Assembly (NCBI GenBank): GCA_964649665.1 | Contig: CAZYPU010000002.1 | Location: 5,855 to 69,854 of the forward strand | Origin: an uncultured Planctomycetia bacterium | Lineage (GTDB): Bacteria > Omnitrophota > Gorgyraeia > JABMRN01 > RBG-13-46-9 | Direction of reading: 5' to 3' | Length of the DNA: 64,000 nt | Shown: piece by piece, positions 1-64,000 of the stretch | Position numbering within the stretch: position 1 is the first letter of the stretch | Layout of the letters: each line of letters starts with the position of its first letter | Program-made: the position numbers and the translations under genes | The notes under the pieces: generated by a model | What the model was told of the DNA's origin: nothing | What the model saw: the letters and a program-made list of their open reading frames with translations, nothing else | The model's database searches: none

Positions 1-2
1 TT

Positions 3-629
3 TTTGCGAGGATAATATACGCTTCGCGCATAGCGCTTTTAATAGGTTTTGTAGCGGTGGGCCTCGCGGCGATTATAGGTGTTTTTTTCGGGTCGGTGGC
101 GGGTTATTTCGGCGGAAAAATTGATTCAATAATAATGCGTTTTGCCGACGTGATGCTCTGTTTCCCGGCCTTTTTTCTGATTCTGGCCGTTATTGCCGTA
201 GTCGGGCCCAGTATTTTCAACATAATGGTTGTGATCGGCCTTACGAGCTGGATGGGCATGGCGCGGCTCATAAGAGCGGAAATTTTAAGCCTGAAGACGC
301 GTGATTACATTTCCGCCTCGAGGGTGCTCGGGGCGAGCAATTTTTTCATAATAACAAAGCACCTCATACCCAACGGCATAGGCCCGGTCCTTATAAGCTT
401 TATCTTCGGCGTCGCGGGCGCGGTCCTTACGGAAGCGGGTTTGAGTTTCATCGGCCTTGGCGTCCAGCCGCCCGATCCCAGCTGGGGCAATATCCTGATG
501 GAAGGAAAAGCGGTTATGGGCGTTGGCTGGTGGGTTATTCTTTTTCCGGGACTGGCGATTTTGATTACGGTGCTTGCGTTTAATTTACTGGGGGAAGGAT
601 TGCGCGATGCGCTCAACCCCAAGAAGTAA
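3..629 (+). CDS. ABC peptide/nickel transporter permease (OppC/DppC-like), 5' end outside window
   Basis: The frame is open from the window edge. C-terminal half of a binding-protein-dependent permease (SWMGMARLIRAEILSLKTRDYISASRVLGAS, GLGVQPPDPSWGNIL). Confidence 0.85.
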   Translation, partial: FARIIYASRIALLIGFVAVGLAAIIGVFFGSVAGYFGGKIDSIIMRFADVMLCFPAFFLILAVIAVVGPSIFNIMVVIGLTSWMGMARLIRAEILSLKTRDYISASRVLGASNFFIITKHLIPNGIGPVLISFIFGVAGAVLTEAGLSFIGLGVQPPDPSWGNILMEGKAVMGVGWWVILFPGLAILITVLAFNLLGEGLRDALNPKK

Positions 630-690
630 CCACGTAGGACCTACGCGGTCCTACCTCGTAGGCCGGACCTCGCAGGCCAGACAGGGTGTT

Positions 691-2247
691 ATGTTACTGG
701 ATGTAAAAGACTTAAAAGTTCAATTCGAGCACGACGGCGAGACGGTGAAAGCCGTAAACGGTATCGATTTCGCGATAAACAAAAACGAAGTGCTTGGGCT
801 GGTCGGCCAGTCGGGAAGCGGCAAGACGGTTACCGCGCTTTCCGTAATGAACCTGCTTCCGCGAAGGGATTGTGTCGTATGCGGCGAGATTGTAAAGAAT
901 TCCGGAATTGCCATGATTTTCCAGGAGCCGTTTACATGCTTGAACCCGGTTTTGCGGGTGGGGGAACAAATTGACGAGGCAGTGCTGGTGAGACGTTCCG
1001 GATCGGGCCAATCCGGCAATAGCGTATCGACCCGGTCCGTCAGGGCAGAAACATTCGCTCTCCTGGAAAAAGTAAAACTAAACGCCCCGCAAAGGATATA
1101 CGATTCATACCCGCACCTTTTGTCCGGCGGCCAGAGGCAGCGCGCCATGATCGCCATGGCGCTCGCGCTTTCGCCGGGACTTTTAATCGCCGATGAACCA
1201 ACGACCGCTTTAGACGTGACAACACAGGCGGCAATCCTGGATCTTATACTAAGCCTGAAAAAGGAATTGGGCATGTCCGTCCTCTTTATCACGCACGACT
1301 TCGGCATTATAAATAAGATCGCCGATAGAGTTCTCGTCATGAAAGACGGGAAAATCGTGGAAAGGGGGCTGAAGGGCGCTGTTCTTTCCTCGCCCACTGC
1401 GGACTACACGAAAAAACTTCTCGAGGCGGTACCGAAGCTAGGATCGACGGGGACAGGTCTTGGCCAGACACTATACCATCCTGATGAAAGACCCGTCCCC
1501 GTCGTTACCGTTAGAAATTTAAGCAAAACTTTTGTCCTCGAAAAAGGCGTTTTTAAAAGAAAAGCCGGCTGCATAGAGGCCGTTCGCGATGTAAATTTTG
1601 AAATAAAAGAGGGAAGGACACTCGGAATAGTCGGCGAATCCGGTTCGGGCAAGACGACACTGGCAAAACTCCTCGCGGGACTGCTAAAGGCAGATTCAGG
1701 CTCGGTGGGCATTTGTGCGCGTGAGGCCCAAATTGTATTCCAGGATCCGTATAGCTCGCTTGATCCGCGTATGCGTATGCGGGACATAATCCTGGAAGGC
1801 CCTGCGATACGTGGTACGGGAAAAAGCGAGAGGGAAAAAATTTTGCAGAAGGTGCTTTTTAAGGTTTATTTGAATTTGAAGGACAGTATGAAATATCCGC
1901 ACCAGTTTTCCGGGGGCCAAAGACAGAGGATTTCCCTCGCGAGGGCGCTGGCCGTTAAGCCGCGTATCCTTATACTGGACGAGCCGGTCTCGAGCCTTGA
2001 CGTTATAATCCAGTCGGAAATACTGAATCTCCTCAAAGATCTTCAGAAGGAACTTGCCTTAACCTACGTATTCATATCGCACGACCTCGCTGTTGTTGAA
2101 CGCATGGCGGACGATGTTGCGGTAATGTATAAGGGGGAAATCGTGGAATTTGGTTCGCGAAGCGAAATTTACAGATCTCCGAAGCACCCTTATACGAAAC
2201 GCCTGCTCGCCGGCGCATTGCAGAGCGGTTTGCATATTTCAGGATGA
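691..2247 (+). CDS. ABC transporter ATP-binding protein, fused double ATPase (OppD/OppF-like)
   Basis: Two Walker A motifs (GQSGSGKT, GESGSGKT), two signature motifs (LSGGQRQR, FSGGQRQR) and two Walker B motifs (LLIADEPTTALD, ILILDEPVSSLD). I chose the ATG at 691 (MLLDVKDLKV); the track start at 574 overlaps the permease. Confidence 0.85.
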   Translation: MLLDVKDLKVQFEHDGETVKAVNGIDFAINKNEVLGLVGQSGSGKTVTALSVMNLLPRRDCVVCGEIVKNSGIAMIFQEPFTCLNPVLRVGEQIDEAVLVRRSGSGQSGNSVSTRSVRAETFALLEKVKLNAPQRIYDSYPHLLSGGQRQRAMIAMALALSPGLLIADEPTTALDVTTQAAILDLILSLKKELGMSVLFITHDFGIINKIADRVLVMKDGKIVERGLKGAVLSSPTADYTKKLLEAVPKLGSTGTGLGQTLYHPDERPVPVVTVRNLSKTFVLEKGVFKRKAGCIEAVRDVNFEIKEGRTLGIVGESGSGKTTLAKLLAGLLKADSGSVGICAREAQIVFQDPYSSLDPRMRMRDIILEGPAIRGTGKSEREKILQKVLFKVYLNLKDSMKYPHQFSGGQRQRISLARALAVKPRILILDEPVSSLDVIIQSEILNLLKDLQKELALTYVFISHDLAVVERMADDVAVMYKGEIVEFGSRSEIYRSPKHPYTKRLLAGALQSGLHISG

Positions 2248-2282
2248 TTGGGTATACTTAATGAAACAAGGAGGAGGATATT

Positions 2283-2885
2283 ATGAAAATAATTTTTACG
2301 TGTTTGGTTATTGCCTCAAGCGTCGTTATCGTACTTTCGTTTTTCATGCCCTGGGCGAAAGTCAGCGTTTCGGCCGTTGGCGTATCGAAGCAATTGGCCG
2401 CTACTGCCGATAAGAAGCTGGGCGACTCGCCCATAGCGGGTAAAGTAATCGACAGGCTGAAAAAGATAACAGGCGCCGTAAGCAGTTTTGGCGACATAGA
2501 CGTGAAAACAACCATTACGGGTTACCGGATACCAAAGCTTGTTAACGATAAGACGTCAAAAGCCGCGATCTCGCTTGTGCAGATAATGTTCAAAAGCGCT
2601 GAAGGCATGGACTGGAAAAGCTACCTGGTTTATCTCTTGCCGCTTTTGGGGATTTTGTGCGCGATAATGGCCGTGTTGAGCCTGAAAAACGGTATTTATG
2701 TTATTCTGACGCTTATCATAAGCGGCGTGGTATCGATTGCGGGGCTTTACAATCTGCATACCACGGATGTTGGAAACATCGCTGTAAGGATAAGCATAGA
2801 AGCGGGCCTCTGGAACACGATGTACGCGTTCGCTTTCATATTTCTTTTTTCCTTGCTCCGGCTTATCCCGGGCAGAAAAAAATAA
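2283..2885 (+). CDS. hypothetical integral membrane protein
   Basis: N-terminal hydrophobic segment plus about 4 C-terminal TM-like segments. GGAGGA lies 6 nt upstream of the ATG. First gene of a tightly packed 4-gene set. Confidence 0.55.
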   Translation: MKIIFTCLVIASSVVIVLSFFMPWAKVSVSAVGVSKQLAATADKKLGDSPIAGKVIDRLKKITGAVSSFGDIDVKTTITGYRIPKLVNDKTSKAAISLVQIMFKSAEGMDWKSYLVYLLPLLGILCAIMAVLSLKNGIYVILTLIISGVVSIAGLYNLHTTDVGNIAVRISIEAGLWNTMYAFAFIFLFSLLRLIPGRKK

Positions 2886-2888
2886 TAG

Positions 2889-4313
2889 ATGCTTATCCTG
2901 CGCAGGATCGTTTTCTACGTTTTTGTCCTTTGTTACATCGTTTTCTGCCCGCTGGTGGTTTTATACGCGTTCGGGTATATTTTTAAGCCGCAAAGCGAAG
3001 ACATCGTAGTAAAAACGGGCATTTTATACTTTTCCACCGCGCCGGCCGGCGCGGTAATATATGTAAACGGCGAAGTTACGAAAAACAAAACTCCCGCCAT
3101 GCTCGATAAGCTCCTGCCCGGAAAGTACGCCATAAAGTTATTTCTTGAAGATTATGAAGTGTGGAGCGATACCCTGCCGGTAAAGGCCGGTGAGGCAACT
3201 ACGCTCGGCAAAATACTTCTTGTCCCGAAGAAGCGAAAAACCGAATCGCTTATTACGGGTGATTTTAGGGATTTGACCTACCTGGCCGGCACCCAGTTTT
3301 TGCTCGTTTCCAGGAGCGCCTCGGCCGGCGACTACGCCGTTTATGAATGTACGGGAAAGAATCAAGAGGCGCTTATTGGCGCCGGCCGAGGGTTTGCGGA
3401 TTGCGGGGTTATATCGCTTTTTACGGCGAGGGAAAGTTCCTGCGTCCTGCTTTCTGTCCGCCCGAAAGGCGCAAAAAAACTTTTTTTGTGGCTTGATCTC
3501 TCCGAAAAAGAACCAAGCGTATCGAACATTACCGATCTTTTCCCGGAAGAGCCGCGCTGGGTGACGTGGGAGGCCTCCGGCGGAGGCAATATTTTTACTT
3601 TTCAGGGAAATTCCGTAAACCGGCTGGACATTAAAGCAAAGGCGCTATATCCCGGTTTCGCTCAAGATGCCCGCGGCGTGGGCGTTGCCGGCGGGCTCGT
3701 TTACATTCTTGCGCCGGAGGGCACGCTTTCCTCGATGAACTACGAAAAAAATGGCGTGAACAAACTGCTGGAGGATGAAAAACTCGCCGGTTCCATTTTT
3801 GGCTCTTCCGGCGATTTTAGGATCATACCTTTTTCAAAAGACGTAATTCTTTTTACGGGGGAAAGCGGGGAACTTCTGGCCAACCGTCTGCCGTACAAAT
3901 TTGTTGAAAAGGGCACCGTGGGAATCGAGTTTGATCTCCCGCGCGAACGCGTCCTTTTGTGGCAGAAAGACAAAATCGGCATCCTGGACTTTTCAACCGA
4001 AGTAACCGGCGCTGTCGTGTTTGAGCAGGGCCCGCGGCTGGAGTGGATTTTTGAGGGCGGTAAAAACGTCGGAGAGGCATTTTGGGTTTACGAGGCCTCA
4101 CACGTTCTTTTTCGCGATGAAAACGACGTTTACCTTCTGGAGCTCCGGCAATACGGCAGGCCCCGCATGGATCGCGTGTTAACGGTTAAAGGGAAAACAG
4201 GGATCTTTTATTCGGAAAAAACGGGCCTCATGTATTACCTTGATCCCTCAAGCGGCAACCTCACCTCGGCTGAAATTATTCCCGGAAAAGCGGGAGCTCC
4301 GGCAAAAAAATGA
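2889..4313 (+). CDS. PEGA domain-containing membrane-anchored protein
   Basis: N-terminal TM segment, then a PEGA-type motif (STAPAGAVIYVNGEVTKNKTPAMLDKLLPGKYAIKLFLEDYEVW). Long C-terminal region that looks beta-rich. Confidence 0.7.
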   Translation: MLILRRIVFYVFVLCYIVFCPLVVLYAFGYIFKPQSEDIVVKTGILYFSTAPAGAVIYVNGEVTKNKTPAMLDKLLPGKYAIKLFLEDYEVWSDTLPVKAGEATTLGKILLVPKKRKTESLITGDFRDLTYLAGTQFLLVSRSASAGDYAVYECTGKNQEALIGAGRGFADCGVISLFTARESSCVLLSVRPKGAKKLFLWLDLSEKEPSVSNITDLFPEEPRWVTWEASGGGNIFTFQGNSVNRLDIKAKALYPGFAQDARGVGVAGGLVYILAPEGTLSSMNYEKNGVNKLLEDEKLAGSIFGSSGDFRIIPFSKDVILFTGESGELLANRLPYKFVEKGTVGIEFDLPRERVLLWQKDKIGILDFSTEVTGAVVFEQGPRLEWIFEGGKNVGEAFWVYEASHVLFRDENDVYLLELRQYGRPRMDRVLTVKGKTGIFYSEKTGLMYYLDPSSGNLTSAEIIPGKAGAPAKK

Positions 4314-5947
4314 AGTTTAATTTTTCGAAATACGGCATAAAAGGCGGGGAAAAAGCGCTCGAGCGCTTTCTTGAGATCATACCGGGCCTTACGAGCTGGA
4401 CGGTTATCGTGGGCATGTTTATCCTCGCGCTCGCAAAACCGGTTATTGCCGCGGCCATAATTATTGCCTTTTTAATTTACTGGTTCCTCAAGCTTGCGTA
4501 CCTGACGATATTTCTCATAATCTCTTATTTCAGGCTCTCCATTGAAAAAGACACGAACTGGATGAAAAGGGCCCGGGGTGTAAATGCCCCGGAGGTGTTC
4601 ATCAAGGCTTTAAGGAGCGCTTCCTCCGAAGCGCCGTTTGCAAAAAAGCTTTCGGATTATTTTTGCCGTAAAAGGCTTGAAGTCCTTACGAAAAATGGCG
4701 TGAAACCCCCGCCGCTTGAAGACATTTATCACCTGGTTATTATTCCGATAGCGAAAGAGACGCCCGACATCGTAGAGCCGGGCATTAAGAGTATCGCGGA
4801 TGGCACGTTCCCGCCCGAAAAAATTCTCGTAATTCTTGCGGTGGAAGAGAGGGCACAGGTCGATGTCAAGAAGGGGGCCGCGGACATCCGGGCGAAATAC
4901 AGGGGGAGGTTCCTGGATTTATTGGTAAACATGCATAAAGACGGCCTGCGGGGCGAAGCCCGCGTAAAAGGCGCCAACGCAAGCGTCGCCGCGAAAGTAG
5001 CCGCGGAATACTTCAAGACAAGATCTGTTTCATTCGAGAACGTGATTGTATCCTGCTTTGATTCCGACACTGTCGTGAACCCGCAGTATTTCGCCTGCCT
5101 TACTTACAGTTTTATGACCTGCCCCGACAGGACGCGTTCAAGTTTTCAGCCGATACCGGTGTATTACAACAACATCTGGGACGTGCCGGGCTTCGCGAGG
5201 GTCCTGGAGACGGGCTCTTCGTTTTTCCAGTTGATAGAGGCGACCAATCCCGAGCAGCTCGTTACCTTTTCAAGCCACAGTATGAGTTTTAAGGCGCTTG
5301 TCGATGTCGGCTACTGGCCGGTGGACATGATCTCGGACGATTCGGCTATATTCTGGAAGTCGTATATCCATTTCGATGGGAAGTACAGGGTCGTACCCAT
5401 GTACACGACGGTTTCAATGGATATCGTTGTCGCGAACACATGGTGGAAGACGATCGTAAACGAATACAAACAAAAACGAAGATGGGCCTGGGGCGTGGAG
5501 AACTTCCCGATAGTGGTGCGGGCTTTTTTGAAGGATAAAAAGATATCCTTATTCACCAAAATGAGGCTCGTCCTTAAATTGTTCGAGGGCCATATTTCAT
5601 GGGCCACATGGGCATTCCTTCTGACGGTAATCGTATGGCTTCCGCCACTCTTCGGCGGCCGGCATTTTCAGAAAAGCGTTCTTTATTATAGCGCGCCCAG
5701 GATCGACGCTATCATATTTAATCTCGCCTCCTTTTCGCTTATTACGAGCATTATTCTCAGCATTTGCCTTTTGCCGAAGCAGAAAATGAAGCACCCTTTC
5801 CTCCGAAGGATAGTTTTCGCCGTCCAGTGGCTGCTTATACCCGTTATCATCTTATTCCTGAGCGCTATTCCCGCTCTTGACGCTCAGACCAGGCTCATGC
5901 TGGGAAAGCGCCTTGAGTTCTGGGTAGCGCCGAAGAAGAAGGAGTAA
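4310..5947 (+). CDS. membrane-embedded family-2 glycosyltransferase, processive-synthase type
   Basis: N- and C-terminal TM clusters flank a GT-A core with DSD, SDDS and QKRRWAWG (QxxRW) motifs. 4-nt overlap with the upstream gene. Confidence 0.75.
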   Translation: MKFNFSKYGIKGGEKALERFLEIIPGLTSWTVIVGMFILALAKPVIAAAIIIAFLIYWFLKLAYLTIFLIISYFRLSIEKDTNWMKRARGVNAPEVFIKALRSASSEAPFAKKLSDYFCRKRLEVLTKNGVKPPPLEDIYHLVIIPIAKETPDIVEPGIKSIADGTFPPEKILVILAVEERAQVDVKKGAADIRAKYRGRFLDLLVNMHKDGLRGEARVKGANASVAAKVAAEYFKTRSVSFENVIVSCFDSDTVVNPQYFACLTYSFMTCPDRTRSSFQPIPVYYNNIWDVPGFARVLETGSSFFQLIEATNPEQLVTFSSHSMSFKALVDVGYWPVDMISDDSAIFWKSYIHFDGKYRVVPMYTTVSMDIVVANTWWKTIVNEYKQKRRWAWGVENFPIVVRAFLKDKKISLFTKMRLVLKLFEGHISWATWAFLLTVIVWLPPLFGGRHFQKSVLYYSAPRIDAIIFNLASFSLITSIILSICLLPKQKMKHPFLRRIVFAVQWLLIPVIILFLSAIPALDAQTRLMLGKRLEFWVAPKKKE

Positions 5948-5949
5948 TA

Positions 5950-7029
5950 TTGCTTGATATCGTTCGTAACTATGTCGCTTTTATAGTTTTTACTCTTATT
6001 CTTACTTCAATCCCCGCCCAAGCTGAACCCCTTCTCGTCGGCACGACATTCAGCCCGAGACAAAACGAATACCTGGGCCAGGACTGGAAAAAGGCCTATA
6101 TCTCGATCCTCGAGATGGGATTCGATGTTATTCGCCTGGCGGCCTACTGGAACGTGATTGAAAAAGAAAAGGACGTCTATAACTTCAAGGCGCTTGACTG
6201 GCAGATAAAGGAAGCGAAAAAAAGAAAAATTCCGGTTGTTCTTGTGGTCGGGATGAAGGCCCCGCGCTGGCCGGAATATCACATCCCGGAGTGGCTGCTT
6301 GCGGAAGTTGATCTTAAACCCGGACAGGAGATAGGCAAGAACCCTACCCTCGGCGAGAGGACCCTAAAATTCATAAAAAAAACAGTCAATCGCTATAAAA
6401 ACAAGCCTGCCGTTGGGTACTGGCAGGTTGAGAATGAGCCCCTGGGCCGTTTCGGGCCGCACTTCTGGTGGATAGGAGAGGAGTTTCTCGCGCAGGAGGT
6501 AAGCCTGGTCAGAAAGCTTGATCCGGGCGGCAGGCCAATTGTCATTACGGCGGAAACCTATCCCAACAATTTTATCCGGTTTATAATGGGGCTTATTCCT
6601 CCGAGGACGCCGATAAGGGACGCCATGCAACTGTGTGACATTCTCGGAATAAATATTTATCCCGCGGTGGGCAAGAAATTCTGGCGTTTTAACTACTATA
6701 TCCGGACGCGCCAGCTGGAGCGGCTGAGGTATTTTTCTAAACTCATAAAACAGGCCAAGCGCTGCGGCAAGAAGGTCTGGATTACGGAGCTTCAGGCGGA
6801 GCCCTGGGAGGCCGGCAAGCTGGTCCATAAGTCGCCGGAAAGGCCTGTAAGCATCTGGCCGGACATGATTCAAACAACATTTACTGAAATGAAAACGCTC
6901 GGTATTGACGCGGTCTTTCTATGGGGCGCCGAATACTGGTACTTCCGGAAAACGCGCTACGGCGATGTGGCCTGGTGGCAGCAAGCCGCCGACATCCTCA
7001 ATAAAAAGGTGTCAGGCACCTCTTTCTAA
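5950..7029 (+). CDS. glycoside hydrolase, clan GH-A (TIM-barrel, GH5-like)
   Basis: Signal/TM N-terminus. Candidate acid/base WQVENEP and nucleophile WITELQAEPWE motifs. TTG start 2 nt after the GT2 stop. Confidence 0.6.
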   Translation: MLDIVRNYVAFIVFTLILTSIPAQAEPLLVGTTFSPRQNEYLGQDWKKAYISILEMGFDVIRLAAYWNVIEKEKDVYNFKALDWQIKEAKKRKIPVVLVVGMKAPRWPEYHIPEWLLAEVDLKPGQEIGKNPTLGERTLKFIKKTVNRYKNKPAVGYWQVENEPLGRFGPHFWWIGEEFLAQEVSLVRKLDPGGRPIVITAETYPNNFIRFIMGLIPPRTPIRDAMQLCDILGINIYPAVGKKFWRFNYYIRTRQLERLRYFSKLIKQAKRCGKKVWITELQAEPWEAGKLVHKSPERPVSIWPDMIQTTFTEMKTLGIDAVFLWGAEYWYFRKTRYGDVAWWQQAADILNKKVSGTSF

Positions 7030-7039
7030 AAACCTTTAC

Positions 7040-7069
7040 AAAGAGGTGCCAGGCACCTTTTTGTATTTC
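7040..7069 (+). terminator. hairpin plus T-rich tail after the hydrolase gene
   Basis: AAAGAGGTGCC-A-GGCACCTTTTT followed by GTATTTC. A related half-copy lies inside the gene's 3' end. Confidence 0.5.
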
Positions 7070-7072
7070 TTC

Positions 7073-7101
7073 TTGCAACCCGCACCGTTTTGATATATAC
7101 T
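7073..7101 (+). promoter_or_regulatory. sigma70-like promoter for otsA (TTGCAA-17-TATACT)
   Basis: Hexamers with 17-nt spacing read directly. The -10 ends 11 nt before the ATG at 7113 and no SD is visible. Confidence 0.45.
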
Positions 7102-7112
7102 GATAATTACCT

Positions 7113-8579
7113 ATGTGGAGCACGACGCAGCTTAAAAAAACGATTCATAAGACAATTGGTGACCGGCTGTTGGTCATTGCCTCCAACCGCGAGCCGTATA
7201 TCCATGTTTACAAAGAGGGGAAGCTCAAGTATATAAGGCCTGTCGGCGGCGCCGTTACGGCTTTGGACCCGGTAATGAGGGTCTGCGCAGGAACATGGGT
7301 TGCGTATGGCGGTTCAAGCGCTGACAAGGAGGCGGTTAACAAAAAGAACGAGGTAAGAGTCCCGCCCGATGACCCCAAATACACTCTGAAAAGAATCTGG
7401 CTTACCAAAGACGAAGAAAACGGGTATTACTACGGATATTCGAATAGGGCCATATGGCCGCTCTACCACATGGCGTATACAAGGCCCAGCTTCGACGATG
7501 TTGACTGGGCGTATTACAAAATAGTAAATCAGAAGTTCGCCAACATCATACTCGAGGTAATAGGAAAGAAGAAAGCTTTCGTGTGGATACAGGATTATCA
7601 CCTTATGCTTCTGGGCAGGATGTTGAAGGAAAAAAATAAGGACCTTCTCACGGCACATTTTCTCCACATACCGTGGCCCAGCCCGGAAGTGTTCAGGATA
7701 TGTCCGCAGAAGTCCGAAATACTTAAGGGCCTCCTCGCGAATGACCTTCTTGGGTTTCACATAAGGCACCACTGCGCCAATTTTATTGAGACCGTAAAAG
7801 TCGAACTTGAGGCGAGGGTCGACAAGGAAAAAACATCAGTTACTTACGAAGGGCACGAAACGCTCGTGAGGGCGTTCCCGATCAGCGTGGATTTTGATGA
7901 GACGTCAAAATTGGCCGATTCGAAAGAAGTCAAAGCCATAGCTAAAAGATTAAAAGACGAATTTTCGATAGGCGATAATATTTTTCTTATCGTGGGTCTG
8001 GACCGCATTGATTACACAAAAGGCATAATCGAGAAAATCCAGGCCTTGGACCGCTTCCTGGAAAAATTTCCCAAGTACAAGGGGAAAGTCATGTTCATAC
8101 AAAAGGGCGGGCTAAGCAGGATACGCATAGATAAATACAAGGAGCTTAACGACAGGATGAACAGCCTCGTGGAGGAGGTAAACTGGAAGCACTCTACTGA
8201 AAAGTGGTTTCCCGTGGTGCTGGCAAGGCGGCACATGTCACGAAAGGAAATCACCGCTTTATACACCCTGGCGGACGCCTGCATTGTAAGCCCGCTTCAT
8301 GACGGAATGAACCTGGTGTGCAAGGAGTACATCGCGGCAAAGAATGACCTGAACGGCGTTTTGCTTCTCAGCCGATTTACGGGCGCCGCAAGGGAGCTGA
8401 AGGGCGCGATATTCGTAAACCCATACGACAGGGAAAATTTCGCCCTCGCGATAAAAAAAGCCATAGAGCTCCCGAAGGAAGCGAAAAAGAAAAGGATGAG
8501 GCGCCTCAGAAATGTAGTAAGGGAAAACAATATTTATAAATGGGCCGGAAAATTTCTGGAAGAATTAAAGAAGATCTAA
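7113..8579 (+). CDS. otsA: alpha,alpha-trehalose-phosphate synthase (GT20)
   Basis: GT20 hallmarks (LVIASNREPY, GGAVTAL, YYYGYSNRAIWPLYH, IQDYHLMLL, SPLHDGMNLVCKEY). Confidence 0.85.
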   Translation: MWSTTQLKKTIHKTIGDRLLVIASNREPYIHVYKEGKLKYIRPVGGAVTALDPVMRVCAGTWVAYGGSSADKEAVNKKNEVRVPPDDPKYTLKRIWLTKDEENGYYYGYSNRAIWPLYHMAYTRPSFDDVDWAYYKIVNQKFANIILEVIGKKKAFVWIQDYHLMLLGRMLKEKNKDLLTAHFLHIPWPSPEVFRICPQKSEILKGLLANDLLGFHIRHHCANFIETVKVELEARVDKEKTSVTYEGHETLVRAFPISVDFDETSKLADSKEVKAIAKRLKDEFSIGDNIFLIVGLDRIDYTKGIIEKIQALDRFLEKFPKYKGKVMFIQKGGLSRIRIDKYKELNDRMNSLVEEVNWKHSTEKWFPVVLARRHMSRKEITALYTLADACIVSPLHDGMNLVCKEYIAAKNDLNGVLLLSRFTGAARELKGAIFVNPYDRENFALAIKKAIELPKEAKKKRMRRLRNVVRENNIYKWAGKFLEELKKI

Positions 8580-9319
8580 AAAGGAAGATAAAAAACGCTA
8601 AAAAAATAATATTTTTTTTAGACTACGACGGCACCCTCACGCCCATAAGAAAAATCCCCTCCCTCGCCCGCATAGGAAAAAAATCCAAAAATCTTCTGGA
8701 GGAATTATCAAAAAGACCCACGTTTAAAGTTTTTATAATAAGCGGCAGGTCACTAAAAGACGTCAAAAATTTAATAGGCGTAAAATCAGTCTATTATATC
8801 GGAAATCACGGGATAGAGCTGGCCGGGCCCGGACTTAAATACGTGAATAAAAACGCGAAAAAACTAAGAGCCGTTATACGGAAAAGCTATAACGAGTTAA
8901 CGCGTTGCGTGAAATTAAAAGGGGTGATAGTTGAAAACAAAACCTATACCCTGAGCGTCCATTACAGGCTGCTTCGGCTTTCCAGGGTCGCGGCGTTTAT
9001 AAAAAAATTCAGCCGCATAACGGAAGATCTTAAAAAGAATAAGAAAATCAGTATTACCGAAGGGAAGAAGGTGTTCGAGGTCAGGCCCGCTGTGAAATGG
9101 GATAAGGGCGAAATCGTAAAATGGATATTGAAAAAAAACAAAAAATGCTTGCCAATTTGCATAGGTGATGATATAACTGACGAGGACGCGTTCCGCGCTC
9201 TTGGAAAAAGGGGTATTAACATTCTTGTTTCGGTACGGTCGCGCAAGACGAATGCCCGGTACAGACTGCGATCGCCGGGAGAAGTCGCAGGATTTCTGGA
9301 GTGGATATTAACGCTATGA
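8540..9319 (+). CDS. otsB: trehalose-phosphatase (HAD family)
   Basis: HAD motif I FLDYDGTLTPI and motif III GDDITDEDAF. It is the only in-frame ATG. It overlaps the otsA end by 40 nt. Confidence 0.8.
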   Translation: MGRKISGRIKEDLKRKIKNAKKIIFFLDYDGTLTPIRKIPSLARIGKKSKNLLEELSKRPTFKVFIISGRSLKDVKNLIGVKSVYYIGNHGIELAGPGLKYVNKNAKKLRAVIRKSYNELTRCVKLKGVIVENKTYTLSVHYRLLRLSRVAAFIKKFSRITEDLKKNKKISITEGKKVFEVRPAVKWDKGEIVKWILKKNKKCLPICIGDDITDEDAFRALGKRGINILVSVRSRKTNARYRLRSPGEVAGFLEWILTL

Positions 9320-9996
9320 ACTGCTGGACTAAAAAAGCCAAGAATCCGTTTCATTTTTACACAAGCGTAACGCTCAAAGAGCTTACCGGGAAAAAAGCGA
9401 AAAATCTAAGAGAGCTCGTCGAAATTGTCAAGGAAGTCCCCGGCTCCGTCATCTATTATCACACCCACGTTTTTCTCCAGCGACAGCACTCTTTTTCTCC
9501 GGACCCGCCCAACGCCTTCGCCAACTGGGTCTCGTGGACCCTGGGCGAATACAAATTAGGCGAGGAACTCTCCAGCATAGATATATGCGCCTTCAACACG
9601 ATAAGGGAGTTGAGAGAAAAAATAATAAACGTTATTGAAAATCATCTTTTCGAGAGCAAAGAGCCTCTCCGGTATGCGCCCCGGGGAAGGGAATTCGATT
9701 TTATAAAAGCCCACAGCTTCGTCGTGCCGACCGGCTTTACGGCGCACAACCTAAAAGAGTTCGGGATGATCCTCGAAAAAGTCACGATCTATTCGATATA
9801 TTTCCATATTTTCGAGGCGCGCCTGAGGCTGGAAAAGGGATTCAACGATTTTTCTTTCTGGCTGGGCACTTCCGCCGGCGCCCCGGAAGTGGCGAAGGAC
9901 ATAGCGGCGCTTGATCCATACACCTTTAACGTGGAGGCCTTGAGGCGCAGGATTCTTGATATTATGAGAAACTGGTGCAATAAAGGACAGGCTTAA
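9316..9996 (+). CDS. conserved hypothetical protein between otsB and treT
   Basis: Clean ORF. ATG at 9316 forms an ATGA overlap with the otsB stop (the track start is a GTG at 9301). I recognise no motif with certainty. Confidence 0.5.
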   Translation: MNCWTKKAKNPFHFYTSVTLKELTGKKAKNLRELVEIVKEVPGSVIYYHTHVFLQRQHSFSPDPPNAFANWVSWTLGEYKLGEELSSIDICAFNTIRELREKIINVIENHLFESKEPLRYAPRGREFDFIKAHSFVVPTGFTAHNLKEFGMILEKVTIYSIYFHIFEARLRLEKGFNDFSFWLGTSAGAPEVAKDIAALDPYTFNVEALRRRILDIMRNWCNKGQA

Positions 9997-9997
9997 G

Positions 9998-11215
9998 ATG
10001 GGGATAGCGGATTACGAAAGCATCGTAGGCAAGGGCATAATCTACGAGCTCGGCCTTATAAGCAAAAAACTTAAGAAGAAAAAGATCCAGTGTATAAATT
10101 CCACGAAGCTCGGAGGCGGCGTCGCGGAAATACTTTCGCGGATTATCCCGCTTCTCAACGACCTGGGGATAGACGCCACATGGGACGTTATAGAGGCCGA
10201 TCCCGACTACTTCAACGTTACCAAGGCCTTCCATAACGCCCTGCACGGAAAAAGCGAAGGTATTACAAAAAGCATGTTTGACAAATTCCTTTCTACGGGT
10301 AAGGATATCCTGCGAAGCACCAAAATATACGGCGACATTGTTTTCGTCCACGACCCGCAGCCGATCATGTTGATCGAAAATAAGAAAAGCGCGAATAAGT
10401 GGATCTGGCGCTGTCACGTTGACGTATCAAAGCCGTATATGGAGGTATGGGAATTCCTGAAGCTCTTTATAGAGCAGTACGACATTTCCGTGTTTTCGAA
10501 CCCGAGTTTCGCGCGTCAGCTGGAAATTCCGCAGTTTCTCGTAACCCCGTCCATTGACCCTTTCAGCGAGAAAAACCGCGAACTTACGCGGGAAGAAATA
10601 GAAAGCGTGTTGGAAAAATACGAAATAGAGAAGGGTAAGCCCATTATAACCCAGGTTTCGCGGTTTGATTACCTGAAGGATCCCGTGGGCGTAATCGAGG
10701 CCTACCGCCTCGTAAAGAAATACGTGGACTGCCAGCTCATTCTGGCCGGCAACCGCGCCGCCGACGACCCGGAAAGCGACACGGTTCTCGCCGAGGTCAT
10801 GCAGGAGAAAGGGAACGACCCGGACATACACGTTCTTGTGATAGAGCCGGAAAAGAACGATTTTGACATAAACGGTATCCAGCGCGCTTCAAGCGTGATA
10901 ATCCAAAAATCCATACGAGAAGGGTTCGCCATAACCGTAACCGAGGCCCTCTGGAAGGCGAAACCCGTAGTCGCCTCAGCGGTCGGCGGTATCCCGCAGC
11001 AGATAAGGCACCGTCACAGCGGACTTCTCTGCCACACAGTGGGCGGCGCCGCCCTCATGATACGCGAGCTCCTGAATAACCCGGAATACGCCACGCGTCT
11101 CGGCAAAAATGGCAAGGAGCACATCCGGCGTAACTTCTTATCCACCCGCCACTTACGCGACTACATGCTTCTATTTCTCTACCTCTACAATCCCGACGAT
11201 ATAATTTACCTGTAG
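9998..11215 (+). CDS. treT: trehalose glycosyltransferring synthase-like GT4 glycosyltransferase
   Basis: Close resemblance to archaeal TreT as I recall it (INSTKLGGGVAEIL, FNVTKAFHNALHG, WIWRCHVD, PSIDPFSEKN, KPIITQVSRFD, IQKSIREGFAITVTEALWK). Confidence 0.75.
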   Translation: MGIADYESIVGKGIIYELGLISKKLKKKKIQCINSTKLGGGVAEILSRIIPLLNDLGIDATWDVIEADPDYFNVTKAFHNALHGKSEGITKSMFDKFLSTGKDILRSTKIYGDIVFVHDPQPIMLIENKKSANKWIWRCHVDVSKPYMEVWEFLKLFIEQYDISVFSNPSFARQLEIPQFLVTPSIDPFSEKNRELTREEIESVLEKYEIEKGKPIITQVSRFDYLKDPVGVIEAYRLVKKYVDCQLILAGNRAADDPESDTVLAEVMQEKGNDPDIHVLVIEPEKNDFDINGIQRASSVIIQKSIREGFAITVTEALWKAKPVVASAVGGIPQQIRHRHSGLLCHTVGGAALMIRELLNNPEYATRLGKNGKEHIRRNFLSTRHLRDYMLLFLYLYNPDDIIYL

Positions 11216-11229
11216 ACCGCCCGCCAAAG

Positions 11230-11439
11230 ATAAGCCTCCAGCGGGTGCTTGCCAGCGGCTCACACAAAAAATTGTGTAAAGCTATCTCCCTTGAATTTCT
11301 GCAATTTGTGAATCGGAAGGTGTGAATTATCGAGTATCTTATTTTCCGTAGAGCTATCCCTATCATGTCCAATTCACAAATTGCGAAATTCTACGGTCAA
11401 GAGCATTCGCCGCTTGGCAAGCACCCACTGGAGGCTTAT
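11230..11439 (+). repeat. family-1a nested-hairpin repeat, copy A
   Basis: Outer arms ATAAGCCTCCAGCGGGTGCTTGCCAGCGGC / GCCGCTTGGCAAGCACCCACTGGAGGCTTAT. Inner arms GAATTTCTGCAATTTGTGAATCGG / CCAATTCACAAATTGCGAAATTC. Starts 15 nt after the treT stop. Confidence 0.75.
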
Positions 11440-11470
11440 TTAACGAAAGTCTGTCTCGGCAGATATCAGC

Positions 11471-11666
11471 AATAAGGGCCTGTAGGGGTGGGCGATTGAG
11501 GCGAATAGATTCGACGTAGAATTTCATAATTTGCGAGCGGAATATAGAGATATGGCACTTTATGACATACCTGATTATCCGCTTGCAAATTGTAGAAATT
11601 CGAGGAGAAGATTTTGGCTCAATGTTTTGAGCTGAGCCTCAATCGCCCACCTCTACAGGCCTTATT
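11471..11666 (-). repeat. family-1a nested-hairpin repeat, copy B (opposite orientation)
   Basis: Outer arms AATAAGGGCCTGTAGGGGTGGGCGATTGAGGC / GCCTCAATCGCCCACCTCTACAGGCCTTATT. Its reverse complement carries the same junction motifs as copy A. Confidence 0.75.
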
Positions 11667-11706
11667 ACTGTAAGCGGAACAGGGCGAAACCCCTCAGAAA
11701 AAAGCG

Positions 11707-11734
11707 TTGCAATTTCGCTGTAACGTGATACAAT
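11707..11734 (+). promoter_or_regulatory. sigma70-like promoter for leuC (TTGCAA-16-TGATACAAT, extended -10)
   Basis: Read directly. The -10 ends 10 nt before the ATG at 11745 and no SD is visible. Confidence 0.45.
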
Positions 11735-11744
11735 TACACCCTGT

Positions 11745-13025
11745 ATGGGATATACCATAACCGAGAAGATACTGCTGGCGCACACTAAGGCGAAGGCCGT
11801 TAAGCCGGGCGATTTCATAACCGCGAAGGTGGATTTCTGCTTTGGAAACGACATAACCGCGCCGATCGCTATAGGAGAATTCGATAGGATAAAGGCGAAA
11901 AAGGTCTTTGACAAAACAAGGATCGCCCTTATTCCGGACCACTTCACGCCCGCAAAGGACATGAAAAGCGCCAACCAGGCGAAGGTTTTGCATAGCTTTG
12001 CCAGGAAGCACGATATAGCGCATTATTATGAGGTGGGAAGGATGGGTATTGAGCACGTCCTTCTTCCGGAGAAGGGCCTCGTTTTACCGGGCAACCTTGT
12101 AGTTGGCGCGGATTCGCACACATGCACATACGGCGCGCTCGGGTGCTTTTCCACCGGGGTGGGGTCAACGGACCTTGCGTTCGCTTTTGTGACAGGGGAG
12201 TGCTGGCTCAAGGTCCCGGAGACGATAAAATTTGTTTATCACGGCAAGCCCAAGAAGTGGGTTACCGGTAAGGACCTTATCCTTTATACGATAGGCAGGA
12301 TATGCACTGACGGGGCGCTCTACAAAGCGATGGAATTTTCCGGGAGCGCGATTAAAAACCTACCGATGGACGATAGGTTCACGATGTGCAACATGGCCAT
12401 CGAGGCCGGCGCCAAAAACGGCATTATCGAACCGGACGAAACCACGGTAAGTTACGTAAAAAAAGCGATAAGAAAAAATAAGCCCGGGAGAAAGAGTTTC
12501 AAATTATATAAAAGCGACAAAGACGCCAGGTATGCCGAAGTTATAGAATACGATGTTTCCAAAATCGAGCCGCAGGTGAGCCTTCCGCATCTGCCGAGCA
12601 ACGCCAAACCCGTGAATAAGGTGAAAAATGTACTTATTGACCAGGTAGTCATCGGCTCGTGCACTAACGGAAGGATAAGCGATCTGGAAGCGGCTGCGAA
12701 GATACTCAAAGGGAAAAAGGTGAAGCAGAGTACGAGATTGATCGTTATACCTGCGACGCAGGCGGTTTACCTGGAGGCGGTAAAAAGAGGGTTTGCTAAA
12801 ATTTTCGTCGAAGCGGGGGGTGTGTTTTCCACGCCGAGTTGCGGCCCATGCTTAGGCGGGCACCTTGGCATACTTGCCGAAGGCGAGAGGTGCGTGGCTA
12901 CAACGAACAGGAATTTTGTCGGCAGGATGGGCCACCCTAAATCCGAGGTGTATCTTGCCTCGCCGGCTGTCGCGGCCGCAAGCGCCGTGCGCGGCCGGGT
13001 TGCGCATCCGAAGGAAGTCGCATGA
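11745..13025 (+). CDS. leuC: 3-isopropylmalate dehydratase large subunit (aconitase family, short type)
   Basis: [13 protein letters not shown] and GSCTNGR Fe-S ligand motifs. About 420 aa, the LeuC/HacA size class. Followed by the small subunit and the dehydrogenase. Confidence 0.85.
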
Positions 13026-13058
13026 AAGTAACGAGGTTGTCGAAAAAGCCCTCCAATT

Positions 13059-13170
13059 GTCATTCTGAGCCCCGCCCTTCGCTAGCGCTCAGGATAAACT
13101 CCGCGGGGCGAAGAATCTTAACGATAAGATCCTTCGTCGGGCTGACTTCGTCAGCCCTCCTCAGGATGAC
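13059..13170. repeat. family-2 multi-hairpin repeat, long variant
   Basis: GTCATTCTGAG...CTCAGGATGAC outer stem encloses CCCCGC/GCGGGG, CGAAGAATCTT/AAGATCCTTCG and GCTGAC-TTC-GTCAGC hairpins. Lies between leuC and leuD. Confidence 0.7.
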
Positions 13171-13185
13171 AGGCAAAAAAAGAAC

Positions 13186-13656
13186 ATGAAATACAGAGGC
13201 AAAGTCCACAAATTCGCGAACGACATAAACACAGACGACATAATACCGGCGAAGTATCTCCATACGCACGATCCGGCGGAACTTGCCGGACACTGCATGG
13301 AGCACGTGGATAAAAGTTTCGTGAAGAAGGTAAAAGCGGGCGACATCATAGTCGCGGGCAAGCATTTCGGGTGCGGCTCCTCAAGGGAGCACGCGCCGAT
13401 CGCTATCAAGGCATGCGGGATCTCGTGCATCGTGGCGGAAAGTTTCGCGAGGATTTTTTACCGGAATGCCATTAATATGGGGCTTCCGGTTGTTTCCTCC
13501 AAAGAGGCGGCAAATTCCATAAAGAAAGGCGACAGGGTTGAGGTTGATACGCAAAAGGGCACGGTAAGGAACATATCGAAAAGGAAAACGTTCAAGATCG
13601 AACCGTATTCGCCCTTCATACAAAGGATCATAAAGAAAGGCAGATTGCTGGGATGA
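13186..13656 (+). CDS. leuD: 3-isopropylmalate dehydratase small subunit
   Basis: [14 protein letters not shown] motif. About 155 aa, short type. Confidence 0.85.
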
Positions 13657-14717
13657 CACCAGGCGGCAAAAAATATAAAATAGCGGTAATACCCGGTGAC
13701 GGAACCGGCCCGGAAGTCGTAGCCGAAGGGCTTAAGGTTCTTGAGGCGGTATCCGGAAAGTGCGGCTTCAAGTACGAAAAGATCATGTACGATTTCGGCG
13801 GCGAAAGGTATAAGAAAACAGGCGAGGTGCTTCCGGATTCGGTCATTGATGAATTCAAAAAGACAGACGCGATGTATCTCGGCGCCGTGGGCCACCCCGA
13901 GGTAAAACCCGGAATCCTGGAAAAAGGACTTCTTCTCAAGATAAGGTTTGCTCTCGAGCAATACATAAACTTAAGGCCCGTTAAGCTCTACCCGGGCGTA
14001 TGGACGCCTGTCAGGGACAAGGGGCCGAAGGATATAGATTTTGTCGTAGTGAGGGAAAATAACGAAGGCCTTTACACGGGTGAGGGCGAGTTCATAAAAA
14101 AAGGGACAAAAGAAGAGATCGCGCTTCAGGTATCGCGCAACACCTATAAGGGCATAGAGCGCTGCGTGAGATACGCCTTCGAATATACAAAGAAGCGTAA
14201 TAAAGAGAGTAAACTTACCCTCTGCGGAAAGACAAATGTTTTGACTTACGCGTGGGATTTATGGGAAAGGGTGTTTTTCGAAACGGCCAAGAAATATTCC
14301 GGCGTAAAAACTGATTACGCGCACGTTGACGCGACATGCATGTGGATGGTAAAAAATCCGGAGTGGTTCGACGTAATCGTAACGGATAATATGTTCGGCG
14401 ATATAATTACCGATCTTGGCGCGATGATACAGGGCGGCATGGGAATCGCCGCCGGCGGAAACTTAAATCCTGAGGGCGTCTCCATGTTCGAGCCGATAGG
14501 CGGTTCCGCGCCGAAGTATACAGGTAAGAACGTAATAAACCCGCTTGCCGCTATATGCGCGCTTTCGATGCTTCTTGAGGAAATCGGCGAGACGAAAGCG
14601 GCGAGGTGTGTGGAAAATTCGGTGATGAAAGTTACGACAAAGATGAAATCCATGGCAGCAGGCAAGATGGGCTACTCGACCAGCGAGGTAGGGGATCTGG
14701 TAGTTAAGAATTTGTAA
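13653..14717 (+). CDS. leuB: 3-isopropylmalate dehydrogenase (isocitrate/isopropylmalate dehydrogenase family)
   Basis: [17 protein letters not shown] and [13 protein letters not shown] motifs. Operon context with leuCD. Confidence 0.8.
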
Positions 14718-14721
14718 GATT

Positions 14722-14805
14722 GTCATTGCGAGCCCCGCGAAGCGGGGCGAAGCAATCTCTTAGTATGAGATTGCTTCGTCGGCACTTCGTGCCTCCTCGC
14801 AATGA
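14722..14805. repeat. family-2 three-hairpin repeat, canonical 84-bp copy
   Basis: GTCATTGCGAG-[CCCCGC GAAG CGGGGC]-[GAAGCAATCTC ttagtat GAGATTGCTTC]-[GGCAC TTC GTGCC]-CTCGCAATGA. Starts 5 nt after the leuB stop. Confidence 0.8.
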
Positions 14806-14822
14806 TATATGGAGTACGTAAA

Positions 14823-15875
14823 ATGCTAAAGAAAAAAGACGAGTATAACGTAGCAATAATGGGCGCTACCGGTGCTGTCGGCGCGCAGTTTCTGTCCCTT
14901 CTCGAGGAGAGGCATTTTCCCGTTGCAGAACTCCGTCTCCTTGCCTCTGAAAGATCTAAGGGTAAGAAGATTAAGTTTAAGGGCAAGGCCTGTCCGGTAG
15001 AGATTCTTACTCACAGATCGTTCAAGGGCGTAGACATCATCCTATCAAGCGCGGGCGCCGCAAGAAGCCTTGAGTTTTTGCCGAGCGCCGTGAAAGCGGG
15101 AGCGGTATGCGTGGATAATTCAAGCGCCTTCAGGATGCAAAAAGAGGTTCCTCTCGTTGTTCCGGAGGTAAACCCGCAAAGGACAGAGGGCCACAAAGGC
15201 ATTATCGCAAACCCGAACTGCTCAACCATACAGGCAGTCGTTGCGTTGTGGCCGCTGCATAAAAAAGCGAAAATTAAAAGGATAGTTGCCTCGACCTATC
15301 AGTCGGTTTCCGGCGCCGGCCAGAAAAAGATTCTGGAGCTGGAAAAACAGGTGGAGGCAATAGATAAAGTCGTTGATAACTGGGTAATCGGAAGCCACGG
15401 CGTGGATAAATTCCTGATAAAGGAATTTCCGTATCAGACAGCCTTTAACCTGATTCCGCAGATAGACGTATTCCTGGATAACGCTTACACCAAGGAAGAG
15501 ATGAAACTTGTGAACGAAACCCGCAAAATCATGGAAGACCCAAACATCAGGATTACCTCGACCTGCATTCGCGTGCCGGTTTTCTTTGCGCACTCGGAGA
15601 GCATAAACATAGAGACCGAGAAGAAACTCAAGCCCGATGAAGCGAGAAAAATCCTTGCAAAGGCGCCGGGCGTCGTTTTGATAGACGATCCTAAAAAGGA
15701 GAAATACCCCATGCCCCTGGACGCCGAAGGAAAAAATGAGGTTTTCGTCGGACGTATCCGCGAGGACGAATCCGTGGAAAACGGCCTTAACCTCTGGGTT
15801 GTAAGCGACAACCTCCGAAAAGGCGCGGCCCTTAACGCGATTCAGATAGCGGAGCTGCTTATAAAGCATGCGTAA
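14823..15875 (+). CDS. asd: aspartate-semialdehyde dehydrogenase
   Basis: VAIMGATGAVG Rossmann motif and active-site NPNCSTI. ATG at 14823 has GGAG 8 nt upstream. The track start at 14802 lies inside the repeat arm. Confidence 0.85.
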   Translation: MLKKKDEYNVAIMGATGAVGAQFLSLLEERHFPVAELRLLASERSKGKKIKFKGKACPVEILTHRSFKGVDIILSSAGAARSLEFLPSAVKAGAVCVDNSSAFRMQKEVPLVVPEVNPQRTEGHKGIIANPNCSTIQAVVALWPLHKKAKIKRIVASTYQSVSGAGQKKILELEKQVEAIDKVVDNWVIGSHGVDKFLIKEFPYQTAFNLIPQIDVFLDNAYTKEEMKLVNETRKIMEDPNIRITSTCIRVPVFFAHSESINIETEKKLKPDEARKILAKAPGVVLIDDPKKEKYPMPLDAEGKNEVFVGRIREDESVENGLNLWVVSDNLRKGAALNAIQIAELLIKHA

Positions 15876-16686
15876 CATCCGCCTCACCGTCGCCTACGAC
15901 GGCACTTGCTACGCCGGCTGGCAGATCCAGAAAAACGCAAAGACCATCCAGGGCGAAATCGAAAAAGCGTTAAAAAAAATACTTAAAACAAAAGTCCGTC
16001 TGATCGGCGCCGGCCGCACCGACTCCGGAGTCCACGCCCGCGCGCAGGTTGCGAATTTTAGTATTCGTCATTGCGAGGAGGCGCGAAGCGCCAACGAAGC
16101 AATCTCCTATGAGATTGCTTCGCTCCCTTTGGTCGCTCGCAATGACAGAAAAAAATCAGTGCACGGGCTTCAAGCAGCGTTAAACTCAAGCCTTCCATGT
16201 GATATTCGTATCATTGAGGTAAAAGAGGCGCCGCTTGAATTTCATTCGCGGTTTGACGCAAGGGGCAAGTTTTACAGGTATACGATCCTCAACAGCCCGA
16301 TAAACGATCCCTTCCTCCGGGATTATTGCCATAGAGTTTCTTGTAAGTTAAATCTCCCGCTGATGCGAAAAGAGGCGGCCGTTTTACTCGGGCGGCACGA
16401 CTTTAAATCCTTCCAGGCAAAGAGCGCCTCATCGCCCATAAAAGATACGCGAAGGACGATAAAGAAAATAACTTTTAAAAAAGAAAAAGATCTCATCCAT
16501 ATCAATATCGAAGCCAACGGTTTCCTGTACAACATGGTTCGTAACATCATAGGCACCCTCATCGAGATCGGAAGGGGATACCTTCCCGAAGGCAGCATGC
16601 GAAAGATCCTCTCCTCTAAAGACCGCCGGAAAGCCGGCCCTACCGCCCCTGCCAAAGGCCTTACCCTGATAAAGGTTAAATACTAA
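15868..16686 (+). CDS. truA: tRNA pseudouridine(38-40) synthase TruA, carrying an in-frame repeat insertion
   Basis: AGRTDSGVHA catalytic motif and FYRYTI. The segment IRHCEEARSANEAISYEIASLPLVARND is encoded by a family-2 repeat. Confidence 0.85.
   Translation: MRNIRLTVAYDGTCYAGWQIQKNAKTIQGEIEKALKKILKTKVRLIGAGRTDSGVHARAQVANFSIRHCEEARSANEAISYEIASLPLVARNDRKKSVHGLQAALNSSLPCDIRIIEVKEAPLEFHSRFDARGKFYRYTILNSPINDPFLRDYCHRVSCKLNLPLMRKEAAVLLGRHDFKSFQAKSASSPIKDTRRTIKKITFKKEKDLIHINIEANGFLYNMVRNIIGTLIEIGRGYLPEGSMRKILSSKDRRKAGPTAPAKGLTLIKVKY
16067..16146. repeat. family-2 repeat copy inside the truA coding sequence
   Basis: GTCATTGCGAG...CGAAGCAATCTC ctat GAGATTGCTTCG...CTCGCAATGAC read directly. The reading frame is preserved across it. 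Confidence 0.8.
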
Positions 16687-16719
16687 ATACAGCATATGCG
16701 CTGCATATAGGTAACGCAT

Positions 16720-16895
16720 AATATCTTGTGTAAATTCGATGGGCATCTGAGAGCGGGAGTCCTTTCGGCGAATTTTGCATGCGACTGGCAATTTATGTGT
16801 TCAAGATTTGAAACGCTAAATTGCTACAGCCGCGCTGCAAAATTTTTCGCCTCAAGGACATCCCGCTCTCAGATGCCCTATAGATACAAGATATT
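16720..16895. repeat. family-1b nested-hairpin repeat, copy D
   Basis: AATATCTTGT/ACAAGATATT, GGGCATCTGAGAGCGGGA/TCCCGCTCTCAGATGCCC and GGCGAATTTTGCA/TGCAAAATTTTTCGCC nested arms. Starts 34 nt after the truA stop. Confidence 0.7.
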
Positions 16896-16930
16896 CTACT
16901 TTGTGACGTAGCCCTGCAGATAGGCATCGA

Positions 16931-17026
16931 GTTGACAACTATCATTTCATAGTGTATACTAAAGTTGTTAACTGTTGACAACTAGTTTACAACTTTAATT
17001 CATTGATATAGACGTAAGTTGTAAAC
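16931..17026 (+). promoter_or_regulatory. promoter (TTGACA-17-TATACT) plus five copies of a 10-bp AGTTGTNAAC/GTTNACAACT motif
   Basis: Motif copies at 16931, 16963, 16974, 16985 and 17017. The middle three are spaced exactly 11 bp apart. Immediately upstream of a wHTH-containing gene. Confidence 0.5.
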
Positions 17027-17045
17027 TAACAGGAGAGGCGCGTTT

Positions 17046-18086
17046 ATGGATATAGAGAATTTAATACTTAGCGCGTTAAAGAAAAAAAAGCGGCTAAAAG
17101 CGTCCGAGATAATAAAATCTACGGAATTTTCGCGCGCTTATGTCAATAAGTTTTTTCAAAAATTAAGAAATGATGGGAAAATTATTCTGCTCGGCAAAGC
17201 CAATAGGGCGCATTACATACTTGCGACCGGGGAGGGGCTGAGACAGGCCAAAAGCGGCCTATTGAAAGTTACCCGCATGCTGCGGAATAGGGGCCTTGCA
17301 GAAGACGTCGTTCTCCGTGACATAAAGGAAAAAACGGGTATTTTTTCCGGCATACCCGGGAACATTTCGGATATTCTGGGTTATGCTTTCTCTGAAATGC
17401 TCAATAACGCTATTGAGCATTCCAGGTCCAACACTATCAGAATAGTTATGCAAAAACAGAAAGAAAGTATTGTATTTCGCGTTATCGATAAAGGGGTCGG
17501 TGTCTTTAACAACATAATGCGGAAAAAAAAGTTAAAGAATGAAATGGAGGCCATTCAGGATCTTATTAAGGGCAAAGAGACAACCGCGCCGGACGTTCAC
17601 ACAGGCGAAGGCATCTTTTTTACCTCAAAGGCAGCCGACATGCTGGTCATACGGAGCGGGCACAAAAAACTATCTTTCAACAATTTTTTACGGGATATCT
17701 TTATTAATGACGTAAAAGATACCGCCGGGTCGAAAATATTTTTTTCGATCAATATAAATTCGAAAAAGAAGCTCGATCATATTTTTAAACAATACACGGA
17801 CGAATCATTTGAATTCAGCAAAACAGAAGTAAACGTGAGGCTGTATAAGACGGTAAATGAATATATTTCCCGTTCGCAGGCAAGGAGGATTTTAAGCGGG
17901 CTGGGTAAATTCAAAAGAGTTTTATTGGATTTCAGGGGCGTAAAAACGGTGGGGCAGGGGTTTGCCGACGAGATATTTCGCGTATGGAAATCGCAGCACC
18001 CCGGCGTTTCCATTACCGCGCAAAATGCAAATGAGAATATAGAGTTCATGCTGCAGAGAGCCGGCGCCCCGTTTAAAAAGAAATAG
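17046..18086 (+). CDS. wHTH / GHKL-type ATPase (RsbW/SpoIIAB-like) / STAS-like (DUF4325-type) fusion protein
   Basis: N-terminal wHTH-like segment (LKASEIIKSTEFSRAYVNKFFQKLRNDGKI). N-box EMLNNAIEH, G1 DKGVGV and G2 GEGIFF. C-terminal LLDFRGVKTVGQGFADEIF resembles DUF4325/STAS. Confidence 0.6.
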   Translation: MDIENLILSALKKKKRLKASEIIKSTEFSRAYVNKFFQKLRNDGKIILLGKANRAHYILATGEGLRQAKSGLLKVTRMLRNRGLAEDVVLRDIKEKTGIFSGIPGNISDILGYAFSEMLNNAIEHSRSNTIRIVMQKQKESIVFRVIDKGVGVFNNIMRKKKLKNEMEAIQDLIKGKETTAPDVHTGEGIFFTSKAADMLVIRSGHKKLSFNNFLRDIFINDVKDTAGSKIFFSININSKKKLDHIFKQYTDESFEFSKTEVNVRLYKTVNEYISRSQARRILSGLGKFKRVLLDFRGVKTVGQGFADEIFRVWKSQHPGVSITAQNANENIEFMLQRAGAPFKKK

Positions 18087-18111
18087 GAGGTTCCATGCAA
18101 CAATACTGATT

Positions 18112-18468
18112 GTGGATGACGAAAAAGACCTGAGGGATTTGTTGAAGGCGAGGTTTGAGCTAAGCGGCTTTAAGTGCCTGACTGCCAAAGACGGCAAAGA
18201 GGCGATTAAAATTGTCAAGAAAGAGAAGCCGTCACTCATAATAATGGACCTCGTAATGCCTGAAATGGACGGCATCCAGGCCTATAAGGCCCTGAAAGCC
18301 GATGCCGAACACAAGCACATACCTATAATCGTATATACCGCCCAGCCGCCGGAGGTAGTGGTCAAAAAGGGCGAAACGGCGTTTGATGTGGTGGATTTCG
18401 TGCTGAAGCCATTTGACTCCAAAACGTTAGTTTTGGCGGTGAGGAAAATTCTAAGCAAAGAAGGGTAA
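18112..18468 (+). CDS. stand-alone response regulator receiver (REC); start uncertain, possible 1-nt frameshift at the 5' end
   Basis: ILIVDDE...IIMDLVMPEMDG...LKPF receiver motifs. The in-frame N-terminus (HATILIVDDE) has no ATG. The SD plus ATG at 18085-18097 is one base out of frame. Confidence 0.7.
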   Translation: MDDEKDLRDLLKARFELSGFKCLTAKDGKEAIKIVKKEKPSLIIMDLVMPEMDGIQAYKALKADAEHKHIPIIVYTAQPPEVVVKKGETAFDVVDFVLKPFDSKTLVLAVRKILSKEG

Positions 18469-18472
18469 TATT

Positions 18473-18501
18473 TTGACAATATCACGTCTATTAGGTATAC
18501 T
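18473..18501 (+). promoter_or_regulatory. sigma70-like promoter (TTGACA-17-TATACT) for the PAS/kinase operon
   Basis: Consensus -35 and near-consensus -10 read directly, about 50 nt upstream of the ATG at 18551. Confidence 0.5.
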
Positions 18502-18550
18502 TGAGGGGGCCGATAGAGGTAAACTCCTATAAAACGGAAAAAGGGATATC

Positions 18551-19837
18551 ATGAAGGTTACCGGAAGCAAGAAGATGGAAGATGAGTTGCGCGTAAGAGG
18601 CGAAGTCATATCGTCATCCATTAACGCTGTTGCTATCGCGGATCTTAAAGGGAATCTGGCATACGCAAACGCGTCTTTTTTGAAAATGTGGGGATATGCC
18701 TCCGGAGAGGTTCTGGGAAAACCGGCCGCGAAATTCTGGCACACAGAAAAAAAGGCATTAGAGATAATCGAGGCATTGCGCAAGAAGGGGGGGTGGATCG
18801 GTGAATTGACAGCAGTAAAAAAAGACGGCGCACACTTTGATGTCCAACTTTCCGCAAGTATGGCGAAAGACAATAGCGGTAAACCCGTCTGCATGGTGGC
18901 TTCTTTCGTAGATATCAGCGCACATAAGAAGGCAGGCGAAGAACTCCTGGCAAGCGAGGTGAAGTACAGGACGCTTCTTGAAGGGCTTCCGCAGAAGATA
19001 TTTCTTAAGGACAGGAATCTAGTTTACGTATCCTGCAATCGGAACTATGCCCGCGATTTAAAAATTAAATCAGATAAAATCTCCGGAAAGACGGATTATG
19101 ACCTGTTCGCGAAAGATTTAGCTGAAAAATACCGCACAGACGATAAGAAAATTTTGGCGTCCGGAAGAAAGTTAGATATCGAGGAGAGGTACATAGAGAA
19201 AGGCCGGGAGATCTTAGTTCGCACTGTCAAAGAACCTCTTAAGGATACAGACGGCGCTACCATCGGGGTTTTGGGTATTTTCTGGGACGTTACCGAAGAG
19301 AAAAAGATACGGGATGAAAAAGAAAAACTTTTACACGACCTTGGCGAGCGCGTCAAAGAGCTCGATTGCCTATACGGGCTTTCTTTGATCGTAGAGAAGC
19401 CAGGAATCTCGTTAGAAAGGCTATTTCAGGAGGCGGTTAAAATAATCCCGCCAGCATGGCAGTACCCGGATATTACGCGCGCCAGAATAGTTTTTGAGAA
19501 CAAGGAAGTCAAGAGCCCTGATTTCAGAACGGCCAGGTGGAAGCAGGAAGCCGATATAATAGTGCACGGGAAAAAGGCAGGTATCATCGAGGTTATTTAC
19601 GTAGAAAAAAAACTGGACGTAAACGGAGACCCATTTTTAAAAGAAAAAAGGAAACTGATAGACGCCCTTGCCGAGCGGTTTGGAAGAATCACCGAACACA
19701 AGAGAACGGAGGAAGAATTAAAAAAGAAAATGCGGGACCTGGAGAGATTCAGTAAAATCGCGGTGGATCGGGAGCTTAAAATGAAAGAGCTTAAAGCGCG
19801 CATAAAGGAGCTCGAAGCAAAACTCAGGGAAAAATGA
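18551..19837 (+). CDS. cytoplasmic sensor protein: two PAS domains, a GAF-like module and a coiled-coil tail, no output domain
   Basis: PAS S-box-like repeats (FLKMWGY..., DGAHFDVQLS; NRNYARDL...). KELDCLYGLS...QYPDITRARIVF module. Heptad-rich C-terminus. Confidence 0.7.
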   Translation: MKVTGSKKMEDELRVRGEVISSSINAVAIADLKGNLAYANASFLKMWGYASGEVLGKPAAKFWHTEKKALEIIEALRKKGGWIGELTAVKKDGAHFDVQLSASMAKDNSGKPVCMVASFVDISAHKKAGEELLASEVKYRTLLEGLPQKIFLKDRNLVYVSCNRNYARDLKIKSDKISGKTDYDLFAKDLAEKYRTDDKKILASGRKLDIEERYIEKGREILVRTVKEPLKDTDGATIGVLGIFWDVTEEKKIRDEKEKLLHDLGERVKELDCLYGLSLIVEKPGISLERLFQEAVKIIPPAWQYPDITRARIVFENKEVKSPDFRTARWKQEADIIVHGKKAGIIEVIYVEKKLDVNGDPFLKEKRKLIDALAERFGRITEHKRTEEELKKKMRDLERFSKIAVDRELKMKELKARIKELEAKLREK

Positions 19838-21903
19838 AAAAGCAAACGCGCTACAAAAGAAGCGTTAGGTTCAAGGCAACGCAGGTTATTTGCGGTGCCA
19901 CATTAATTATTGCGGTTATAGGGTTAAGCGGGGGGTATTTTTTGGGATTTAGATTAGTGCGTACTCTAATCGGAGAAAATTACGCAAGAATGGCCGGGTT
20001 GCTCGCAAACTCCGTTGATAGAATTATTATCGAAGAGATAAATGATGTAAAAACCTATGTGGACAGCCCATTCTGGAAGATGGCGATTGAGGAGAGTAAT
20101 TTAAGGTACAAAACCATGAGCCCCGAAGCTGCCAAAAGATTTTTTCTGGATACCGATGAGAGGTGGAAGGAAGCCCTTCCCGATAGCCCACTCGTTAAGC
20201 AATATTTAGATAGCACGCTTAGCATAAGATTAAGAAAACTGGCCAAGAATAACAAAACTGTAGTGGAAATTTTTGCTACCGATAAAAAAGGCGCCTTGGT
20301 GGCATCCTCGGGCAAAACGAGTGATTTTTATCAGGCAGACGAAGAATGGTGGCAGCGTGCTTTCGCTGGCGGCAAGGGCAAGGTTTGCATGGGAAATATC
20401 GAGTTTGATGAGTCAGCCGATGTATGGGTTTTATCTATCGCCGTTCCTATCAGGGACGAATCCGGCCAGGTAGTAGGGGTGTGCAAATGCCTGGAGGGGA
20501 TCGAAAGATTTATGGGCCACCTGAAGGATTTTAAAATCGGTAAAGAAGGACACGCTGTTCTGGTTAACGAAAAAGGCAATATCATAATTCATGGGGAAAT
20601 AAAGCCGTTGTCGATGAAATTCGCAAAAGAGGAAATTCTTCGGAAGATTTATTCGACCGAAAGAAAATGGGAGATAATAAAAGACCCGCATATTCATAAA
20701 GGAAAAATTTTTGTCGCCTATGCTGAAATTTTGCACCCTTTCCTTATAGAAAGCGGAATAAGGTGGGTAGTTTTTGTAGACCATGATGTGGATGAGGTAT
20801 TCGCGCCTTTAAACAAATTGTTTTTACAAATGTCTGTTGTCGTGGCCATAGTGATATTAAGCCTTATCCCCGTAGCGTTTATTTTCGGCGGAGTACTTGC
20901 AAAACCATTACGAAAACTTAGCGAAGCAACGAAAGAGATCGCAAGAGGCAACTGGGATTACGACCTCAAGATTAAAACAGGCGACGAAATCGAAGAACTC
21001 GCTGTTTCGTTTAGAAAGATGCTCTCGAGTATTAGAGAGAAACAAAAGGAAATCACAGAAGCCAAGGACAAATTTCAGAACCTGTCAGAAACCCTGGATG
21101 CGAAGGTCAGGGGGCGCACTAAGGAATTGACCCAAGCCCAGGAGGCGACGTTAAATATATTGGAAGATCTGCAGGAAGCGAAAAATAAGATAGAAGAGAC
21201 CTTGAAAATAAAGTCTGAATTTACCTCTGTGGTATCGCACGAGTTGAGAACGCCGCTTACGGCAATTAAGGAAGGCATTGCTATAGTTCTGGATGGGACA
21301 GCCGGAAGAATTAACCCGGAACAGAAGGATTTTCTGGATACGGCAAAGCGAAACGTCGACCGCCTTGCGCGCCTCATAAACGACGTTCTCGATTTCCAGA
21401 AATTGGAAGCCGGCAGGGTAGAGTTTAGAATGGAAGAAAACGACATAAATGAGGTTGTCAGGGAAGTCGAAAAAGAAATGGCACCTGTCGTAAAAGAGAA
21501 AAAGCTGGATTTTTCCGTTAAACTTGACAAAAAAATACACAAAATAAAATTCGACAGAGACACCGTCATTCAGGTGCTTACGAATCTTGTCAGTAATGCC
21601 GTAAAATTCACGGAAAAAGGCGCCATTACGATTATTACGGACTACGACCGAAAGGATAACGCAATTCTTGTTTCAGTAAAAGATACCGGCCCGGGGATTA
21701 AAAAAGAAGATTTACCGCGCCTTTTCCGGAGATACGAACAACTGGAAAAAGGCAAGGGAAGAAAGACCGGCGGAACAGGCCTTGGCCTTGCGATTTCGAA
21801 AGAAATAATCACGCGGCATAGCGGAAAAATCTGGGCGGCATCAGAACCCGGCAAGGGCTCGACCTTTTGCTTCGTTTTGCCTGTTAAGGAACGAAGGAGT
21901 TAA
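19834..21903 (+). CDS. sensor histidine kinase (TM / Cache-like periplasmic domain / TM / HAMP / HisKA / HATPase_c)
   Basis: H-box SHELRTPLTAI, N-box LVSNAVKFT, G-boxes DTGPGI and GTGLGLAISKEI. HAMP after the second TM segment. Confidence 0.85.
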   Translation: MKKQTRYKRSVRFKATQVICGATLIIAVIGLSGGYFLGFRLVRTLIGENYARMAGLLANSVDRIIIEEINDVKTYVDSPFWKMAIEESNLRYKTMSPEAAKRFFLDTDERWKEALPDSPLVKQYLDSTLSIRLRKLAKNNKTVVEIFATDKKGALVASSGKTSDFYQADEEWWQRAFAGGKGKVCMGNIEFDESADVWVLSIAVPIRDESGQVVGVCKCLEGIERFMGHLKDFKIGKEGHAVLVNEKGNIIIHGEIKPLSMKFAKEEILRKIYSTERKWEIIKDPHIHKGKIFVAYAEILHPFLIESGIRWVVFVDHDVDEVFAPLNKLFLQMSVVVAIVILSLIPVAFIFGGVLAKPLRKLSEATKEIARGNWDYDLKIKTGDEIEELAVSFRKMLSSIREKQKEITEAKDKFQNLSETLDAKVRGRTKELTQAQEATLNILEDLQEAKNKIEETLKIKSEFTSVVSHELRTPLTAIKEGIAIVLDGTAGRINPEQKDFLDTAKRNVDRLARLINDVLDFQKLEAGRVEFRMEENDINEVVREVEKEMAPVVKEKKLDFSVKLDKKIHKIKFDRDTVIQVLTNLVSNAVKFTEKGAITIITDYDRKDNAILVSVKDTGPGIKKEDLPRLFRRYEQLEKGKGRKTGGTGLGLAISKEIITRHSGKIWAASEPGKGSTFCFVLPVKERRS

Positions 21904-21904
21904 T

Positions 21905-22270
21905 ATGGCCAAGAAAGTATTAGTAGTTGACGACGAACCGGATATTCTTAAAATCGTGTGTTTTCGGCTGAAAAAAGCCGGCTACGAAGTTAAGACAGCC
22001 TCTGACGGAAAGGCCGCGCTTGATTTAATAGAAAAAGACCGCCCTGATTTAATCCTTCTTGATCTTCGTATGCCTGTAATGGATGGATACGAGGTTTGCA
22101 GGAAGATAAAGTCAGATGAGAAGTTGGGGGATACGCCGATTATTTTTATTACCGCAAGTTCCGGGGCTACAGTAAAGGATAAAGTCCGCGAATACAAAGC
22201 GGATGATTATATCATAAAACCTTTCGAGCCGGAGGAATTGATCGCGAAAGTGAAAAAATTTATAAGTTAA
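21905..22270 (+). CDS. stand-alone response regulator receiver (REC)
   Basis: VLVVDDEPD...LILLDLRMPVMDGYE...IIKPF receiver motifs. Confidence 0.85.
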   Translation: MAKKVLVVDDEPDILKIVCFRLKKAGYEVKTASDGKAALDLIEKDRPDLILLDLRMPVMDGYEVCRKIKSDEKLGDTPIIFITASSGATVKDKVREYKADDYIIKPFEPEELIAKVKKFIS

Positions 22271-22276
22271 GAAAAA

Positions 22277-22314
22277 GACCGGGGCGGTTGCCAAATATGG
22301 CAACCGCCCCGGTC
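22277..22314. terminator. perfect 16-bp stem-loop after the REC gene (no T-tract)
   Basis: GACCGGGGCGGTTGCC-aaatat-GGCAACCGCCCCGGTC. Preceded by an A-run and followed by TGAAGG, so intrinsic-terminator status is uncertain. Confidence 0.4.
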
Positions 22315-22326
22315 TGAAGGACAGGC

Positions 22327-23772
22327 ATGCCGAAAGCGAACATTTTAGTAGTAGATGACGAAATCGACGTAACAAAAGTCGTAGGCGCCAGGTTAAAAAA
22401 AGCGGATTTTGACGTTTCTACGGCAAAAGACGGTAAAGAGGGTTTATCTTTTGCGAAGAAGGCGGTACCCGACCTCATTCTTCTGGACATAATGATGCCC
22501 GGCATGGACGGCTATGAAGTGGCCGAGCGTCTCCAGAAGGACCCCAAGACCTCGCTTATCCCCATAATCATGCTTACGGCGAAGGCATCCTCCGATGATA
22601 AAATAAAGGCGTTAAAAATGGGCATCGATGATTACATAACGAAGCCCTATGACGCCAACGAGCTCATAGCGAGGGTGGAGGCAGTATTAAGAAGGACAAA
22701 AAAAGAGCCCTTTCCGAGCGCCGTGCCCCTCTCTCTCGATGAGAAAAAAAGAATACAACTATTGGAGAAAATGATAAGCGAAAAGGTCATGAAACTTACG
22801 CTGGAATATAACATGGCGAGTTTTAACGGATATTCCTGGCCGTATGCGGCCGAATTTTTCAATGCAAAAGACGGCTCGGAAATCAATCACATTAATTTCA
22901 TTGCGGAAAAAGGCTGCTTTGACAGAGAATTTTTCGACAAGGTGCTCCTGTGTCCGCACTGCGGCCATCATGACATTAATGTTCGCGAGACCTGCCCTTC
23001 GAATCACAGCGCGAATGTTTCGGTAGCGGAGATGATACATCATTTCAGGTGCGGCTACGTGGGCACCATAGCGGAATTCCAGCAGGGTATCCGGTATGTC
23101 TGCCCAAAATGCGGAACTGAACTTCGCCAGGTCGGCATCGATTATGACAAGCCGGGCCAGAGCTACATATGCCATGATACAAAAGAAAAATTTACCGAGC
23201 CCGACGTCTGGTGCCAGTGCAGGAACTGCAAGAAGCAGTTCGAAATCGACGATGCCGTAAGGAGCGACATTTTCTCTTACGTGCTTAACGAAAGGGGCAA
23301 ACAGACGGTTGAGACGGGTAGATTTTCCGAGATTAATCTGGAAACCGCGATTGTTGACGAAGATGTTGATTTGTATAACCTGCGGTATTTCAAGAAACAA
23401 TTTTCAGACGAAACAGAACGCGCAAAGAAATTTAAAAGGACATTTTCCCTTATCTTTGTCCGCATCCTGAATTTCGATAAAGTGGTGGAGGATCTGGGCA
23501 TTACGCGCCTCAGGTCCGTCCTTAAACAGATCGCCTCAATACTTAAGGAAAATTTATGGGACGTCGATACCCCCGCGCGTTACGATAAAAACGCGTTTAT
23601 CACCCTTCTGCCGGAAGCGGATATGGAAAAGGCAAAGGCGCTGGCAGATTCACTCAGTAAAAAAATAGCGGATTTGACAAGAGAAAATCTGCAAATAAAA
23701 ATAAACACGGTTTCTTATCCGGAGGATGGCGATACGGAAGACGCTCTGATTGAGAAGCTGTTGAAAACATAA
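22327..23772 (+). CDS. response regulator: REC / Cys-rich zinc-ribbon-like module / degenerate GGDEF-like domain
   Basis: REC (ILVVDDE, LLDIMMPGMDG, ITKPY). CPHC...CPKC...CQCRNC cluster at 22951-23229. C-terminal cyclase-like fold with RYDKNAF in place of RxGGDEF. Confidence 0.7.
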   Translation: MPKANILVVDDEIDVTKVVGARLKKADFDVSTAKDGKEGLSFAKKAVPDLILLDIMMPGMDGYEVAERLQKDPKTSLIPIIMLTAKASSDDKIKALKMGIDDYITKPYDANELIARVEAVLRRTKKEPFPSAVPLSLDEKKRIQLLEKMISEKVMKLTLEYNMASFNGYSWPYAAEFFNAKDGSEINHINFIAEKGCFDREFFDKVLLCPHCGHHDINVRETCPSNHSANVSVAEMIHHFRCGYVGTIAEFQQGIRYVCPKCGTELRQVGIDYDKPGQSYICHDTKEKFTEPDVWCQCRNCKKQFEIDDAVRSDIFSYVLNERGKQTVETGRFSEINLETAIVDEDVDLYNLRYFKKQFSDETERAKKFKRTFSLIFVRILNFDKVVEDLGITRLRSVLKQIASILKENLWDVDTPARYDKNAFITLLPEADMEKAKALADSLSKKIADLTRENLQIKINTVSYPEDGDTEDALIEKLLKT

Positions 23773-23776
23773 GCCT

Positions 23777-23937
23777 GTCATCCTGAGGAGGCCTGTCCCC
23801 CACCCTACGGGTCGTAGACCCGGAGGGAAAGGCCGACGACCGAAGGAAGTCCCGCATACCACAATGAACAATATAGGCCATGCGGGACGAAGGATCTTAA
23901 CGTAGAGATTCTTCGCCCCTTCGGGGCTCAGAATGAC
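23777..23937. repeat. family-2 composite repeat (GTCATCCTGAG...CTCAGAATGAC)
   Basis: Outer stem plus GTCCCGCAT/ATGCGGGAC, GAAGGATCTT/AGATTCTTCG and CCCC-TTCG-GGGG hairpins. Carries the 28-nt module ACCCTACGGGTCGTAGACCCGGAGGGAA. Confidence 0.7.
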
Positions 23938-23974
23938 AAAGTGGGGAAACTCCTCGCAAGAAAGAGGGTAATGC

Positions 23975-24694
23975 ATGAGGCTAAGAAAAATAGAAGCGTT
24001 TACGTCTACCAAGGAGCAGATCGAAAGGCAAAAGCCGAAGAAGGGCCTTCCGAAGCCGGTTAAGATATTCATATTTATCCTGATACTGTTTTCGCCCGTT
24101 TTCATATGGAAGGCCATTACTCATAATGCGGTATATTGCAACGGGCTTGTCATGGGGCAGCTCGAGCTTGAAATGGCGGGAGTGGACTTTCAGAAGATTC
24201 GCTCGGATGTAGACGGAGAAATTACTGAACTCCCCGCTCAAAAGGGCCGGAGGGTAGAGAAGGGAAGCCTCCTTGCCGTCATAAAAATAGAAAAAGACGG
24301 TAAGGTGGATCATGTTGAAATGAGGTCTAAAAACGAGGAACTGATAGTGAGCGAGAGCAGAAAAGTCGGGGATTTTATTAAAAGGGGCGATGTAATCTAC
24401 GGCGTCCTGCCGGTAGGGACGTATTGGGTGGAGGCGTTTGTTCCCGAGAAATATATACACCAGGTTCGCATGGGGGGAGAAGCGGTGATTTTTGAGGGCT
24501 CTTCCCGAAAGAGGTTCAGCGGAAAAATTGATTCCGTATCGGCGGAAGTCGAGACAATGCCGAAGATGTTCTCCATGTACCATTTTTCCCCCAAGAGGGT
24601 TTTTACCGCGAGAATATCGTTAACCGGCAGGGACATACCCCCGTACATACTTAAGTTCGGCATGAGGGTAAAGTGCAAGATCTATAAGAAATGA
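23975..24694 (+). CDS. short HlyD-family membrane-fusion-like protein (no obvious alpha-hairpin)
   Basis: N-terminal TM segment, lipoyl-like halves (GEITELPAQKGRRVEKGSLLAVI; VGDFIKRGDVIYGVL) and a beta-barrel-like segment (YWVEAFVPEKYIHQVRMGGEAVI...GKIDSVS). Only 239 aa. Confidence 0.6.
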   Translation: MRLRKIEAFTSTKEQIERQKPKKGLPKPVKIFIFILILFSPVFIWKAITHNAVYCNGLVMGQLELEMAGVDFQKIRSDVDGEITELPAQKGRRVEKGSLLAVIKIEKDGKVDHVEMRSKNEELIVSESRKVGDFIKRGDVIYGVLPVGTYWVEAFVPEKYIHQVRMGGEAVIFEGSSRKRFSGKIDSVSAEVETMPKMFSMYHFSPKRVFTARISLTGRDIPPYILKFGMRVKCKIYKK

Positions 24695-25986
24695 TACAGG
24701 ACTTTTTCGCTAATTTTTTTGAATACCTGCAGTTCTGCGCGGAGGACGTCCTCAGCCGTTCGCCGATCGCGATATTTTTTCTTTTTGCCCCCGCCCTTTT
24801 ATTCGATACGGCGCGCTATTATGTCACCAACACGATCATCTTCGCCTTAAGCCTCTTTGAAAAAGAATCTTCCGGAGAAGAAGCCGTGCCGTACCTCCCC
24901 TCGGTCAGCGTAATAATTCCCGCGCGCAACGAAGGCGAGAGGCTAAGGTTTACTCTTGATACAATACTGGAAAATAGCTACCCGAATTTCAAGGTTATCG
25001 TATCGGACGATTCTTCGGAGGACGATACGCTCCAGCTCTGCAAGCCTTATGTGGATAAGGGGCTGATTACGTATGTGCGAACAAGCGTGCGCAGCGGAAA
25101 ACCCGCGGCGCTCAACTACGCTTTCAAGTTTTCCAAGGGAGAGATTATTATTTACTTTGACGGGGATATCGCCGTAGATAGGGATGCCATAGCGGAAGCG
25201 GTAAAACCTTTTAAGGACCCCAGGGTAGGGGCAGTAAGTGGTAATGTAAAGGCGCGCAATGATAGAAAGACCCTTGCTACAAGATTGCAGGCGGCGGAAT
25301 ACGGCATGACAATAGCGGTCGGCAGGCGCTGGCTTGCGCTCGTGGACAGGCTGCAGATAGCGTCCGGCGCATTCGGTTGTTTCAGGAGAGAGATCCTGAT
25401 CGACATTAAGGGGGCGGACCCCGAGTACGGAGAGGATTTGGATCTGACGCTAAAGGCGAGAAAGCTGGGATTTAAGGTTGCTTTTGCGCCGAAGGCGATC
25501 GCAATGACGGATGTTCCGGAGGCCTGGGCGAGGCTGTTCAGTCAGCGTGTAAGATGGGACCGCTGCTACATAAGATTGAACTTGCGAAAACACCGCGATA
25601 TGTTCGATTTTCACGTATTTAAGTGGCAGGATTTCATTGCGGGACTTGAGGATATACTGTTTAACCTGGTTCTTCTTCTCGTCTTTCCGGTATACGTAGT
25701 GTTCATACTTGTCTTCGTCCCGCAGCTTTTTCTTTTCATCCTGACGGTGACTTACCTCTTTTATACCGTTATGAATGCCGGACAATTCGCTATCGTGGCG
25801 CTTCTTTCGGAAAGACCGGGGCGTGACGCAATCTTCATTTTATATGCGCCTTTATTTTTTATGTACAGCCTTTTTTTAAAGGCGGCGCGGATACTGGCCT
25901 ACTTCCTTGAATTTATCAGGTCCGATTTTATGAAAGACGGTTTTTTCCCAAAAAAAATCTGGAGGAACATGCAGGAGTACAGATGA
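24691..25986 (+). CDS. membrane-embedded processive family-2 glycosyltransferase (PgaC/NodC/BcsA-like synthase core)
   Basis: VSVIIPARNE, SDDSSEDD, DGD, GAFGCFRRE, GEDLDLT and QRVRWDR (QxxRW) motifs. TM segments at both ends. ATGA overlap with the upstream gene. Confidence 0.8.
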   Translation: MIQDFFANFFEYLQFCAEDVLSRSPIAIFFLFAPALLFDTARYYVTNTIIFALSLFEKESSGEEAVPYLPSVSVIIPARNEGERLRFTLDTILENSYPNFKVIVSDDSSEDDTLQLCKPYVDKGLITYVRTSVRSGKPAALNYAFKFSKGEIIIYFDGDIAVDRDAIAEAVKPFKDPRVGAVSGNVKARNDRKTLATRLQAAEYGMTIAVGRRWLALVDRLQIASGAFGCFRREILIDIKGADPEYGEDLDLTLKARKLGFKVAFAPKAIAMTDVPEAWARLFSQRVRWDRCYIRLNLRKHRDMFDFHVFKWQDFIAGLEDILFNLVLLLVFPVYVVFILVFVPQLFLFILTVTYLFYTVMNAGQFAIVALLSERPGRDAIFILYAPLFFMYSLFLKAARILAYFLEFIRSDFMKDGFFPKKIWRNMQEYR

Positions 25987-27281
25987 AAATATTCGCCGGA
26001 ATTATAATTCTCCTTTTATGCTGCGCGCCGAATTTATTCTCTGAAGAAATTCCACTCGGGTTGACCCTTGACGATTGCGTAGAAACTGCCGTCGCGAACA
26101 ACCAGAATCTCTTAATGGCCCGCGAAGAAATAAAAAAGTCCGAAGGCTATCTTTTGGAGCAGTTCGCCGAGTTCCTGCCCGAAGTATACCTCAATTATCG
26201 TTATGTCACCACGAGCAGTCCGGAGGTCCGGCGCATCGCAAACGATGTTTTTTTATATGCGGAAAGCACCGCGGGCCTTCATCTGGAAGAAGATATCTTC
26301 AAGGGGGGAGAGAGAATTTATAGATACAGAAGCGCCTCACTCGCCGTCAGTAAGGCAAGGGAGTCTTACATGGAGATACATGATAAACTCGTTCTCGATA
26401 TAAAAACGGCTTATTACGATCTGCTGCTCGCGGAAAACCTTATCTCGCTTTACAGCGAGTCCAAAAGAAGGATGGAGGCCTACGCTTCAAAACTTACGAG
26501 AAAAAGCAAGCTGGGGGATGTTACGAAATACGCCGTTTTAAGGGCAAAAATCGAGATAGAGATCGTGAACTCGGACCTTATCGACGTAGAGAAGAAAAGG
26601 ATACTCTATAAGGCAAAGATACAGAAACTGCTTATGCTGGACAAGGTCCGGGATATTTCCCCGCTGGACGCCCTAACGTACCCCGAAATAGAAACTCGCG
26701 AGGAGGGGTATTCACTGGAAAGCCTGCTCCCGGCGGCAGAGAACAAAAACCGACGAATAAAAGCCGCCAAGCTGGCGAAGAAAATAGGAAAAGCCGAAAT
26801 TGACGCCGCGATCGCAAAGACGGGCCTAAGAGCCAGCTTGAGAAGCGCCTGGTACAAGAGTTCCGATAAATTCGACCTTAGTTCGCATTATTTTTACGAC
26901 TGGTCGTTCATGATAAACATTACGGTGCCGCTTTTCGACGGCTTCAAAACCCCTTCCCTCATCAATCAGTCGAGGTCCGAATATTCAAAGCTCGCCGCCG
27001 CCGAAAGTGCCGCGAGAAAAGATGTTTTCTGGGAGCTCGAAGACGCCTCGAGCGAACTTAAGAAAACAAGGCCGCTTCTTGAGAACCAGAAGTCGCTCGC
27101 CGGTTATGCTAAGGAGGGCGTGAACATGGTGCTGGTGCTTTATGACAGGGGTGAAGGCAGCGAATGGGATGTCATAGACGCGCACAGAAATTATATAAGG
27201 GCGGAATCGAATCTCGCGAGGTTTGTAAGGGATTATAATGTTCTGGCGGCGAAAATAAATTATCTGATTTCGGAAAATTAA
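25983..27281 (+). CDS. TolC-family outer membrane efflux protein
   Basis: Signal peptide and two-repeat OEP architecture (LTLDDCVETAVANNQNLL..., ...YNVLAAKINYL). ATGA overlap with the GT2 gene. Confidence 0.8.
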   Translation: MKIFAGIIILLLCCAPNLFSEEIPLGLTLDDCVETAVANNQNLLMAREEIKKSEGYLLEQFAEFLPEVYLNYRYVTTSSPEVRRIANDVFLYAESTAGLHLEEDIFKGGERIYRYRSASLAVSKARESYMEIHDKLVLDIKTAYYDLLLAENLISLYSESKRRMEAYASKLTRKSKLGDVTKYAVLRAKIEIEIVNSDLIDVEKKRILYKAKIQKLLMLDKVRDISPLDALTYPEIETREEGYSLESLLPAAENKNRRIKAAKLAKKIGKAEIDAAIAKTGLRASLRSAWYKSSDKFDLSSHYFYDWSFMINITVPLFDGFKTPSLINQSRSEYSKLAAAESAARKDVFWELEDASSELKKTRPLLENQKSLAGYAKEGVNMVLVLYDRGEGSEWDVIDAHRNYIRAESNLARFVRDYNVLAAKINYLISEN

Positions 27282-27296
27282 ACAAGAGGTGAAATT

Positions 27297-27692
27297 ATGG
27301 AAAAGGCAAAAGTTTTGCTGGTCGACGACGAAATGGATCTCATTATGATCATGGGGAAAAGGATAAAGAAATGGGGTTACGATTTGATGGAGGCTGCAGG
27401 CGGCAAAGAAGCCCTTACCGCCGTAAAGTCCGGAGGCCCTGATATCGTGATTCTGGATTACATGATGCCCGATATGGACGGTATCAGCACTCTAAAGGAA
27501 ATACGTAAAGTAAATGCGGACATACCGGTTATCATGTTTACCGCATTTCCGGACAAAAAATCCATCGAAGGCACAGAAGCGCTCGGCGTAAGCGCGTATA
27601 TTCCGAAACTTAGCATGTTTCCCACCGGCGAATCCGCGCTGAAGGCAGCCCTTAATATGGCGGAGAAAAAATTAAGGAAGAAAGGTGACTGA
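27297..27692 (+). CDS. stand-alone response regulator receiver (REC)
   Basis: VLLVDDEMD...VILDYMMPDMDG...IPK receiver motifs. 15 nt after the TolC gene. Confidence 0.85.
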   Translation: MEKAKVLLVDDEMDLIMIMGKRIKKWGYDLMEAAGGKEALTAVKSGGPDIVILDYMMPDMDGISTLKEIRKVNADIPVIMFTAFPDKKSIEGTEALGVSAYIPKLSMFPTGESALKAALNMAEKKLRKKGD

Positions 27693-29229
27693 ACAGCGGG
27701 AAACCTGGAAATCGCACTGGGGCATGATAGCGGCTATGATAGGGACCGCTATCGGCCTCGGTAATATCTGGAGATTTCCTTACCTTTGCGGCAAGTACGG
27801 CGGAGCGACCTTCCTTATTCCTTACGTAATCCTTCTATTCGGAATAGCGATTTTCGCGATGATGTGCGAGTGGGCCCTCGGCCGCCACACCAAGCGCGAG
27901 GCCCTCGGCGCTTTTGACAAGATAAAATTTCCGTTCGGAAGGGACATCGGCGCCTGGGGCATAATCGGGCCGTTCTTCCTGTATTCCTATTATATAGTCA
28001 TAACAAGTTGGGTTATATTTTTCATATTCGCCTCCCTTGAAGGGCTTTATTTCGGTAAAAACACCGAAACCTTTTTCGCCTCTTTTCTTGGAAGTAAATG
28101 GATATTTGCCGTGCATTTCGCTTCCGTCTGCATTACAAGCTGGATCCTTGCCATGGGCGTGCAAAAGGGCATAGAGAGGGCGTGCAAAATTATGATACCC
28201 GCGCTTTTTGTGCTCCTTATAATTGTGGCGGCAAGAAGCGTGACGCTTCCGGGCGCGGCAGAGGGCGTGGAATTTTACATGAGGCCGAGGTGGGATGGGC
28301 TGCTTAACATTGAGACATGGGTTGCGGCGCTGGGCCAGGTATTTTTTACGCTTAGCCTCGGCATGGGCGCGATGCTTATTTACGGCTCCTATCTTAAAGA
28401 CGAATGGGGCATACCGGCGAACGCCATGAGCGTGGCGCTGGGGAATACCTCGGCGAGCATCCTCGCGGGGTTTGCTATTTTCCCCGCGGCCTTCGCGCTC
28501 GGATTCGGAAAGACCATAGGCGGGGCAGAGTCCATAGGCCTTACTTTTTTCGTCCTGCCGAAGGTATTTGAGATGATGCCCGGAGGCCACTTCTTCGGGG
28601 GGCTATTTTTTATCCTGCTTGCCTTCGGCGCCATATCGAGCGCCATAAGTATCCAGGAGCCGGCCATAGCGTGGCTGAAAGACGAGGCCGGATGGTCAAG
28701 AAAGAGATCGGCATTTTTTACCGGCGTTATATTGTGGATAATGGGGTTTCCTTTTATTCTTAACGGCTTTATTAAAGGCACCCTCGGCGCGAAACTGGCG
28801 CTGCTTTCGAAAATGGATATTATCATAGGGCAGCTCGCCATACCTGTATTCGGTATTCTTGCGATAATCGCCGTCGGGTACTTCATGAAAGACCGCGGCT
28901 TTGACGAAATGAATAAAAACGCGAGAGTCAAACTCAGCCATACCTGGCTTAAGCCCTGGATCAGGGCAGTCGTGCCGATTTTCATCGGGCTTTTATTCAT
29001 ATTGACGCTTCTTAAAATTTTGCAGGAGAAAGGCGTCATACCGCCTGTAATTCCTTCGAAAGCGGCGCTTGAGTTTACCCCGATAGGCATAACGCCCGTT
29101 ACGATCGTCATGATCGTATTCATATGCGTTCTCTTCTGGGGCGGTTTTCTGTACACGACGGTGAAGGTGCTGACGGTAGAGAAAGACAAGAAACGGAGAG
29201 TAAAACGTGGACTTCACCATTCTCGCTGA
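27685..29229 (+). CDS. sodium:neurotransmitter symporter (NSS/SNF) family transporter
   Basis: GLGNIWRFPYLCGKYGGATFLIPY signature and about 11-12 TM segments. The GTG start overlaps the REC stop. Confidence 0.85.
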   Translation: MTEQRETWKSHWGMIAAMIGTAIGLGNIWRFPYLCGKYGGATFLIPYVILLFGIAIFAMMCEWALGRHTKREALGAFDKIKFPFGRDIGAWGIIGPFFLYSYYIVITSWVIFFIFASLEGLYFGKNTETFFASFLGSKWIFAVHFASVCITSWILAMGVQKGIERACKIMIPALFVLLIIVAARSVTLPGAAEGVEFYMRPRWDGLLNIETWVAALGQVFFTLSLGMGAMLIYGSYLKDEWGIPANAMSVALGNTSASILAGFAIFPAAFALGFGKTIGGAESIGLTFFVLPKVFEMMPGGHFFGGLFFILLAFGAISSAISIQEPAIAWLKDEAGWSRKRSAFFTGVILWIMGFPFILNGFIKGTLGAKLALLSKMDIIIGQLAIPVFGILAIIAVGYFMKDRGFDEMNKNARVKLSHTWLKPWIRAVVPIFIGLLFILTLLKILQEKGVIPPVIPSKAALEFTPIGITPVTIVMIVFICVLFWGGFLYTTVKVLTVEKDKKRRVKRGLHHSR

Positions 29230-29332
29230 TGCGCGCTTCGGCTGGACCTTCGTTATATCCGAAATTATCCTTCTATACCTCCTCTTCCTCCTTATCCACC
29301 GCCTCGTCGAGCGGAAGCTTAAAGGCAAGTAA
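29207..29332 (+). CDS. possible 41-aa single-TM small subunit of the NSS transporter
   Basis: GTG-start ORF VDFTILADARFGWTFVISEIILLYLLFLLIHRLVERKLKGK overlaps the transporter's 3' end. Too short for the ORF track. Resembles small NSS partner proteins (MetS-like) by position and size only. Confidence 0.35.
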   Translation: MDFTILADARFGWTFVISEIILLYLLFLLIHRLVERKLKGK

Positions 29333-29349
29333 CCGGAAAATTTAGCAAT

Positions 29350-29607
29350 ATAGGCCTCCGGGGGATGCCTGCGGCGGCTCACACAAAAAATTGTGTAAAG
29401 CTCTCTCCGTAGAATTTCTGCGCTGTGCTCGTTGGATTTAAGGAAATACAAAAGAAATAGCCGATGGTTTTCTTGTCCGCCGAAGCCTTGGCGTAGGCGG
29501 AAACCATCGGCTATTTCTTCGAACTAGACCTGTATACCAACTGCGCAAGCGCGAAATTCTATTGTCGAGAGCATTCGCCGCCTGGCAGGCATCCCCCGGA
29601 GGCCTAT
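29350..29607 (+). repeat. family-1a nested-hairpin repeat, copy C
   Basis: Outer arms ATAGGCCTCCGGGGGATGCCTGCGGCGGC / GCCGCCTGGCAGGCATCCCCCGGAGGCCTAT. Shares GGCTCACACAAAAAATTGTGTAAAGCT, GAATTTCTGC, GCGAAATTCTA and GAGCATTCGCCGC with copy A. Confidence 0.75.
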
Positions 29608-29682
29608 TCTTACTGTACATTTGAAAGCTAATCCGACAGATCTAACCAGGTTAGAATGCCGTCTATATCGACACCTACGGAC

Positions 29683-29951
29683 GGGAGAGAGTCTGTGTGA
29701 AGAGCCTTAAAAATTAAGGCGTAGTTTTATGCTTTTTGAGGTTTCCTTTTGTCACATGTTATGAGACAAAAAGGATTGCAGTTGTCTGAGGCCCACACCG
29801 AGCGTATCACCAGCAAGGCGTGTGTGGGCCGAGTTCTGCAATCCCCTCAAAAAGCTTAAAACTACACCGACCCCCACACCAATTACTATTGGTGTGGGGG
29901 ATAATTTTTCTTATCAGCTTTAGCAGAAGGCTCTCACACAGGCTCTCTCCC
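29683..29951. repeat. large multi-branch inverted-repeat element (copy F)
   Basis: GGGAGAGAGTCTGTGTGAAGAGCC / GGCTCTCACACAGGCTCTCTCCC closes at least four internal hairpins (for example GGCGTAGTTTTATGCTTTTTGAGG / CCTCAAAAAGCTTAAAACTACACC; CCCCCACACCAAT-tact-ATTGGTGTGGGGG). Confidence 0.65.
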
Positions 29952-30008
29952 GGCCGGAGGTAAGTGTGTGAGCCGCTTGGAAAGCATACCCGGAGGTTTA
30001 TTTTATGC

Positions 30009-30037
30009 TTGACAATACGGCGGGAATGTGGTAAATT
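30009..30037 (+). promoter_or_regulatory. sigma70-like promoter for rplM-rpsI (TTGACA-17-TAAATT)
   Basis: Consensus -35 with 17-nt spacing, 25 nt upstream of the ATG at 30062. Confidence 0.45.
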
Positions 30038-30061
30038 TAGCGTTCTTATGCGGAGCTTATT

Positions 30062-30490
30062 ATGAAGACAGTGTATGTAAGGCAGGAGGACGTAAAGAGG
30101 GAGTGGCACCTGGTGGACGCCAGCGAAAAGGTGCTGGGCAGGCTTGCTACGGGGATAGCGTCCCTTCTTAAGGGCAAGGGCAAGGTCGCTTATTCTCACC
30201 ACGTGGACATGGGCGATGGCGTAGTTGTCATAAATGGCGGTAAAATAAGGGTTACCGGCAAAAAGCCCCAGCAGAAGGTATACAAGAGGTTCTCCGGTTA
30301 CCCGGGCGGCTTGAAACTCGAGACATACGAATCCTTATTTAAAAGAAGGCCGAATGAGGTGTTGAGGCACGCCGTAAAGGGCATGCTTCCGAAGAACAAG
30401 CTCGGCAGAAGAATGATAAAGAGATTAAAGATTTACGCAGACGACAAGCACGACCAGGCGGCGCAAAAGCCGAAAAAAATTAAGCTGTAA
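30062..30490 (+). CDS. rplM: 50S ribosomal protein L13
   Basis: REWHLVDA...GRLAT..., KGMLPKNKLGR motifs. Confidence 0.95.
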   Translation: MKTVYVRQEDVKREWHLVDASEKVLGRLATGIASLLKGKGKVAYSHHVDMGDGVVVINGGKIRVTGKKPQQKVYKRFSGYPGGLKLETYESLFKRRPNEVLRHAVKGMLPKNKLGRRMIKRLKIYADDKHDQAAQKPKKIKL

Positions 30491-30499
30491 GAAAGAATC

Positions 30500-30904
30500 A
30501 TGACAGAACAAGCGAAAACAATGCAAATAATGGCGACGGGGCGGCGGAAAGAATCCACGGCACGGGTTTATTTACGCGAGGGGAAAGGCAAACTCCGCGT
30601 GAATAAACGCGAATTCCGCGATTATTTTCCGCGGGAGTCACACAGGCTGATCATAAACCAGCCGATTAACGTAGCCGATCTCCAGAATAAACTGGACATT
30701 TTTGCCACGATAAAAGGCGGCGGCGTAAGCGGTCAGGCGCAGGCCCTAAGGCACGGAATTTCGAGGGCGATCATAAAGCTTGACGAAACGAAGCGGCAGG
30801 TTATGAAAAAAGCCGGATTCCTCACGAGGGACCCCAGGGCCAAGGAGAGAAAGAAATACGGCAGAAAACGCGCGAGAAAAAAGTTCCAGTATTCCAAACG
30901 CTAA
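30500..30904 (+). CDS. rpsI: 30S ribosomal protein S9
   Basis: ATGRRKESTARV, GGGVSGQAQALRHGISRA and C-terminal ...FQYSKR. Confidence 0.95.
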   Translation: MTEQAKTMQIMATGRRKESTARVYLREGKGKLRVNKREFRDYFPRESHRLIINQPINVADLQNKLDIFATIKGGGVSGQAQALRHGISRAIIKLDETKRQVMKKAGFLTRDPRAKERKKYGRKRARKKFQYSKR

Positions 30905-30912
30905 TTTTTTAG

Positions 30913-30970
30913 AAAGCCCACTCTGTTAAGTTCCCGACGAGGAAATGTGTTGACAGTGTGGGCTTTTTTT
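30913..30970 (+). terminator. rho-independent terminator after rpsI
   Basis: AAAGCCCAC...GTGGGCTTTTTTT. The stem has a long internal loop and is followed by a 7-T run. Confidence 0.6.
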
Positions 30971-30978
30971 ATTATAAT
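30950..30978 (+). promoter_or_regulatory. consensus sigma70 promoter for the arg operon (TTGACA-17-TATAAT), overlapping the rpsI terminator
   Basis: Both hexamers match the consensus exactly. The spacer is the 3' half of the terminator. Confidence 0.55.
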
Positions 30979-31049
30979 GAGGCTAGATTTACGCCGACGG
31001 AAACGTCGACGGAAATTAGAAGGCCGGATGATAATTTAAGGAGGTAGAT

Positions 31050-32060
31050 GTGCTAAGGGTAGGTGTAATAGGCGCAACCGGATATACGGGCGAGGAAATC
31101 ATAAAGATTCTTGCCCGGCATAAGGATGTCAAGATAACGGTTCTTCAGGCGGTCGTGGAAAGCGAGGCCCCGATATCGAAAATATTCCCTCAGCTTGCGG
31201 GAAAAATCGACTTAGTCTGCAAAAAGCCCGACGTGAAAAAAGCAAAAGATTCGGCGGACCTGTTTTTTCTCGCTCTGCCGCACACGGTTTCGATGTCAGT
31301 CGCGCCGGAATTTCTTAAAGAGGGAAAAAAGGTCATAGACCTTAGCGCGGACTACAGGCTGGACGTCAACGAATACGAGAAATGGTACGGGGTGAAGCAT
31401 AAAGACGCCCTGAATATCAAAAAGGCCGTGTACGGGCTGCCGGAACTTTTCAGGGACAAAATAAAGAAGGCGAAGCTCGTAGCGAATCCCGGCTGCTACC
31501 CGACGGGCGCCTCGCTCGGCGCCCTGCCGCTCGTTAAAGCCGGCCTTATAGATCTAAGCACTATAATAGTCGACGCGAAAAGCGGCGCGACCGGAGCCGG
31601 CAGAAAAGCGCACATTTCCCTTTCGTTTTCGGAAGTTAACGAAAATGTGAAAGCTTATAAGATTAATGAGCACCAGCACAAACCCGAGATTGCCATGGTA
31701 ATAGGCGGCGTAGCCAAAGAAGCGGTGAATATTGTATTTGTGCCGCATCTCATTCCCGTAAACAGGGGAATACTTTCAACGGTCTATATGGACCTTGACA
31801 GGGACGTCGGCGCCCTTAAGATAAACCAAATTTATGAAGATTTTTACAGGAAAGAACCGTTCGTGAGGGTTATGGAAGAAGGCGAACTTCCGGCGCTCAG
31901 GGATGTACAGCATACGAATTTCTGCAACATAGGGATTAAGGTAACGGGAAAAAAAGTAATCGCCGTAAGCTGTATCGATAATCTTCTGAAGGGGGCGGCG
32001 GGGCAGGCTGTCCAGAATATGAACATAATGTGCGGATTCACAGAAGGCGAAGGATTATGA
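31050..32060 (+). CDS. argC: N-acetyl-gamma-glutamyl-phosphate reductase
   Basis: GATGYTGEE and active-site NPGCYPT. GTG start 5 nt after AAGGAGG. Confidence 0.9.
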   Translation: MLRVGVIGATGYTGEEIIKILARHKDVKITVLQAVVESEAPISKIFPQLAGKIDLVCKKPDVKKAKDSADLFFLALPHTVSMSVAPEFLKEGKKVIDLSADYRLDVNEYEKWYGVKHKDALNIKKAVYGLPELFRDKIKKAKLVANPGCYPTGASLGALPLVKAGLIDLSTIIVDAKSGATGAGRKAHISLSFSEVNENVKAYKINEHQHKPEIAMVIGGVAKEAVNIVFVPHLIPVNRGILSTVYMDLDRDVGALKINQIYEDFYRKEPFVRVMEEGELPALRDVQHTNFCNIGIKVTGKKVIAVSCIDNLLKGAAGQAVQNMNIMCGFTEGEGL

Positions 32061-33247
32061 GATACGCATTGCCCAAGGGCTTCCTGGCAAGCGGAACGCA
32101 TTGCGGCATAAAAAGGTTTAAAAAGGATCTCGCCCTGATTTATTCAAAGACGGGGTGTAAGGCGGTCGGCGTATTTACGAAAAACAGGGTAAAGGCCGCG
32201 CCCCTTGCGGTTTCAAAGATGATTTTAAAAAAGGGCGCGCCGATAAGAGCCGTTGTAGTAAACAGTGGCAACGCCAACTGCTGCACGGGCTGGTACGGCG
32301 TAAGGGACGCGAAGAGAATGATTAACGCCGCCTGTCAGAACCTAAGATTGAAATTTAACAGCGTCCTGGTATCGTCCACGGGGATTATCGGCAAGAGGCT
32401 GCCCATAGACATAATAGAAGAGGCCATGCCGAAGCTTGCAGGGAGGCTTTCTCACAAAGGGCTTGTCACAGCGGCGAGCGCCATAATGACCACTGATAAA
32501 AAACTGAAACTTTGTGTAGAGAAAATTAAAATCGGAAGAAAACAGGTCATTGTAAGCGGTTTTGCCAAGGGCGCGGGCATGATACACCCCAATATGGCGA
32601 CGATGCTTTGTTTTGTGATGACTGACGCCAGGATAGACAAGAGCGCTTTAAAGTCCGCCCTGAAGAAAGCGTGCGACGGATCCTTTAACGCCATAACGAT
32701 CGAGGGCGACATGAGCACAAATGACATGGTGCTTCTTCTTGCCGGCGGCCTGGCGGGCAATAAAACGATAAAGAAAGGAACCAGGGAGTATGACACGTTT
32801 TCAAAAGCGCTCGAAAACGTGACTTTAAAACTCGCGAAAGATATAATTCAGGACGGAGAGGGCGCCACTAAGTTTGTAACGGTTTATGTCGAAAGCGCGA
32901 AGACTTCCGGCGACGCCGAAAAGGCCGCAAGGGCAATCGCCAATTCATGCCTTGTAAAGACGAGCATACACGGCGAGAACCCGAACTGGGGCAGGGTCGC
33001 CTCCGCGGTAGGCGCAAGCGGCGTAAAAGGCATAAGACAGAACAGGTTCGAAATATATCTGGACGGGATACTCGTTTTTAAGGGCGGTAAATTTACCACG
33101 CCCGCGAAGACGAAACTTTCAAAGATATACAAGAGAAAAAACGTTGAGATAGCGGTGAATCTTAATATGGGCAAAAGCTCCGCGGTAATCTGGACGTGCG
33201 ATTTGTCTAAGCGCTACGTCGAGATCAACTCACATTACATGACATGA
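32057..33247 (+). CDS. argJ: bifunctional ornithine acetyltransferase / N-acetylglutamate synthase
   Basis: Self-cleavage site HPNMATMLCFVMTDA. ATG at 32057 forms an ATGA overlap with the argC stop (the track start at 32030 is upstream and in frame). Confidence 0.9.
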   Translation: MRYALPKGFLASGTHCGIKRFKKDLALIYSKTGCKAVGVFTKNRVKAAPLAVSKMILKKGAPIRAVVVNSGNANCCTGWYGVRDAKRMINAACQNLRLKFNSVLVSSTGIIGKRLPIDIIEEAMPKLAGRLSHKGLVTAASAIMTTDKKLKLCVEKIKIGRKQVIVSGFAKGAGMIHPNMATMLCFVMTDARIDKSALKSALKKACDGSFNAITIEGDMSTNDMVLLLAGGLAGNKTIKKGTREYDTFSKALENVTLKLAKDIIQDGEGATKFVTVYVESAKTSGDAEKAARAIANSCLVKTSIHGENPNWGRVASAVGASGVKGIRQNRFEIYLDGILVFKGGKFTTPAKTKLSKIYKRKNVEIAVNLNMGKSSAVIWTCDLSKRYVEINSHYMT

Positions 33248-33254
33248 GGCAGGT

Positions 33255-34142
33255 ATGGAAGACGCGATAAAGAAATCGAGCGTTTTGATAGAGGCTTTAC
33301 CTTACATAAAGAAATTTTTTCATAAGATATTCGTGATCAAGTTCGGCGGCTCGGCGCTCGCCGATAAAAAAATAAGGAACAGCGTGCTTGAGGATATCGT
33401 GTTCATGAATTACGCCGGCATGAAGCCGGTGCTTGTCCACGGCGGAGGGCCTTTTATAAACGAAAAACTCAAAGACGCGAAGAAAAAGATCAGGTTTGTC
33501 GATGGCCTCAGGGTTACCGACAAAAAGACGATGGAAATCGTAGACAGCGCCCTTACGGAAGTAAACGCTGTCCTGGTGGATGAGATAAAAAAGATGGGTT
33601 CGGAAGCTTTCGGGCTCAGCGGAAAAGAGAACAAGCTTATAATTGCGAAAAAGATAAAGCACAGGGAGGACATCGGTTTCGCAGGCGCCGTTGAATCCGT
33701 GGATACGACAGTGCTCGGGAAACTTATAGACGATAATATTATTCCGGTGATCTCACCGGTAGCAATGGGCGCTGACGGCGAGCTTTATAACGTAAACGCC
33801 GACGAAGCGGCAAGCCGTATTGCCATGGCCCTTAAGGCCGAAAAGCTTTTTATCCTTACCAACGTAATGGGTATTATGAAGGAGCAGGGTGATCCCGGGA
33901 CGCTTTATCGTTCTTTAAGCCTTTCGGATGCGGAGGTGCTGATGAAAACGAAGATCATATCCGAAGGGATGATCCCGAAGGCAAGGGCGTGCACCAACGC
34001 CCTGGAAGACAAGGTAAGGAAAGCGCACATTATCGATGGCAATCTGTCTCACGCGCTTCTTCTCGAAATATTTACGGATAAAGGGATAGGTACGGAAATA
34101 ATTAAGCTGGGAAGGCGAACGAAAGCGACGGAAGGGTTATGA
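33255..34142 (+). CDS. argB: acetylglutamate kinase
   Basis: VIKFGGSAL, VLVHGGGP and NVNADEAA motifs. Confidence 0.9.
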   Translation: MEDAIKKSSVLIEALPYIKKFFHKIFVIKFGGSALADKKIRNSVLEDIVFMNYAGMKPVLVHGGGPFINEKLKDAKKKIRFVDGLRVTDKKTMEIVDSALTEVNAVLVDEIKKMGSEAFGLSGKENKLIIAKKIKHREDIGFAGAVESVDTTVLGKLIDDNIIPVISPVAMGADGELYNVNADEAASRIAMALKAEKLFILTNVMGIMKEQGDPGTLYRSLSLSDAEVLMKTKIISEGMIPKARACTNALEDKVRKAHIIDGNLSHALLLEIFTDKGIGTEIIKLGRRTKATEGL

Positions 34143-35323
34143 ACGCCAGAAACGTTATAGAGTTATACGACAAATACGTGATGCGGACATACACAAGGGT
34201 GCCGCTTGTTCTTGAGAAGGCGAAGGGCGCTCTTCTAGAGGATATCGAAGGAAAAAAATACCTGGATTTTTTTCCGGGATGGGCGGTAAGCGGGATAGGG
34301 CATTGCCACCCGAGCGTTGTGGCGGCAATTTCAAAGCAGGCGAAAAAGCTTATTCACGTTTCCAATAATTATTACAGCGCGCTTCAGGGGGCGCTTGCCG
34401 AAAAGATTATCGGGCATTCTTTTCCGGGAAAGGTGTTTTTCTGCAATTCCGGGGCAGAAGCCAACGAGGGAGCCGTTAAACTCGCCAGAAAATACGGCCA
34501 TAAAAGGGGAAGATACGAAGTTATAACTATGGATAAGTCCTTTCACGGAAGGACGCTCGCGATGATAGCGGCTACCGGGCAGGAGAAGGTTAAGCTCGGT
34601 TTTGAGCCTTTACCCGAAGGCTTCAGACATGTTCCGTTCGGCGACGCGCTCGCCCTGGAAAATGCCGTAACGAAGAAAACCGCGGCGGTAATGATGGAGC
34701 TTATCCAGTGCGAGGGCGGTATTAATATCGCGAAGGCCGAATACGTAAGAAAGGTGCGGGAAATCTGCGATAAAAACGATATAGTGCTTATTTTTGACGA
34801 GGTCCAGACAGGCATGGGTAGAACGGGCAAGATGTTCTGCTATCAAAATTATGGAATAAAGCCCGACGTGATTACGCTCGCGAAATCACTCGGCGGCGGG
34901 CTTCCCATAGGCGCCATTGTGGCAAGTTCCGAATTCGCCGATGTGCTGGGTCCCGGTTCACACGCCTCGACCTTCGGTGGTAGTCCCCTTGCCTCGGCCG
35001 CCGCGCTCGGGGTATTTAAAGCCATTGAAAAAGATAAATTGCTGCGAAACGCCGTAAAGCAGGGCAGGTATCTGGCGGGAAAGCTCAAAGCCCTTAAAAA
35101 GAAACACAATGTTATAAAAGGAGTGAGGGGCATTGCCCTGACGATCGGAGTTGAATTAACCATAGACGGCCAGGCGATATACGAGAAATGCCTCGAGAAG
35201 GGGCTTCTTATAAACTGCACGCAGAAAAATGTTTTAAGAATAATGCCCTCGCTTACTGTTACTAAGGCCGAGATCGATAAGGCGATGGCTATTTTGGAAA
35301 GCGTCATTGCGAGGGCGCGATAG
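34139..35323 (+). CDS. argD: acetylornithine aminotransferase (class III)
   Basis: NSGAEANEGA, LIFDEVQTGMGRTGK and TLAKSLGGGLP motifs. The last 6 codons and the stop lie inside a family-2 repeat. Confidence 0.9.
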   Translation: MNARNVIELYDKYVMRTYTRVPLVLEKAKGALLEDIEGKKYLDFFPGWAVSGIGHCHPSVVAAISKQAKKLIHVSNNYYSALQGALAEKIIGHSFPGKVFFCNSGAEANEGAVKLARKYGHKRGRYEVITMDKSFHGRTLAMIAATGQEKVKLGFEPLPEGFRHVPFGDALALENAVTKKTAAVMMELIQCEGGINIAKAEYVRKVREICDKNDIVLIFDEVQTGMGRTGKMFCYQNYGIKPDVITLAKSLGGGLPIGAIVASSEFADVLGPGSHASTFGGSPLASAAALGVFKAIEKDKLLRNAVKQGRYLAGKLKALKKKHNVIKGVRGIALTIGVELTIDGQAIYEKCLEKGLLINCTQKNVLRIMPSLTVTKAEIDKAMAILESVIARAR

Positions 35324-35382
35324 CGCCCGAAGCAATCCCAAACGATGAGATTGCTTCGGCGCCTTTGGCGCCTCGCAATGAC
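35303..35382. repeat. family-2 three-hairpin repeat overlapping the argD 3' end
   Basis: GTCATTGCGAG-[GGCGC gatag CGCCC]-[GAAGCAATC...GAGATTGCTTC]-[GGCGCC ttt GGCGCC]-TCGCAATGAC. The argD TAG stop is in the first loop. Confidence 0.8.
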
Positions 35383-35399
35383 AAGATGGGAATAAACAA

Positions 35400-36332
35400 A
35401 TGAAAATGACCAAAAGGAACCTGATATCTATAACAGACTTAACAAAAACCGAAATAGAAAACCTTTTTAAAACGGCAAAGGTCTTTAAAAAGGATCCCTT
35501 TTTAAAGAAAAGTGCGCTCGATTCAAAATCGATAGCGCTCGTATTCCAGAAGCCCTCCAACAGGACAAGGGTTTCTTTCGAGGTGGGCATGGTGGACCTC
35601 GGCGGGCACGCTACGTATCTGGGCCCGGAAGAGCTTGAATTAGGCGTCAGGGAATCCGTCAAGGACGTGGCGAGGGTTCTCTCAAGATATCTGGACGGCA
35701 TCGTGGCAAGGACCTTTAAGCACAAGGACCTTCTTGACATGGCGAAGTTTTCCTCTATTCCGGTTATAAACGGGCTGACGGATCTTCTTCATCCGTGTCA
35801 GGGCCTAAGCGACCTTTTTACGATTGAGGAAAAATTCGGCAAGAAAAAAATTAAAATATCATTTGTGGGAGACGGAAATAATGTCCTGAACTCGCTCCTT
35901 TTGGGCGCTGGCACGCTCGGAAGAGACATATTTGTCGCGACGCCGAAAGGGCACGGGCCAAAGGCCGAAATTCTGAAAGAGGCGAAAAAAATCGCCGCCG
36001 CGAACAAATCACTTGTGGAACTAACGAACGATCCCGGGGAATGCGTAAGGGGGGCGGACGTAATTTACACCGATGTATGGGTCAGTATGGGCCAGGAAAA
36101 AGAAAAAGAAAACAGGATAAAAACGTTCAGGGGATTTCAGGTAAACAAAGAGCTGGTTTCGCGCGCTAAAAAGGGTGTTTTAGTCATGCATTGCCTTCCC
36201 GCGCACAGGGGCGAAGAGATTACCGACGAGGTTATCGATGGAGAGAGTTCCATTGTTTACGAGCAGGCGGAAAACAGGCTCCACGTGCAGAAGGCGATAT
36301 TGTTAATGTTTCTGAACCAGGTTCAGACGTAA
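35400..36332 (+). CDS. argF: ornithine carbamoyltransferase
   Basis: FQKPSNRTRVSFE, HPCQ and HCLPAHRGEE motifs. Confidence 0.9.
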   Translation: MKMTKRNLISITDLTKTEIENLFKTAKVFKKDPFLKKSALDSKSIALVFQKPSNRTRVSFEVGMVDLGGHATYLGPEELELGVRESVKDVARVLSRYLDGIVARTFKHKDLLDMAKFSSIPVINGLTDLLHPCQGLSDLFTIEEKFGKKKIKISFVGDGNNVLNSLLLGAGTLGRDIFVATPKGHGPKAEILKEAKKIAAANKSLVELTNDPGECVRGADVIYTDVWVSMGQEKEKENRIKTFRGFQVNKELVSRAKKGVLVMHCLPAHRGEEITDEVIDGESSIVYEQAENRLHVQKAILLMFLNQVQT

Positions 36333-36377
36333 GCTTACGCGTGGACCCGGTTCATGAGGTGATGAAAGGGTATGGTA

Positions 36378-37559
36378 ATGAGTAAAAAAGTGGTGTTAGC
36401 CTATTCCGGCGGGTTGGATACCTCGGTTGCCGTAAGGTGGCTCAAGGAAAAAGGGTTCGAGGTTATCTGCTATCTGGCGAATGTGGGTCAGGGCAAGGAT
36501 ATTGCCGCTTCGAAAACGAGGGCAAAAAAAGCCGGCGCGAAGAAACTTATAGTGGGCGACTTAGAGAGGGAATTCGTCGAAGATTTTGTCTGGCCGAGCC
36601 TGAAGGCGAACGCGGTATATGAATCAAAATATTTTCTCGCTACGGCCCTTTCAAGGCCGCTTATCGCGAAAAAACTTGTTGAGGCGGCTCATAAAGAAGG
36701 CGCAAAGTACGTCGCCCACGGATGCACGGGCAAGGGCAATGACCAGGTAAGATTTGAGGTTACGATAGGGGCGCTTGACCCCTCCATCAGCGTGATAGCG
36801 CCCGTAAGGGAGTGGGAACTTGCCACCAGGGAAGCGGAGATAAGATACGCCGAGGTTCACGGCATACCGCTGGACGTTACGAAGAAAAAGCCATACAGTA
36901 TAGACAGAAATATCTGGGGCGTGAGCATAGAAAGCGGAAAGCTCGAAGACCCGTGGTACGAACCGGCCGAAGACGCCTATCAGCTGACGGGGCCGGTTGA
37001 GAAATCGCCGGACAAACCCTGTTACCTTAAGATAGAATTCAAAGGCGGCATCCCCGGAAAGATAAACGGGAAATCTTTAGGGGCCGTCGCGCTCATAAAG
37101 AAGCTGAACGAAATAGGCGCGAGGCATTCGATAGGCAGAACCGATTTGGTCGAGGATAGATTGGTCGGGATCAAATCAAGGGAAGTCTATGAGGCGCCGG
37201 CGGCGAGCATACTGCTCGAAGCGCACAGGGCGCTGGAGGCGCTCGTGCTGGACAGGGAGACGATTTATTTCAAGGAAATCGTCTCCCTGAAATACGCAAG
37301 GCTCATATACGACGGTTTATGGTATACGCCGCTTAAGGAAGCGATAGATAAATTCGTGGATTATACGCAGAAAGTCGTTGATGGGACGGTAAATGTGAAG
37401 CTCTACAAGGGAAGCGTTTCGGCCCCCGGCAGAAAATCGCCCAAATCCCTTTATAATAGGGAGCTTGCGACTTACGGCGAGGGCGACAAGTTCGACCAGT
37501 CCATGGCGAAGGGCTTTATCGAGCTTTTCGGGCTGCCGTATAGGAAGCGAAAAACGTAA
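36378..37559 (+). CDS. argG: argininosuccinate synthase
   Basis: VVLAYSGGLDTS P-loop-like motif. ATG at 36378 has better SD spacing than the one at 36372. Confidence 0.9.
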   Translation: MSKKVVLAYSGGLDTSVAVRWLKEKGFEVICYLANVGQGKDIAASKTRAKKAGAKKLIVGDLEREFVEDFVWPSLKANAVYESKYFLATALSRPLIAKKLVEAAHKEGAKYVAHGCTGKGNDQVRFEVTIGALDPSISVIAPVREWELATREAEIRYAEVHGIPLDVTKKKPYSIDRNIWGVSIESGKLEDPWYEPAEDAYQLTGPVEKSPDKPCYLKIEFKGGIPGKINGKSLGAVALIKKLNEIGARHSIGRTDLVEDRLVGIKSREVYEAPAASILLEAHRALEALVLDRETIYFKEIVSLKYARLIYDGLWYTPLKEAIDKFVDYTQKVVDGTVNVKLYKGSVSAPGRKSPKSLYNRELATYGEGDKFDQSMAKGFIELFGLPYRKRKT

Positions 37560-37607
37560 AGCGAAAAGCGAGAAACTAAAACTCAAAATTAAAAACTGGA
37601 GAAAAAA

Positions 37608-39002
37608 ATGACTAAAGAAGTATGGGGCGGGAGGTTTAAGAAAGATCTGGACCCCGAAATAAAAGAATTTACTTCCAGCATATCATATGACAAAAGGCTC
37701 GCTCATTATGATATAAAAGGCAGCATAGCGCATGCAAAGATGCTGGGCAAATGCGGGATTATTTCTAAACAAGAAAGTGCCAAACTTGTCAAGGGCCTGT
37801 CAAAGATTGATAGGAAGTTAAAAAAAGGTAAGTTAAAGATAGCGGAATCCAAATACGAAGATATCCATTTGGCCATAACGGGACTTTTAAAAAAAGAGTT
37901 ATCCGGAAATACATGGAAGAGGCTTCACGCAGCAAGATCAAGGAATGATCAAGTGGTCCTGGATTTAAGAATGTATTGTAAAGATGAAATAATTAATCTT
38001 GCAAAAACAATAAATTCTTTGCAAGTATGCATACTTTCCGGGGCGAAGAAATTTAGCAAAAAAAATACAACTATGCCATCGTATACACATTTGCAGCAAG
38101 CACAGTGCATTCTGTTGTCTCACCAGTTGCTTGCATATCTTGAAATGCTGGAAAGAGATAAGGAAAGATTGCAGGATGCATTCAAAAGAGTTGATGTAAT
38201 GCCGCTTGGCAGCGGTGCCCATAGGGGAACGGCTTTGCCGATAGATAGATTTTATGTGGCAAGGCAATTAGGGTTTTCTAAAGTTTCGGAAAACAGCATA
38301 GATGCAGTCAGCCAAAGAGATTTTGTAGCAGAGTTTCTTGCCGTACTAGCAGTACTTGCAATGCATCTATCGAGAATAGCGGAAGACTTTATTCTATGGT
38401 CCAGCACTGAATTCGGGTACATTACAGGAGACGATGCGCATTATACCGGTTCAACTATGATGCCTAATAAGAAAAACCCGGACCCATTGGAGATTATACG
38501 GGCATCTTCAGGCGAAGTTTATGGGAATCTTGTATCCATTCTTACACTGATGAAAGGATTGCCGCAAACCTATAATAGAGATATGCAGCTTGATAAACCG
38601 GCGTTGTTTAATGCAATAGATAAAACAAAAAAGTCATTAAAGATTCTAACGATAGTTCTATACGGCATAAAGATCAATGAGAACGTTCTTGAGAAAGCCT
38701 GTAAGAATGAATATATTTTTGCAGCTGATATATGCGAATATTTAGTGAAAAAAGGGTATTCCTGGTTTGATGCGCACAGGATAGTAGGTGAGCTGGTAAG
38801 ATATTCGTTGGATGAAAAAAAAGAAATAAGTGAACTTTCCGACTCAGAGCTTGAAAAGTCTTCTAAATGTTTAAATGAAAAAATTATAAAAAAGTTACTA
38901 AATCCCGTTAGCTCTGTAAATAGCGTTAAGTCATATGGCGGTACAAGCCCGTCTTCGGTAAAAAGACAGATAAAAAAGTGGAGTAAGACCTTAAGGGGAT
39001 AA
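37608..39002 (+). CDS. argH: argininosuccinate lyase
   Basis: Fumarate-lyase signature GSTMMPNKKNPD and SRNDQV. Markedly AT-rich compared with its neighbours. Confidence 0.9.
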   Translation: MTKEVWGGRFKKDLDPEIKEFTSSISYDKRLAHYDIKGSIAHAKMLGKCGIISKQESAKLVKGLSKIDRKLKKGKLKIAESKYEDIHLAITGLLKKELSGNTWKRLHAARSRNDQVVLDLRMYCKDEIINLAKTINSLQVCILSGAKKFSKKNTTMPSYTHLQQAQCILLSHQLLAYLEMLERDKERLQDAFKRVDVMPLGSGAHRGTALPIDRFYVARQLGFSKVSENSIDAVSQRDFVAEFLAVLAVLAMHLSRIAEDFILWSSTEFGYITGDDAHYTGSTMMPNKKNPDPLEIIRASSGEVYGNLVSILTLMKGLPQTYNRDMQLDKPALFNAIDKTKKSLKILTIVLYGIKINENVLEKACKNEYIFAADICEYLVKKGYSWFDAHRIVGELVRYSLDEKKEISELSDSELEKSSKCLNEKIIKKLLNPVSSVNSVKSYGGTSPSSVKRQIKKWSKTLRG

Positions 39003-39003
39003 T

Positions 39004-40248
39004 ATGCATCGCTTCAAATACAGAGGACGCTCGCTTTATTGCGAGAACGTAAGGATCGATGAAATAGCAAGGCGCGTGGGAAGCCCTCTGTATATTTACA
39101 GCAAGAACACCCTTCTTGATCACTACAGGCGCATAGAAAGGGCGCTTAGCGGCGCCTCACCCCTTATATGCTTCTCCGTGAAGAGCAATTCGAACCTTGC
39201 CATTCTCAAGGTTCTTCTCGGCGCGGGCGCGGGTCTCGATATTGTTTCCGGCGGCGAACTTTACCGCGCAAAAATGGTAAATGCCGATCCGAGAAAAATT
39301 GTATATGCCGGTGTAGGCAAAAAGCGGGATGAAATCATTAACGCCATAAGGTACGGCATATTTTTCTTCAATGTAGAGTCGCAGGAAGAGCTGGAGCTTT
39401 TAAATAAGTGCGCCGCGGAGATGCAGAGAAAAGTAAACGTCGCCGTGCGCATAAATCCGGACGTTGATGCCGCGACACATGATTATATAACCACGGGGAA
39501 GGCTCATACGAAGTTCGGGGTTGACTTCAAAACCGCCCGTGGTATCTTTCGTTCAAGCTGGAGGTACAGAAACGCCGTAATAAAAGGCGTGCATTTACAC
39601 ATAGGATCCCAGATTCTGAGTTCCCAGCCGTTCCATAACGCGATAAAAAAGGTGCTGGATTTCCTAAAAGAAAACAGAATTTTCATTGAATACCTCAATA
39701 TCGGAGGCGGAATGGGGATTGTGTATTCGCTTGAGAGGCCCCAGACGGCGGCGCGCTTCGCCGGGAGGATACTGCCGCTGGTCTTGAAAACCGGCCTGAA
39801 ACTTATTCTCGAGCCCGGCAGGTTCATTTCCGGCAATAGCGGGATAATGGTAACAAGGGTGCTGTACAGAAAGAAAACGTCACGTAAGAGATTTGTCATA
39901 GTGGACAGCGGCATGAACGACCTTATGAGGCCGAGCCTTTACAGCGCCCATCATACCCTTTTACCGGTTACGAAGCCGGCGAAGAACGCAAAGAGGGTAA
40001 AGTGCGATGTTGTGGGCCCTATCTGTGAGACGGGTGATTTTCTCGCCAGGGACAGGCTCCTGCCGCTCTTTAAGCAGGGAGACCTTATCGCCGTGATGGG
40101 CGCGGGCGCGTATGGCTATACCATGTCGTCAAACTATAATTCAAGGCCGCGCGCCCCGGAAGTAATGGTTGACGGAAGCAGATTTTCCGTTGTCAAGCGC
40201 AGGGAAAACTACAGGGATCTTGTGAGGGGAGAGTCTTCCGGGATATGA
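39004..40248 (+). CDS. lysA: diaminopimelate decarboxylase
   Basis: PLP-lysine context FSVKSN, GGGMGI, and EPGRF motifs of group IV decarboxylases. The ATG lies 1 nt after the argH stop. Confidence 0.9.
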   Translation: MHRFKYRGRSLYCENVRIDEIARRVGSPLYIYSKNTLLDHYRRIERALSGASPLICFSVKSNSNLAILKVLLGAGAGLDIVSGGELYRAKMVNADPRKIVYAGVGKKRDEIINAIRYGIFFFNVESQEELELLNKCAAEMQRKVNVAVRINPDVDAATHDYITTGKAHTKFGVDFKTARGIFRSSWRYRNAVIKGVHLHIGSQILSSQPFHNAIKKVLDFLKENRIFIEYLNIGGGMGIVYSLERPQTAARFAGRILPLVLKTGLKLILEPGRFISGNSGIMVTRVLYRKKTSRKRFVIVDSGMNDLMRPSLYSAHHTLLPVTKPAKNAKRVKCDVVGPICETGDFLARDRLLPLFKQGDLIAVMGAGAYGYTMSSNYNSRPRAPEVMVDGSRFSVVKRRENYRDLVRGESSGI

Positions 40249-41063
40249 AGATAGATTTCACGAAAGCCCAAGCCGCCGGGAACGATTTTATTATAGTTGA
40301 CAATACCGCCGGGGCCGTTACCGGGAAAATCGAGGATCTGGGCCGTTTCGCGAAATTCGCTTGCAAGAGGAAATATTCCCTCGGCGCCGACGGACTGCTT
40401 GTCCTGGAGGATTCGGCGGCGGCTGATTTTAAAATGAGAATTTTCAATCCCGACGGCTCCGAAGTTACAATGTGCGGAAACGGCATTCGCGCGAGCGCCC
40501 TCTACGCTTATAGCAGAAAATGGTGCAGCCTTTCCATGAAGATCGAAACCGGCGCCGGGATACTGGAGGCGTCCATAAACGGCGAAGCGGTCAGGGTAAA
40601 AATGACGCCGCCTAACAATATCGAGCTCGACCGTAACATAGGCGCCGGGAAGACAATAATTAATGTCCACGTGCTGAATACGGGCGTCCCGCACGCGGTG
40701 CATTTTGTAGATGATGTGGAAAAATACCCTGTTACGGAGATGGGCGGCAAGATAAGGTACCACAAGGTATTTGAGCCGGATGGGACAAACGCGAATTTTG
40801 TGCAGATTTCAGGAAAATCCGCGATAAAGGTGAGGACGTACGAAAGGGGCGTCGAGGACGAGACGCTTGCCTGCGGTACCGGCGTGGTCGCGTCGGCCGT
40901 TGTTTCGCATCTCGCGAACGGCATACAGCCGCCCGTAAGCGCCGTCACAAAAAGCGGCGACGTTCTAACCGTGCATTTCAAGAAAGAGCGCGACGCCTTT
41001 AGCGATGTTTATTTAGAGGGAAAAGCGCATATAGTTTTTAAGGGAGAGGTAGATTATGTTTAA
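40245..41063 (+). CDS. dapF: diaminopimelate epimerase
   Basis: Catalytic Cys motifs NPDGSEVTMCGNG and ETLACGTG. Confidence 0.9.
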   Translation: MKIDFTKAQAAGNDFIIVDNTAGAVTGKIEDLGRFAKFACKRKYSLGADGLLVLEDSAAADFKMRIFNPDGSEVTMCGNGIRASALYAYSRKWCSLSMKIETGAGILEASINGEAVRVKMTPPNNIELDRNIGAGKTIINVHVLNTGVPHAVHFVDDVEKYPVTEMGGKIRYHKVFEPDGTNANFVQISGKSAIKVRTYERGVEDETLACGTGVVASAVVSHLANGIQPPVSAVTKSGDVLTVHFKKERDAFSDVYLEGKAHIVFKGEVDYV

Positions 41064-41922
41064 AGGATCATTTGTCGCCATAGTAACCCCTTTTAAGCGG
41101 GGAAAAATAGATTACACAAAGTTCAGGGAGCTTGTGGAATTCCAGATCAAAAACGGCACCGACGGAATCGTGCCCGCCGGCTGCACCGGCGAGGCGGCAA
41201 CGCTTGCCCACGAGGAACAGAAAAAGCTTGTCAAATTTACGTGTGAAATAGTGAATAAAAGGGTTTCGGTTATAGGCGGAGCCGGCTCGAATAGCACTGC
41301 CGAGGCGGTTTGCCTGACAAAATACGCCAAGAGATCCGGCTGTGACGGAGTGCTATCCATAACGCCGTATTATAATAAGCCGACCCCCGAAGGCCAGTTC
41401 AGGCACTACAAGGCTGTCGCGAAAAGCGCGGACATACCCGTTATGGTTTACAACGTGCCTTCGCGCACGGGCATATCCATAAGTCCTCAAACCATCGCGC
41501 GGCTTTCAAAAATAGAAAATATCACCGCCATCAAGGAAGCCTCCGGCAGCCTGGACCAGGTAAGCCGGATTCTTTCGATGTGCGATATAACGGTATTAAG
41601 CGGCGACGACTCTCTTACGCTGCCGATGATGTCTATCGGAGCCAAAGGCGTGGTAAGTGTCGTGGCAAACCTCGTTCCCCGGGAGGTCCACAACATGGTA
41701 TCCTGCTTCCTTGAGGGAGACCTTGAACGGGCAAGAAAATTGCATTACCGGATACTGCCGCTCGCCGGGGCGATGTTCATAGAGACAAACCCGATACCGG
41801 TTAAGACGTCGATGAGGATGCTTAGAAGGCTGAATGGGGAATTCAGGCTGCCTCTCTGCGGCATGGAAAAAGAGAACGAAACAAAACTTAAAAAGGCCTT
41901 GAAAAAGTACGGACTGATATAA
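41056..41922 (+). CDS. dapA: 4-hydroxy-tetrahydrodipicolinate synthase
   Basis: GTDGIVPAGCTGEA, YNVPSRTG and IKEASG motifs. Confidence 0.9.
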   Translation: MFKGSFVAIVTPFKRGKIDYTKFRELVEFQIKNGTDGIVPAGCTGEAATLAHEEQKKLVKFTCEIVNKRVSVIGGAGSNSTAEAVCLTKYAKRSGCDGVLSITPYYNKPTPEGQFRHYKAVAKSADIPVMVYNVPSRTGISISPQTIARLSKIENITAIKEASGSLDQVSRILSMCDITVLSGDDSLTLPMMSIGAKGVVSVVANLVPREVHNMVSCFLEGDLERARKLHYRILPLAGAMFIETNPIPVKTSMRMLRRLNGEFRLPLCGMEKENETKLKKALKKYGLI

Positions 41923-41951
41923 GAAAGACCTGCGAGGTCAGACAGGTAAAA

Positions 41952-42656
41952 ATGACCAGGATAGTAGTCAGCGGCGCCGAAGGGCGAATGGGCAGGAGAA
42001 TTACCGAGCTTGCCCGAAAAAACCCTGAATTTGAAGTTGTAGCCGGACTCGAGTTAAAAGCGAATCCCGGTTTAAACATAGTGAGCGGTTTAAACGATAT
42101 CAAGGTCGATTATGACTGCATTATAGAATTTACAACACCCGAGGCAACGCTTAAACACCTAAAAGCGGCCGAGAAAGCTAAAAAAGGCATGGTTATCGGC
42201 ACGACAGGTTTTTCAGAAGAGGAATTCGGCGCCATAAAGAAGGCGTCGGGAGCCATACCGGTTATTTTTTCGCCGAACATGTCGGTCTCCGTAAATCTTT
42301 TGTTCAGCCTTATAAAAAAATCAGCCGGGATACTGGCCGCGCCTTACAGCGTGAGAATAAAGGAAACGCACCACGTACATAAGAAAGACAAGCCGAGCGG
42401 GACCGCGCGGGCCATGGCAGATATTGTAAGGGAAAATTCATCAAAGACAGACGTGCCGGTAGAGGCCGTGCGGGAAGGCGAAGTTGTCGGCGAGCATGAG
42501 ATAATTTTCGAAAGCGGTGAGGACGTGTTAAGAATTTCGCACAGCGCCAAGACAAGAGACATATTTGCGCTCGGGGCCTTAAAGGCGGCCGGATTTCTCG
42601 CGAAGAAAAAGAAGGGCCTTTTCTCCATGTCGGACGTATTGGGATTGAAGGAGTAA
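41952..42656 (+). CDS. dapB: 4-hydroxy-tetrahydrodipicolinate reductase
   Basis: ETHHVHKKDKPSGTA motif and N-terminal GAEGRMG. Confidence 0.9.
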   Translation: MTRIVVSGAEGRMGRRITELARKNPEFEVVAGLELKANPGLNIVSGLNDIKVDYDCIIEFTTPEATLKHLKAAEKAKKGMVIGTTGFSEEEFGAIKKASGAIPVIFSPNMSVSVNLLFSLIKKSAGILAAPYSVRIKETHHVHKKDKPSGTARAMADIVRENSSKTDVPVEAVREGEVVGEHEIIFESGEDVLRISHSAKTRDIFALGALKAAGFLAKKKKGLFSMSDVLGLKE

Positions 42657-42658
42657 GA

Positions 42659-43828
42659 ATGGGCATAAAAATAGAACTGTCGAATAAGCTTACGAGCCTG
42701 CCGCCGTATCTTTTTGTGGAAATAGACAGGGCGAAAAAGAAGGCCAGGGAAGAGGGCAGGGACATAATAGACCTTGGGGTGGGCGATCCGGATCGGCCGA
42801 CGCCCAAATTTATTGTCGAAGCGCTCCACAGAGCGAGTCTCAATGCCCAGACGCACCACTACGCCCTTGACAAAGGGCTGCCGGAACTCAGGATCGCGAT
42901 CGCGCGGTGGTACAAGGCGCGATTTAACGTAGATCTGGACCCCGACGGTGAAATACTGCCGCTCATAGGCTCAAAAGAGGGAATATCCCACATGCCGCTC
43001 GCTTTTATCAACTCCGGTGAAATCGGGCTCGTGCCAGATCCGTGCTACCCGCCGTACAATTCAAGCATAATTTTTGCGGGCGGAACGCCTTATAGGCTGC
43101 CCCTTCTTGAGGAGGCATCGTTTCTGCCGAACCTGCGCCACCTGAAGCCGGGCGTTCTAAATAAGGCGAAGATGATGTTTCTGAATTATCCAAATAATCC
43201 CACCGCGGCCGTATGCGATAGGTCTTTTTTCAGGGAAGTCGTGAAATTCGCAGAGAGGCACAATATAGTGGTGTGCCACGACGCCGCCTACAGTGAACTT
43301 TCTTTTGAAGGCCTGAAGATACCCAGCTTTCTCGAGACAGAGGGCGCTAAGGACGTCGGGGTGGAATTTCACTCTTTTTCTAAAATATTTAACATGACAG
43401 GCTGGAGGCTCGGCTTTGCCTGCGGAAATGCGAAAATCATAGGCGCGCTTACAAAAGTTAAATCCAATATCGATTCCGGCGTTTTTAATGCGATTCAAAT
43501 GGCCGGCGTTGAGGCGCTCGGGAGAGTGGATAAGATTACGGCGGACATAAAATCCCTTTATGAAAAGCGCAGGGATGTTTTTGCCGAAGGATTACGCAAG
43601 ATCGGCTGGAATGTCCCGAAGCCTAAGGCGACATTTTACGTGTGGGCCCGGGTTTTCGGAAGATACACGTCCGTAAGCCTCGCGAAGGAACTGCTGGAGA
43701 AAGCCGATGTGGTGATTACCCCCGGCAACGGGTTCGGCGCAAGCGGCGAGGGTTATGTGAGGATGGCCCTAACTGTCGATGAAGCGCGCCTGAAGGAAGC
43801 CGCCGCGAGGATCGGAAAAGTCATATAA
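42659..43828 (+). CDS. dapL: LL-diaminopimelate aminotransferase (class I aminotransferase)
   Basis: LPPYLF...IDLGVGDPD N-terminus, NNPT, and SFSKIFNMTGWRLG (PLP Lys). The call leans on dap operon context. Confidence 0.7.
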   Translation: MGIKIELSNKLTSLPPYLFVEIDRAKKKAREEGRDIIDLGVGDPDRPTPKFIVEALHRASLNAQTHHYALDKGLPELRIAIARWYKARFNVDLDPDGEILPLIGSKEGISHMPLAFINSGEIGLVPDPCYPPYNSSIIFAGGTPYRLPLLEEASFLPNLRHLKPGVLNKAKMMFLNYPNNPTAAVCDRSFFREVVKFAERHNIVVCHDAAYSELSFEGLKIPSFLETEGAKDVGVEFHSFSKIFNMTGWRLGFACGNAKIIGALTKVKSNIDSGVFNAIQMAGVEALGRVDKITADIKSLYEKRRDVFAEGLRKIGWNVPKPKATFYVWARVFGRYTSVSLAKELLEKADVVITPGNGFGASGEGYVRMALTVDEARLKEAAARIGKVI

Positions 43829-43842
43829 ATTAAAAACGGAAG

Positions 43843-44325
43843 ATGCAAAATCGGAAAAATCGGACATACATAGCGATAGGCTCGAATTTAGGCGATAGAA
43901 GGGCCAATATCGGCAAAGCGATAAAGCTTGTAAAGTTAATAAATGGAGTGAAGTTAAAACGGACATCCACGATTTACGAGACGGATCCCGTAGGCGGGCC
44001 GCCGCAAAAAAAGTATTTAAACGGCGTTTTCGAAATAGAAACAGCCCTCGATCCCTCCGGGCTTTTAAAGGAACTCCGGAAAATCGAAAAAGAACTCGGC
44101 AGAAAAAGAAAAGTAAAAAACGGCCCGCGGACGATAGATCTTGATATTCTGATCTTCGGAGATGAAAAAATAAACAGGAAAGACTTAAGCGTCCCGCATC
44201 CGAGAATGCATGAAAGGGAATTTGTTTTACGCGGCCTGCGGGAATTACTGCCCCATGCTTATGCGTGGGGAATCTGCAATAAAACGAAGCGCCCCGCACG
44301 CGTAAGCGCGGGGGGGGATGAATGA
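43843..44325 (+). CDS. folK: 2-amino-4-hydroxy-6-hydroxymethyldihydropteridine diphosphokinase
   Basis: YIAIGSNLGD, YETDPVG, RTIDLDIL and PHPRMHEREFVL motifs. Confidence 0.85.
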   Translation: MQNRKNRTYIAIGSNLGDRRANIGKAIKLVKLINGVKLKRTSTIYETDPVGGPPQKKYLNGVFEIETALDPSGLLKELRKIEKELGRKRKVKNGPRTIDLDILIFGDEKINRKDLSVPHPRMHEREFVLRGLRELLPHAYAWGICNKTKRPARVSAGGDE

Positions 44326-45200
44326 AAGTAATCGCCGATATAGATAAGATGAGGACCTACGCCAAAATCATGAAAAAGGAAAATAAGCTTGTCGGCTTTG
44401 TTCCCACCATGGGGTATCTGCATGAGGGGCATTTAAGCATTATAAGATCCGCGCGCAAGCAATCCGACGTTGTTATATTGAGCATATTCGTTAATCCCAT
44501 CCAATTCGCGCCGGACGAGGATTTCAGAAAATACCCGCGTGACATAAAAAGGGACGAGGAGCTCGTGAAATCCTGCGGGGCGGACGTCCTGTTTTACCCG
44601 AAGAAAGAAAGTATGTACCCGGGCGGTTTTTCGACATATGTGAACGTGGAAAAGCTGACCGAGCGGCTCTGCGGTAAATCGAGGCCCGGTCACTTCAGGG
44701 GTGTTACGACCGTTGTAGCGAAACTTTTTGAAATTATCAGGCCCGACATAGCGTATTTCGGCCAGAAGGACGCCCAGCAGGCGCTTGTTATCAGCAAGAT
44801 GGTTGAGGACCTGAATATGGATGTAGCGGTAAAAATATTGCCCATAATACGGGACAAGGACGGTGTCGCGGTCAGCTCCAGAAATACCTATCTTTCGAAA
44901 TCGGAAAGGAAGGATGCGCTCGTCCTGCATAGATCGCTTGAAGCCGCGCACGAGGCGTTTGATTCCGGAGAAAGGGACGCTAAAAAAATCGTAAAAAGAA
45001 TGCGCGAGATAATTTCCGCTGTGCCCTCGGCAAAATTAGACTACATCTCGATAGCCGATGTGAAATCCCTTAAAGAAACCCCCAGCATCACAGGCGAGGT
45101 CCTGGTGGCGCTGGCTGTTTTTATAGGAAAAGTACGGCTGATAGATAATGTGATTCTGGATACGGAGAAGCCGGAGAAAATACATGCGGGACAAAAGTAA
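44322..45200 (+). CDS. panC: pantoate--beta-alanine ligase
   Basis: PTMGYLHEGHLSI, FVNPIQF and FGQKDAQQ motifs. Confidence 0.9.
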   Translation: MKVIADIDKMRTYAKIMKKENKLVGFVPTMGYLHEGHLSIIRSARKQSDVVILSIFVNPIQFAPDEDFRKYPRDIKRDEELVKSCGADVLFYPKKESMYPGGFSTYVNVEKLTERLCGKSRPGHFRGVTTVVAKLFEIIRPDIAYFGQKDAQQALVISKMVEDLNMDVAVKILPIIRDKDGVAVSSRNTYLSKSERKDALVLHRSLEAAHEAFDSGERDAKKIVKRMREIISAVPSAKLDYISIADVKSLKETPSITGEVLVALAVFIGKVRLIDNVILDTEKPEKIHAGQK

Positions 45201-46152
45201 CCCTAACGTCGATACGTTATACAAAGAAGAGCTCAGGCGAAATATAAAAAAGCTCAAAAAAGAAAAAAACGCTATCGTGTTGGCCCATAATTATCAGCGC
45301 GACGAAATACAGGAAATAGCGGATTTCTCCGGCGATTCGCTGGAACTGGCACGGGCCGCCGTCAACACAAAAGAGGATATCATAGTATTTTGCGGCGTGC
45401 ATTTTATGGCGGAGAGCGCCGCGATCCTGAACCCGGGGAAAAAAGTGCTTCTGCCCGCCAAGGAAGCCGGCTGCCCCCTGGCGGACATGATTACCGTCCG
45501 GAAGCTCTGCGAGAAGAAAAAAGAATTCCCCGATGCCGCGGTGGTATGCTATGTTAACTCCAGCGCTGAAATCAAAGCCGAAAGCGATATAAGCTGCACA
45601 TCTTCCAACGCGATAGAAATTGCCCGGTCCGTAAAAAACAAGCGCGTTATTTTCGTCCCGGACAAAAACCTCGGCAGGTACGTAAAAACACAGGTGCCGG
45701 AGAAAGATATAATTCTCTGGGAGGGATTTTGCTCCACGCATATACGGCTGACGGAAGAGGATGTCGTAAAGGCAAAGCATAATTTTTCGAAAGCCAAGTT
45801 TATTGCGCACCCCGAATGCAGGCCCGAGGTGCTCGCGTTGGCCGACCACATTTGCTCGACAAGGGGGATGCTGGATTACGCAAAGACTTCTAAGGCGAAA
45901 GAATTTATTATCGGCACCGAAAGCGGCATGCTCTACCGGCTAAGGGAAGAAAACCCGGATAAGCAATTTCACATCCCTACAACTCACCTTATATGCGCGA
46001 ACATGAAACTAACGACATTGGGGTGGGTGGCGCATTCGCTGGAAAACATGGTCTATGAGGTAAAGGTTCCTGAGCGCGTAATGGAAAAAGCCCGTCAGAC
46101 ACTGGAGAGGATGCTCAGCGTAACGGGAAAAACAGTGCCTCAGGTGAAATAA
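45184..46152 (+). CDS. nadA: quinolinate synthase
   Basis: LAHNYQRDEIQEIADFSGDSLEL, VHFMAE and CSTH motifs. Confidence 0.9.
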   Translation: MRDKSNPNVDTLYKEELRRNIKKLKKEKNAIVLAHNYQRDEIQEIADFSGDSLELARAAVNTKEDIIVFCGVHFMAESAAILNPGKKVLLPAKEAGCPLADMITVRKLCEKKKEFPDAAVVCYVNSSAEIKAESDISCTSSNAIEIARSVKNKRVIFVPDKNLGRYVKTQVPEKDIILWEGFCSTHIRLTEEDVVKAKHNFSKAKFIAHPECRPEVLALADHICSTRGMLDYAKTSKAKEFIIGTESGMLYRLREENPDKQFHIPTTHLICANMKLTTLGWVAHSLENMVYEVKVPERVMEKARQTLERMLSVTGKTVPQVK

Positions 46153-46153
46153 T

Positions 46154-46966
46154 ATGAAAAAACTTAAACTTGGGATCATAGGCTGCGGCACCATAGGGGC
46201 CGCCATAGCCGAGGCGTGCCTTACGAAGCTGAAAGATAAAGTTGAGCTCGCGGCGTTATACGATATTGATGAGCGCAAAGTAGATGAGATTTCGCGACTG
46301 ACGGGCAGTGATATAAAAAAGGATTCAATGGAGGCGGTTTTTAATAAAGCGGATCTTGTGATAGAAGCCGCCGCAAGCAGTGTCTCGCGGGATGTAGTAA
46401 AGAAAGCCGTAGAAAAATCGAAAGACGTCATGGTGATGAGCGTCGGAGGGCTTGTTGAATCCGAAACCCTTCTGGAAGAGGCGAGAGGAAAAAACGTGAA
46501 GGTTTATTTTCCGAGCGGCGCGATATGCGGAATAGACGGCCTGAAGGCCGCCGGCCTCGACGGGATAAAATCGGTGCGCCTGACTACGAAAAAACCGCCG
46601 AAAAGCCTGGAAGGCGCCCCTTATGTTAAATTAAAGGGAATTGATTTGAATTCCATAAACGGCGAAGAGGTTTTATTTGAGGGCAATGCCCGGGAGGCGA
46701 TAAAGGGCTTTCCCAAGAATGTTAATGTCTCGTCGGTTTTAAGCCTGGCCGGCATCGGCGCGAAAAAGACGGTTGTAAGGATTATCGTTTCGCCGGAGTA
46801 CACGAAGAATACGCACGAGGTGGAAATAGCGGGCGATTTTGGCAGAATTATGACGAAAACAGAGAACGTTCCCTCAAAGAAAAATCCGAAGACGAGCGAA
46901 CTCGCGATTCTTTCGGCTGTCGCGACCTTAAAAGGTATAGTCGATAGCGTGAGGATCGGGACCTAA
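46154..46966 (+). CDS. nadX: L-aspartate dehydrogenase
   Basis: LGIIGCGTIG Rossmann motif and the NTHEVEIAGDFG region typical of Thermotoga-type NadX. Adjacent to nadA. Confidence 0.75.
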   Translation: MKKLKLGIIGCGTIGAAIAEACLTKLKDKVELAALYDIDERKVDEISRLTGSDIKKDSMEAVFNKADLVIEAAASSVSRDVVKKAVEKSKDVMVMSVGGLVESETLLEEARGKNVKVYFPSGAICGIDGLKAAGLDGIKSVRLTTKKPPKSLEGAPYVKLKGIDLNSINGEEVLFEGNAREAIKGFPKNVNVSSVLSLAGIGAKKTVVRIIVSPEYTKNTHEVEIAGDFGRIMTKTENVPSKKNPKTSELAILSAVATLKGIVDSVRIGT

Positions 46967-46993
46967 TGTTTGAAATGAAAGGGGGTGAAATAA

Positions 46994-47239
46994 ATGGCGA
47001 AAGTGTTATGCAAATGCGGCATAAAGAGGAAGAAAGGCTACCTCTATTTTGTCGGTAAGAACGGCTGCGCTTATGAGACAAAAATGGCGCGCGGCAAAAA
47101 AAAGGGCGGCGGAAGGAAAATGATACACAACTGTCGCGTAAAGAAGCAGAAAGGCTATCTTTATTTTATCGATAAGAAAGGCAACGTCTCCTGCGCAAAA
47201 ATGCAGTGCGGCGGCAAAAAGAAGAGAAGAAAGAGATAG
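46994..47239 (+). CDS. small, very basic Cys-containing protein with an internal tandem duplication
   Basis: Two about 39-aa repeats each contain K-KGYLYF(V/I)xKxG ... (A/C)KM..GGKKK. GGGGGTGA SD-like run upstream. Confidence 0.5.
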   Translation: MAKVLCKCGIKRKKGYLYFVGKNGCAYETKMARGKKKGGGRKMIHNCRVKKQKGYLYFIDKKGNVSCAKMQCGGKKKRRKR

Positions 47240-47277
47240 GCTTATTAACAGCAGCCAGTCCCGAATGGAGGGGCTCC

Positions 47278-48084
47278 ATGAAGATCCTTTATTCAGGACT
47301 GGCTGCTTCCTCCGTAATGAAACTCGATAAAGAAAATTTTCTCGTTCAGGTGAAGTATTCTGACCTTGCCTCGGATGCCGATATGGGAAGGTATTTCCCG
47401 GGATTCGGGGGAGAGCTCTACCTCAATGCCGCGGAGATCAGTAATTACGATCCCGCGCTTATCAAGGGCATAAAGGCCTTCGTTAAAAGAAACCGCTTTC
47501 CGCTCAGGCTCCACGCCCCCATTACCGATATAGATTATTCCCGTATTCATCCCGCCATATCCGGGATGCAGTCTTTGTATAACAGGGTGTTTAAACTCTG
47601 CAGATGCCTGGATATACATTCTGTCGTCGCTCATGCGGAATTTCCGGTAAAGAAGCAGTTCAAAAATGCTGTCTCGCTATGGCGCGTAATAAGCGCGGGC
47701 TTAAGCGTTCATGATATAGGCTTGAATATAGAGAATCACTGCGAGGCCGAGCCTGATTCTCTGATAGGGCTCATGAAGGAAGTCGACTCGCCTTATTTCG
47801 GAATGTGCGTTGACATAGGCCATTCTAATGCGTTTGGCAAAACGGGGATGGAGGCATGGCTTGAGAAATACCCGGCCGGTTCCATCAGGGAAGCGCATTT
47901 AGCCGATAACGCCGGTGACGATGACACCCACCTTCCGCTGGGGAAGGGCAATATAGATTTTGAGGCCTTTTTCAGGGCGCTCGAGGCAAGGGGGGACGCC
48001 TGCACTTTTGTGCTGGAGCCGAGGGATGTCGGCGAAACAGAGAAGAGCCTGTCATTTCTCAGAAAGGCGGGCTTGCTTGAGTAA
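47278..48084 (+). CDS. xylose-isomerase-like TIM-barrel protein (AP_endonuc_2 fold; sugar-phosphate isomerase/epimerase family)
   Basis: IENH, VDIGHSN and AHLADNAGDDDTHLPLGKGNIDF metal-site motifs. I preferred the ATG at 47278 (MKILYSG); the track start at 47206 overlaps the upstream gene. Confidence 0.65.
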   Translation: MKILYSGLAASSVMKLDKENFLVQVKYSDLASDADMGRYFPGFGGELYLNAAEISNYDPALIKGIKAFVKRNRFPLRLHAPITDIDYSRIHPAISGMQSLYNRVFKLCRCLDIHSVVAHAEFPVKKQFKNAVSLWRVISAGLSVHDIGLNIENHCEAEPDSLIGLMKEVDSPYFGMCVDIGHSNAFGKTGMEAWLEKYPAGSIREAHLADNAGDDDTHLPLGKGNIDFEAFFRALEARGDACTFVLEPRDVGETEKSLSFLRKAGLLE

Positions 48085-48724
48085 GGCGCGAACGCTGCTT
48101 GAGATTTACAGCCTCCTTTACGGGCACTTCGGGCCAAGGCACTGGTGGCCGGCCCGGGATCCTTTCGAGGTTATGATAGGGGCAATACTTACGCAGAATA
48201 CGGCGTGGCCGAATGTGGAAAAGGCCATAATTAATCTGAAGAAAAAAAAGCTTCTCTCGCCGCGTAAGATTAAACGCGTAAGCGTAAAAACCCTGCAGAG
48301 AGCCATAAGGCCGTCCGGTTTTTATAAAGAGAAAACGAAAAAGCTCAAAAATTTTGTCCGGTTCCTGAACAAATCCTGCGGCGGAAACATAAACAAACTG
48401 CGCGCTTATGACCGGGAGGCGCTCAGGGAAAAACTTTTGAAAGTAAATGGAATAGGTCCTGAGACGGCCGACAGCATCCTTCTTTATGCGCTCGGCAAGA
48501 GTGTTTTTGTTGTGGATGCCTATACGAAGCGGATATTCGTAAGGCATAAACTGATACCCGACAATGCGACATACGCCCGGATGCAGGAGTTTTTTACGCG
48601 CAATCTTCCGGAGAAAAAAAAGCTCTTTAACGAGTACCATGCCCTGATCGTGGAGACAGGCAAAAATTACTGTAAGAAGAAAAAGCCGCTTTGCAAAATT
48701 TGTCCATTAAGAGTGGTCAAATAG
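48077..48724 (+). CDS. endonuclease III-related HhH-GPD protein with C-terminal Fe-S Cys cluster
   Basis: HWWPARDPFEVMIGAILTQNTAWPNVEKAI, HhH VNGIGPETADSILLY, and C-x6-C-x2-C at the end. Start ambiguous (TTG at 48077 or ATG at 48026). Confidence 0.7.
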   Translation: MSKARTLLEIYSLLYGHFGPRHWWPARDPFEVMIGAILTQNTAWPNVEKAIINLKKKKLLSPRKIKRVSVKTLQRAIRPSGFYKEKTKKLKNFVRFLNKSCGGNINKLRAYDREALREKLLKVNGIGPETADSILLYALGKSVFVVDAYTKRIFVRHKLIPDNATYARMQEFFTRNLPEKKKLFNEYHALIVETGKNYCKKKKPLCKICPLRVVK

Positions 48725-48771
48725 GGTGAAAGTATGATATACTATCCTACGGGTAACAAAGGGGGTGTGCC

Positions 48772-49062
48772 ATGATATTCGGATTATTTAAGAAAAAGAG
48801 AAGCGTGGAGGAATTAGGCGAGCCGATCGGCGAGGTAATCCATTTTTTTCCGCATGTAAAAGCGGGGGTTATCAAACTGAAAAAAGACACGCTATCGGCG
48901 GGGGACACCATTTACATAAAGGGCCACACAACGGATTTTGAGCAAAAAATAAAAAGCATGCAGGTTAACCACACGCCGATAGAAAAGGCCTCAAGGGGCC
49001 AGGAAATCGGCATGAAGGTAAGGTCAAAAGTAAGGCACGGGGATAAGGTATATAAACTGTAA
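48772..49062 (+). CDS. small beta-barrel protein resembling EF-Tu domain 2 (translation-factor-like)
   Basis: VIHFFPHVKAGVIKLKKDTLSAGDTIYIKGHTTDFEQKIKSMQVNHTPIEKASRGQEIGMKV pattern. Assignment by resemblance only. Confidence 0.45.
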   Translation: MIFGLFKKKRSVEELGEPIGEVIHFFPHVKAGVIKLKKDTLSAGDTIYIKGHTTDFEQKIKSMQVNHTPIEKASRGQEIGMKVRSKVRHGDKVYKL

Positions 49063-49097
49063 TTCGTAAGCTTTAAGCTATAAGCAAAATTTTGTGC

Positions 49098-49126
49098 TTG
49101 TCATCGTATCAAGTATGTTATATAAT
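49098..49126 (+). promoter_or_regulatory. sigma70-like promoter (TTGTCA-17-TATAAT) directly abutting the next start codon
   Basis: The -10 ends 8 nt before the ATG at 49135 and there is no SD. Confidence 0.45.
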
Positions 49127-49134
49127 CTGGCAAT

Positions 49135-49398
49135 ATGAAAAATCGAGTTTTCAAAAAAGTCCTTCTGGGGCTTGGCTTTGACAGTAAGGACGGGCACGTG
49201 CGTATAACAAAAGGCGGCAACTTCCGTATTTACGGCGGTTCAAAAAAAACCCACGAGCTCATGCAGGAAAAAGCGGTAAAGTTCAACGAGCAGCTCGAAA
49301 AAAAGCACAAGACGCTCCAGGGCCTGAGCAGGAGAGAATTTTACGATATCGCCAAAAAAATCGGACTCCAGGTGCCCGAAAAATTCGAAGAAAAATAA
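49135..49398 (+). CDS. hypothetical small protein
   Basis: 87-aa ORF with its own promoter. No recognisable motif. Confidence 0.45.
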   Translation: MKNRVFKKVLLGLGFDSKDGHVRITKGGNFRIYGGSKKTHELMQEKAVKFNEQLEKKHKTLQGLSRREFYDIAKKIGLQVPEKFEEK

Positions 49399-49473
49399 TC
49401 CCCTCTGTTCCCCCGCCATGAAAGATATGAAAGTATCCTTAATTGTTGTAAAAGCGTTAAAGGAGGTGAAATA

Positions 49474-49656
49474 ATGGCAAAGATTACAATCGATAAAAGC
49501 CTTTGCACCGGTTGCGGGCTCTGCTCTTCATTGTGTCCGGAGGTCTTTGAAATCGCGAATGACAATATCGCGAAAGTTAAAGGCGATTCGTGCGGAGATC
49601 ATGATATAAACGAGATTGCTTCACAGTGCCCGGTTGAAGCGATAAAAGTGGGATAG
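49474..49656 (+). CDS. small 4Fe-4S ferredoxin
   Basis: CTGCGLCSSLCP...CP pattern. 60 aa. AAGGAGGTGA lies 5 nt upstream. Confidence 0.8.
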   Translation: MAKITIDKSLCTGCGLCSSLCPEVFEIANDNIAKVKGDSCGDHDINEIASQCPVEAIKVG

Positions 49657-49657
49657 G

Positions 49658-50434
49658 ATGCAAACCGTTCAGTTTAGAAAAGCCGCTGTAGGCGCCGTGC
49701 TTAAGGCCGGCAGATATATCAAGAAGAATATCGGCAGGGTAAAGCAGGTGCGCTATAAGAGCGAAATCAACATTGTAACCGAGGTTGACAGGAAATCGGA
49801 AGATATAATCGTCGGCGCGATAGGCAAATCCTTTCCGCGCCACGATTTTCTTGGCGAAGAGGGAGGGCATAAAGGGAAAAAGTCGGACTTCAAGTGGATT
49901 ATCGACCCGTTGGACGGCACGACGAATTTCCTGCATACCTTTCCGTTTTTCTGCGTATCCATAGCCCTGGCGCACAAGGGCGATATCCTACTCGGCGTCG
50001 TATACGATCCTACCAGGGACGAACTTTTTTACGCGGAAAAGGAGAAAGGCGCGTTTCTGGACGGGAAACGTATACGGGTGTCTAAAATAAGGGATATCGA
50101 TAAAGCCATCGTGGCCACGGGGTTCGCTTACAACGTGAGGAAATCCGGAAAGACAAACATTCGCAATTTCACCAGACTCCTTAAGACCGCTCAGGCGGTA
50201 AGAAGGGCCGGCTCGGCGGCGCTTGATTTGTGCTATGTTGCCTGCGGGCGTTTTGACGGTTTCTGGGAGTATTACCTTCACGCCTGGGATACAGCGGCGG
50301 CCGCAAGAATAATCGAAGAAGCCGGCGGGAAAATTACAAAGTTAGACGGAGAAAAATTTAGTATTTACGACAAAGAAATGCTCGCCTCAAATTCCAAAAT
50401 TCACGCCCAAATGATTCGGGCCCTGTCGGGTTAG
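49658..50434 (+). CDS. suhB: inositol monophosphatase family protein
   Basis: FLGEE, WIIDPLDGTTNF and WDTAAA motifs. Confidence 0.85.
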   Translation: MQTVQFRKAAVGAVLKAGRYIKKNIGRVKQVRYKSEINIVTEVDRKSEDIIVGAIGKSFPRHDFLGEEGGHKGKKSDFKWIIDPLDGTTNFLHTFPFFCVSIALAHKGDILLGVVYDPTRDELFYAEKEKGAFLDGKRIRVSKIRDIDKAIVATGFAYNVRKSGKTNIRNFTRLLKTAQAVRRAGSAALDLCYVACGRFDGFWEYYLHAWDTAAAARIIEEAGGKITKLDGEKFSIYDKEMLASNSKIHAQMIRALSG

Positions 50435-50459
50435 TAATCAAAAAAGGTAGATAATCTGC

Positions 50460-50488
50460 TTGACAGCCATCCTTTTTCTTGTTATAAT
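50460..50488 (+). promoter_or_regulatory. consensus sigma70 promoter (TTGACA-17-TATAAT)
   Basis: Exact consensus hexamers, 21 nt upstream of the ATG at 50510, with AAGGGAG between. Confidence 0.55.
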
Positions 50489-50509
50489 TAAGCAACAAGA
50501 AAGGGAGAT

Positions 50510-50866
50510 ATGAAATACCGGACAGTTATCGAGATTATCACCGAAGCCAAAGACAAACATGAGGCGATGGACATAGCGGGTGAGTACCTGAACGGCGGCA
50601 TTGAAACCGGCGTGCGTATGAAATGCCGCACAGCGCTGTTTAGGCCATATATTTTGCTGCGCGCCGGATTTTTTTTCACCCTGGCGTGCGCATTACTCGG
50701 AACGGTATCTTTAAGGTATTTTAAGAATAGCGCCGGCGTATTCCGGGGTGCAAGCAATACAAGCGCCATCCAGCCGCCTTTGAAGACCTCGGAGGAAGCG
50801 GCGTTCAAGGGCAAGTGGCAGGAAGAAGGGACCAGGAAGGCCCTCGAGTATATAAAAAGCGAATAA
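50510..50866 (+). CDS. hypothetical protein with one TM segment
   Basis: ORF with promoter and SD. Central hydrophobic stretch (ILLRAGFFFTLACALLGTVSL). Confidence 0.45.
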   Translation: MKYRTVIEIITEAKDKHEAMDIAGEYLNGGIETGVRMKCRTALFRPYILLRAGFFFTLACALLGTVSLRYFKNSAGVFRGASNTSAIQPPLKTSEEAAFKGKWQEEGTRKALEYIKSE

Positions 50867-50977
50867 AAAATAAAGTTAACCCATTCCGCTCTTTCTACTT
50901 CGGAGAAATTCTTCGCAGTAAGAAATGGCGGATTTTTTATTGCAATATACGCGATTAGTGCTATAATAAATGAGCAC

Positions 50978-51058
50978 ATAACTTATGTCAGCCGTAGGCT
51001 GACATAAGTTATAGGTGCGAATTTACCCTTGACATTTTTTAGAAAAAATGTCAAGGGT
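50978..51058. repeat. two adjacent perfect 16-bp-arm palindromes
   Basis: ATAACTTATGTCAGCC-gta-GGCTGACATAAGTTAT (50978-51012) and ACCCTTGACATTTTTT-ag-AAAAAATGTCAAGGGT (51025-51058). Confidence 0.7.
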
Positions 51059-51108
51059 CCAATTCGATCGTTCAGAGTAGAAATCCAGGTCTCATCGGAG
51101 GTGGAATT

Positions 51109-51483
51109 ATGGGAGCGATTTTGAAAATATTCCTTAATTTTTTTGGAATCATATGGATTGCCTTTGGCACGCTTATGATATTTGTGCCGGACATGGTAAA
51201 GAAAAACGTGTTTTTAAAATTGAAGGATGCCCCTTTTAAAAAACTGAGCGCGATTCCGCTGGTGATCGGCGTTCTATTCCTTCTCTCGGCTTCTTACTGC
51301 CGTTACAGGCTTTTTGTAATAGCGCTGGGAATGCTTGCGCTTCTTAAGGGTATAGCCCTCATTGTCTTTACGAAAAAAATGGAAAAACTTACCAACCGGC
51401 TTATCAAGGCAAACAATAACAGTTACAGGGCGCTCGGCGTCCTATATATCATAATCGGGGCTATCGTACTAAAGGGAATTTAG
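51109..51483 (+). CDS. hypothetical membrane protein (about 4 TM)
   Basis: Hydrophobic throughout. GGAGGTGG SD 6 nt upstream. Confidence 0.5.
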   Translation: MGAILKIFLNFFGIIWIAFGTLMIFVPDMVKKNVFLKLKDAPFKKLSAIPLVIGVLFLLSASYCRYRLFVIALGMLALLKGIALIVFTKKMEKLTNRLIKANNNSYRALGVLYIIIGAIVLKGI

Positions 51484-51499
51484 CCGGTATCCGGTATTA

Positions 51500-52939
51500 A
51501 TGCTCGTCAAAGACGACCCGCAAAGTTTTCGGTCCTATCTCGAAGATTCTTCAAATCTGAAAGGCGGCCACGCGGATAAAGTAATTATCCCGCAAAGCGC
51601 CGCGGAAATCCCCTCAATACTAAAAGAAGCAAACTCAAGGAAAATACCCGTTACGATCTCAGGCGCCGGTACGGGCCAGGCGGGCGGAAGGATTCCTTTC
51701 GGGGGACTGGTCCTATCCACAGAAAAACTGGACGGGATAAAAGAAATCGTAAAATCGAATGAAGGCGGCTACGTCATAGCCGAGCCGGGCGTTTTAATTG
51801 GGGATTTGAAGGGCGCTTGTGAAAAAGAGGGTCTCTTTTACACGTACGACCCGACAGAGCAGACAGCGTTTATAGGGGGCACAATAGCGACGAACGCCTC
51901 CGGCGCAAGGTCTTTCCGGTACGGTCCCACGAGAAAATATGTCCGGCGCCTCACGGTTATTTTAGCGGACGGGTCCTGCCTTTCCCTGAGGAGGGGGGAC
52001 GTTAGGGCAAAACGGCGGGTAATGGAATTTGAATCGGGCGGAAAGCATTACAGGATCAACCTGCCGTCTTATAAAATGCCCGAGACAAAAAATTCAGCCG
52101 GGTATTATGCGGAAGACAACATGGACCTTGTGGATCTTTTCGTGGGGCAGGAGGGCACGCTCGGCGTCATAACGGAGGCGCGCCTTGGGCTGCTCGGGAA
52201 ACCGCCCGCGCTTTTCAGTTGTTTCGCGTTTTTCTCCGACAGGCAGGATGCATGGGATTTTGCCCATAGCGCGCGAGCCGCCGCGCCGGTCTCAATCGAA
52301 TACTTTGACGGAAATTGCCTGGAGCTTTTACGTACGAAATACGCGAATGTGCCCGGCGCCTCGGTTGCGGCCGTATTCTTCGAGGATGAAATAATCGAAG
52401 GCGAGGACGCGGTATTGGCGAAGTGGGAGAAACTTTTGTCAAAGCACGGCACATCGCCGGACAGTACCTGGGTCGCCATGAGCGAAAAAGGCCGCCGCGA
52501 ATTTTTGGAAAAGAGGCGCTTTATTCCGGAACAGATGAGTGAGATGGCGAAGCGCTCGGGATTTCCCAAAGTGAGCACGGACCTTGCCGTTAGGCGCGCT
52601 AAAAATGAGATTATGCTGCGGTTCTACGACGACAAACTTAAAAAAAGCGGTCTCCGATTTTTCATATTTGGCCACATAGGTAATGCGCACCTGCACGTAA
52701 ATATGCTTCCTTCCGGCAGGGCCGATTACGAGAAAGCCGGGAAACTCCGGCTCGAATTCGTAAAAAAATCCATTTCGTTGGGGGGAACGGTTTCGGCGGA
52801 ACACGGTATCGGCAAGTCAAAACGCGGATTTCTTAAGTTGCTATACGGCGAAAAGGGCGTCCGGGAAATGCTGGAGGTAAAAAAAGCGCTTGATCCAAAT
52901 TTGATTCTGGGAAGGGGCAATATCTTTGAGGTGCGCTAA
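51500..52939 (+). CDS. FAD-linked oxidase (GlcD / D-lactate dehydrogenase-like)
   Basis: FAD_binding_4-type N-terminal half (PVTISGAGTGQAGG, IGGTIATNASG) and C-terminal EHGIGKSK motif. Confidence 0.8.
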   Translation: MLVKDDPQSFRSYLEDSSNLKGGHADKVIIPQSAAEIPSILKEANSRKIPVTISGAGTGQAGGRIPFGGLVLSTEKLDGIKEIVKSNEGGYVIAEPGVLIGDLKGACEKEGLFYTYDPTEQTAFIGGTIATNASGARSFRYGPTRKYVRRLTVILADGSCLSLRRGDVRAKRRVMEFESGGKHYRINLPSYKMPETKNSAGYYAEDNMDLVDLFVGQEGTLGVITEARLGLLGKPPALFSCFAFFSDRQDAWDFAHSARAAAPVSIEYFDGNCLELLRTKYANVPGASVAAVFFEDEIIEGEDAVLAKWEKLLSKHGTSPDSTWVAMSEKGRREFLEKRRFIPEQMSEMAKRSGFPKVSTDLAVRRAKNEIMLRFYDDKLKKSGLRFFIFGHIGNAHLHVNMLPSGRADYEKAGKLRLEFVKKSISLGGTVSAEHGIGKSKRGFLKLLYGEKGVREMLEVKKALDPNLILGRGNIFEVR

Positions 52940-53077
52940 ATGACCGCCATCTGTCAGCGGGTGCCAGCTGCCGAAACGATTACACGCGTAACGCCAAAAG
53001 AGTTTTTGCGCTATAGGTAAGAAAACATATGGGTAAAATAACTGTGTTATATGACAATATTGAAGGTGATAAACGGT

Positions 53078-53893
53078 TCACTCAGTGTATTCCACATTCT
53101 TAAGCGTTGCTGTAACCTCGCCGATCCAGGGTATTTCCAGGACCTTAAGTACCATAAAGAGGCCGAGGCGCCTTTTATCGGCTGAGATATAGCCGCGCGC
53201 CGTTGCCCTTTTTTGCCTTTTTCCTTTAAGCTTGATATAGGGCTCAACGAGGAAGGCGCTGAAGTCCCCCAGTCCGGAAAGCCCTACATTGGCCATCTTC
53301 ACGATGTTGGCGACTATTTCATAGTTGTTCTCGCATAGATTTACGGCTATTTTCACCCTATCGCCGGCTTCTAGCGGTATCGTCCTGAAGAAATAAGCCG
53401 CGCATACCGGATCGCGGACGTTTCTTAGCGTAGGGCAGGTCTTCACACTGCCGTCGGTAAGGTTTCGGTATATCGCCAGATTTTTTTTGTCATCGTAATC
53501 CACAACAAGATTTTTTCTGTAGCTGCCCTCCCTTATCACGGCTTCGTACCGGCGACTTATCAGGTTATTCTTATCCATATAACTCGTAAAGGTGTCCTCG
53601 ACCTTGAAGAGTTTCGAAAGGAATTTGTTGGTCCGCGCCCGGATAACTATTTTATAGACCTCGTGGCCGTTAAGAGTGGTGAGCTCCTCCAGGGTCACGG
53701 TAGCGGTGCCCACGGGGATTCTTTTCCACGCGGCGAGATAGGTGAATCTTTCGCCGACTGTGAAGAGAGAAGCGGGCTTGACGATTTCCTGCGAAACCGG
53801 CAGGCACGCTTCTCTATGGCGTATCCTGGCCGTCCTTGCGCATCCGGCAGTGAAAATAGCCAACACCAATATTGCGAATATCCGCTTTTTCAT
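53078..53893 (-). CDS. lipoprotein, DUF3108-like
   Basis: Lipobox start MKKRIFAILVLAIFTAGC at 53893 (the track start at 53977 is further upstream). GERFTY...W..IPVG and YKIVIRARTN patterns resemble DUF3108. Confidence 0.65.
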   Translation of the reverse strand: MKKRIFAILVLAIFTAGCARTARIRHREACLPVSQEIVKPASLFTVGERFTYLAAWKRIPVGTATVTLEELTTLNGHEVYKIVIRARTNKFLSKLFKVEDTFTSYMDKNNLISRRYEAVIREGSYRKNLVVDYDDKKNLAIYRNLTDGSVKTCPTLRNVRDPVCAAYFFRTIPLEAGDRVKIAVNLCENNYEIVANIVKMANVGLSGLGDFSAFLVEPYIKLKGKRQKRATARGYISADKRRLGLFMVLKVLEIPWIGEVTATLKNVEYTE

Positions 53894-53970
53894 TGCGCTA
53901 TATCTTACCTGATAAACGCGCTGTTGTAAACTAGAAAAAAACGGGAAAACGGGAAAAAAACGGGACCCCC

Positions 53971-53999
53971 TTGACAAAGGGCAGTTTATGCCCTATAAT
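53971..53999 (+). promoter_or_regulatory. consensus sigma70 promoter (TTGACA-17-TATAAT) for bcd-etfBA
   Basis: Exact consensus hexamers. AAGGAGG SD precedes the ATG at 54039. Confidence 0.6.
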
Positions 54000-54038
54000 T
54001 ACGGGTCTATATTAACACAGGCGACAAGGAGGTAAAAA

Positions 54039-55190
54039 ATGGATGTTCTGTTTACCGAAGAACAGAAGATGATACGGGATTTGTGCCGCCAGATTGCGCG
54101 GGAGAAAATAAAACCCGTAGCGGCCGAGTACGATGAAAAGGAAGAGTTCCCCTGGCCTATAGTGAAAATACTCGCTGATTCCGATATATTCGGTGTCTAC
54201 ATAGCGGAGGAATATGGCGGAATGGGGGGCGGCGTTTTTGAGATGGCCCTTGCCACCGAGGAACTTTCATGGGGCTGCGGCGGCATAGCGCTCGCTTTCG
54301 CGGCGACAGGGCTCGGGACATTTCCGATCATCCTTTTTGGAAACGACGAGCAGAAAAAGAAATACCTGCCGAAAATAGCCAAGGGGACAATAGCGGCTTT
54401 CTGTATTACCGAAGCTGAAGCCGGTTCGGACGCCGGTTCCATAAAGACCACGGCCGTAAAAAACGGCGATCATTATGTTCTTAACGGCACAAAACAGTGG
54501 ATTACAAACGGGGGAGAAGCCGATATTTATACCGTCATAGCCATGACGCATAAATCAAAGGGCGCCAGGGGAGCTTCGGCTTTTATAGTCGAAAAAGGGA
54601 CAAAAGGCCTTGAGTTCGGTAAAAAGGAAAAAAAGCTTGGCATAAGGGGTTCCGCCACCAGGGAAGTTATCTTTACCGACTGTAGGGTCCCCAAGGAAAA
54701 TCTTTTGTCGAAAGAGGGCATGGGATTTATCGTTGCAATGAAGACGTTTGATTATTCGCGCCCGGGCGTTGCCGCCCAGGCGGTCGGCATCGCGCAGAGG
54801 GCCCTCGATGAATCCGTAGAATATGCCCACCAGCGAAAACAGTTTGGACAGCTCATATCCAGCTTCCAGGGCCTGCAGTTCATGCTTGCCGACATGTCCA
54901 TACAGGTTGAAGCGTCAAGGGCAATGGTTTACCGCGCGGCCAAAATAGTCGACTCGGGAGAAAAAAATATAGCGAAACTTTCCGCCATAGCCAAAACTTT
55001 CGCCTCGGACGTGGCGATGAAAGTTACAACGGATGCCGTCCAGATTTTTGGCGGATACGGATACATGAGGGAGTATCCCGTTGAAAAACTTATGAGGGAT
55101 GCCAAGATTACGCAGATTTACGAAGGCACTAACCAGATCCAGCGCGGAGTTATCGCGGCAAGCTTGATTAAGGAGCTGAAGAAGAAATAG
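54039..55190 (+). CDS. bcd: acyl-CoA dehydrogenase (butyryl-CoA dehydrogenase-like)
   Basis: ACAD motifs (FCITEAEAGSDAGS, WITNGG, QIFGGYGYMREYPVEKLMRDAKITQIYEGTNQIQR). Confidence 0.9.
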   Translation: MDVLFTEEQKMIRDLCRQIAREKIKPVAAEYDEKEEFPWPIVKILADSDIFGVYIAEEYGGMGGGVFEMALATEELSWGCGGIALAFAATGLGTFPIILFGNDEQKKKYLPKIAKGTIAAFCITEAEAGSDAGSIKTTAVKNGDHYVLNGTKQWITNGGEADIYTVIAMTHKSKGARGASAFIVEKGTKGLEFGKKEKKLGIRGSATREVIFTDCRVPKENLLSKEGMGFIVAMKTFDYSRPGVAAQAVGIAQRALDESVEYAHQRKQFGQLISSFQGLQFMLADMSIQVEASRAMVYRAAKIVDSGEKNIAKLSAIAKTFASDVAMKVTTDAVQIFGGYGYMREYPVEKLMRDAKITQIYEGTNQIQRGVIAASLIKELKKK

Positions 55191-55212
55191 GAATGAGGCG
55201 CCTCAGAGAATC

Positions 55213-55992
55213 ATGAACGTAATTGTCTGCATAAAACAGGTTCCGAACACCACCCAGGTCCGAATAAATCCCGAGACGAATACGCTTATACGCGAAGGGG
55301 TCGAATCGATTATAAACCCCTTCGACATGTACGCCATAGAAGAGGGCATAAGGCTTAAGGAAAAGTTGGGCGGAAAACTTACGGTTATAAGCATGGGGCC
55401 GCCCCAGGCGGAAGAGGCCTTAAGGGAAGCCATTTCTATGGGATGCGACGAGGGAGCGCTTGTTACCGACAGGGCTTTCGCGGGAAGCGATACGTGGGCC
55501 ACCAGCTATGTGCTGTCGCAGGCCGTGAAAAAAATAGGCGATTTCAGCGTTATACTTTGCGGAAAACAGGCATCCGACGGCGATACGGCGCAGGTAGGCC
55601 CCGGAATTTCCACGCATCTGAATATACCCCAGGTTACGTATGTGAAGAAAATAGAATCCATTGAAGAGAAGAGGGCTCGTGTCGAAAGGATGACGGAGGA
55701 AGGGTTCGAAATAATAGAGACGCCCATCCCGTGCCTTCTAACCGTTGTAAAAGAAATCAACGAACCGCGCCTCCCGTCGCTTAAGGGCAAGATGCGGGCC
55801 AAAAAGGCGGAGATTAAAAAAATGACAGCGGAAGATTTAAGCTGTGATTTCGACAAGATAGGCCTTGACGGCTCGCCGACGCGCGTTGTGAAAATTTTTA
55901 CGCCCCCGCCGCGCAAGGGCGGGGTGATTCTTAAGGGTGATACCGGTGAAATTGTAGAGAAGCTTGTCGGGGAACTGAGGCAGGAAATTTGA
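55213..55992 (+). CDS. etfB: electron transfer flavoprotein beta subunit
   Basis: VIVCIKQVPN, NPFDMYAIEEG and ILCGKQASDGDTAQVG motifs. Confidence 0.9.
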   Translation: MNVIVCIKQVPNTTQVRINPETNTLIREGVESIINPFDMYAIEEGIRLKEKLGGKLTVISMGPPQAEEALREAISMGCDEGALVTDRAFAGSDTWATSYVLSQAVKKIGDFSVILCGKQASDGDTAQVGPGISTHLNIPQVTYVKKIESIEEKRARVERMTEEGFEIIETPIPCLLTVVKEINEPRLPSLKGKMRAKKAEIKKMTAEDLSCDFDKIGLDGSPTRVVKIFTPPPRKGGVILKGDTGEIVEKLVGELRQEI

Positions 55993-56106
55993 GACCCCAC
56001 GCCGGAGTTTATCCCAAGCGGCAGCGAAGGGGCGCGGGGAATACGCGGAGAATACTGCGGGCGCCTGCCTGCCGGCAGGCAGGTAAGCCCGCAGAGGAAC
56101 GAATAT

Positions 56107-57309
56107 ATGCCTGAAAAAAAGATAAAGATTCTGGAAGAAGTGTGTGTGGGCTGCGGCCTTTGTGTTAAGGCATGTCCGTTTGCGGCCATCAGCATGAAGG
56201 ATAAGAAGGCCGTTATTGATTATGATAAGTGCAACCTCTGCGGCGCCTGCGTTGAGCCGTGTAAATTCAACGCCATAGAGCTTGAAACCCTCGAAAAAAA
56301 ATACGATCACACCTCATACAAGGATGTCTGGGTTTTCTGCGAACAGAAAAAAGGCGCGGTCCAATCGGTAGCGTATGAACTTCTCGGTGAAGGCAGGAAG
56401 CTCGCCTCCAAGCTCGGCTGCAAATTATGCGCCGTACTTTTGGGTGAAGGCGTAAAAGATAAGGCTAAGGACCTTTTCGAAAGAGGCGCGGATATTATTT
56501 ATCTTGTAGATTCCCCGCATTTAAAATATTACCAGGACGATCCTTATTCAAAAGTACTCACAGAACTTATAAACGAATTTAAACCGGAGGCTCTTCTCTC
56601 CGGCGCTACAACAATCGGAAGAAGCCTCATAGCCAGGGTCGCCATAAAAATAAATACCGGCCTTACCGCCGACTGCACGGGGCTCGATATTGATCCCGAG
56701 AAAAGACTTCTCCTCCAGACGCGTCCGGCTTTTGGCGGAAACATAATGGCGACAATCGTAACCCCGAACCACCGGCCGCAGATGGCCACCGTAAGGCACA
56801 AGGTCATGCAGGAAGCGGCGGTTGAAAAGGGGCGAAAGGGCACGCTCATCGAAAAAGAATATAAAGACGAAACACTATCGACAAGAACCAGTCTTATCGA
56901 CATAGTCGAAGAGATGGAGGAGACGGTTAACCTCGCCGAAGCCGATATAATCGTATCAGGCGGAAGGGGAGTGGGGCGAGCGGAGAATTTCAGCATTATA
57001 CGGGAACTCGCGCTTACAATCGGCGGCGCCGTCGGCGCCTCACGAAGCGCCGTTGACGCGGATTGGATACCGTACTCCCACCAGGTAGGGCAGACAGGAA
57101 AAACCGTTTGCCCGAAAATCTACATCGCCTGCGGTATAAGCGGACAGATCCAGCATCTCATCGGCATGCAGTCCTCGAAAATCATCATAGCCATAAACAA
57201 AGATCCCGACGCGCCAATTTTCAAGGTCGCCACCTACGGCGTAGTAGGTGACCTCTTCCAGGTTGTCCCCGCCCTTACGAAAAAATTCAAGCAGGTACTC
57301 CGCAAGTAA
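56107..57309 (+). CDS. etfA: electron transfer flavoprotein alpha subunit with N-terminal 2x[4Fe-4S] ferredoxin domain
   Basis: [12 protein letters not shown] and [11 protein letters not shown] motifs in the first 60 aa, then an EtfA core ([17 protein letters not shown]). Confidence 0.9.
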
Positions 57310-57310
57310 G

Positions 57311-57497
57311 AAGTAAACCGGGATCCTGTCCGCAGGTGTCAGCTGTCAGCGGGCGCCCTTCCGGCGAATTTTGTGGCTCGCTGCAATTGGTGTGGGGAAG
57401 CTTTCACCACTCAATTGCGACGCTCACGCACAAAATTTTTCGCCTCCAGGGCATCCCGCCGACAGCTGCCACCAAAATTTGTAATCCCGGTTTACTT
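57311..57497. repeat. family-1b nested-hairpin repeat, copy E
   Basis: AAGTAAACCGGGAT/ATCCCGGTTTACTT, CAGCTGTCAGCGGG/CCCGCCGACAGCTG and GGCGAATTTTGTG/CACAAAATTTTTCGCC nested arms. Starts 2 nt after the etfA stop. Confidence 0.7.
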
Positions 57498-57534
57498 CTT
57501 AAATGCTCCGCAAGAAGAAAGAAACTATTTGTCC

Positions 57535-57563
57535 TTGACAACTGCAACAAAATCAGGTATACT
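57535..57563 (+). promoter_or_regulatory. sigma70-like promoter (TTGACA-17-TATACT) for the HTH-smc unit
   Basis: Read directly, about 40 nt upstream of 57603. Confidence 0.5.
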
Positions 57564-57602
57564 TGCAGTGAGTTATAGAAAGATATACAAACATATATAA
57601 AG

Positions 57603-57818
57603 GTGATGTTTATGGTAGGGGAGCTTCCGAAAATCTCAAATAGAAAATATAATATCCAGGAAGTGGCGAACATGCTGGGTATATATAGAGGAACTATAAA
57701 GAACTATGAGGAGAAGGGGATATTTCCGAAGCCGCACCGGAACCCGATCAACAAATATCGCGAATATACGCCGCAGGAAATAGATATTTTAAAAAGAATT
57801 CTACTGAAAGGCAAATAG
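57603..57818 (+). CDS. small MerR-type HTH DNA-binding protein
   Basis: YNIQEVANMLGIYRGTIKNYEEKGIFPKP...YREYTPQEIDILKRI is an HTH_MerR-like pattern with no effector domain. 13 nt upstream of smc. Confidence 0.6.
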   Translation: MMFMVGELPKISNRKYNIQEVANMLGIYRGTIKNYEEKGIFPKPHRNPINKYREYTPQEIDILKRILLKGK

Positions 57819-57831
57819 TTAGGGGGGCATA

Positions 57832-60800
57832 ATGTATTTCAAGCAACTCGAGATAGTAGGTTTTAAGTCATTTCCGTTCAAGACAAAGTTAAAATTTGAG
57901 CCGGGTGTTACAGCGGTAGTCGGGCCGAACGGCTGCGGGAAATCAAATATTTCTGACGCCATACGCTGGGTTCTCGGTGAACAGTCCGCGAAATCGTTAA
58001 GGGGCTCTTCCATGGAGGACATCATATTTAACGGTACGGATTCGATAGAGCCCACAAACATGGCGGAGGTTTCGCTGACCTTATCGAACGAGAAGAAAAA
58101 CCTCCCCATAGATTACGATGAGGTTATCATAACGCGCCGCCTCTTTCGTTCCGGCGAAAGCGAATATATTCTGAACAAAACCCCCGTCCGCCTTAAAGAC
58201 ATAAACAATTTACTGATGGGCACGGGCCTCGGTGCGAGCTCTTATTCCGTCATCGAGCAGGGAAAGATCGGCCTTATATTGAGTTCCAAGCCGGAGGACC
58301 GTCGTTTTGTATTTGAGGAAGCCAGCGGCATAACAAAATACAAATCAAAGAAGAAAGAAGCGATAAGGAAGCTAGAACATACGGAAACCAATCTGGTAAG
58401 AATAAGCGATATTATAAACGAAGTTAAAAGGCAGATTAATTCGATAGAGCGCCACGCCAAAAAAGCGGAAAGATACAAAAATGATTTTGAAGCGATGAAG
58501 GATATGGACCTTAAGTTTTCCGCTTACGAACAGGGGTGCTTAAATGCCGAACTGGCCCTCAACAAGGAGCGCCTGGAGGCCGTTTGCGAAGAGGAGAAAA
58601 GCTTAAGAGGCGAATTAAGCGAAAGCCTTGGATTGATTAACGGCTACCGGGAAGAGCTGGACGCTATCATACAGGAAATGACCGAGGCGCAGCAGAATTT
58701 GTCGGAAGCGACCATTTTTGTCGAAAAGGGCACGCACAAGATTGCCCTTAACGGCGAAAGGGTTGATGACCTGAAAAATTTTAAACAGGGCCTGGTCGGG
58801 GAAATAGAAAGCCTCGAGGAAAAAGTGAAGATACAGGAAGAAGAAATAGCGAAGATAAAAGAACGCCTGGATTCCCTCTCAAAGACGCGCGGGGAAAAAG
58901 AAGGAGCCCTCGCCCAAAGCGAAGAAGCCGCGCGGAATCTTTCGTGCGAAATTGACACCCATCAAAAGGATATAAAGCTCGCTAAAACAAGCACAGTGGA
59001 TTTCCTGGCTTTCCAGACAAAAACGAAGAACGACCTCATAAAAATAGGCGCTGACCTTGTAAACAGAAAAGCGCGCCTCCGGCGTCTTCAGACGGAAAAA
59101 GAAAATGTGAGTGAGGAGAAAAAGGGCGTCGAATCGCGCCTTGAGGAAGTCATAAGGGAGCTGGATGCCTGCAAGCAAAAAACTGAAAAGACCGCCGAGG
59201 TGCTGGCAGGATTCGGGGAGAGGCTCACTCTCGGTGAACATTCGCTGGAAGAGGCAAAAAAACGCATAACCGAGTACGAAAATACCTTAAACGCCCTTAA
59301 CTCGAAAGAGGAAATCCTTAAAGAAATGATAGAGAAATTTGAAGGTTTCGAAAACGGCGTGAAAATTGTCGCGGAGGCGGCAAAAAGCGGCGCGTTAAGA
59401 GGTGTGGCCGGTATCGTTGCCGATATGATGGACCCGGAAAAGGGTTACGAGGCGGCCCTGGAGGCGGCGCTTGACGGTAAGGCGCAAGCCATAGTCGTTG
59501 AGACGCGCGGCGCGTTTCATGATGCCTTTATTTACCTTGCCGGTAAGGCCTCGGCCCGTTTTATAATTTACGGGGATATAAAAGATACCGATCTTAACGG
59601 CCGGTTCGAAAAATTTATGCGGAAAGAAAACCTTATGAGGCTGTCTTCCCTTGTGAAAGTAGGGGAGCCTTACAGGGGCCTGGCGGATTACCTCCTCGGC
59701 GATATTTATGTGGCCGAGGACGCCGAAAAGGCCTACGCGATGCTTGATAAATATAAATTCGGCGGCTTTGTGACCAAAGACGGCTTCTTCATAAAGAGAG
59801 GCTATATTTTCGGCGGCTTCACAAAAAGCGAAAACACTATTTCCATTATCGGAAGGGCGGGAAAGGTGGAGGAGATCCGTGCGGAAAAAGCCCGCATCGC
59901 CGAACGGGTAGAAGCGTTGCGCTCGGAGGCCTCCGTCAAAAAAGAGGGCATCGACGGCCTGAAACGCGAGATTGCCTCAACCGGGGATGATCTGAAAAAA
60001 GAAGAAATAGAACTTGCCGGCGCGCTATCCAAAAAAGAATCGAGAGAGGCGAACTTAAAAAAGATAAATGACGAGCTGGCGGTTATAGAGCTTGAAATAA
60101 GCGAGGTGGGGGAGTTTATCGGCGAAATTTCCCTTAAAGGAAACGATCTGAACGTCCGGCTCAACGAGAACGAAAATGAGTCCGCGAAAGTACAGGAACT
60201 TATTTCCTCTTTGCAGACGGCGGTTCAATCCAAAACGAAAGCGAAAAACGATCTGATTTTCGGAATGTCAGAATTAAAGTCGGAAATAAGCATTCTAAAG
60301 AATGGTGAATCGCAGGAGTCCAAAAACCTGGATAGGGAATCATCCGTTCTCGAAGAAAGTAAAGAACAGCGCGAAAGTAAGAAAAAACGTTCCGACGAGA
60401 CGGAAGAAAAGATAGCGGCGCTTCTTGTGGAATCGGTGTCTCTTGAGGAAGAAATCGTGCTGAGAAAAGAAGAAAAGTCCCGGCTGGATGAAAAGCTGAG
60501 CGAGATTTCAGGGAAGAGGTCGGCTGTTTCTGCAAGTTTGCGCGAGAAGGAAAAATTCGCGCGGGGAAAAGAGGAGCTTATAGAGGCTTTAAGAAATAAA
60601 ATCCGCAACCACGAAATAAAGAACAGGGAAAAAGAGCTTAAGGTCGTAAATATCACCGACAGGGTTCGTGAGGCCTACAAAACGGATATCGCGCAGGCGA
60701 ATATAGAAATACCGCAGGATGCAAATTGGGAGGAAATCAAAAACCAGATAGAGGTCTTAAAGATCAAGCTGGAAAAATTGGGAACGGTAAATCTTGTGGC

Positions 60801-61416
60801 GATCGTTGAACACAAGGAATTGAAGGAAAGGCACTCTTTTCTTACGCAGCAGCGCGAGGACCTTTTAATGGCGAAAGAATCGCTTCATAAAGTCATAATC
60901 AAGATAAACAAGACCACCAAGATCATGTTTCTGGAGACATTTGAGAAGATACGGGTCGAGTTCAAGGACTATTTCAGGATGCTTTTCGGTGGCGGCCATG
61001 CGGAACTCCTGCTTCTGGACGAGGGCGACGTACTGGAAAGCGGGATAGAAATCGTGGTAAGGCCGCCCGGCAAAAAATTGCAGAATTTGCTTCTATTGTC
61101 CGGCGGTGAAAAGGCGCTTACCGCGATAGCGCTCCTTTTCGCCATATTCAAAGTGAAGCCGAGCCCCTTCTGCATTCTTGACGAGGTTGACGCGCCGCTC
61201 GACGAAACAAACATCGGAAGGTTTGCGGGGATACTGCAGGATTTTCTGAAGATCTCGCAGTTTATCGTGATTACGCACTCAAAAAGGACCATGCAGATGG
61301 CGGATCTTCTCTACGGGATCACTATGGAGAAAAAAGGGATTTCAAAGATAGTATCGGTCAAATTTGGAGAAGACGAAAAAAGCAAACCGCCAAAGAAAGA
61401 AGAGGTTCTGGTTTAA
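57832..61416 (+). CDS. smc: chromosome segregation protein SMC
   Basis: N-terminal Walker A GPNGCGKSN, long coiled coils with a central hinge (GVAGIVADMM), C-terminal LSGGEKALTAIALLFAIF and ILDEVDAPLD. Confidence 0.95.
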   Translation: MYFKQLEIVGFKSFPFKTKLKFEPGVTAVVGPNGCGKSNISDAIRWVLGEQSAKSLRGSSMEDIIFNGTDSIEPTNMAEVSLTLSNEKKNLPIDYDEVIITRRLFRSGESEYILNKTPVRLKDINNLLMGTGLGASSYSVIEQGKIGLILSSKPEDRRFVFEEASGITKYKSKKKEAIRKLEHTETNLVRISDIINEVKRQINSIERHAKKAERYKNDFEAMKDMDLKFSAYEQGCLNAELALNKERLEAVCEEEKSLRGELSESLGLINGYREELDAIIQEMTEAQQNLSEATIFVEKGTHKIALNGERVDDLKNFKQGLVGEIESLEEKVKIQEEEIAKIKERLDSLSKTRGEKEGALAQSEEAARNLSCEIDTHQKDIKLAKTSTVDFLAFQTKTKNDLIKIGADLVNRKARLRRLQTEKENVSEEKKGVESRLEEVIRELDACKQKTEKTAEVLAGFGERLTLGEHSLEEAKKRITEYENTLNALNSKEEILKEMIEKFEGFENGVKIVAEAAKSGALRGVAGIVADMMDPEKGYEAALEAALDGKAQAIVVETRGAFHDAFIYLAGKASARFIIYGDIKDTDLNGRFEKFMRKENLMRLSSLVKVGEPYRGLADYLLGDIYVAEDAEKAYAMLDKYKFGGFVTKDGFFIKRGYIFGGFTKSENTISIIGRAGKVEEIRAEKARIAERVEALRSEASVKKEGIDGLKREIASTGDDLKKEEIELAGALSKKESREANLKKINDELAVIELEISEVGEFIGEISLKGNDLNVRLNENENESAKVQELISSLQTAVQSKTKAKNDLIFGMSELKSEISILKNGESQESKNLDRESSVLEESKEQRESKKKRSDETEEKIAALLVESVSLEEEIVLRKEEKSRLDEKLSEISGKRSAVSASLREKEKFARGKEELIEALRNKIRNHEIKNREKELKVVNITDRVREAYKTDIAQANIEIPQDANWEEIKNQIEVLKIKLEKLGTVNLVAIVEHKELKERHSFLTQQREDLLMAKESLHKVIIKINKTTKIMFLETFEKIRVEFKDYFRMLFGGGHAELLLLDEGDVLESGIEIVVRPPGKKLQNLLLLSGGEKALTAIALLFAIFKVKPSPFCILDEVDAPLDETNIGRFAGILQDFLKISQFIVITHSKRTMQMADLLYGITMEKKGISKIVSVKFGEDEKSKPPKKEEVLV

Positions 61417-62633
61417 GTTTTTTTTCCGAAACCGAAGAGGCCTTTTTCCATACGCCGACTATAGGCGCATACCCTGTTTTTACCTGCTCTCTTTGCCTCG
61501 TAAAGGGCGATATCGGCCATGTGCATTAGCTTATCTTTGTCGGCGGTATCGTAGGGGAATGTAGAGATCCCGATGCTGACGGTAAGGTTTGGAGCGCCTT
61601 TCGGAAGCGCTCTGCCGGCGAAGGTTTCCTCGATGTGCTTTCTAAGCCGCTCGGAAATGGCAAGGGCTATTTCCGGGCTTGTATCAGGCATGATAATGGT
61701 GAATTCCTCGCCGCCGTACCTTGCCACAAAATCGACGTTACGCGATTTCTTGCTCAAAATATCGGATATTTTTCTGATCGCCGCGTCGCCTTCCCCGTGG
61801 CCCACGGAATCGTTATAGGACTTGAAGTTGTCTATGTCTATCATGAGGACGCTCAAATTTTTATCCCCGATCCTGCTTTCCTCAAGCTGTTTTGCCAACG
61901 TCTTGTGAAGTTCGCCGGAATTCCAGAGTTTTGTGAGCCAGTCTGTTTTTGAGAGATATTCCGTTTCCTCGTAGAGGCGTGAGTTTTCGATAGCAAGCCC
62001 CGCGTGGTTGGCGAACATTGCGAGTATTCGCATGTCCGATTTTGTTATCGGTTTCTTCGTAAAAATGTTGTCAACCAGGATAGCGCCGAGGGTTTTATCC
62101 TTGGATTTTAAAGGCACCGTAACGAAGAAGTCCGTGTTAAAAGCGTTTTTGATTACAGGAGAGACCATTTTCTTGGCTTCCTCGGTCGTTACCTCAAAAG
62201 GCATTCCCTCCAGTATCGTGAGGGCGAGTATCCCCATCTCCTCGGTCAGGGCGATTTTCACCCCTTTTACGAGAGTGTTTAATTTTGACTCGGAATCTTT
62301 GCGGAATTTATCATACGAATTAAGCAGATCCTCGAGGCTCAGCTTCTCTTCCTCTATGCCCTTCCAGATCCTGTCGGCCTCCTCGCCGGAATGCGGCCCT
62401 ATTCCCATTTTGCCCTCAAGGAAGCTTTCCTTTTCGTCTACGAGAAATATCATCGCGCGGTTAAAACCGAGGCCCTCGTGGGAAGTGAGCGCGGTCAATA
62501 TCATGTAGAAGCTCTGGTCGAGCTTGAGCGTCGTGCGCATTGCGTTGGATACCTCGTAGAGTATGCTAAGCTCGCGCTTTATTCTCTCTGAATCCCTGTG
62601 TCCAAAAGGCGGTATTGGTGCCATAACGAGCAT
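61413..62633 (-). CDS. GAF domain-containing diguanylate cyclase
   Basis: GAF-like N-terminal half and an intact GGDEF domain (RYGGEEF, SIGIS). Its stop overlaps the smc stop. Confidence 0.85.
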   Translation of the reverse strand: MLVMAPIPPFGHRDSERIKRELSILYEVSNAMRTTLKLDQSFYMILTALTSHEGLGFNRAMIFLVDEKESFLEGKMGIGPHSGEEADRIWKGIEEEKLSLEDLLNSYDKFRKDSESKLNTLVKGVKIALTEEMGILALTILEGMPFEVTTEEAKKMVSPVIKNAFNTDFFVTVPLKSKDKTLGAILVDNIFTKKPITKSDMRILAMFANHAGLAIENSRLYEETEYLSKTDWLTKLWNSGELHKTLAKQLEESRIGDKNLSVLMIDIDNFKSYNDSVGHGEGDAAIRKISDILSKKSRNVDFVARYGGEEFTIIMPDTSPEIALAISERLRKHIEETFAGRALPKGAPNLTVSIGISTFPYDTADKDKLMHMADIALYEAKRAGKNRVCAYSRRMEKGLFGFGKKT

Positions 62634-62693
62634 AGTGTAGCATAACGGGTATTCGTGTCAAGTGTTATCGTTGGGTAGGCGTTTCCTCGGTTT

Positions 62694-62829
62694 GTCATCC
62701 TGAGGCGCCCTGAAAGGGTGCCGTCTCCGACCCTACGGGTCGTAGACCCGGAGGGAAGGATCTTTCGTTAAGATTCTTCGGCACTGCGTGCCTTAGAATG
62801 ACAAGGGTGAAGGGCTCGCTCAGGATGAC
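62694..62829. repeat. family-2 composite repeat
   Basis: GTCATCCTGAG...CTCAGGATGAC with an internal TTAGAATGAC arm and the same 28-nt module ACCCTACGGGTCGTAGACCCGGAGGGAA (62730-62757) seen at 23802-23829. Confidence 0.7.
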
Positions 62830-62877
62830 ACAAGGAGAAAATAGGATAATGTAAAATATTGTGGGCACTTTCAACAT

Positions 62878-63013
62878 GTCATTGCGAGGTCTGCGAAGCA
62901 GACCGAAGCAATCTTTTCGTTTGAGATTGCTTCCTCCTTCGCCACATTGCTTACGCGTGTGGCTTCGGAGGACAAGTCGGCCACTATCGCTTGTAGGGCG
63001 GCCTCGCAATGAC
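62878..63013. repeat. family-2 repeat, extended copy
   Basis: GTCATTGCGAG-[GTCTGC gaa GCAGAC]-[CGAAGCAATCT...GAGATTGCTTC]-extra hairpins-CTCGCAATGAC. Confidence 0.75.
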
Positions 63014-63083
63014 GGAGAAGCAAAGTGCCCAATCATCTTGACGTTACTTGAAAACAGAAAGATATTGGACTTGGTTTGCGCTT

Positions 63084-64000
63084 ATGATACAATATTGCAC
63101 TGTGAAGAAGAAAGTCATATTCATAAAGGGCGCGAAGGAACATAACCTGAAGGATATTGATGTCGAGATTCCGCGAAACACGCTTTGTGTAATAACGGGC
63201 CTTTCCGGCTCCGGGAAGAGCTCACTCGCATTTGACACGATATACGCCGAAGGGCAAAGACGTTATGTCGAGAGCCTATCGAGCTATGCCCGGCAGTTTC
63301 TCGAGCAGCTCCAGAAACCGAACGTTGAATACATCGAAGGCCTCTCTCCCGCTATAAGCATCGAGCAGCGCACCGCCGGAGCAAATCCCCGTTCCACCGT
63401 CGGCACGCAGACCGAAATCTATGACTACCTGAGGCTTCTTTTCGCGAAGATCGGCCTCGCGCACTGTCCGAAATGCGGAAAAAAAATCACACGCCAGAGC
63501 TCCCAGGAAATTACGGAAAAAATATTGGAAATTCCGCGCGGCAGAAAGATCATGCTTCTTGCGCCCAAGATCAGGGGGAGGAAGGGTGAATACCGGGAAC
63601 TCTTTAACCAGTTGAGAAAAGACGGTTTCTTAAGGGCGCGCGTTGACGGAAAAGTAATAAACCTCGAAGACGAAAACGTCAAATTGCACAAAAATAAAAA
63701 ACATTCAATAGAGATAGTAATAGACAGGCTCGTTATTGCCGACGACGTAAAGAAGCGGCTTACCGACTCCGTTGAAACGGCTCTTGCGATGGGCAGCGGT
63801 GTTGTGATTGTGAATTCCGGAGGTGACATCCTTTTCAGCGAAAAAAACGCCTGCGTAACCTGCGGCTTAAGTTTCGAGGAACTCGCGCCGAGAGCGTTTT
63901 CCTTTAACAGCCCCTACGGCGCATGCGGCCTCTGCGGCGGGCTCGGAAATAAAATAGAAATAGACCCCGAACTCATAATACCCGATAAGTCAAAACCCCT
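63084..64000 (+). CDS. uvrA: excinuclease ABC subunit A, 3' end outside window
   Basis: Absent from the ORF track because it is open to the window edge. [60 protein letters not shown]. Start is either the ATG at 63084 or the GTG at 63102. Confidence 0.9.

Follow-up and report, generated by a model that had tools for sequence, protein, structure and literature searches.

Three copies of one element in the window

The 64-kb stretch of Omnitrophota DNA analysed here (the window) contains three long, nested inverted repeats, and the question that they raise is whether these are structured RNAs serving the genes beside them or pieces of DNA that move between sites. A sequence-only reading had described them as related copies, A and C on the forward strand and B on the reverse strand, with shared motifs, and had offered a structured RNA or a cruciform or MITE-like element as explanations. 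The copies, their orientations and a single common fold were recovered. Copy A (11230–11439, +; type 1, A subtype) scored 137.4 bits against a covariance model (E 7e-33), copy B (11471–11666, −; type 2, B subtype) scored 128.7 bits, and copy C (29350–29607, +; type 1, C subtype) was delimited by inverted repeats, folding and motifs. The palindromes of the latter two reach 4–6 nt beyond these limits, copy B extending to approximately 11467–11670 via CAGCAAT...ATTACTG and copy C to approximately 29344–29615 via AGCAAT...TTACT. A and B stand tail-to-tail across a 31-nt spacer. Only short spurious ORFs were found within the three copies, as the sequence-only reading had maintained, and the family, here called 1a, is made up of non-coding units of roughly 200–270 bp.

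In copy A, folding places the 5' arm of the outer stem P1 at 11230–11259, where it terminates in an invariant GGC. This GGC opens the invariant junction GGCTCA, which together with the small hairpin P2 (ACACAA-AAAA-TTGTGT) occupies 11257–11277 by fold and motif search. The 5' side of an invariant helix P4, GAATTTCT, follows in the fold at 11293–11300 and pairs with GAAATTC at 11385–11391. The latter begins a conserved 3' block found by motif search, GAAATTCTACGGTCAAGAGCATTCGCC (11385–11411), which comprises the 3' sides of P4 and P3 and the ATTC junction, and the 3' arm of P1 closes the element at 11409–11439 with one additional nucleotide after GCCGC, as judged by inverted-repeat search and alignment.

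Motif searches returned the same series of parts in the other copies. On the reverse strand, copy B carries GGCTCA, the hairpin GCTCAA-AACA-TTGAGC, TCTCC and GAATTTCT at 11594–11638 and the 3' block GAAATTCTACGTCGAATCTATTCGCC at 11500–11525. Copy C has GGCTCA, the P2 hairpin, AAAGCTCTCTCC and GAATTTCT at 29376–29419 and the 3' block GAAATTCTATTGTCGAGAGCATTCGCC at 29553–29579. Between these blocks, inverted repeats and folding reveal an apical hairpin with 30-nt arms (29452–29519) that is specific to the C subtype and recurs in two copies from other loci, L009 and L011a. In addition, the inverted-repeat search identified a solo fragment on the reverse strand (29965–30004), consisting of an inverted type-1 5' arm plus GGCTCACACA, directly upstream of the rplM promoter. 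Both GGCTCA-N(25-40)-GAATTTCT and GAAATTCTA-N(8-14)-ATTCGCC occur exactly three times in the 64 kb, at A, B (reverse strand) and C, where shuffled sequences lead to an expectation of 0.01 for each. Two of the motifs proposed earlier as common to all copies, AAAGCT(A/C)TCTCC and GAGCATTCGCC, are exact in A and C only, copy B having AAAATCTTCTCC and ATCTATTCGCC in their place.

A common branched fold

The RNA folds of A, B and C share one architecture. P1 is a stem of 25–32 bp that is free in sequence and closed by GGC/GCC. It leads into a three-way junction with invariant unpaired TCA on the 5' side and ATTC on the 3' side (GGC-TCA / ATTC-GCC), from which P2, a hairpin of 5–6 bp with an A-rich loop, and P3, a short covarying helix, emerge. 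P4 is an invariant 7-bp helix (GAATTTC/GAAATTC), and beyond it the apical hairpins and tips are variable. Complementarity of the outer arms reaches 96% over 25 nt in A, 96% over 26 nt in B and 100% over 23 nt in C. Fold energies were −101.8, −101.4 and −157.5 kcal/mol for A, B and C, with z-scores of −12.2, −15.2 and −17.1, and the identical architecture was obtained in 9/9 copies that were folded one by one. Folding both DNA strands of copy A gave this same fold as well (z = −10.1 and −12.2). The copies are not simple palindromes, in that the covariance model gives copy B 38.1 bits on the opposite strand as against 128.7 on its own. GGCTCA, TCTCC, GTC and ATTCGCC are invariant and unpaired across copies, while GTAG/CTAC is found beside P4 in some copies only.

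Covariation and divergence of the arms

The fold is upheld by compensatory change at several stem levels, in line with the structural constraint that had been proposed for these repeats. Among eight full copies, which are related in pairs, 27 of 51 consensus pairs had changed on both sides, a number reached by none of 500 shuffles. Paired cells amounted to 89.6%, as compared to 76.3% after shuffling and 34–49% when partners were slid. Covariation extended to the short helices P2 and P3, and even P4 was found swapped in L011b, to GAATTTA/TAAATTC. The earlier observation that arms differ between copies yet pair within each copy also held, in that an arm matched its own partner at 26.4 of 30 positions and partners from other copies at 16.8 of 30.

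The outer arms diverge 2–3 times as much as the interior while retaining complementarity. Identity between L008 and L011b is 58% in the arms and 87% in the interior, between copy B and its counterpart in L015 (L015B) 60–67% and 83%, respectively, and arm identity between subfamilies is 57–67%. The tips are not conserved either (ATAAGCC, AGCTTG, AAGACCGG). ATAAGCC...GGCTTAT tips are common to A, L009, L012 and L015B, and those of L008, L010 and L011b are unrelated to them. Between the window and L015, copy B retains 83% identity, as compared to 43% at four-fold sites of leuC, and the interior is constrained well above neutral DNA.

Near-perfect arms that diverge rapidly between copies are also what functionless palindromes would show if their arms were homogenised by arm-to-arm gene conversion or by mismatch repair of DNA hairpins, with no structure under selection. 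The frequent G-C to C-G flips in arm pairs agree with such a process, as do the mismatches, of which 23 are of the G.U type and 24 of the A.C type (5 and 12 in P1 alone, a small tally), equal numbers being predicted for random recent mutations. However, conversion cannot operate on the covarying 5–6 bp arms of P2 and P3, and it would remove a bulge of 1–2 nt that A, C, L009 and L012 conserve after GCCGC in the 3' arm. It also leaves unexplained why unpaired motifs stay invariant where arms share only approximately 58% identity, and why the interior is conserved far above neutral sites. Conversion within the palindrome, which the sequence-only reading had named as a possible refutation of its own view, is thus largely refuted as the sole explanation and appears quite improbable in that role, although it may contribute to homogenising the arms.

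Genomic setting and orientation

The positions of several copies recall an element of the messenger RNA. Copy A starts 14 nt past the TAG of a TreT-like glycosyltransferase gene (9998–11215), and copy C starts 17 nt past the stop of a conserved 41-aa ORF (29207–29332) that itself lies 3' of an SNF transporter gene. A start 15–18 nt after a stop codon had been claimed for every copy; this is close for A and C and does not apply to B, which follows A by its 31-nt spacer and adjoins the leuC promoter (11707–11734). The L008 copy lies within a MoxR-DUF58-BatD operon, and the L012 copy sits in the hairpin loop of a terminator stem that is then followed by U9, the copy not being a terminator itself. 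Nothing terminator-like was detected between 11100 and 11800. In the region of copy C the sole good terminator (29871–29900) lies outside the element, with no U-tract after the stems of the element.

These data bear on the proposal that family 1a is a cis-acting structured RNA of 3' UTRs or operon spacers, which would protect 3' ends, terminate transcription or be processed by RNase III at the outer stem, and whose fold would be kept by selection acting locally on each copy. A, C, L008 and L012 follow stop codons immediately and on the sense strand. As no canonical terminator is present from TreT to the leuC promoter, A and B would fall in a 3' UTR. The RNA folds are extremely stable, and the stem suits RNase III, which requires 22 bp or more of stem free in sequence. 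Furthermore, B keeps 83% identity between two genomes that have come close to saturation at four-fold sites, and the copies are fixed in every population sampled. Against this proposal, roughly half of the copies oppose their host genes (B, L015B, L043 and L011b, as opposed to A, C, L008 and L012 in the same orientation), meaning that the conserved junction nucleotides would appear in host transcripts as their complement. The family has no orientation preference. G.U mismatches are not in excess over A.C, so that an RNA-specific wobble signature is lacking. The stems have no U-tract after them, the same sites are empty in most relatives, and differing repeat families interchange at one point. 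On this evidence we regard a cis-acting RNA as unlikely.

Dispersal, gain and loss

Eight additional copies or fragments were found in metagenome contigs and related Omnitrophota genomes, loci that are designated here by L numbers. The pattern scan of metagenomes yielded 5 true copies, a lower bound, as the metagenome and genome scans were run with a spacer of N{2,3} and missed B-type copies with their 1-nt spacer. L008, L010 and L012 carry copies, L011 carries two, and L015 holds one B-type copy and one deleted 'mini' copy. The interiors of C and the L009 copy are 98% identical with unrelated flanks, and L043 has a C-type copy at a different locus, the leuC site.

Orthologous loci, whose comparison had been proposed earlier as a test for presence or absence, were found both filled and empty. 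The TreT-LeuC spacer measures 529 nt in the window, where it holds A and B, as compared to 54–112 nt without an element in L016, L054 and L055. The SNF-rplM spacer of L048 is 125 nt long and has an ordinary terminator-like hairpin and no element, and in L049 a different repeat family occupies that point. The family is accordingly dispersed and gained or lost between relatives, and one repeat family can replace another at the same site. No polymorphism was observed among the sampled populations of the strain to which the window belongs, A, B and C being identical throughout.

The leuC site bears on a promoter switch, in which a segment of 150–210 bp between inverted repeats would be flipped by a site-specific invertase. 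Family 1a does have inverted repeats of 25–30 bp around a segment of about that length, B-type and C-type copies lie directly upstream of the leuC promoter, and the family occurs in both orientations. The regions of A/B and of C, however, were each recovered in a single orientation with zero differences in three independent assemblies, and the one promoter-like match inside B is weak and faces away from leuC. Arm sequences are not conserved, contrary to what an invertase needs, and the nested covarying helices would go unexplained, which leaves such an inverton barely credible.

Two further arrangements were considered and rejected. The arms are not host hairpins into which a core was inserted, as arm type accompanies core type at two loci (C arms with a C core at the C site of the window and at the leuC site of L043) and the solo fragment at 29965–30004 and the 'mini' copy of L015 keep the arm joined to GGCTCA. 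Nor is B a copy C with a flipped interior between common flanks, the AGCAAT/ATTACT flanks merely extending the palindrome.

A small non-coding, multi-copy, intergenic unit with long terminal inverted repeats could be a classical MITE, derived by internal deletion from an IS with a DDE transposase, in which case the outer arms would correspond to its terminal inverted repeats (TIRs) and the fold would be incidental. The ATAAGCC...GGCTTAT tips of A, L009, L012 and L015B fit this origin. Arms of different subfamilies, however, differ strongly (approximately 58% identity), ATAAGCC has no counterpart at the tips of L008, L010 and L011b, and the conserved nucleotides are internal and unpaired rather than terminal. 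Covariation inside P2 and P3 has no part in DDE transposition. No consistent target-site duplication was seen: direct repeats outside the palindrome were absent, and the TA/AT at the tips fits type-1 copies only, where it is inseparable from the palindrome, and L008, L010 and L011b lack it. No related IS was seen in the approximately 300 kb of the clade that were read. In short, size, lack of a transposase ORF, copy number and variable presence are those of a MITE and the poorly conserved TIR sequences are not, and this origin is accordingly judged improbable.

Database and partner-gene searches

Rfam gave no match over the window at gathering thresholds, and even at E <= 10 only generic hairpins far below threshold were returned; that the repeats belong to no named family was thereby borne out. 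ARAGORN detected no tRNA or tmRNA, and a blastn search with A plus B found no plasmid or phage match. Three pattern scans of viral contigs resulted in 0, 0 and 26 matches, all 26 of them without the 3' motif and thus due to chance, and the scan of genome contigs with the 3' motif (spacer N{2,3}) gave two chance matches only. A spurious 60-aa ORF inside C, used as a protein query in order to find copies through mis-called genes, produced no candidates, and nothing relevant was found in the literature on Omnitrophota repeats. No known MITE with defined TIRs and target-site duplications matched, MITEs having been compared by description.

Neighbouring genes were inspected for a partner. The 27 neighbouring proteins from the window, L008, L009, L011 and L012 are all ordinary housekeeping proteins and include no transposase or other partner and no reverse transcriptase (RT). 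An enzyme that mobilises the family was not found, nor was any autonomous copy, target-site duplication, excision product or circular intermediate. L044 does encode an HUH/Y1 (RAYT-like) protein (14786–15445), its gene accompanied by its own REPs and flanked by GTAGAGACGCCATTAATGGCGTCTCTAC, a sequence present in none of the other fetched loci (the window not being among them). These REPs are unrelated to family 1a; the gene indicates that machinery for single-strand DNA transposition exists in the clade.

The lack of an RT bears on the possibility that the element is borne by RNA, either as a family of trans-acting ncRNA genes or as a retron- or SINE-like template for an RT encoded elsewhere, with the outer stem as a processing stalk or an a1/a2-like pairing. 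Retron msr-msd RNA consists of a terminal stem, a small 5' hairpin and a long inner hairpin, an arrangement that family 1a appears to resemble. The strongly conserved junction nucleotides and the strand-specific model score (129 versus 38 bits) are in keeping with this possibility. Retron RNAs are, however, single-copy and lie next to their own RT. In the present case no RT was found nearby, opposed copies have no preceding promoter, the wobble signature is absent and Rfam holds no match, all of which makes an RNA-borne element highly improbable.

A proposed mobile DNA repeat recognised by its fold

Taken together, the evidence leans towards a MITE-like or folded DNA rather than a dedicated sense-strand RNA, the two options left side by side in the sequence-only reading, because copies occur in both orientations, orthologous sites are filled or empty and G.U mismatches do not exceed A.C. 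The reading that we favour, at roughly 45% and hence at somewhat less than even odds, is that one Omnitrophota lineage carries in family 1a a non-autonomous mobile DNA repeat, dispersed and recognised by its single-strand fold. A trans-acting enzyme would recognise the fold itself, the sequence-free outer stem bringing the two ends of the element together and the invariant nucleotides of the junction and P4 serving as specific contacts. Movement would proceed by way of the folded single strand, much as in IS200/IS605-REPIN transposition or integron attC recombination. Copies would settle between a stop codon and the following promoter or gene, in one case in the loop of a terminator hairpin, and would there be passively co-transcribed, any effects on mRNA 3' ends or stability being secondary. 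Some observations run counter to mobility: that B is 83% conserved at one and the same site in two distant genomes could stem from a function for the host at that site instead, and the populations of the strain all carry identical A, B and C.

In its way of life such an element would resemble MITEs, REPINs and the bcr1 repeat of Bacillus. REPINs, which RAYT Y1 transposases mobilise, are likewise short, non-coding, intergenic, multi-copy and non-autonomous, and form one long ssDNA or RNA hairpin. That hairpin is kept by compensatory changes (PMC3116915), which family 1a shares, along with inverted pairs or clusters. REPINs, however, have conserved ends (REPs, with an invariant 16-mer) around a variable spacer, whereas the ends of family 1a are free and its internal junction is conserved. 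A REP is a small palindrome of 20–40 nt with a 5' GTAG, while the conserved blocks of family 1a are not self-palindromic REPs and form no inverted doublet. No RAYT is linked to family 1a, the REPs beside the RAYT-like gene of L044 being unrelated.

Bacterial MITEs are small and intergenic, have no ORF and long TIRs, can form long RNA stem-loops and frequently share transcripts with flanking genes (PMC3184786). Correia/NEMIS, ERIC, RUP and Nezha have all of these features in common with family 1a, in which, by contrast, the terminal repeats vary between copies, the conserved part is a branched internal junction and no parent IS is seen. The bcr1 repeat of the Bacillus cereus group is approximately 155 bp long, varies in distribution between strains, is transcribed and has a branched 'cruciform-like' fold kept by compensatory changes, and it is considered a mobile sequence of a special class (PMC3184786). 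It differs from family 1a in sequence and host phylum, and is composed of two independent stem-loops with 5-bp flanking direct repeats, whereas family 1a has a single stem that encloses a three-way junction and shows no direct repeats.

Integron attC sites and IS200/IS605 ends would be parallels in being read by structure rather than by sequence, with a hairpin that unites the ends. An attC site has short conserved boxes beside extrahelical bases and a variable terminal structure, features that, together with a position after stop codons, resemble those of family 1a. However, the R''/R' core sites (RYYYAAC/GTTRRRY) are absent from family 1a, which ends in ATAAGCC...GGCTTAT or otherwise. attC sites form cassette arrays of uniform orientation, whereas family 1a is found in both orientations amid syntenic housekeeping genes. 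The family-1a elements are also much longer and branched, and no integrase lies near them.

A bolder and doubtful version, unlikely as it stands, has an undescribed structure-addressed system move family 1a and perhaps related nested-hairpin families of the same genomes. Its enzyme would read the three-way junction with the few invariant unpaired nucleotides, and the sequence-free stem of 25–32 bp would only juxtapose the ends of the element once the single strand has folded. Fold-addressed DNA mobility, known from integron attC and the IS200/IS605-REPIN ends, would thereby gain a third case. That different subfamilies have repeatedly come to occupy one point upstream of leuC, in a specific orientation, hints in this version at some choice of target. 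Structure-specific recombination sites are of practical interest, as synthetic attC sites illustrate.

If family 1a is mobile DNA recognised by its fold, an uncultured phylum carries mobile repeats that are defined by a branched fold plus a few junction nucleotides. Their identity would lie in the fold instead of in conserved ends, the reverse of MITEs and REPINs, and a structure-reading enzyme would remain to be found. Were the cis-acting RNA correct instead, family 1a would represent a new element of 3' UTRs or operon spacers, backed by strong covariation, in a phylum without genetics. In either case family 1a breaks assemblies, enlarges intergenic regions and may pass for an ncRNA gene in motif screens. 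Contigs L006, L010, L011, L043 and L053 all terminate in or beside copies.

Location and copies of family 1a

The composite motifs GGCTCA-N(25-40)-GAATTTCT and GAAATTCTA-N(8-14)-ATTCGCC each had three matches in the 64-kb window, compared to 0.01 in shuffled sequence, and both marked the same copies of repeat family 1a: A (11230-11439, + strand), B (11471-11666, - strand) and C (29350-29607, + strand). This confirmed the copies of the sequence-only reading along with their shared motifs in composite form, but two of the motifs quoted there were exact in A and C only. Likewise, the proposed start shortly 3' of a stop codon held for A and C (14-17 nt) but not for B, which lies 31 nt after A, directly next to the leuC promoter. 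The palindromes of B and C reach 4-6 nt past the ends first assigned to them and, as already noted then, no ORF lies within any copy. Terminal arms identified by a repeat finder measured 25 nt in A (96% complementary), 26 nt in B (96%) and 23 nt in C (100%). RNA folding resulted in -101.8, -101.4 and -157.5 kcal/mol for A, B and C (z = -12.2, -15.2 and -17.1), and both strands of copy A took up the same fold as DNA (z = -10.1 and -12.2).

Further copies were found in metagenome contigs and related Omnitrophota genome loci; the contigs and loci compared bear L numbers. Five true copies (L008, L009, L010, L011a and L012) came from searching metagenomes for the 3' motif, a sixth (L011b) from a regex pass, and three more from loci reached through LeuC and SNF homologues. 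In L015 (GCA_020346285.1) the orthologous site has a B-type copy and, beside it, a deleted "mini" copy (outer stem + GGCTCA + small hairpin + TTCGCC); in L043, the closest relative (LeuC 91%), a C-type copy at the leuC site is represented by its 5' half. Window positions 29965-30004 hold an isolated, inverted 5' arm with GGCTCACACA. The A/C-type 3' motif, a pattern blind to B-type spacing, had two chance matches only in GTDB representative genomes and was not found in viral contigs, and A plus B had no blastn match among plasmids and phages. Several public contigs end (L006, L010) or start (L011, L043, L053) in or beside a copy; evidently, metagenome assemblies break at these repeats.

Architecture of the fold

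All foldable copies have one architecture in common, with helices designated P1-P5. The outer stem P1 (25-32 bp) carries GGC/GCC at its closing end and is joined by unpaired TCA on the 5' side of the junction and by unpaired ATTC on the 3' side, before P1 closes. P2 is a hairpin of 5-6 bp with an A-rich loop and P3 a short helix reading GCTCTC/GAGAGC, GTT-TTC/GAAAAC or ATTTTT/GAAAAT. An internal loop has TCTCC and GTC on its opposite sides, the helix P4 (GAATTTC/GAAATTC) is invariant, and the variable helix P5 and apical hairpins define the subtypes. The element is asymmetric; the covariance-model score of B fell from 128.7 bits on its own strand to 38.1 bits on the opposite one. Type-1 copies (A, C, L009 and L012) have 1-2 extra nt on the 3' arm right after GCCGC.

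Covariation and the choice between RNA and DNA

Eight full copies were aligned with GAAA in place of the variable apex, and the structure predicted with RNAalifold contained 51 pairs, of which 27 had changed on both sides. Paired cells amounted to 89.6%, compared to 76.3% in shuffles (0/500 reaching the observed value) and 34-49% in slid-partner controls, and the covariation score was 0.397 against 0.160 in shuffles, in a sample of only eight sequences that are related in pairs and in which the innermost P5 pairs adjoin the artificial loop. Double changes affected 17 of 26 pairs in P1, 2 of 5 in P2 and 4 of 7 in P3, which bears out the compensatory change across stem levels proposed from the sequence alone; the single case in P4 is a GAATTTA/TAAATTC swap in L011b.

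If selection acted on the structure of one RNA strand, many G.U and few A.C mismatches would be expected. When each 5' arm was aligned with the reverse complement of its partner, 23 G.U-type and 24 A.C-type mismatches were counted (5 and 12 in P1 alone), which does not fit such selection. Copies A, C, L008 and L012 are co-oriented with host transcription while B, the B-type copy of L015, L043, L011b and the mini copy oppose it, and no promoter was found ahead of the opposed copies. The lack of a G.U excess, the mixed orientation and the missing promoters together favour a structure that matters in either strand, i.e. folded DNA. Alternatively, the mismatches may reflect recent decay of a fold that mattered only at the moment of transposition. 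A cis-acting RNA element in the 3' UTR is unlikely. Copies have a stop codon on one side and the next promoter or gene on the other. A canonical terminator encloses the L012 copy (L012 1551-1840) in its loop; the terminator's stem of 15-16 bp is G+C-rich (AAACCGCCGCTCGGC / GTCGAGCGGCGG) and is directly succeeded by U9 (T9). Family 1a itself did not have the features of an intrinsic terminator.

Out of 30 positions, an arm matched its own partner at 26.4 and the partners of other copies at 16.8. The arms diverged at two to three times the rate of the interior (58% vs 87% identity between L008 and L011b). An origin of the arms as captured host hairpins was rejected, as arm type moves with core type between loci. 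Since arm type tracks core type and fragments keep arm and GGCTCA joined, the arms belong to the element itself. Gene conversion between the arms may contribute to keeping the long ones matched. As the whole explanation, however, palindromes maintained purely by gene conversion, which the sequence-only reading had named as a possible refutation, are very unlikely because they leave covariation in 5-6 bp helices, invariant unpaired nucleotides and the conserved bulge unexplained.

Insertion sites and turnover

Housekeeping genes, almost all of them + strand, flank the copies: a trehalose operon that includes a TreT-like transferase; leuC, leuD and leuB; an SNF transporter with a conserved 41-aa ORF after it; and rplM and rpsI followed by arginine-biosynthesis genes from a semialdehyde dehydrogenase on. 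The nearest homologues of LeuC and SNF carry the names Candidatus Omnitrophota/Omnitrophica. The 41-aa ORF (29207-29332) is hydrophobic, overlaps the SNF transporter gene at its end and is conserved in L016, L048 and L049, and therefore probably encodes a real small membrane protein. The L008 copy lies within a MoxR-DUF58-BatD operon. No transposase, recombinase or reverse transcriptase was present among 27 neighbouring proteins tested; an RNA-borne or retron-like element is highly improbable.

Presence/absence polymorphism at orthologous loci, a check suggested earlier, was observed at the TreT-LeuC spacer, which is filled in the window and L015. In L016, L054 and L055 it is empty (54-112 nt), with the leuC -35 box immediately after the stop codon. 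In the window (11216-11744) it spans 529 nt and holds A and B, in L015 it is ~700 nt long and contains B, the mini copy and a further repeat family, and in L044 it consists of 386 nt of unrelated material. At the same site in L043, the C-type copy has the same orientation and a boundary matching within ~2 nt. The spacer is an insertion hot spot directly between stop codon and -35 box, and different lineages carry different repeat families there (L015, L016, L043, L044, L054 and L055 compared). In L048 the SNF-rplM spacer is 125 nt long and has a terminator-like hairpin, and in L016 it measures ~340 nt and a full copy is absent; in L049 (SNF 89%) a different repeat family begins exactly at C's start point, after CCGGAAAATTT. 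C and L009 share 98% identity over ~200 nt of interior with unrelated flanks.

In the LeuC tree, L015 groups with the empty-site genomes, apart from the window. The same-site, same-orientation B-type copies of the window and L015 are accordingly either independent insertions, survivors of several precise losses, or products of lateral exchange. Four-fold sites of leuC were 43% identical between the two, where saturation would be ~30%, and B was 83% identical in the interior and 60-67% in the arms. Type-1 and type-2 copies form convergent pairs at A/B and likewise L011a/L011b; independent assemblies of the window's own strain were identical across A/B and C, and invertons are scarcely credible.

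Comparison with known elements

Family 1a is a dispersed, non-coding, gained-and-lost repeat that conserves its branched fold and a handful of junction nucleotides; the long closing stem is free to change provided that pairing stays. We infer, at a probability of roughly 0.45, that the family is mobile but non-autonomous and is recognised in the form of a folded single strand. Its closing stem would bring the two element ends together and the junction and P4 nucleotides would provide specificity, a logic like that of IS200/IS605-REPIN transposition (PMC3116915) and integron attC recombination (PMC2727003). A 219-aa gene in L044 (14786-15445) has a faint Y1_Tnp (RAYT-like) match, and REPs of the form GTAGAGACGC(C/G)ATTAAT(G/C)GCGTCTCTAC, unrelated to family 1a and absent from all other fetched loci, occur inside and just after it; this Y1/HUH gene is evidence only for the occurrence of such machinery in the clade.

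The life-style groups the family with bacterial MITEs, REPINs and bcr1; bcr1 is reported to maintain a branched fold through compensatory changes (PMC3184786). Classical MITEs, however, have conserved TIRs, whereas tips of family 1a are not conserved between subfamilies, and its flanks showed no target-site duplication separable from the palindrome; an ordinary TIR-MITE is quite unlikely. Family 1a also lacks the conserved REP ends and cognate RAYT of REP/REPIN systems and the R boxes and arrays of attC sites. Its fixed interior junction and free ends reverse the conservation pattern of MITEs and REPINs. The defining features of no Rfam family were found, consistent with the earlier failure to recognise a named one. 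That family 1a is a real structured family in an uncultured phylum, yet still a repeat element, is well supported.

Other repeats

Several other palindromic repeat families occur in the window, and the genome is rich in short palindromic intergenic elements. Family "1b" (16739-16880 and 57336-57472), a related nested-hairpin family found by the family-1a covariance model at 30 and 14 bits, has a long variable outer stem around CGGCGAATTTTG...CAAAATTTTTCGCC and an inner GCAATT/AATTGC helix. Its plan is that of family 1a, with (A/T)TTCGCC motifs inside a long stem of free sequence, and its copies begin 26-52 nt past a stop codon. Directly 3' of C lies a nested hairpin of ~290 nt (29673-29961; arms 28 nt, 89% complementary; z = -13.6) with a terminator-like hairpin at 29871-29900. 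At least two more short palindromic intergenic families are present, of the TGTCATTGCGAG...GAAGCAATCTC and GACGAAGGATCTTA... types; short palindromic repeats lie at 14721-14805, 16068-16147, 35328-35383 and 62877-62936 and also at 13075-13174, 23773-23939 and 62766-62804. Family "X", with ends GGACAGGCTTTAAGC / GCTTAAAGCCGTCC (L015 160-335, L049 2060-2195), fills in other lineages the same intergenic points that family 1a holds in the window, and additional right-end copies flank the B copy in L015. A direct repeat of 67 nt (46999-47065 and 47116-47182) has 78% identity at a spacing of 117 nt.

Follow-up and report, generated by a model that had tools for sequence, protein, structure and literature searches.

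A palindromic repeat that looks like a CGTC-tagged REP dimer and is probably a tolerated passenger in a loop of TruA from an uncultured Omnitrophota bacterium

Palindromic elements that are inserted within genes are known from Rickettsia (RPEs, reviewed in PMC10969869) and from other bacteria, and a coding palindrome is thus an already established kind of event. According to the sections of the 2013 survey by Di Nocera, De Gregorio and Rocco on which we draw (PMC3733652), CGTC and GTAG REP dimers located within genes code for 20-30 residues, RPE-4 and RPE-6 of R. conorii themselves belong to the CGTC repeats, and the targets of REP dimers include genes for tRNA pseudouridine synthases, with the R. 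conorii truB gene carrying an RPE-1. The CGTC repeats described there are simple hairpins with a stem of 8-9 bp that begins with A-T, T-A and a loop of 4-5 nt (other loop lengths are noted for Bradyrhizobium CGTC-1), and in the same sections no dedicated transposase is reported for them (PMC3733652).

The window analyzed here is a 64,000-nt stretch of contig CAZYPU010000002.1 (assembly GCA_964649665.1) from an uncultured bacterium of the GTDB phylum Omnitrophota. It carries a truA gene, which overlaps by 8 nt with the asd stop codon, and four copies of a palindromic repeat, one of them inside truA. The features are as follows, with no strand assigned to the palindromic ones.

15868..16686, plus strand: truA (tRNA pseudouridine38-40 synthase), an intact ORF of 272 codons plus stop.
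16063..16146, plus strand: net in-frame insertion relative to orthologues, 28 codons (84 nt), I66-D93, IRHCEEARSANEAISYEIASLPLVARND, from protein alignments, the codon view and low pLDDT.
16066..16147, no strand: palindromic element, an 80-nt core at 16067-16146 flanked on one side by a C at 16066, the tag base that completes CGTC, and on the other by the corresponding A at 16147.
16067..16077, no strand: left arm of the outer stem, GTCATTGCGAG, pairing with 16136-16146.
16078..16094, no strand: variable side hairpin 1, GGCGC-GAA-GCGCC, including GCGAAGC, from the fold.
16095..16122, no strand: inner stem-loop, CGAAGCAATCTC-CTAT-GAGATTGCTTCG, from the fold.
16123..16135, no strand: right spacer, CTCCCTTTGGTCG, weakly paired in the truA copy; together with the adjoining boxes it forms the widespread 34-nt right half.
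16136..16146, no strand: right arm of the outer stem, CTCGCAATGAC, from the fold.
14722..14806, no strand: sister copy 1, intergenic, 4 nt past the leuB stop and upstream of asd.
35303..35382, no strand: sister copy 3, forming the 3' end (6 codons and the TAG stop) of a class-III aminotransferase ORF (34139-35323), upstream of the OTCase gene.
62878..63011, no strand: sister copy 4, a long form whose right spacer contains additional nested hairpins.

The core at 16067-16146 has the order GTCATTGCGAG-[GGCGC GAA GCGCC hairpin]-CGAAGCAATCTC-CTAT-GAGATTGCTTCG-CTCCCTTTGGTCG-CTCGCAATGAC. Within one half only the 5-bp ATTGC/GCAAT can pair; the stable fold joins the two halves through an 11-bp outer stem and a 12-bp inner stem, with variable side hairpins. 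Its energy in the truA copy is -46.1 kcal/mol (z -7.4) when folded as RNA and -32.5 kcal/mol (z -8.3) when folded as DNA. The pattern GTCATTGCGAG N8-30 GAAGCAATC matches six times in the window (both arms of copies) and not once in 100 shuffles. Four of the six frames of the truA copy are free of stop codons because the conserved boxes contain none.

The element resembles two units of the CGTC-tagged REP superfamily joined head to head; RPE-4 and RPE-6 belong to this superfamily. The tag is CGTC in the truA copy and in copy 3 and TGTC in copies 1 and 4 (the superfamily allows TGTC or CCTC). The following traits are shared with the superfamily as described in those sections of the survey: the CGTC/TGTC tag is followed by AT as the first stem bases (CGTC-ATTGCGAG), the arrangement is symmetric and head-to-head (CGTC...GACG) with no target-site duplication and, on the survey's account, no transposase, copies lie just 3' of ORFs between co-directional genes with stop codons sometimes supplied by the termini, and intragenic dimers code for 20-30 residues (PMC3733652). 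The stem agrees in part with the published hairpins and the loop departs from them: the 8-nt stem start ATTGCGAG directly follows the tag, but its partner CTCGCAAT is found at the far end of the element and not 4-5 nt away, and 58 nt of nested structure lie within the outer stem in place of the published 4-5 nt loop (PMC3733652). The CCA tail of the published consensus is compatible with many alphaproteobacterial copies, which read GCAAT-CCAG, whereas the Omnitrophota copies lack it and read GCAATCTC or GCAATCCC; the phyla reported in 2013, in the sections used here, do not include Omnitrophota, Patescibacteria, Chloroflexi and others in which we see the boxes of the element (PMC3733652).

The initial annotation had compared the insertion with the RPEs, and the likeness goes beyond analogy, since the element has the CGTC/TGTC tag of the superfamily to which RPE-4 and RPE-6 are assigned in the survey's account of them (PMC3733652). 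As with RPEs, these are small multi-copy palindromes of which some lie in frame in unrelated housekeeping genes (Ogata et al. 2000 and 2002, as summarized in PMC10969869 and the same part of PMC3733652), and the added peptide is placed at fold-compatible sites, here in truA, TrmD and CinA, with tRNA-modification genes among those hit. They differ from RPEs in the host phylum (Omnitrophota) and in sequence: the peptides listed for R. conorii CGTC-1/CGTC-4 (RPE-6, RPE-4), such as SFLRKQES...RFRGND and VIPWLDHGI, are unlike that of our element, a comparison made with the listed peptides (PMC3733652). They also differ in that only a minority of copies is intragenic and in that the boxes span many phyla rather than one genus. 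Intragenic MITEs (ERIC/RU, BOX) are likewise short, structured, non-autonomous repeats with occasional in-frame ORF fusions (PMC2759123, PMC10969869). A MITE has a target-site duplication in addition to its terminal inverted repeats. A MITE identity was rejected, since terminal inverted 11-mers are present but no target-site duplication accompanies them (128 copies), and so was an identity with GTAG REPs or RAYT-mobilized REPINs, the ends of the element being CGTC/GACG and not GTAG. GC-rich hairpin inserts in coding sequences that leave the protein functional are also represented by the 'byps' of yeast mitochondria and by the gap of phage T4 gene 60. These are skipped by the ribosome and need no in-frame length, whereas the truA insert is in frame and stop-free, with no matching take-off and landing codons evident.

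The repeat family is widespread. The exact 34-mer of the right half is present on 76 or more metagenome contigs, representing 59 distinct contexts, and the conserved boxes are found from Bradyrhizobium to Patescibacteria, including Alphaproteobacteria, Chloroflexi, Cyanobacteria and Bacteroidota, as well as a Rickettsiales MAG and 'Candidatus Tisiphia' (L107, L146). Most copies are intergenic and the intragenic ones are a minority (1 of 4 in the window, about 10% of the 59 contexts). Copies with the same right half lie in frame inside TrmD and CinA, where they break into the homology itself, and other copies lie within ORFs for a DNA methylase, a PMT_2 glycosyltransferase and an NTP_transf_5 protein; every confirmed intragenic copy keeps the frame and has no stop codon. 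Another 20 frames that are open across copies in GC-rich genomes (mostly Bradyrhizobium and relatives) were set aside as spurious; they have no Pfam domain, and we therefore claim no in-frame insertion there. The lengths of 129 distinct copies modulo 3 are distributed 44/38/47, so multiples of three are not favored and the in-frame copies are best read as survivors in permissive loops. In 128 copies the base at -1 is C (68%) or T (28%) and that at +1 is G (66%) or A (31%), and no target-site duplication rises above the permutation expectation (k=2-6, offsets 0-2). Side hairpins are not universal, with about a quarter of the spacers of at least 12 nt folding better than shuffles. Rfam at the gathering score gave nothing in the window, and in 8 loci from other phyla the element was likewise without a match; the Rfam matches to the element were at chance level (E>1). 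When proteins sharing the insert peptide were sought, a 40-mer search returned no candidates and an exhaustive phmmer search with a 30-mer returned 3 weak matches; a full-text literature search for the element boxes and typical peptides returned primers or nothing.

In truA the reading frame is open through a complete copy of the repeat, as the initial annotation had noticed; in the truA frame the stretch 16067-16146 translates as IRHCEEARSANEAISYEIASLPLVARND, in agreement with that annotation. The gain had been put at about 27 residues. That it is in frame stands, and its size is refined to 28 codons (84 nt) by comparison with orthologues; the element itself is 80 nt long (82 nt with the tag bases), and its length is therefore no multiple of three. 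The landmark count given earlier also agrees, with 44 residues between F64 and L109 here vs. 18 in E. coli TruA between its F66 and L85 (1dj0 numbering). In an AlphaFold2 model of the protein, 216 residues have a pLDDT of at least 90, and the model superimposes on E. coli TruA (1dj0/2nqp) with a TM score of 0.84-0.86 and an rmsd of 2.1 A. The suggestion that the insert might fall in a surface loop agrees with this model: the insert maps to a predicted loop between strand beta3 (56-66) and helix alpha2 (94-108), with a confident, E. coli-like core and an insert of low confidence (pLDDT 53, 45 and 65 by block) in which a short helix is predicted at residues 72-76. The length of the beta3-alpha2 loop differs among TruA orthologues, and relatives have other insertions of 3-13 residues there.

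Over its full length the intact ORF resembles TruA. Its product scores 194.8 bits against the TIGR00071 equivalog profile (cutoff 142.85) with model positions 1-228 of 228 covered and matches PF01416 at 6.7e-41 (Pfam), and in alignments the family-invariant residues are all kept, among them R50-T51-D52 of the GRTD motif with the catalytic Asp, as are the nearly invariant ones. In phmmer comparisons with TruA proteins in the PDB the homology is broken into residues 4-66 and 104-272. The insert is restricted to two lineages: the 60 best TruA homologues all come from Omnitrophota-type metagenomes, and 58 of them do without it and have a loop of about 16-18 residues. None of these 60 is a repeat-free orthologue with an equally long segment at this position. 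Closely related lineages lack it. Only one further carrier is found among about 60 orthologues, L002, about 70% identical to the window protein and with the insert at the same codon. With the insert excluded, the two genes are identical at 76, 82 and 51% of codon positions 1, 2 and 3, and purifying selection still acts on truA.

The inserts of the window and L002 behave differently from the rest of the gene. All 22 identical residues within them have identical codons, vs. 98 of 170 elsewhere; the 6 of 28 residues that differ result from non-synonymous changes clustered in the variable side hairpin, in which 7 of 18 positions of side hairpin 1 are changed in L002. This absence of synonymous change is unlike that of an old neutral passenger and points to a recent arrival, to homogenization with other copies, or to a constraint on the nucleic acid. 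L002 is placed elsewhere in the TruA tree and is not sister to the window lineage; that both nevertheless carry the insertion at one and the same codon requires an extra event. No recombination tract was found around the insert between the window and L002, since synonymous differences reach the edge of the element and the segment identities are not mosaic. Identities of the neighboring Asd lie at 85-89% in all pairs and do not separate the species relationships.

Taken together, we consider it probable that a non-autonomous palindrome of the CGTC-tagged REP/RPE type has inserted in the loop segment of truA and is translated and tolerated as a passenger. The repeat would be a head-to-head, dimer-like element of 80-82 nt whose halves pair into a nested, cloverleaf-like fold, and it would have landed in the segment coding for the beta3-alpha2 loop with a net gain of 84 nt. 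Four of the six frames of this copy are stop-free and truA uses one of these, and the insertion would therefore simply be translated, adding 28 residues to a peripheral, length-variable and, by prediction, flexible loop and leaving the catalytic core unaffected. The intragenic copies would be the few that selection has not removed, and since most family copies are intergenic, a passenger that the gene tolerates is the best description of this insertion. Of two implications drawn initially, tolerance of a loop insertion by the enzyme is supported, and selection of the element for ORF-preserving insertion is unsupported, because lengths are spread evenly modulo 3, most copies are intergenic and four of six frames are open anyway. 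We infer that the insert is translated, the enzyme active and the peptide neutral, translation and activity being deduced from the integrity and conservation of the ORF.

Could the insertion be an artefact of assembly, with reads mis-joined within truA at a multi-copy repeat? Short-read metagenome assemblers can mis-join at repeats and the element is multi-copy, but the sequences to either side of the element make up a single gene in one frame, the element is below typical read length so that reads would span it, the identical protein is found on 4 contigs (ENA, JGI, NCBI), and in the independent species L002 this codon carries the insertion as well, on 3 contigs from 3 samples. These observations speak against the chimerism considered initially, and we give almost no credence to this explanation. 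It is very unlikely that truA is disabled or decaying with its ORF open only because little time has elapsed. TruA is dispensable in laboratory E. coli, and the modeled 28-residue insert of low confidence could disturb folding or dimerization; against this, the ORF is intact in two species at 51% third-position and 76-82% first- and second-position identity, the conserved residues and the TIGR00071 score above cutoff speak for a working gene, and the loop accepts 3-13 residue insertions in relatives. Extremely unlikely, too, is an exaptation in which the peptide gained a function in TruA (e.g., by contacting RNA or a protein) and selection on the protein maintains it. Retention in two diverged species and the short predicted helix could be taken in its favor; the differences between the two inserts, all non-synonymous and none synonymous, are a signature of nucleotide-level constraint or turnover and not of protein-level selection, the pLDDT is low, and closely related lineages manage without the insert.

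We also regard as improbable that a hairpin rather than the peptide is selected in truA, through mRNA processing or stability, pausing or a role at the DNA level, or that the site is targeted by interchangeable palindromes. Unexpectedly, all 8 expanded-loop orthologues examined, picked partly by loop length and hence subject to ascertainment bias, encode the loop with a strong palindrome, and the sequences are unrelated: perfect stems span 25 bp in L205 (-52.9 kcal/mol), 20 bp in L207 and 25 bp in L008, the hairpins of L006 and L007 are homologous to each other and show a compensatory C-G to G-C change, and the remaining members are L206, the window and L002. The invariable codons of identical insert residues and the presence of the same element at the same codon in two non-sister lineages are in line with this explanation. 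In contrast, the 4 standard-loop close orthologues examined all lack a significant hairpin (z -1.3 to +1.1), and the hairpin is therefore no conserved requirement of truA and accompanies the gain in length. Perfect hairpins also occur in other conserved genes of the window, the one in argG without a length change, which suggests a mutational process acting throughout the genome (template switching, mobile hairpins) and not a function specific to truA. Neither a terminator nor a promoter signal was found at the truA element. Somewhat less doubtful, while still unlikely, is that in Omnitrophota palindromic DNA has a genuine hotspot in the truA loop segment, at which the same element arrived in two lineages independently or by transfer; the other lengthenings of the loop likewise consist of long and often perfect hairpins. 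If so, palindromes without a transposase would be targeted to a sequence or structure, or would arise on the spot through template switching, and they would rank as one of the chief sources of protein loop insertions in Omnitrophota, and the locus would offer a testable handle on the movement of CGTC-type repeats, which the 2013 survey left open.

Most discussion of in-frame coding palindromes has centered on Rickettsia and a few proteobacteria, and the same process is now seen in an uncultivated phylum. Such inserts lengthen proteins, split domain matches and yield thousands of spurious small ORFs in metagenome annotation. The elements serve as ready-made loop insertions of 25-30 residues in essential enzymes, here in truA, trmD and cinA, and the recurrent palindromes in a single loop of TruA provide a natural series on the origin and movement of transposase-less elements.

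The ORF at 15868-16686 encodes TruA. Its product matches Pfam PF01416 (6.7e-41) and, end to end, the TIGR00071 equivalog at 194.8 bits (cutoff 142.85 bits), and it keeps all family-invariant residues, including the R-T-D catalytic motif. The gene is the last in the row leuC-leuD-leuB-asd-truA, its start overlapping the asd stop. The window is from a Candidatus Omnitrophota genome; the exact protein is present on contigs in ENA, JGI, and NCBI, and the named homologues that match it best come from Omnitrophota MAGs. Homology to solved TruA structures is split into residues 4-66 and 104-272. The spacing from F64 to L109 is 44 residues vs 18 at the same landmarks in E. coli, in agreement with the figure given in the initial annotation. 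That annotation also described a complete family-2 repeat through which the truA frame stays open, and this is confirmed. The gene, the four element copies in the window, and the parts of the truA copy are as follows.

15868-16686, + strand: truA, 272-codon ORF
14722-14806: element copy 1, beginning 4 nt past the leuB stop
16067-16146: element copy inside truA, translated in the truA frame as IRHCEEARSANEAISYEIASLPLVARND
Within 16067-16146: outer stem, left arm, GTCATTGCGAG
After the left arm: side hairpin, GGCGC-GAA-GCGCC
After the side hairpin: inner stem-loop, CGAAGCAATCTC, loop CTAT, GAGATTGCTTCG
After the inner stem-loop: right spacer, CTCCCTTTGGTCG
End of the element: outer stem, right arm, CTCGCAATGAC
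35303-35382: element copy 3, whose stretch 35303-35323 forms the 3' end of the class-III aminotransferase ORF 34139-35323 (final six codons, VIARAR, and TAG stop)
62878-63011: element copy

The nested fold of outer stem, inner stem-loop, and side hairpins is common to all four copies, only one of which (the truA copy) is inside a gene. The pattern of conserved boxes has 6 matches in the window vs 0 in 100 shuffles. For the truA copy the folding energy is -46.1 kcal/mol for RNA (z -7.4) and -32.5 kcal/mol for DNA (z -8.3). An ATG at 14802 in the right arm of copy 1 spuriously lengthens the asd ORF, whose start is at 14823 (MLKKK...) by orthologues and gene calls.

The window holds other repeats as well. 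A sister family of like layout with other boxes (GTCATYCTGAG ... GAAGRATCT ... CTCAGRATGAC), presumably "family 1" of the initial annotation, is found at 13060-13175, 23773-23940, and 62700-62830, with long nested inserts in some copies. Directly downstream of truA, a long inverted repeat GGGCATCTGAGAGCGGGA...TCCCGCTCTCAGATGCCC occupies 16741-16880, and a 40-nt segment of it is 85% similar to 57431-57470, 40 kb off. The regions 11230-11661 and 29350-29961 have segments of 48-58 nt in common (84-94% identity) as well as several inverted repeats of 23-26 bp, and look like another composite repeat.

Of the 60 best TruA homologues (identity 56-78%), 58 show a short loop at this position, for instance NFKTKKNFPPKKLQAALN, and the segment is carried only by the window TruA (P0001) and one orthologue (P0002, encoded at locus L002). 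The insertion is real and, among these homologues, restricted to two lineages; its size, earlier put at about 27 residues, is a net 28 codons vs orthologues (I66-D93, 16063-16146). In an AlphaFold2 model of the window TruA built with 81 aligned sequences (mean pLDDT 89, with 216 residues at 90 or more; TM 0.84-0.86 and rmsd 2.1 A vs E. coli TruA 2nqp and 1dj0), the insert sits between strand 56-66 and helix 94-108, with pLDDT of 53, 45, and 65 in successive blocks and a short helix at 72-76. The same loop is 3-13 residues longer in P0005, P0009, P0010, P0022, P0029, and P0036. The low-confidence segment in a length-variable loop fits the loop insertion proposed earlier. Excluding the insert, codon positions 1, 2, and 3 are 76, 82, and 51% identical between the window and L002, which argues for purifying selection on the TruA protein. 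The insert-bearing truA is probably translated, and its product is probably an active enzyme. Another TruA homologue, P0034, is extended by 23 residues at its C terminus (DPSTPRPLDKLGMIPSDRRESRD), apparently by read-through into a different repeat family.

P0002 is about 70% identical to the window TruA outside the insert and has the element at the same codon (AGT-RTT-C / GTCATT...AATGAC / RGA-AAA-AAA). It was found on three contigs from three samples, in one of which the window organism is also present. L002 and L003 encode the same insert-bearing TruA, but their Asd proteins are 98% identical, and the Asd difference places the insertion in at least two strains. In a neighbour-joining TruA tree with the insert columns removed (200 bootstraps), P0001 and P0002 are not sisters: they paired in only 1.5% of the bootstraps, while P0002 grouped with the insert-free P0029, without P0001, in 97% and P0001 with the insert-free P0003, without P0002, in 96.5%. 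The gene order agrees with the tree, since the downstream HATPase_c_2/DUF4325 gene is common to the window and the insert-free P0004 and P0007 loci and the P0002 gene is followed by AbiEi/AbiEii genes. Asd could not resolve these relationships because all pairs are 85-89% identical.

This distribution requires more than one event: either the element was gained once, long ago, and cleanly lost several times, or it was gained twice at one site, or the segment passed between relatives that occur together. The codon before the element is AGT in both insert-bearing genes and AAR, ACC, or TTC in relatives, which favours a single origin. Between the window and L002 no recombination tract was detected around the insert, synonymous differences reach the element edge, and segment-wise identities show no mosaic. 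On balance we lean towards a single origin. Within the insert, the window and P0002 use identical codons at 22/22 shared residues vs 98/170 elsewhere, and the differences are confined to the left side hairpin and loop. Because the boxes are conserved across phyla, this identity reflects whatever maintains the element family (its recent spread, copies homogenising one another, or a mobilising activity that recognises it) and not protein-level selection, and the insertion cannot be dated from it.

In every relative examined with a longer loop, a strong palindrome of unrelated sequence codes for the added residues. These palindromes are listed first below, followed by three hairpins in other genes of the window.

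L205:501-1268 (P0022): 25-bp perfect stem, -52.9 kcal/mol
L207:167-904 (P0009): 20-bp perfect stem
L008:3001-3768 (P0005): 25-bp perfect stem
L006:62-823 and L007:308-1057 (P0029 and P0010): homologous stems of 11-12 bp, with a compensatory change from C-G to G-C
L206:501-1265 (P0036): 8 bp plus an inner hairpin
37253-37289 in the window: hairpin in argG, 14-bp stem
35482-35508 in the window: hairpin in the OTCase gene
17392-17425 in the window: hairpin in the HATPase_c_2/DUF4325 gene

The standard-loop relatives L005, L208, L209, and L210 have no hairpin at this position (z -1.3 to +1.1). With the window and L002 counted in, a loop hairpin is present in 8/8 expanded loops vs 0/4 standard ones, a comparison with ascertainment bias as the expanded cases were picked partly by loop length. 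The short loop of L210:301-1035 (P0006) reads ACC-ATTGC-ACG...TGC-GCAAC-GGT (not statistically significant, z -1.3); its skeleton resembles the outer stem (GTC-ATTGC-GAG...CTC-GCAAT-GAC) and may be the relic of a deleted copy. Such a concentration could mean that the hairpin is selected or the site targeted at this loop, which we consider rather unlikely. The hairpins in the window argG, OTCase, and HATPase_c_2/DUF4325 genes are also perfect or near-perfect (12-15 bp) and lie in conserved coding sequence, at a chance expectation of about 0.003 perfect 14-bp stems per 64 kb. The argG region aligns gap-free to Thermus ArgG, so that palindrome is written into conserved codons with no insertion. 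These other hairpins may reflect a genome-wide process that makes or perfects palindromes, either template switching or small mobile hairpins, and the truA loop would be a place where its products are tolerated.

An exact match to the 34-nt right half of the truA copy occurs on at least 76 metagenome contigs, in 59 distinct contexts (contig G+C 0.34-0.67), with highly variable left spacers and central loops. The three-box pattern occurs at no fewer than 120 loci in the species-representative genome set; hosts among the matches listed include the alphaproteobacterial Bradyrhizobium, Sphingomonas, others, a Rickettsiales MAG, and "Candidatus Tisiphia", as well as Patescibacteria, Chloroflexota, Zixibacteria, Ignavibacteriota, Bacteroidales, Nostoc, Planctomycetales, Spirochaetaceae, Firmicutes, and Binatia. 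The three boxes are identical across at least 10 phyla (L085-L204), and most alphaproteobacterial copies in this set form one long, plain hairpin (CGTCATTGCGAGCGAAGCGAAGCAATCCAG ... CTGGATTGCTTCGCTTCGCTCGCAATGACG). The element belongs to no Rfam family. Across 128 distinct full copies, C (68%) or T (28%) stands immediately 5' of the core and G (66%) or A (31%) immediately 3', so the element starts with CGTC/TGTC and ends with GACG/GACA; no target-site duplication was detectable in these copies. Roughly one in four spacers of 12 nt or longer folds more stably than shuffled sequences, and GCGAAGC was found in several.

In-frame insertion is a minority habit of the family. With at least 60 codons required on either side of the element, 6/59 right-half contexts lie in Pfam-supported ORFs, and in three of these the homology itself is interrupted by the insert (P0002 truA, L025 TrmD, and L069 CinA); the other three encode a DNA methylase, a PMT_2 glycosyltransferase, and an NTP_transf_5 protein. 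The TrmD gene (L025:238-1071) carries a complete reverse-oriented copy in frame at residues ~93-118, where a PDB alignment runs from query 90 to 119 while the target runs from 98 to 102. The linker between the domains of this TrmD holds a second, unrelated insertion of ~30 residues, built of tandem AAATTGG repeats. As a control, 20 long open frames across copies in GC-rich genomes were discarded, none having a Pfam match. In most copies 3-4 of the 6 reading frames are open because the boxes happen to be stop-free in two of three frames. Core lengths of 69-126 nt show no preference for multiples of three (modulo-3 classes 44/38/47), and intragenic copies use both orientations and several frames, which argues against an element designed to preserve ORFs when it inserts. 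Of the two possibilities raised initially, tolerance by the enzyme is supported and an ORF-preserving element is not. The in-frame copies are best read as those left after selection removed disruptive ones.

According to Di Nocera et al. (2013, PMC3733652), CGTC-tagged REPs have a CGTC or TGTC tag and AT-starting stems, are mainly head-to-head dimers just 3' of ORFs whose termini can provide stop codons, and are without a dedicated transposase. Intragenic dimers code for 20-30 residues, the genes struck include tRNA pseudouridine synthase genes, and R. conorii CGTC-1 and CGTC-4 are RPE-6 and RPE-4 (PMC3733652). The present element matches in tag, lack of target-site duplication, dimer-like layout, and in-frame presence inside ORFs, which bears out the suggested likeness to RPEs. 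The units described in that paper are simple hairpins (stem 8-9 bp, loop 4-5 nt). In the present element the two halves instead base-pair with one another, and some spacers form hairpins of their own. We file it as CGTC-tagged and dimer-like, and tentatively outside the four families described there (PMC3733652).

The initial interpretation holds, and the truA insertion adds to the known cases of REP/RPE-type palindromes translated within housekeeping genes. New are the phylum (Omnitrophota) and the element architecture and cross-phylum spread, which we did not find described in the REP/RPE literature consulted. Two points deserve attention: that two lineages which are not sisters carry an identical insertion, and that the TruA loop is rich in palindromes.

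Follow-up and report, generated by a model that had tools for sequence, protein, structure and literature searches.

The operon at positions 23975–27281 of the 64-kb window (the whole stretch of DNA that was analysed, from an uncultured Omnitrophota bacterium) codes for a membrane-fusion protein (MFP) of the HlyD family, a membrane-integrated GT2 glycan synthase and an outer-membrane channel of the TolC family (OMF), and a pump gene is absent. We read the locus as a synthase-dependent exopolysaccharide secretion system in which the synthase would hold the inner-membrane pump position of a tripartite efflux system, and we put the probability of this reading at about 0.6. The idea of a tripartite synthase/MFP/TolC assembly is already known (Xcs of cyanobacteria, BgsBA–TolC of rhizobia and Alg8/Alg44); in those systems the channel gene lies apart. 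The novelty here is in having the channel gene inside the operon, in a separate synthase clade, in the TackOD1 partner and in the GH18-like domain. Found repeatedly in over a dozen lineages of bacteria, the gene set looks like an undescribed, widespread system for polysaccharide secretion.

The three genes lie on the forward strand and are translationally coupled by ATGA start/stop overlaps on both sides of the GT2 gene, as a preliminary description of this DNA had stated. The MFP gene (23975–24694, 239 aa) overlaps the GT2 gene (24691–25986, 431 aa) at 24691 (AAATGATAC), and the latter overlaps the OMF gene (25983–27281, 432 aa) at 25983 (AGATGAAA). The same description held that no pump is encoded here, and none was found near the operon: the only ABC-like ORFs of the window are a soluble tandem ABC ATPase (574–2247) and an SMC protein (57832–61416).

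Pfam classifies the synthase as Glyco_tranf_2_3 (5.9e-33), Glycos_transf_2 (9.3e-32) and Chitin_synth_2 (1.6e-09) and finds no PilZ domain in it. The GT2 motifs and the hydrophobic segments at both ends (20–38 and 314–399) are present as first described; all catalytic motifs are intact (DGD157, GAFGCFRRE226, GEDLDL247 and QRVRW285), and D157, D249, Q285 and W289 are invariant across 62 homologues. The best NCBIfam family is PgaC_IcaA (8.8e-46, residues 41–381), with a score of 157 bits that lies far under the equivalog cut-off of 422, and BLASTP against Escherichia coli PgaC gives 30% identity over 288 aa (E = 3e-33). With the AF2 model (pLDDT 94, pTM 0.91) as the query, Foldseek ranks hyaluronan synthases first (Chlorella virus HAS and Xenopus HAS1; TM 0.70–0.74 over ∼431–448 columns, i.e. 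full length); PcManGT, a mannosyltransferase that is not processive, comes next, and BcsA after it. As modelled, the GT2 shows the complete fold of a processive enzyme embedded in the membrane, of the hyaluronan synthase type. This fold does not distinguish a polymerase of long chains from a NodC-like oligosaccharide synthase.

We consider it quite improbable that the enzyme makes a short NodC-like oligosaccharide or a glycolipid that would cross the envelope by way of the MFP and OMF. NodC does match (1.1e-28), as do Glyco_transf_21 and HpnI; the best PDB sequence match of the catalytic domain is the non-processive archaeal PcManGT (6yv7), and fold alone does not reveal product length. Yet the full-length fold, including the transmembrane region, is closest to the hyaluronan synthases and PgaC_IcaA is the top family, which places the protein with the processive membrane synthases; QxxRW and the other processive-synthase motifs are invariant, the module's GH18-like domain, of endo-hydrolase type, suggests that the product is a polymer and has to be trimmed, and small amphiphiles as a rule leave through an MFP and OMF with the help of an energised pump, which is missing. 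The PcManGT sequence match and the ambiguity of the fold as to product length were counted against our main explanation.

The adaptor had been called a HlyD-type protein without the usual α-hairpin, and this is borne out by family matches (HlyD_3, 3.9e-15; HlyD_D23, 2.4e-10; Biotin_lipoyl_2, 4.8e-06), model and alignment. A ∼26-residue cytoplasmic tail is followed by a single transmembrane segment (24–50 from sequence, a helix at 27–51 in the AF2 model) and then by periplasmic lipoyl and β-barrel domains. The model (pLDDT 73) has only strands after this helix, and when the protein is aligned with the module's MFPs of other phyla, ∼100–150 residues are cleanly deleted at the hairpin; for the same module elsewhere, hairpin-bearing MFPs are the rule. 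All thirteen homologues of ∼239 aa are on Omnitrophota-type contigs, and the nearest solved relative is the hairpin-less BesA (4kks; 1.1e-08 by sequence and 1.6e-12 by fold). The periplasmic part comprises only ∼185 residues and the synthase has no periplasmic domain, and an MFP ring may therefore fall short of the tip of a TolC-type channel of normal length.

The lack of the hairpin, which is normally the part that touches TolC, speaks for a second reading, in which the MFP is a synthase accessory or co-polymerase like Alg44 or PgaD that would stabilise or activate the enzyme and protect the growing chain without docking on the OMF, the latter being a separate exit pore with no continuous conduit. 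Many loci do have an MFP without a linked OMF (47 versus at least 24 of 52; see below), and in Alg44, a known MFP-like co-polymerase, the periplasmic domain resembles an MFP while the porin is not TolC (PMC8892547). We nevertheless judge this reading unlikely: the same module elsewhere usually has hairpin-bearing MFPs, the OMF here is encoded in the operon and translationally coupled, OMF–MFP adjacency is nearly invariant in the reciprocal set of loci, and rhizobia genetically need TolC together with BgsB (PMC13438883).

The third product is a TolC-family protein, as had been proposed, with two OEP repeats (Pfam, 9.3e-41) and a signal peptide; against TIGR01844 it scores 93 bits, under the cut-off. 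Its gene is kept 3′ of the GT2 gene in the related loci L001, L003, L006 and L007. Many counterparts in other phyla bear a GH18-like C-terminal domain that the window OMF lacks. Pfam assigns these ∼700-aa neighbours to the OEP family (2.2e-26, 1e-13 and 1.2e-09), and hhalign aligns the window OMF with their N-terminal parts (probability 94%, E = 1.4e-07). The GH18-like motif DGxHLDVEP aligns to the chitinase motif DGIDLDWE, and genes for UDP-HexNAc-type dehydrogenases adjoin in ten loci; together these give a hint of a HexNAc product.

Species-representative genomes were scanned with the GT2 as a seed, and counts were taken over the 52 related loci that have 5 kb or more of sequence on each side. 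A gene for a TackOD1-domain regulator is the most constant neighbour of the GT2 gene (52/52); the MFP is present in 47 and an OMF-family gene, often fused to the GH18-like domain, in at least 24, and no ABC, RND or MFS transporter family is recurrent among them. About half of the full-flank loci have no OMF nearby, which was counted against the main explanation. A reciprocal scan, for which the domain fused to many of these OMFs served as the seed, found OMF, MFP, regulator and GT2 together in 30 of 31 loci, with OMF and MFP almost always adjacent. The triad plus regulator occurs in five distinct Omnitrophota-type loci (GT2 identity 58–85%), and at least three gene orders exist (RTG-MFP-GT2-OMF, RTG-GT2-OMF-MFP and OMF-MFP-RTG-GT2, where RTG is the regulator); on a plasmid of Methylocystis iwaonis each of the five components has a gene of its own, one of them annotated by PGAP as TolC. 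The closest GT2s outside the triad clade (L005, L008 and L012–L014, 50–56% identity) have the regulator and neither MFP nor OMF within 8 kb; the synthase therefore apparently can work without linked partners.

This co-occurrence supports the earlier proposal that the synthase stands in the pump position, and it bears on whether the MFP and OMF instead work with a pump of the ABC, RND or MFS type whose gene lies elsewhere, with the GT2 gene between them by chance. Both families classically partner pumps, and one could be encoded beyond the 64-kb window. We regard this as highly improbable, given the reciprocal cross-phylum association with the GT2 and TackOD1 genes in several gene orders, the ATGA coupling on either side of the GT2 gene and the lack of a recurrent transporter family in ∼160 loci; clustering of all neighbouring ORFs yields no recurrent ABC, RND or MFS family.

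REC proteins flank the operon, as noted before. Upstream, the stop of a PAS-PAS protein gene (18551–19837) is overlapped (ATGA) by the gene for a sensor histidine kinase (dCache-HAMP-HisKA-HATPase by Pfam, 19834–21903, forward strand), a candidate input kinase that is also found upstream in L001 and that we link to the operon from its adjacency. A single-domain REC gene follows (21905–22270, forward; Response_reg, 1.1e-32), also conserved in L001, with an 18-bp perfect hairpin 3′ of it at 22276–22315, and then the gene for RTG, a 481-aa REC-TackOD1-degenerate GGDEF protein (22327–23772, forward). Downstream, 15 nt containing a GAGGTG ribosome-binding site separate the OMF stop from a gene for a 131-aa single-domain REC protein (27297–27692, forward; Response_reg, 1.8e-23), the stop of which overlaps the GTG start of an SNF-family symporter gene (27685–29229). 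This downstream REC gene, taken initially as a flanking control gene, is present in the closest relative, L001, but not at that position in L003, L006 or L007; by this comparison it is a lineage-specific addition. Histidine kinase and REC genes are enriched in the Omnitrophota-clade loci.

Between the RTG and MFP genes lies a MITE/REP-like repeat (23777–23960, forward), of which the window holds four copies (0.08 expected) sharing the ends GTCATCCTGAG...CTCAGAATGAC. The gap between the two genes is 33 nt in L001 and a ∼200-nt spacer in the window, where no Rfam family or riboswitch was matched. The repeat is an insertion, outside the machine, that separates the regulator from the operon. This split, and the missing I-site arginine of the window RTG, were counted against the main explanation.

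The Cys-rich part of RTG is a TackOD1 domain (Pfam, 1.5e-44), between Response_reg (2.5e-31) and GGDEF (8.4e-17). The phospho-acceptor set of the REC domain (D10, D11, D54, T84 and K106) and the TackOD1 Cys/His residues are invariant in 31 homologues. The GGDEF signature of the window protein is degenerate (RYDKNAF) and its I-site reads WDVD, not RxxD. GGDEF domains fused to TackOD1 are all degenerate, and RxxD is kept in 29 of the 53 degenerate GGDEF domains found in related loci. Pirellulales-type regulators are REC-PilZ-TackOD1 proteins with RxxxR...DxSxxG motifs, and other Planctomycetes have an intact GGDEF gene between regulator and GT2. REC and TackOD1 are thus combined with one of three things, a GGDEF that is degenerate, a PilZ domain or a diguanylate cyclase encoded separately, which points to phospho- and c-di-GMP control through an adaptor protein. 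The suggestion of phosphorelay or adaptor control is supported by the regulator gene in all 52 loci; c-di-GMP is probably not missing from the family, since RxxD I-sites, PilZ domains or cyclases of their own occur in relatives.

With its five CXXC motifs and a single HXXC motif, TackOD1 is similar to double zinc ribbons and to the insert of PriA (PMC5847659); it is rich in zinc ribbons and could bind DNA, which was likewise counted against the main explanation. RTG might thus be a transcription factor of the operon and not a post-translational activator of the synthase, a possibility that we hold to be doubtful but serious. Most REC proteins with output domains are transcription factors, and the ∼200-nt spacer would suit such a role. 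However, in archaeal REC-wHTH-TackOD1 proteins DNA binding has a domain of its own (PMC5847659), start/stop coupling often joins the regulator gene to that of the GT2 or MFP (e.g. L003, L013, L045 and L118), as expected of stoichiometric partners, and TackOD1 is repeatedly paired with c-di-GMP-binding modules (I-site GGDEF and PilZ), which act on the enzyme in known exopolysaccharide systems (PMC4125290, PMC8892547).

In the secretion system that we favour, the synthase would polymerise a UDP-sugar, probably of the HexNAc type, and thread the growing chain through its own transmembrane channel. An MFP ring around the periplasmic exit would lead the chain to a trimeric OMF, which would take it over the outer membrane. 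Cytoplasmic RTG may be a dedicated activator that relays a signal to the synthase, filling the role held elsewhere by PilZ, PgaD or PelD. Its input in the Omnitrophota lineage would be mainly REC phosphorylation by neighbouring kinases, since the I-site arginine has been lost; in other lineages, c-di-GMP would be part of it, by way of an RxxD I-site, a PilZ domain inserted in the protein or a cyclase devoted to it. The GH18-like hydrolase domain of other phyla, OMF-fused or encoded separately, may trim or release the polymer.

Among known systems, class I hyaluronan synthases (Chlorella virus HAS and vertebrate HAS1) give the best whole-chain structural match, yet at ∼17–20% identity; some relatives have UDP-sugar dehydrogenase genes nearby, as hasB lies beside hasA, but HAS acts alone in a single membrane and a two-sugar product is not indicated here. 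PgaABCD, which makes poly-β-1,6-GlcNAc, has in PgaC a synthase of similar size and transmembrane layout and of the top-matching family, but PgaD, PgaB and PgaA are absent from the operon, where the MFP and OMF replace the Pga TPR-porin. Alg8/Alg44 likewise combines a GT2 with a single-pass inner-membrane protein that has a short MexA/HlyD-like periplasmic part (PMC8892547); Alg44, however, bears a cytoplasmic PilZ where the MFP has only its short tail, and the way out for alginate is the AlgE porin with AlgK in place of a TolC-family channel. Among hairpin-less adaptors only BesA of Borrelia BesABC has been solved; its partner is an RND pump whose periplasmic domain is large (PMC3807786), whereas the pump is absent here; both adaptors lack the hairpin and would therefore recruit the exit duct differently. 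Degenerate-GGDEF receptors that activate exopolysaccharide synthases are known in PssE (PMC4125290) and PelD (PMC12564702), catalytically dead and encoded with the synthase as here; the window RTG differs in its WDVD and in the fusion of GGDEF to REC and TackOD1, an uncharacterised architecture.

The rhizobial BgsB (MFP)–BgsA (GT2) system for mixed-linkage β-glucan also keeps both genes in a single operon; genetically it needs TolC, and its parts have been proposed to form a tripartite complex for synthesis and export (PMC13438883). BgsA is cellulose-synthase-like, of a different clade from the synthase here, and has its own C-terminal c-di-GMP-binding domain (PMC5567048), whereas signalling here runs via the separate RTG; BgsBA uses a housekeeping TolC encoded elsewhere, whereas the OMF here is dedicated. 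The cyanobacterial cellulose secretion model XcsA/XcsB (HlyD-like)/TolC (Maeda et al., 2018), as described in PMC12430437 and PMC8892547, shares an inner-membrane processive GT2, with a HlyD-family adaptor where BcsB would stand and a TolC-like channel where BcsC would stand, and its periplasmic glycoside hydrolase XcsC parallels the GH18-like domain of this module's relatives. Xcs has no TackOD1 regulator, and the hairpin is absent from the MFP here. The tripartite idea put forward in the preliminary description was thus already published, for XcsAB–TolC and for BgsBA–TolC; the channel gene, however, is unlinked in these precedents, a weakness of the Xcs model according to the 2025 review, and is here translationally coupled to the synthase.

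All five open reading frames listed in the preliminary description were recovered by ORF calling with exactly the coordinates given there. Judged by the homologues of its proteins, the source is a member of Candidatus Omnitrophota. The regulator gene (22327-23772, 481 amino acids; Pfam Response_reg, TackOD1 at 1.5e-44 and GGDEF) lies 5' of the operon, which consists of the genes for the HlyD-type adaptor (MFP; 23975-24694, +; HlyD_3 at 3.9e-15, HlyD_D23 and Biotin_lipoyl_2), the GT2 synthase (24691-25986, +; Glyco_tranf_2_3 at 5.9e-33, Glycos_transf_2 and Chitin_synth_2) and the TolC-family outer-membrane channel (OMF; 25983-27281, +; OEP at 9.3e-41, in two repeats). The ATGA overlaps claimed for the MFP/GT2 and GT2/OMF junctions are present at 24691 and 25983, and the REC-only gene (27297-27692) does start 15 nt past the OMF stop, with a GAGGTG ribosome-binding site ahead of it. 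Its own stop overlaps the GTG start of a gene for a transporter of the sodium:neurotransmitter symporter family (SNF; 27685-29229); an SNF gene also follows the REC gene in the closest relative, L001, but not in a second relative, L003. Farther 5' of the regulator are genes for a PAS-PAS protein, a dCache-HAMP histidine kinase (19834-21903) and a single-domain REC protein. Between the last of these and the regulator gene there is a perfect 18-bp GC-rich hairpin (22276-22315; AGACCGGGGCGGTTGCCA...TGGCAACCGCCCCGGTCT), likely a terminator or attenuator that sets the regulator apart from the kinase/REC unit. Between the regulator and MFP genes, the spacer is taken up by one copy of a dispersed repeat of ~170-200 bp with inverted ends (GTCATCCTGAG...CTCAGAATGAC), which resembles a MITE or REP element; L001 has just 33 nt there. 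The window holds four copies against 0.08 expected by chance: 23777-23960 (+), 12990-13170 (-) and, nested near 62.7 kb, 62694-62880 (+) and 62640-62829 (-). The 200-nt leader 5' of the MFP gene was also considered as the site of an RNA element such as a c-di-GMP riboswitch; this was discarded, as there is no Rfam match and the spacer is the repeat.

The operon had been described as having no pump, and this holds: no ABC, RND or MFS transporter gene is found in it or nearby within the window, so that it lacks the energised inner-membrane transporter that accompanies the MFP and OMF of a classical efflux pump or type I secretion system. Only two ABC-like ORFs occur in the window; both were rejected as a pump, one being SMC and the other, 22 kb from the operon, a soluble tandem ATPase. 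Elsewhere in the window, a GAF-GGDEF protein (61413-62633, -) whose GGEEF and RxxD motifs are both intact, encoded by one of the few sizeable minus-strand genes, is apparently an active diguanylate cyclase, which indicates that c-di-GMP signalling exists in the organism. Upstream, a second membrane GT2 (Glyco_trans_2_3; 4310-5947), a GT20 (OtsA-like trehalose-phosphate synthase; 7113-8579) and a TreT-like GT1 (9998-11215) may form a trehalose or compatible-solute cluster. Long ORFs lie almost exclusively on the plus strand across positions 1-64000, and the GC skew is positive in 31 of 32 2-kb bins and the AT skew in most, making the plus strand purine-rich throughout; the pattern agrees with a single replichore in which gene-strand bias is strong.

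The motifs reported earlier for the GT2 were all found (DGD157, GAFGCFRRE226, GEDLDL247 and QRVRW285), and none of the 62 homologues aligned departs from D157, D249, Q285 or W289. In agreement with the reported lack of a PilZ domain, Pfam detects none in the protein. The chain ends ~25 residues past the last TM helix. The best NCBIfam match is PgaC_IcaA (TIGR03937; 8.8e-46 over nearly the whole length), but the score of 156.7 bits against a curated equivalog cut-off of 422.3 marks the GT2 as a relative and not an equivalog. Matches to the NodC and CelA families are likewise below their cut-offs (that to CelA is weak, at 6e-11), and the identity to Escherichia coli PgaC is 30% across 288 residues. 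PgaD, PgaB (the deacetylase/hydrolase) and PgaA (the TPR-porin) are absent from the operon and from the conserved neighbours in related loci. The AlphaFold2 model, built from an input alignment of 62 sequences (pLDDT 94, pTM 0.91), has N-terminal helices (residues 2-56), a GT-A domain, an interface helix bearing QRVRW and three long C-terminal helices (312-408). In a Foldseek search of the PDB, hyaluronan synthases from Chlorella virus and Xenopus head the list (E about 2e-18), followed by the non-processive archaeal PcManGT, BcsA and Chs1; the TM score is 0.70-0.74 to the Chlorella virus enzyme (Cv-HAS) along the whole chain, compared with 0.54-0.59 to BcsA. With the catalytic motifs and TM helices at both ends, the model and this ranking place the GT2 among the membrane-embedded synthases that polymerise and translocate, a fold that does not itself give the length of the product. 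An oligosaccharide product would have a parallel in NodC, which has the same fold and makes pentamers; with hyaluronan synthases heading the ranking, we regard an oligosaccharide or glycolipid product as distinctly improbable and favour a polymer.

To follow the gene set across genomes, the GT2 alignment was scanned against one genome per species, giving 573 confirmed loci, and the neighbours of the best 80 were annotated with iterated local HMMs. Among the 52 loci from these best 80 that have at least 5 kb on either side, a TackOD1-domain gene is found beside the GT2 gene in all 52, an MFP gene in 47 and an OMF-family gene in at least 24, the OMF counts being lower bounds. Linkage of the MFP to the synthase is thus seen both in these loci and in the ATGA overlap of the window; for the TolC-family channel, participation is indicated at the level of gene linkage, by an OEP gene coupled to the GT2 and by OMFs that recur in the module. 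The order regulator-MFP-GT2-OMF is kept in five distinct Omnitrophota-type contigs with 58-85% GT2 identity. Carriers are found in Omnitrophota, Planctomycetota (including anammox Brocadiales), Bacteroidota, Balneolaceae and alpha-, beta- and gamma-proteobacteria, as well as in KSB1, Nitrospirae, Deferrisomatales, Cloacimonadota, Caldisericaceae, Gemmatimonadota and Sumerlaeota. Across phyla the genes come in at least three orders, a variety that speaks for selection acting on gene content and tells against synteny that was simply inherited.

Restriction of the OMF to Omnitrophota was considered and rejected: a narrow profile built from Omnitrophota sequences gave eight ORFs but missed a divergent OEP family of ~700 amino acids, which was found by neighbour clustering and Pfam. 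The members of this family, present at 29 loci, are divergent OEP proteins (Pfam 2.2e-26, 1e-13 and 1.2e-09 for three of them), and hhalign matches the family to the Omnitrophota OMFs with a probability of 94% (E 1.4e-07). A reciprocal metagenome scan, seeded with the OMF C-terminal domain (five closer sequences), returned 44 loci with a fused OMF; 31 of these have enough downstream sequence, and 30 of the 31 carry the MFP, the TackOD1 regulator and the GT2 in the order OMF-MFP-regulator-GT2. The sole exception, L116 (Ga0116144_10000004), has the fused OMF and the MFP, with no TackOD1 or GT2 gene detectable downstream. The census seeds were the GT2 and the OMF-associated domain, and every TackOD1 example was reached through GT2 or OMF seeds. 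Clustering of every neighbouring ORF of the related loci brought out no recurrent ABC, RND or MFS family. The preliminary description had taken the MFP and TolC genes to belong with the GT2 and not with a pump encoded elsewhere, and the census and the reciprocal scan, which tie MFP and OMF to the GT2, favour it; on these data we think service to a distant pump very improbable indeed.

Beyond the triad clade, the GT2s that come closest (50-56% identity, ~480 amino acids) keep the regulator gene, while no MFP or OMF gene lies within 8 kb of them. A Sinorhizobium medicae T10 plasmid (NZ_CP149879.1), in a record that carries no annotation, encodes at ~1.164-1.167 Mb a related GT2 that matches the family profile at E 2e-101, then an MFP and a 109-residue TackOD1-like ORF; this variant, from a genetically tractable genus, may have been reduced or have decayed. 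An archaeal link to the original description of TackOD1 was suggested by GT2 and regulator matches labelled 'Thermoproteota archaeon' (L087; GCA_042576685.1, JBHPEX010000028.1) and was rejected, since the contig bears sigma-70 and LpxB genes and is therefore bacterial and mislabelled, probably through mis-binning; it encodes a REC-epimerase fusion, a TackOD1 regulator and two tandem GT2 paralogues. Cultivable carriers were identified in Methylocystis iwaonis SD4 (plasmid NZ_CP143315.1, 248-253 kb), Phyllobacterium zundukense (NZ_CP104972.1, ~793-797 kb), Thalassospira lucentensis (DSM 14000), Prolixibacter and Gracilimonas. The plasmid of the first has all five components as separate genes (TackOD1 protein, GT2, MFP, stand-alone OMF-associated domain and TolC), the OMF being labelled 'TolC family outer membrane protein' by PGAP, and a plasmid of the second encodes a 'hypothetical' (TackOD1) protein, a GT2 and an 'HlyD family' protein.

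The MFP of the window has one TM segment (residues 24-50) followed by lipoyl and β-barrel parts, and in its AlphaFold2 model (pLDDT 73) little but strands comes after a TM helix at 27-51. Its best solved relative is the Borrelia adaptor BesA (by sequence, PDB entry 4kks, 1.1e-08; by fold, 1.6e-12), which is known for its absent α-hairpin (PMC3807786). That the MFP has no α-hairpin, as the preliminary description held, is borne out by the model and by alignment with the MFPs of the module in other phyla, where the hairpin is present; the alignment shows a clean loss of the ~100-150-residue coiled-coil hairpin in the Omnitrophota MFPs and in one MFP from Caldisericaceae. The OMF, with its N-terminal hydrophobic segment (1-25, a signal peptide), two OEP repeats and 432 residues, has the make-up of the TolC/OMF family (~430-500 amino acids); a score of 93 bits against the TIGR01844 cut-off of 225 makes it a divergent member. 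The Omnitrophota version, with a hairpin-less MFP, a minimal OMF and no hydrolase, is the most reduced and most compact form of the module, and its reduction suits it well to reconstitution and to structural studies.

In the mechanism that we propose, on the strength of sequence, structure prediction and the genes' surroundings, the synthase would polymerise and translocate the glycan chain, and MFP subunits anchored by their TM helices would ring its periplasmic exit and hand the chain to a trimeric OMF; the TackOD1 protein would turn the synthase on and, in other phyla, the GH18-like domain would trim the polymer. The contact between MFP and OMF is the weakest step at the window locus: with no hairpin on the MFP and no periplasmic domain on the synthase, the adaptor may not reach the channel. 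The main rival arises from this doubt and takes the MFP as an Alg44-like co-polymerase and the OMF as a separate pore. Alg44 is an MFP-like co-polymerase, and the MFP has the corresponding TM helix and MFP-like part, but its cytoplasmic part is ~26 residues long and contains no PilZ domain. We consider the co-polymerase arrangement unlikely and retain the tripartite conduit.

Activation of the synthase in this conduit would fall to the TackOD1 regulator, whose gene is directly 5' of the GT2 or MFP gene in nearly every locus, often with start/stop overlaps, and which is the most constant partner of the GT2. Its homologues are labelled 'hypothetical protein' by PGAP. Judged by sequence its REC part is a phosphorylatable receiver domain, with the phospho-acceptor residues D10, D11, D54, T84 and K106 invariant in 31 homologues (alignment A3), and the Cys/His residues of TackOD1 are invariant in the same homologues. 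The GGDEF domain had been called degenerate, and indeed has YDKNAF in the window in place of the GG[DE]EF of an active cyclase; every TackOD1-fused GGDEF domain that we found is catalytically degenerate. The RxxD I-site, five residues ahead of the degenerate signature, is kept in 29 of the 53 degenerate GGDEF domains from related loci; the window regulator has WDVD at this site, and its clade has WxxD or WxxN. Two further architectures occur in Planctomycetes: REC-PilZ-TackOD1, with a canonical RxxxR...DxSxxG and Pfam PilZ matches that are sub-threshold and recur at the same position, and REC-TackOD1 with a separate intact RxxD-GGDEF cyclase gene between the regulator and the GT2. This repeated pairing of TackOD1 with c-di-GMP modules is the pattern expected of an adaptor that would pass second-messenger and phosphorylation signals to a receptor-less synthase, for which there are precedents in PssE (PMC4125290), in PelD (PMC12564702) and, for PilZ domains, in BcsA and Alg44 (PMC8892547). 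The function of TackOD1 was termed obscure in 2018, and type IV pilus loci contain archaeal members (PMC5847659). That the regulator acts in transcription alone would be compatible with its conserved receiver; set against the recurring c-di-GMP modules it is on the unlikely side, although it carries real weight. For the adaptor role, the natural swaps between I-site GGDEF, PilZ and separate cyclase could reveal the route of the signal. In the Omnitrophota clade the module is surrounded by kinase and REC genes, and the arginine of the I-site is lost; taken together, this suggests phosphorylation as the main input there.

The ~700-residue OMF family carries a conserved C-terminal domain of ~190-270 residues for which there is no Pfam model. 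The profile of this domain matches a 275-residue 'putative GH97' of Cellulomonas fimi (2.5e-13) and, weakly, GH18 chitinases; its invariant DG(I/V)HLD(V/I)EP (extended, DG(I/V)HLD(V/I)EPH) can be aligned with DGIDLDWE, the catalytic motif of chitinases, and its MAY with MTYD. A C-terminal GH18-like domain is an unusual architecture for a TolC-family protein; examples of the domain are L015:10676-11488, L024, L052, L169:8761-9354 and about 40 metagenome loci (L088-L141). Elsewhere it is joined to a CBM30-containing N-terminal part (some Planctomycetes) or stands alone (some proteobacteria). GH18 catalysis uses the N-acetyl group of the substrate. A nucleotide-sugar dehydrogenase gene adjoins in ten loci; of the five enzymes typed, four are nearest to UDP-ManNAc/UDP-GlcNAc dehydrogenase types (one of them TviB-like, 6.3e-139) and one to UDP-glucose dehydrogenase. 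The GH18-like domain, the dehydrogenases and the PgaC, NodC and hyaluronan synthase affinities of the synthase together point to a HexNAc-based polymer as the probable product of the module; the window itself has neither hydrolase domain nor dehydrogenase. Gut, rumen and fermentation metagenomes (L142-L167) also contain stand-alone paralogues of the GH18-like domain of ~300 residues, whose genes often stand in tandem, two or three together; they have no GT2, MFP or TackOD1 nearby and form a separate subfamily. At L003:4421-5806 and L087:6240-7625, just 5' of the TackOD1 regulator, REC is joined to an NAD-dependent sugar epimerase/dehydratase, which would be a response regulator with a nucleotide-sugar enzyme as its output.

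Our most far-reaching reading, to which we assign a probability of roughly 0.4, is that the module represents a distinct, widespread and unnamed family of synthase-dependent polysaccharide secretion systems, with a HAS/PgaC-like synthase and TackOD1 as its core and the MFP, the TolC-family channel and the GH18-like hydrolase as its shell. TackOD1 would be a new output domain by which the synthase is activated directly in response to phosphorylation of REC, to c-di-GMP sensed by an I-site GGDEF or PilZ, or to both, and a chitin-like or other HexNAc-based product would be exported through a pump-less MFP-TolC conduit. TackOD1, found in bacteria and TACK archaea and obscure in its role, thereby gains a concrete, testable function. 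Searches for TackOD1, for PgaC with HlyD, for synthase-dependent MFP and OMF and for Omnitrophota exopolysaccharide, with incomplete coverage of the literature, gave no published description of the gene set.

The idea of a synthase working with an MFP and TolC is itself already published and is not new. It was proposed for XcsAB-TolC of Thermosynechococcus (Maeda 2018, as related in PMC12430437 and PMC8892547), and BgsBA-TolC of Sinorhizobium is a glycan synthase with an MFP and TolC (PMC13438883). In both proposals the TolC gene is unlinked, which according to a 2025 review raises doubts, with operon-organised clusters still an open question (PMC12430437). The tripartite model had rested on these two systems, and the module adds genomic evidence for it in the form of a dedicated OMF that is co-inherited with synthase, MFP and regulator across many phyla. 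The synthase of the module is HAS/PgaC-like, whereas those of Xcs and Bgs are BcsA-like and have a c-di-GMP receptor of their own (PilZ or, in BgsA, the C-terminal domain) that the GT2 of the window lacks. Set against Xcs and Bgs, the module features the TackOD1 regulator (52/52 full-flank loci from the best 80 of 573), and its relatives bear the GH18-like domain. In place of an unlinked TolC, it has a dedicated OMF, translationally coupled in the window to the synthase.
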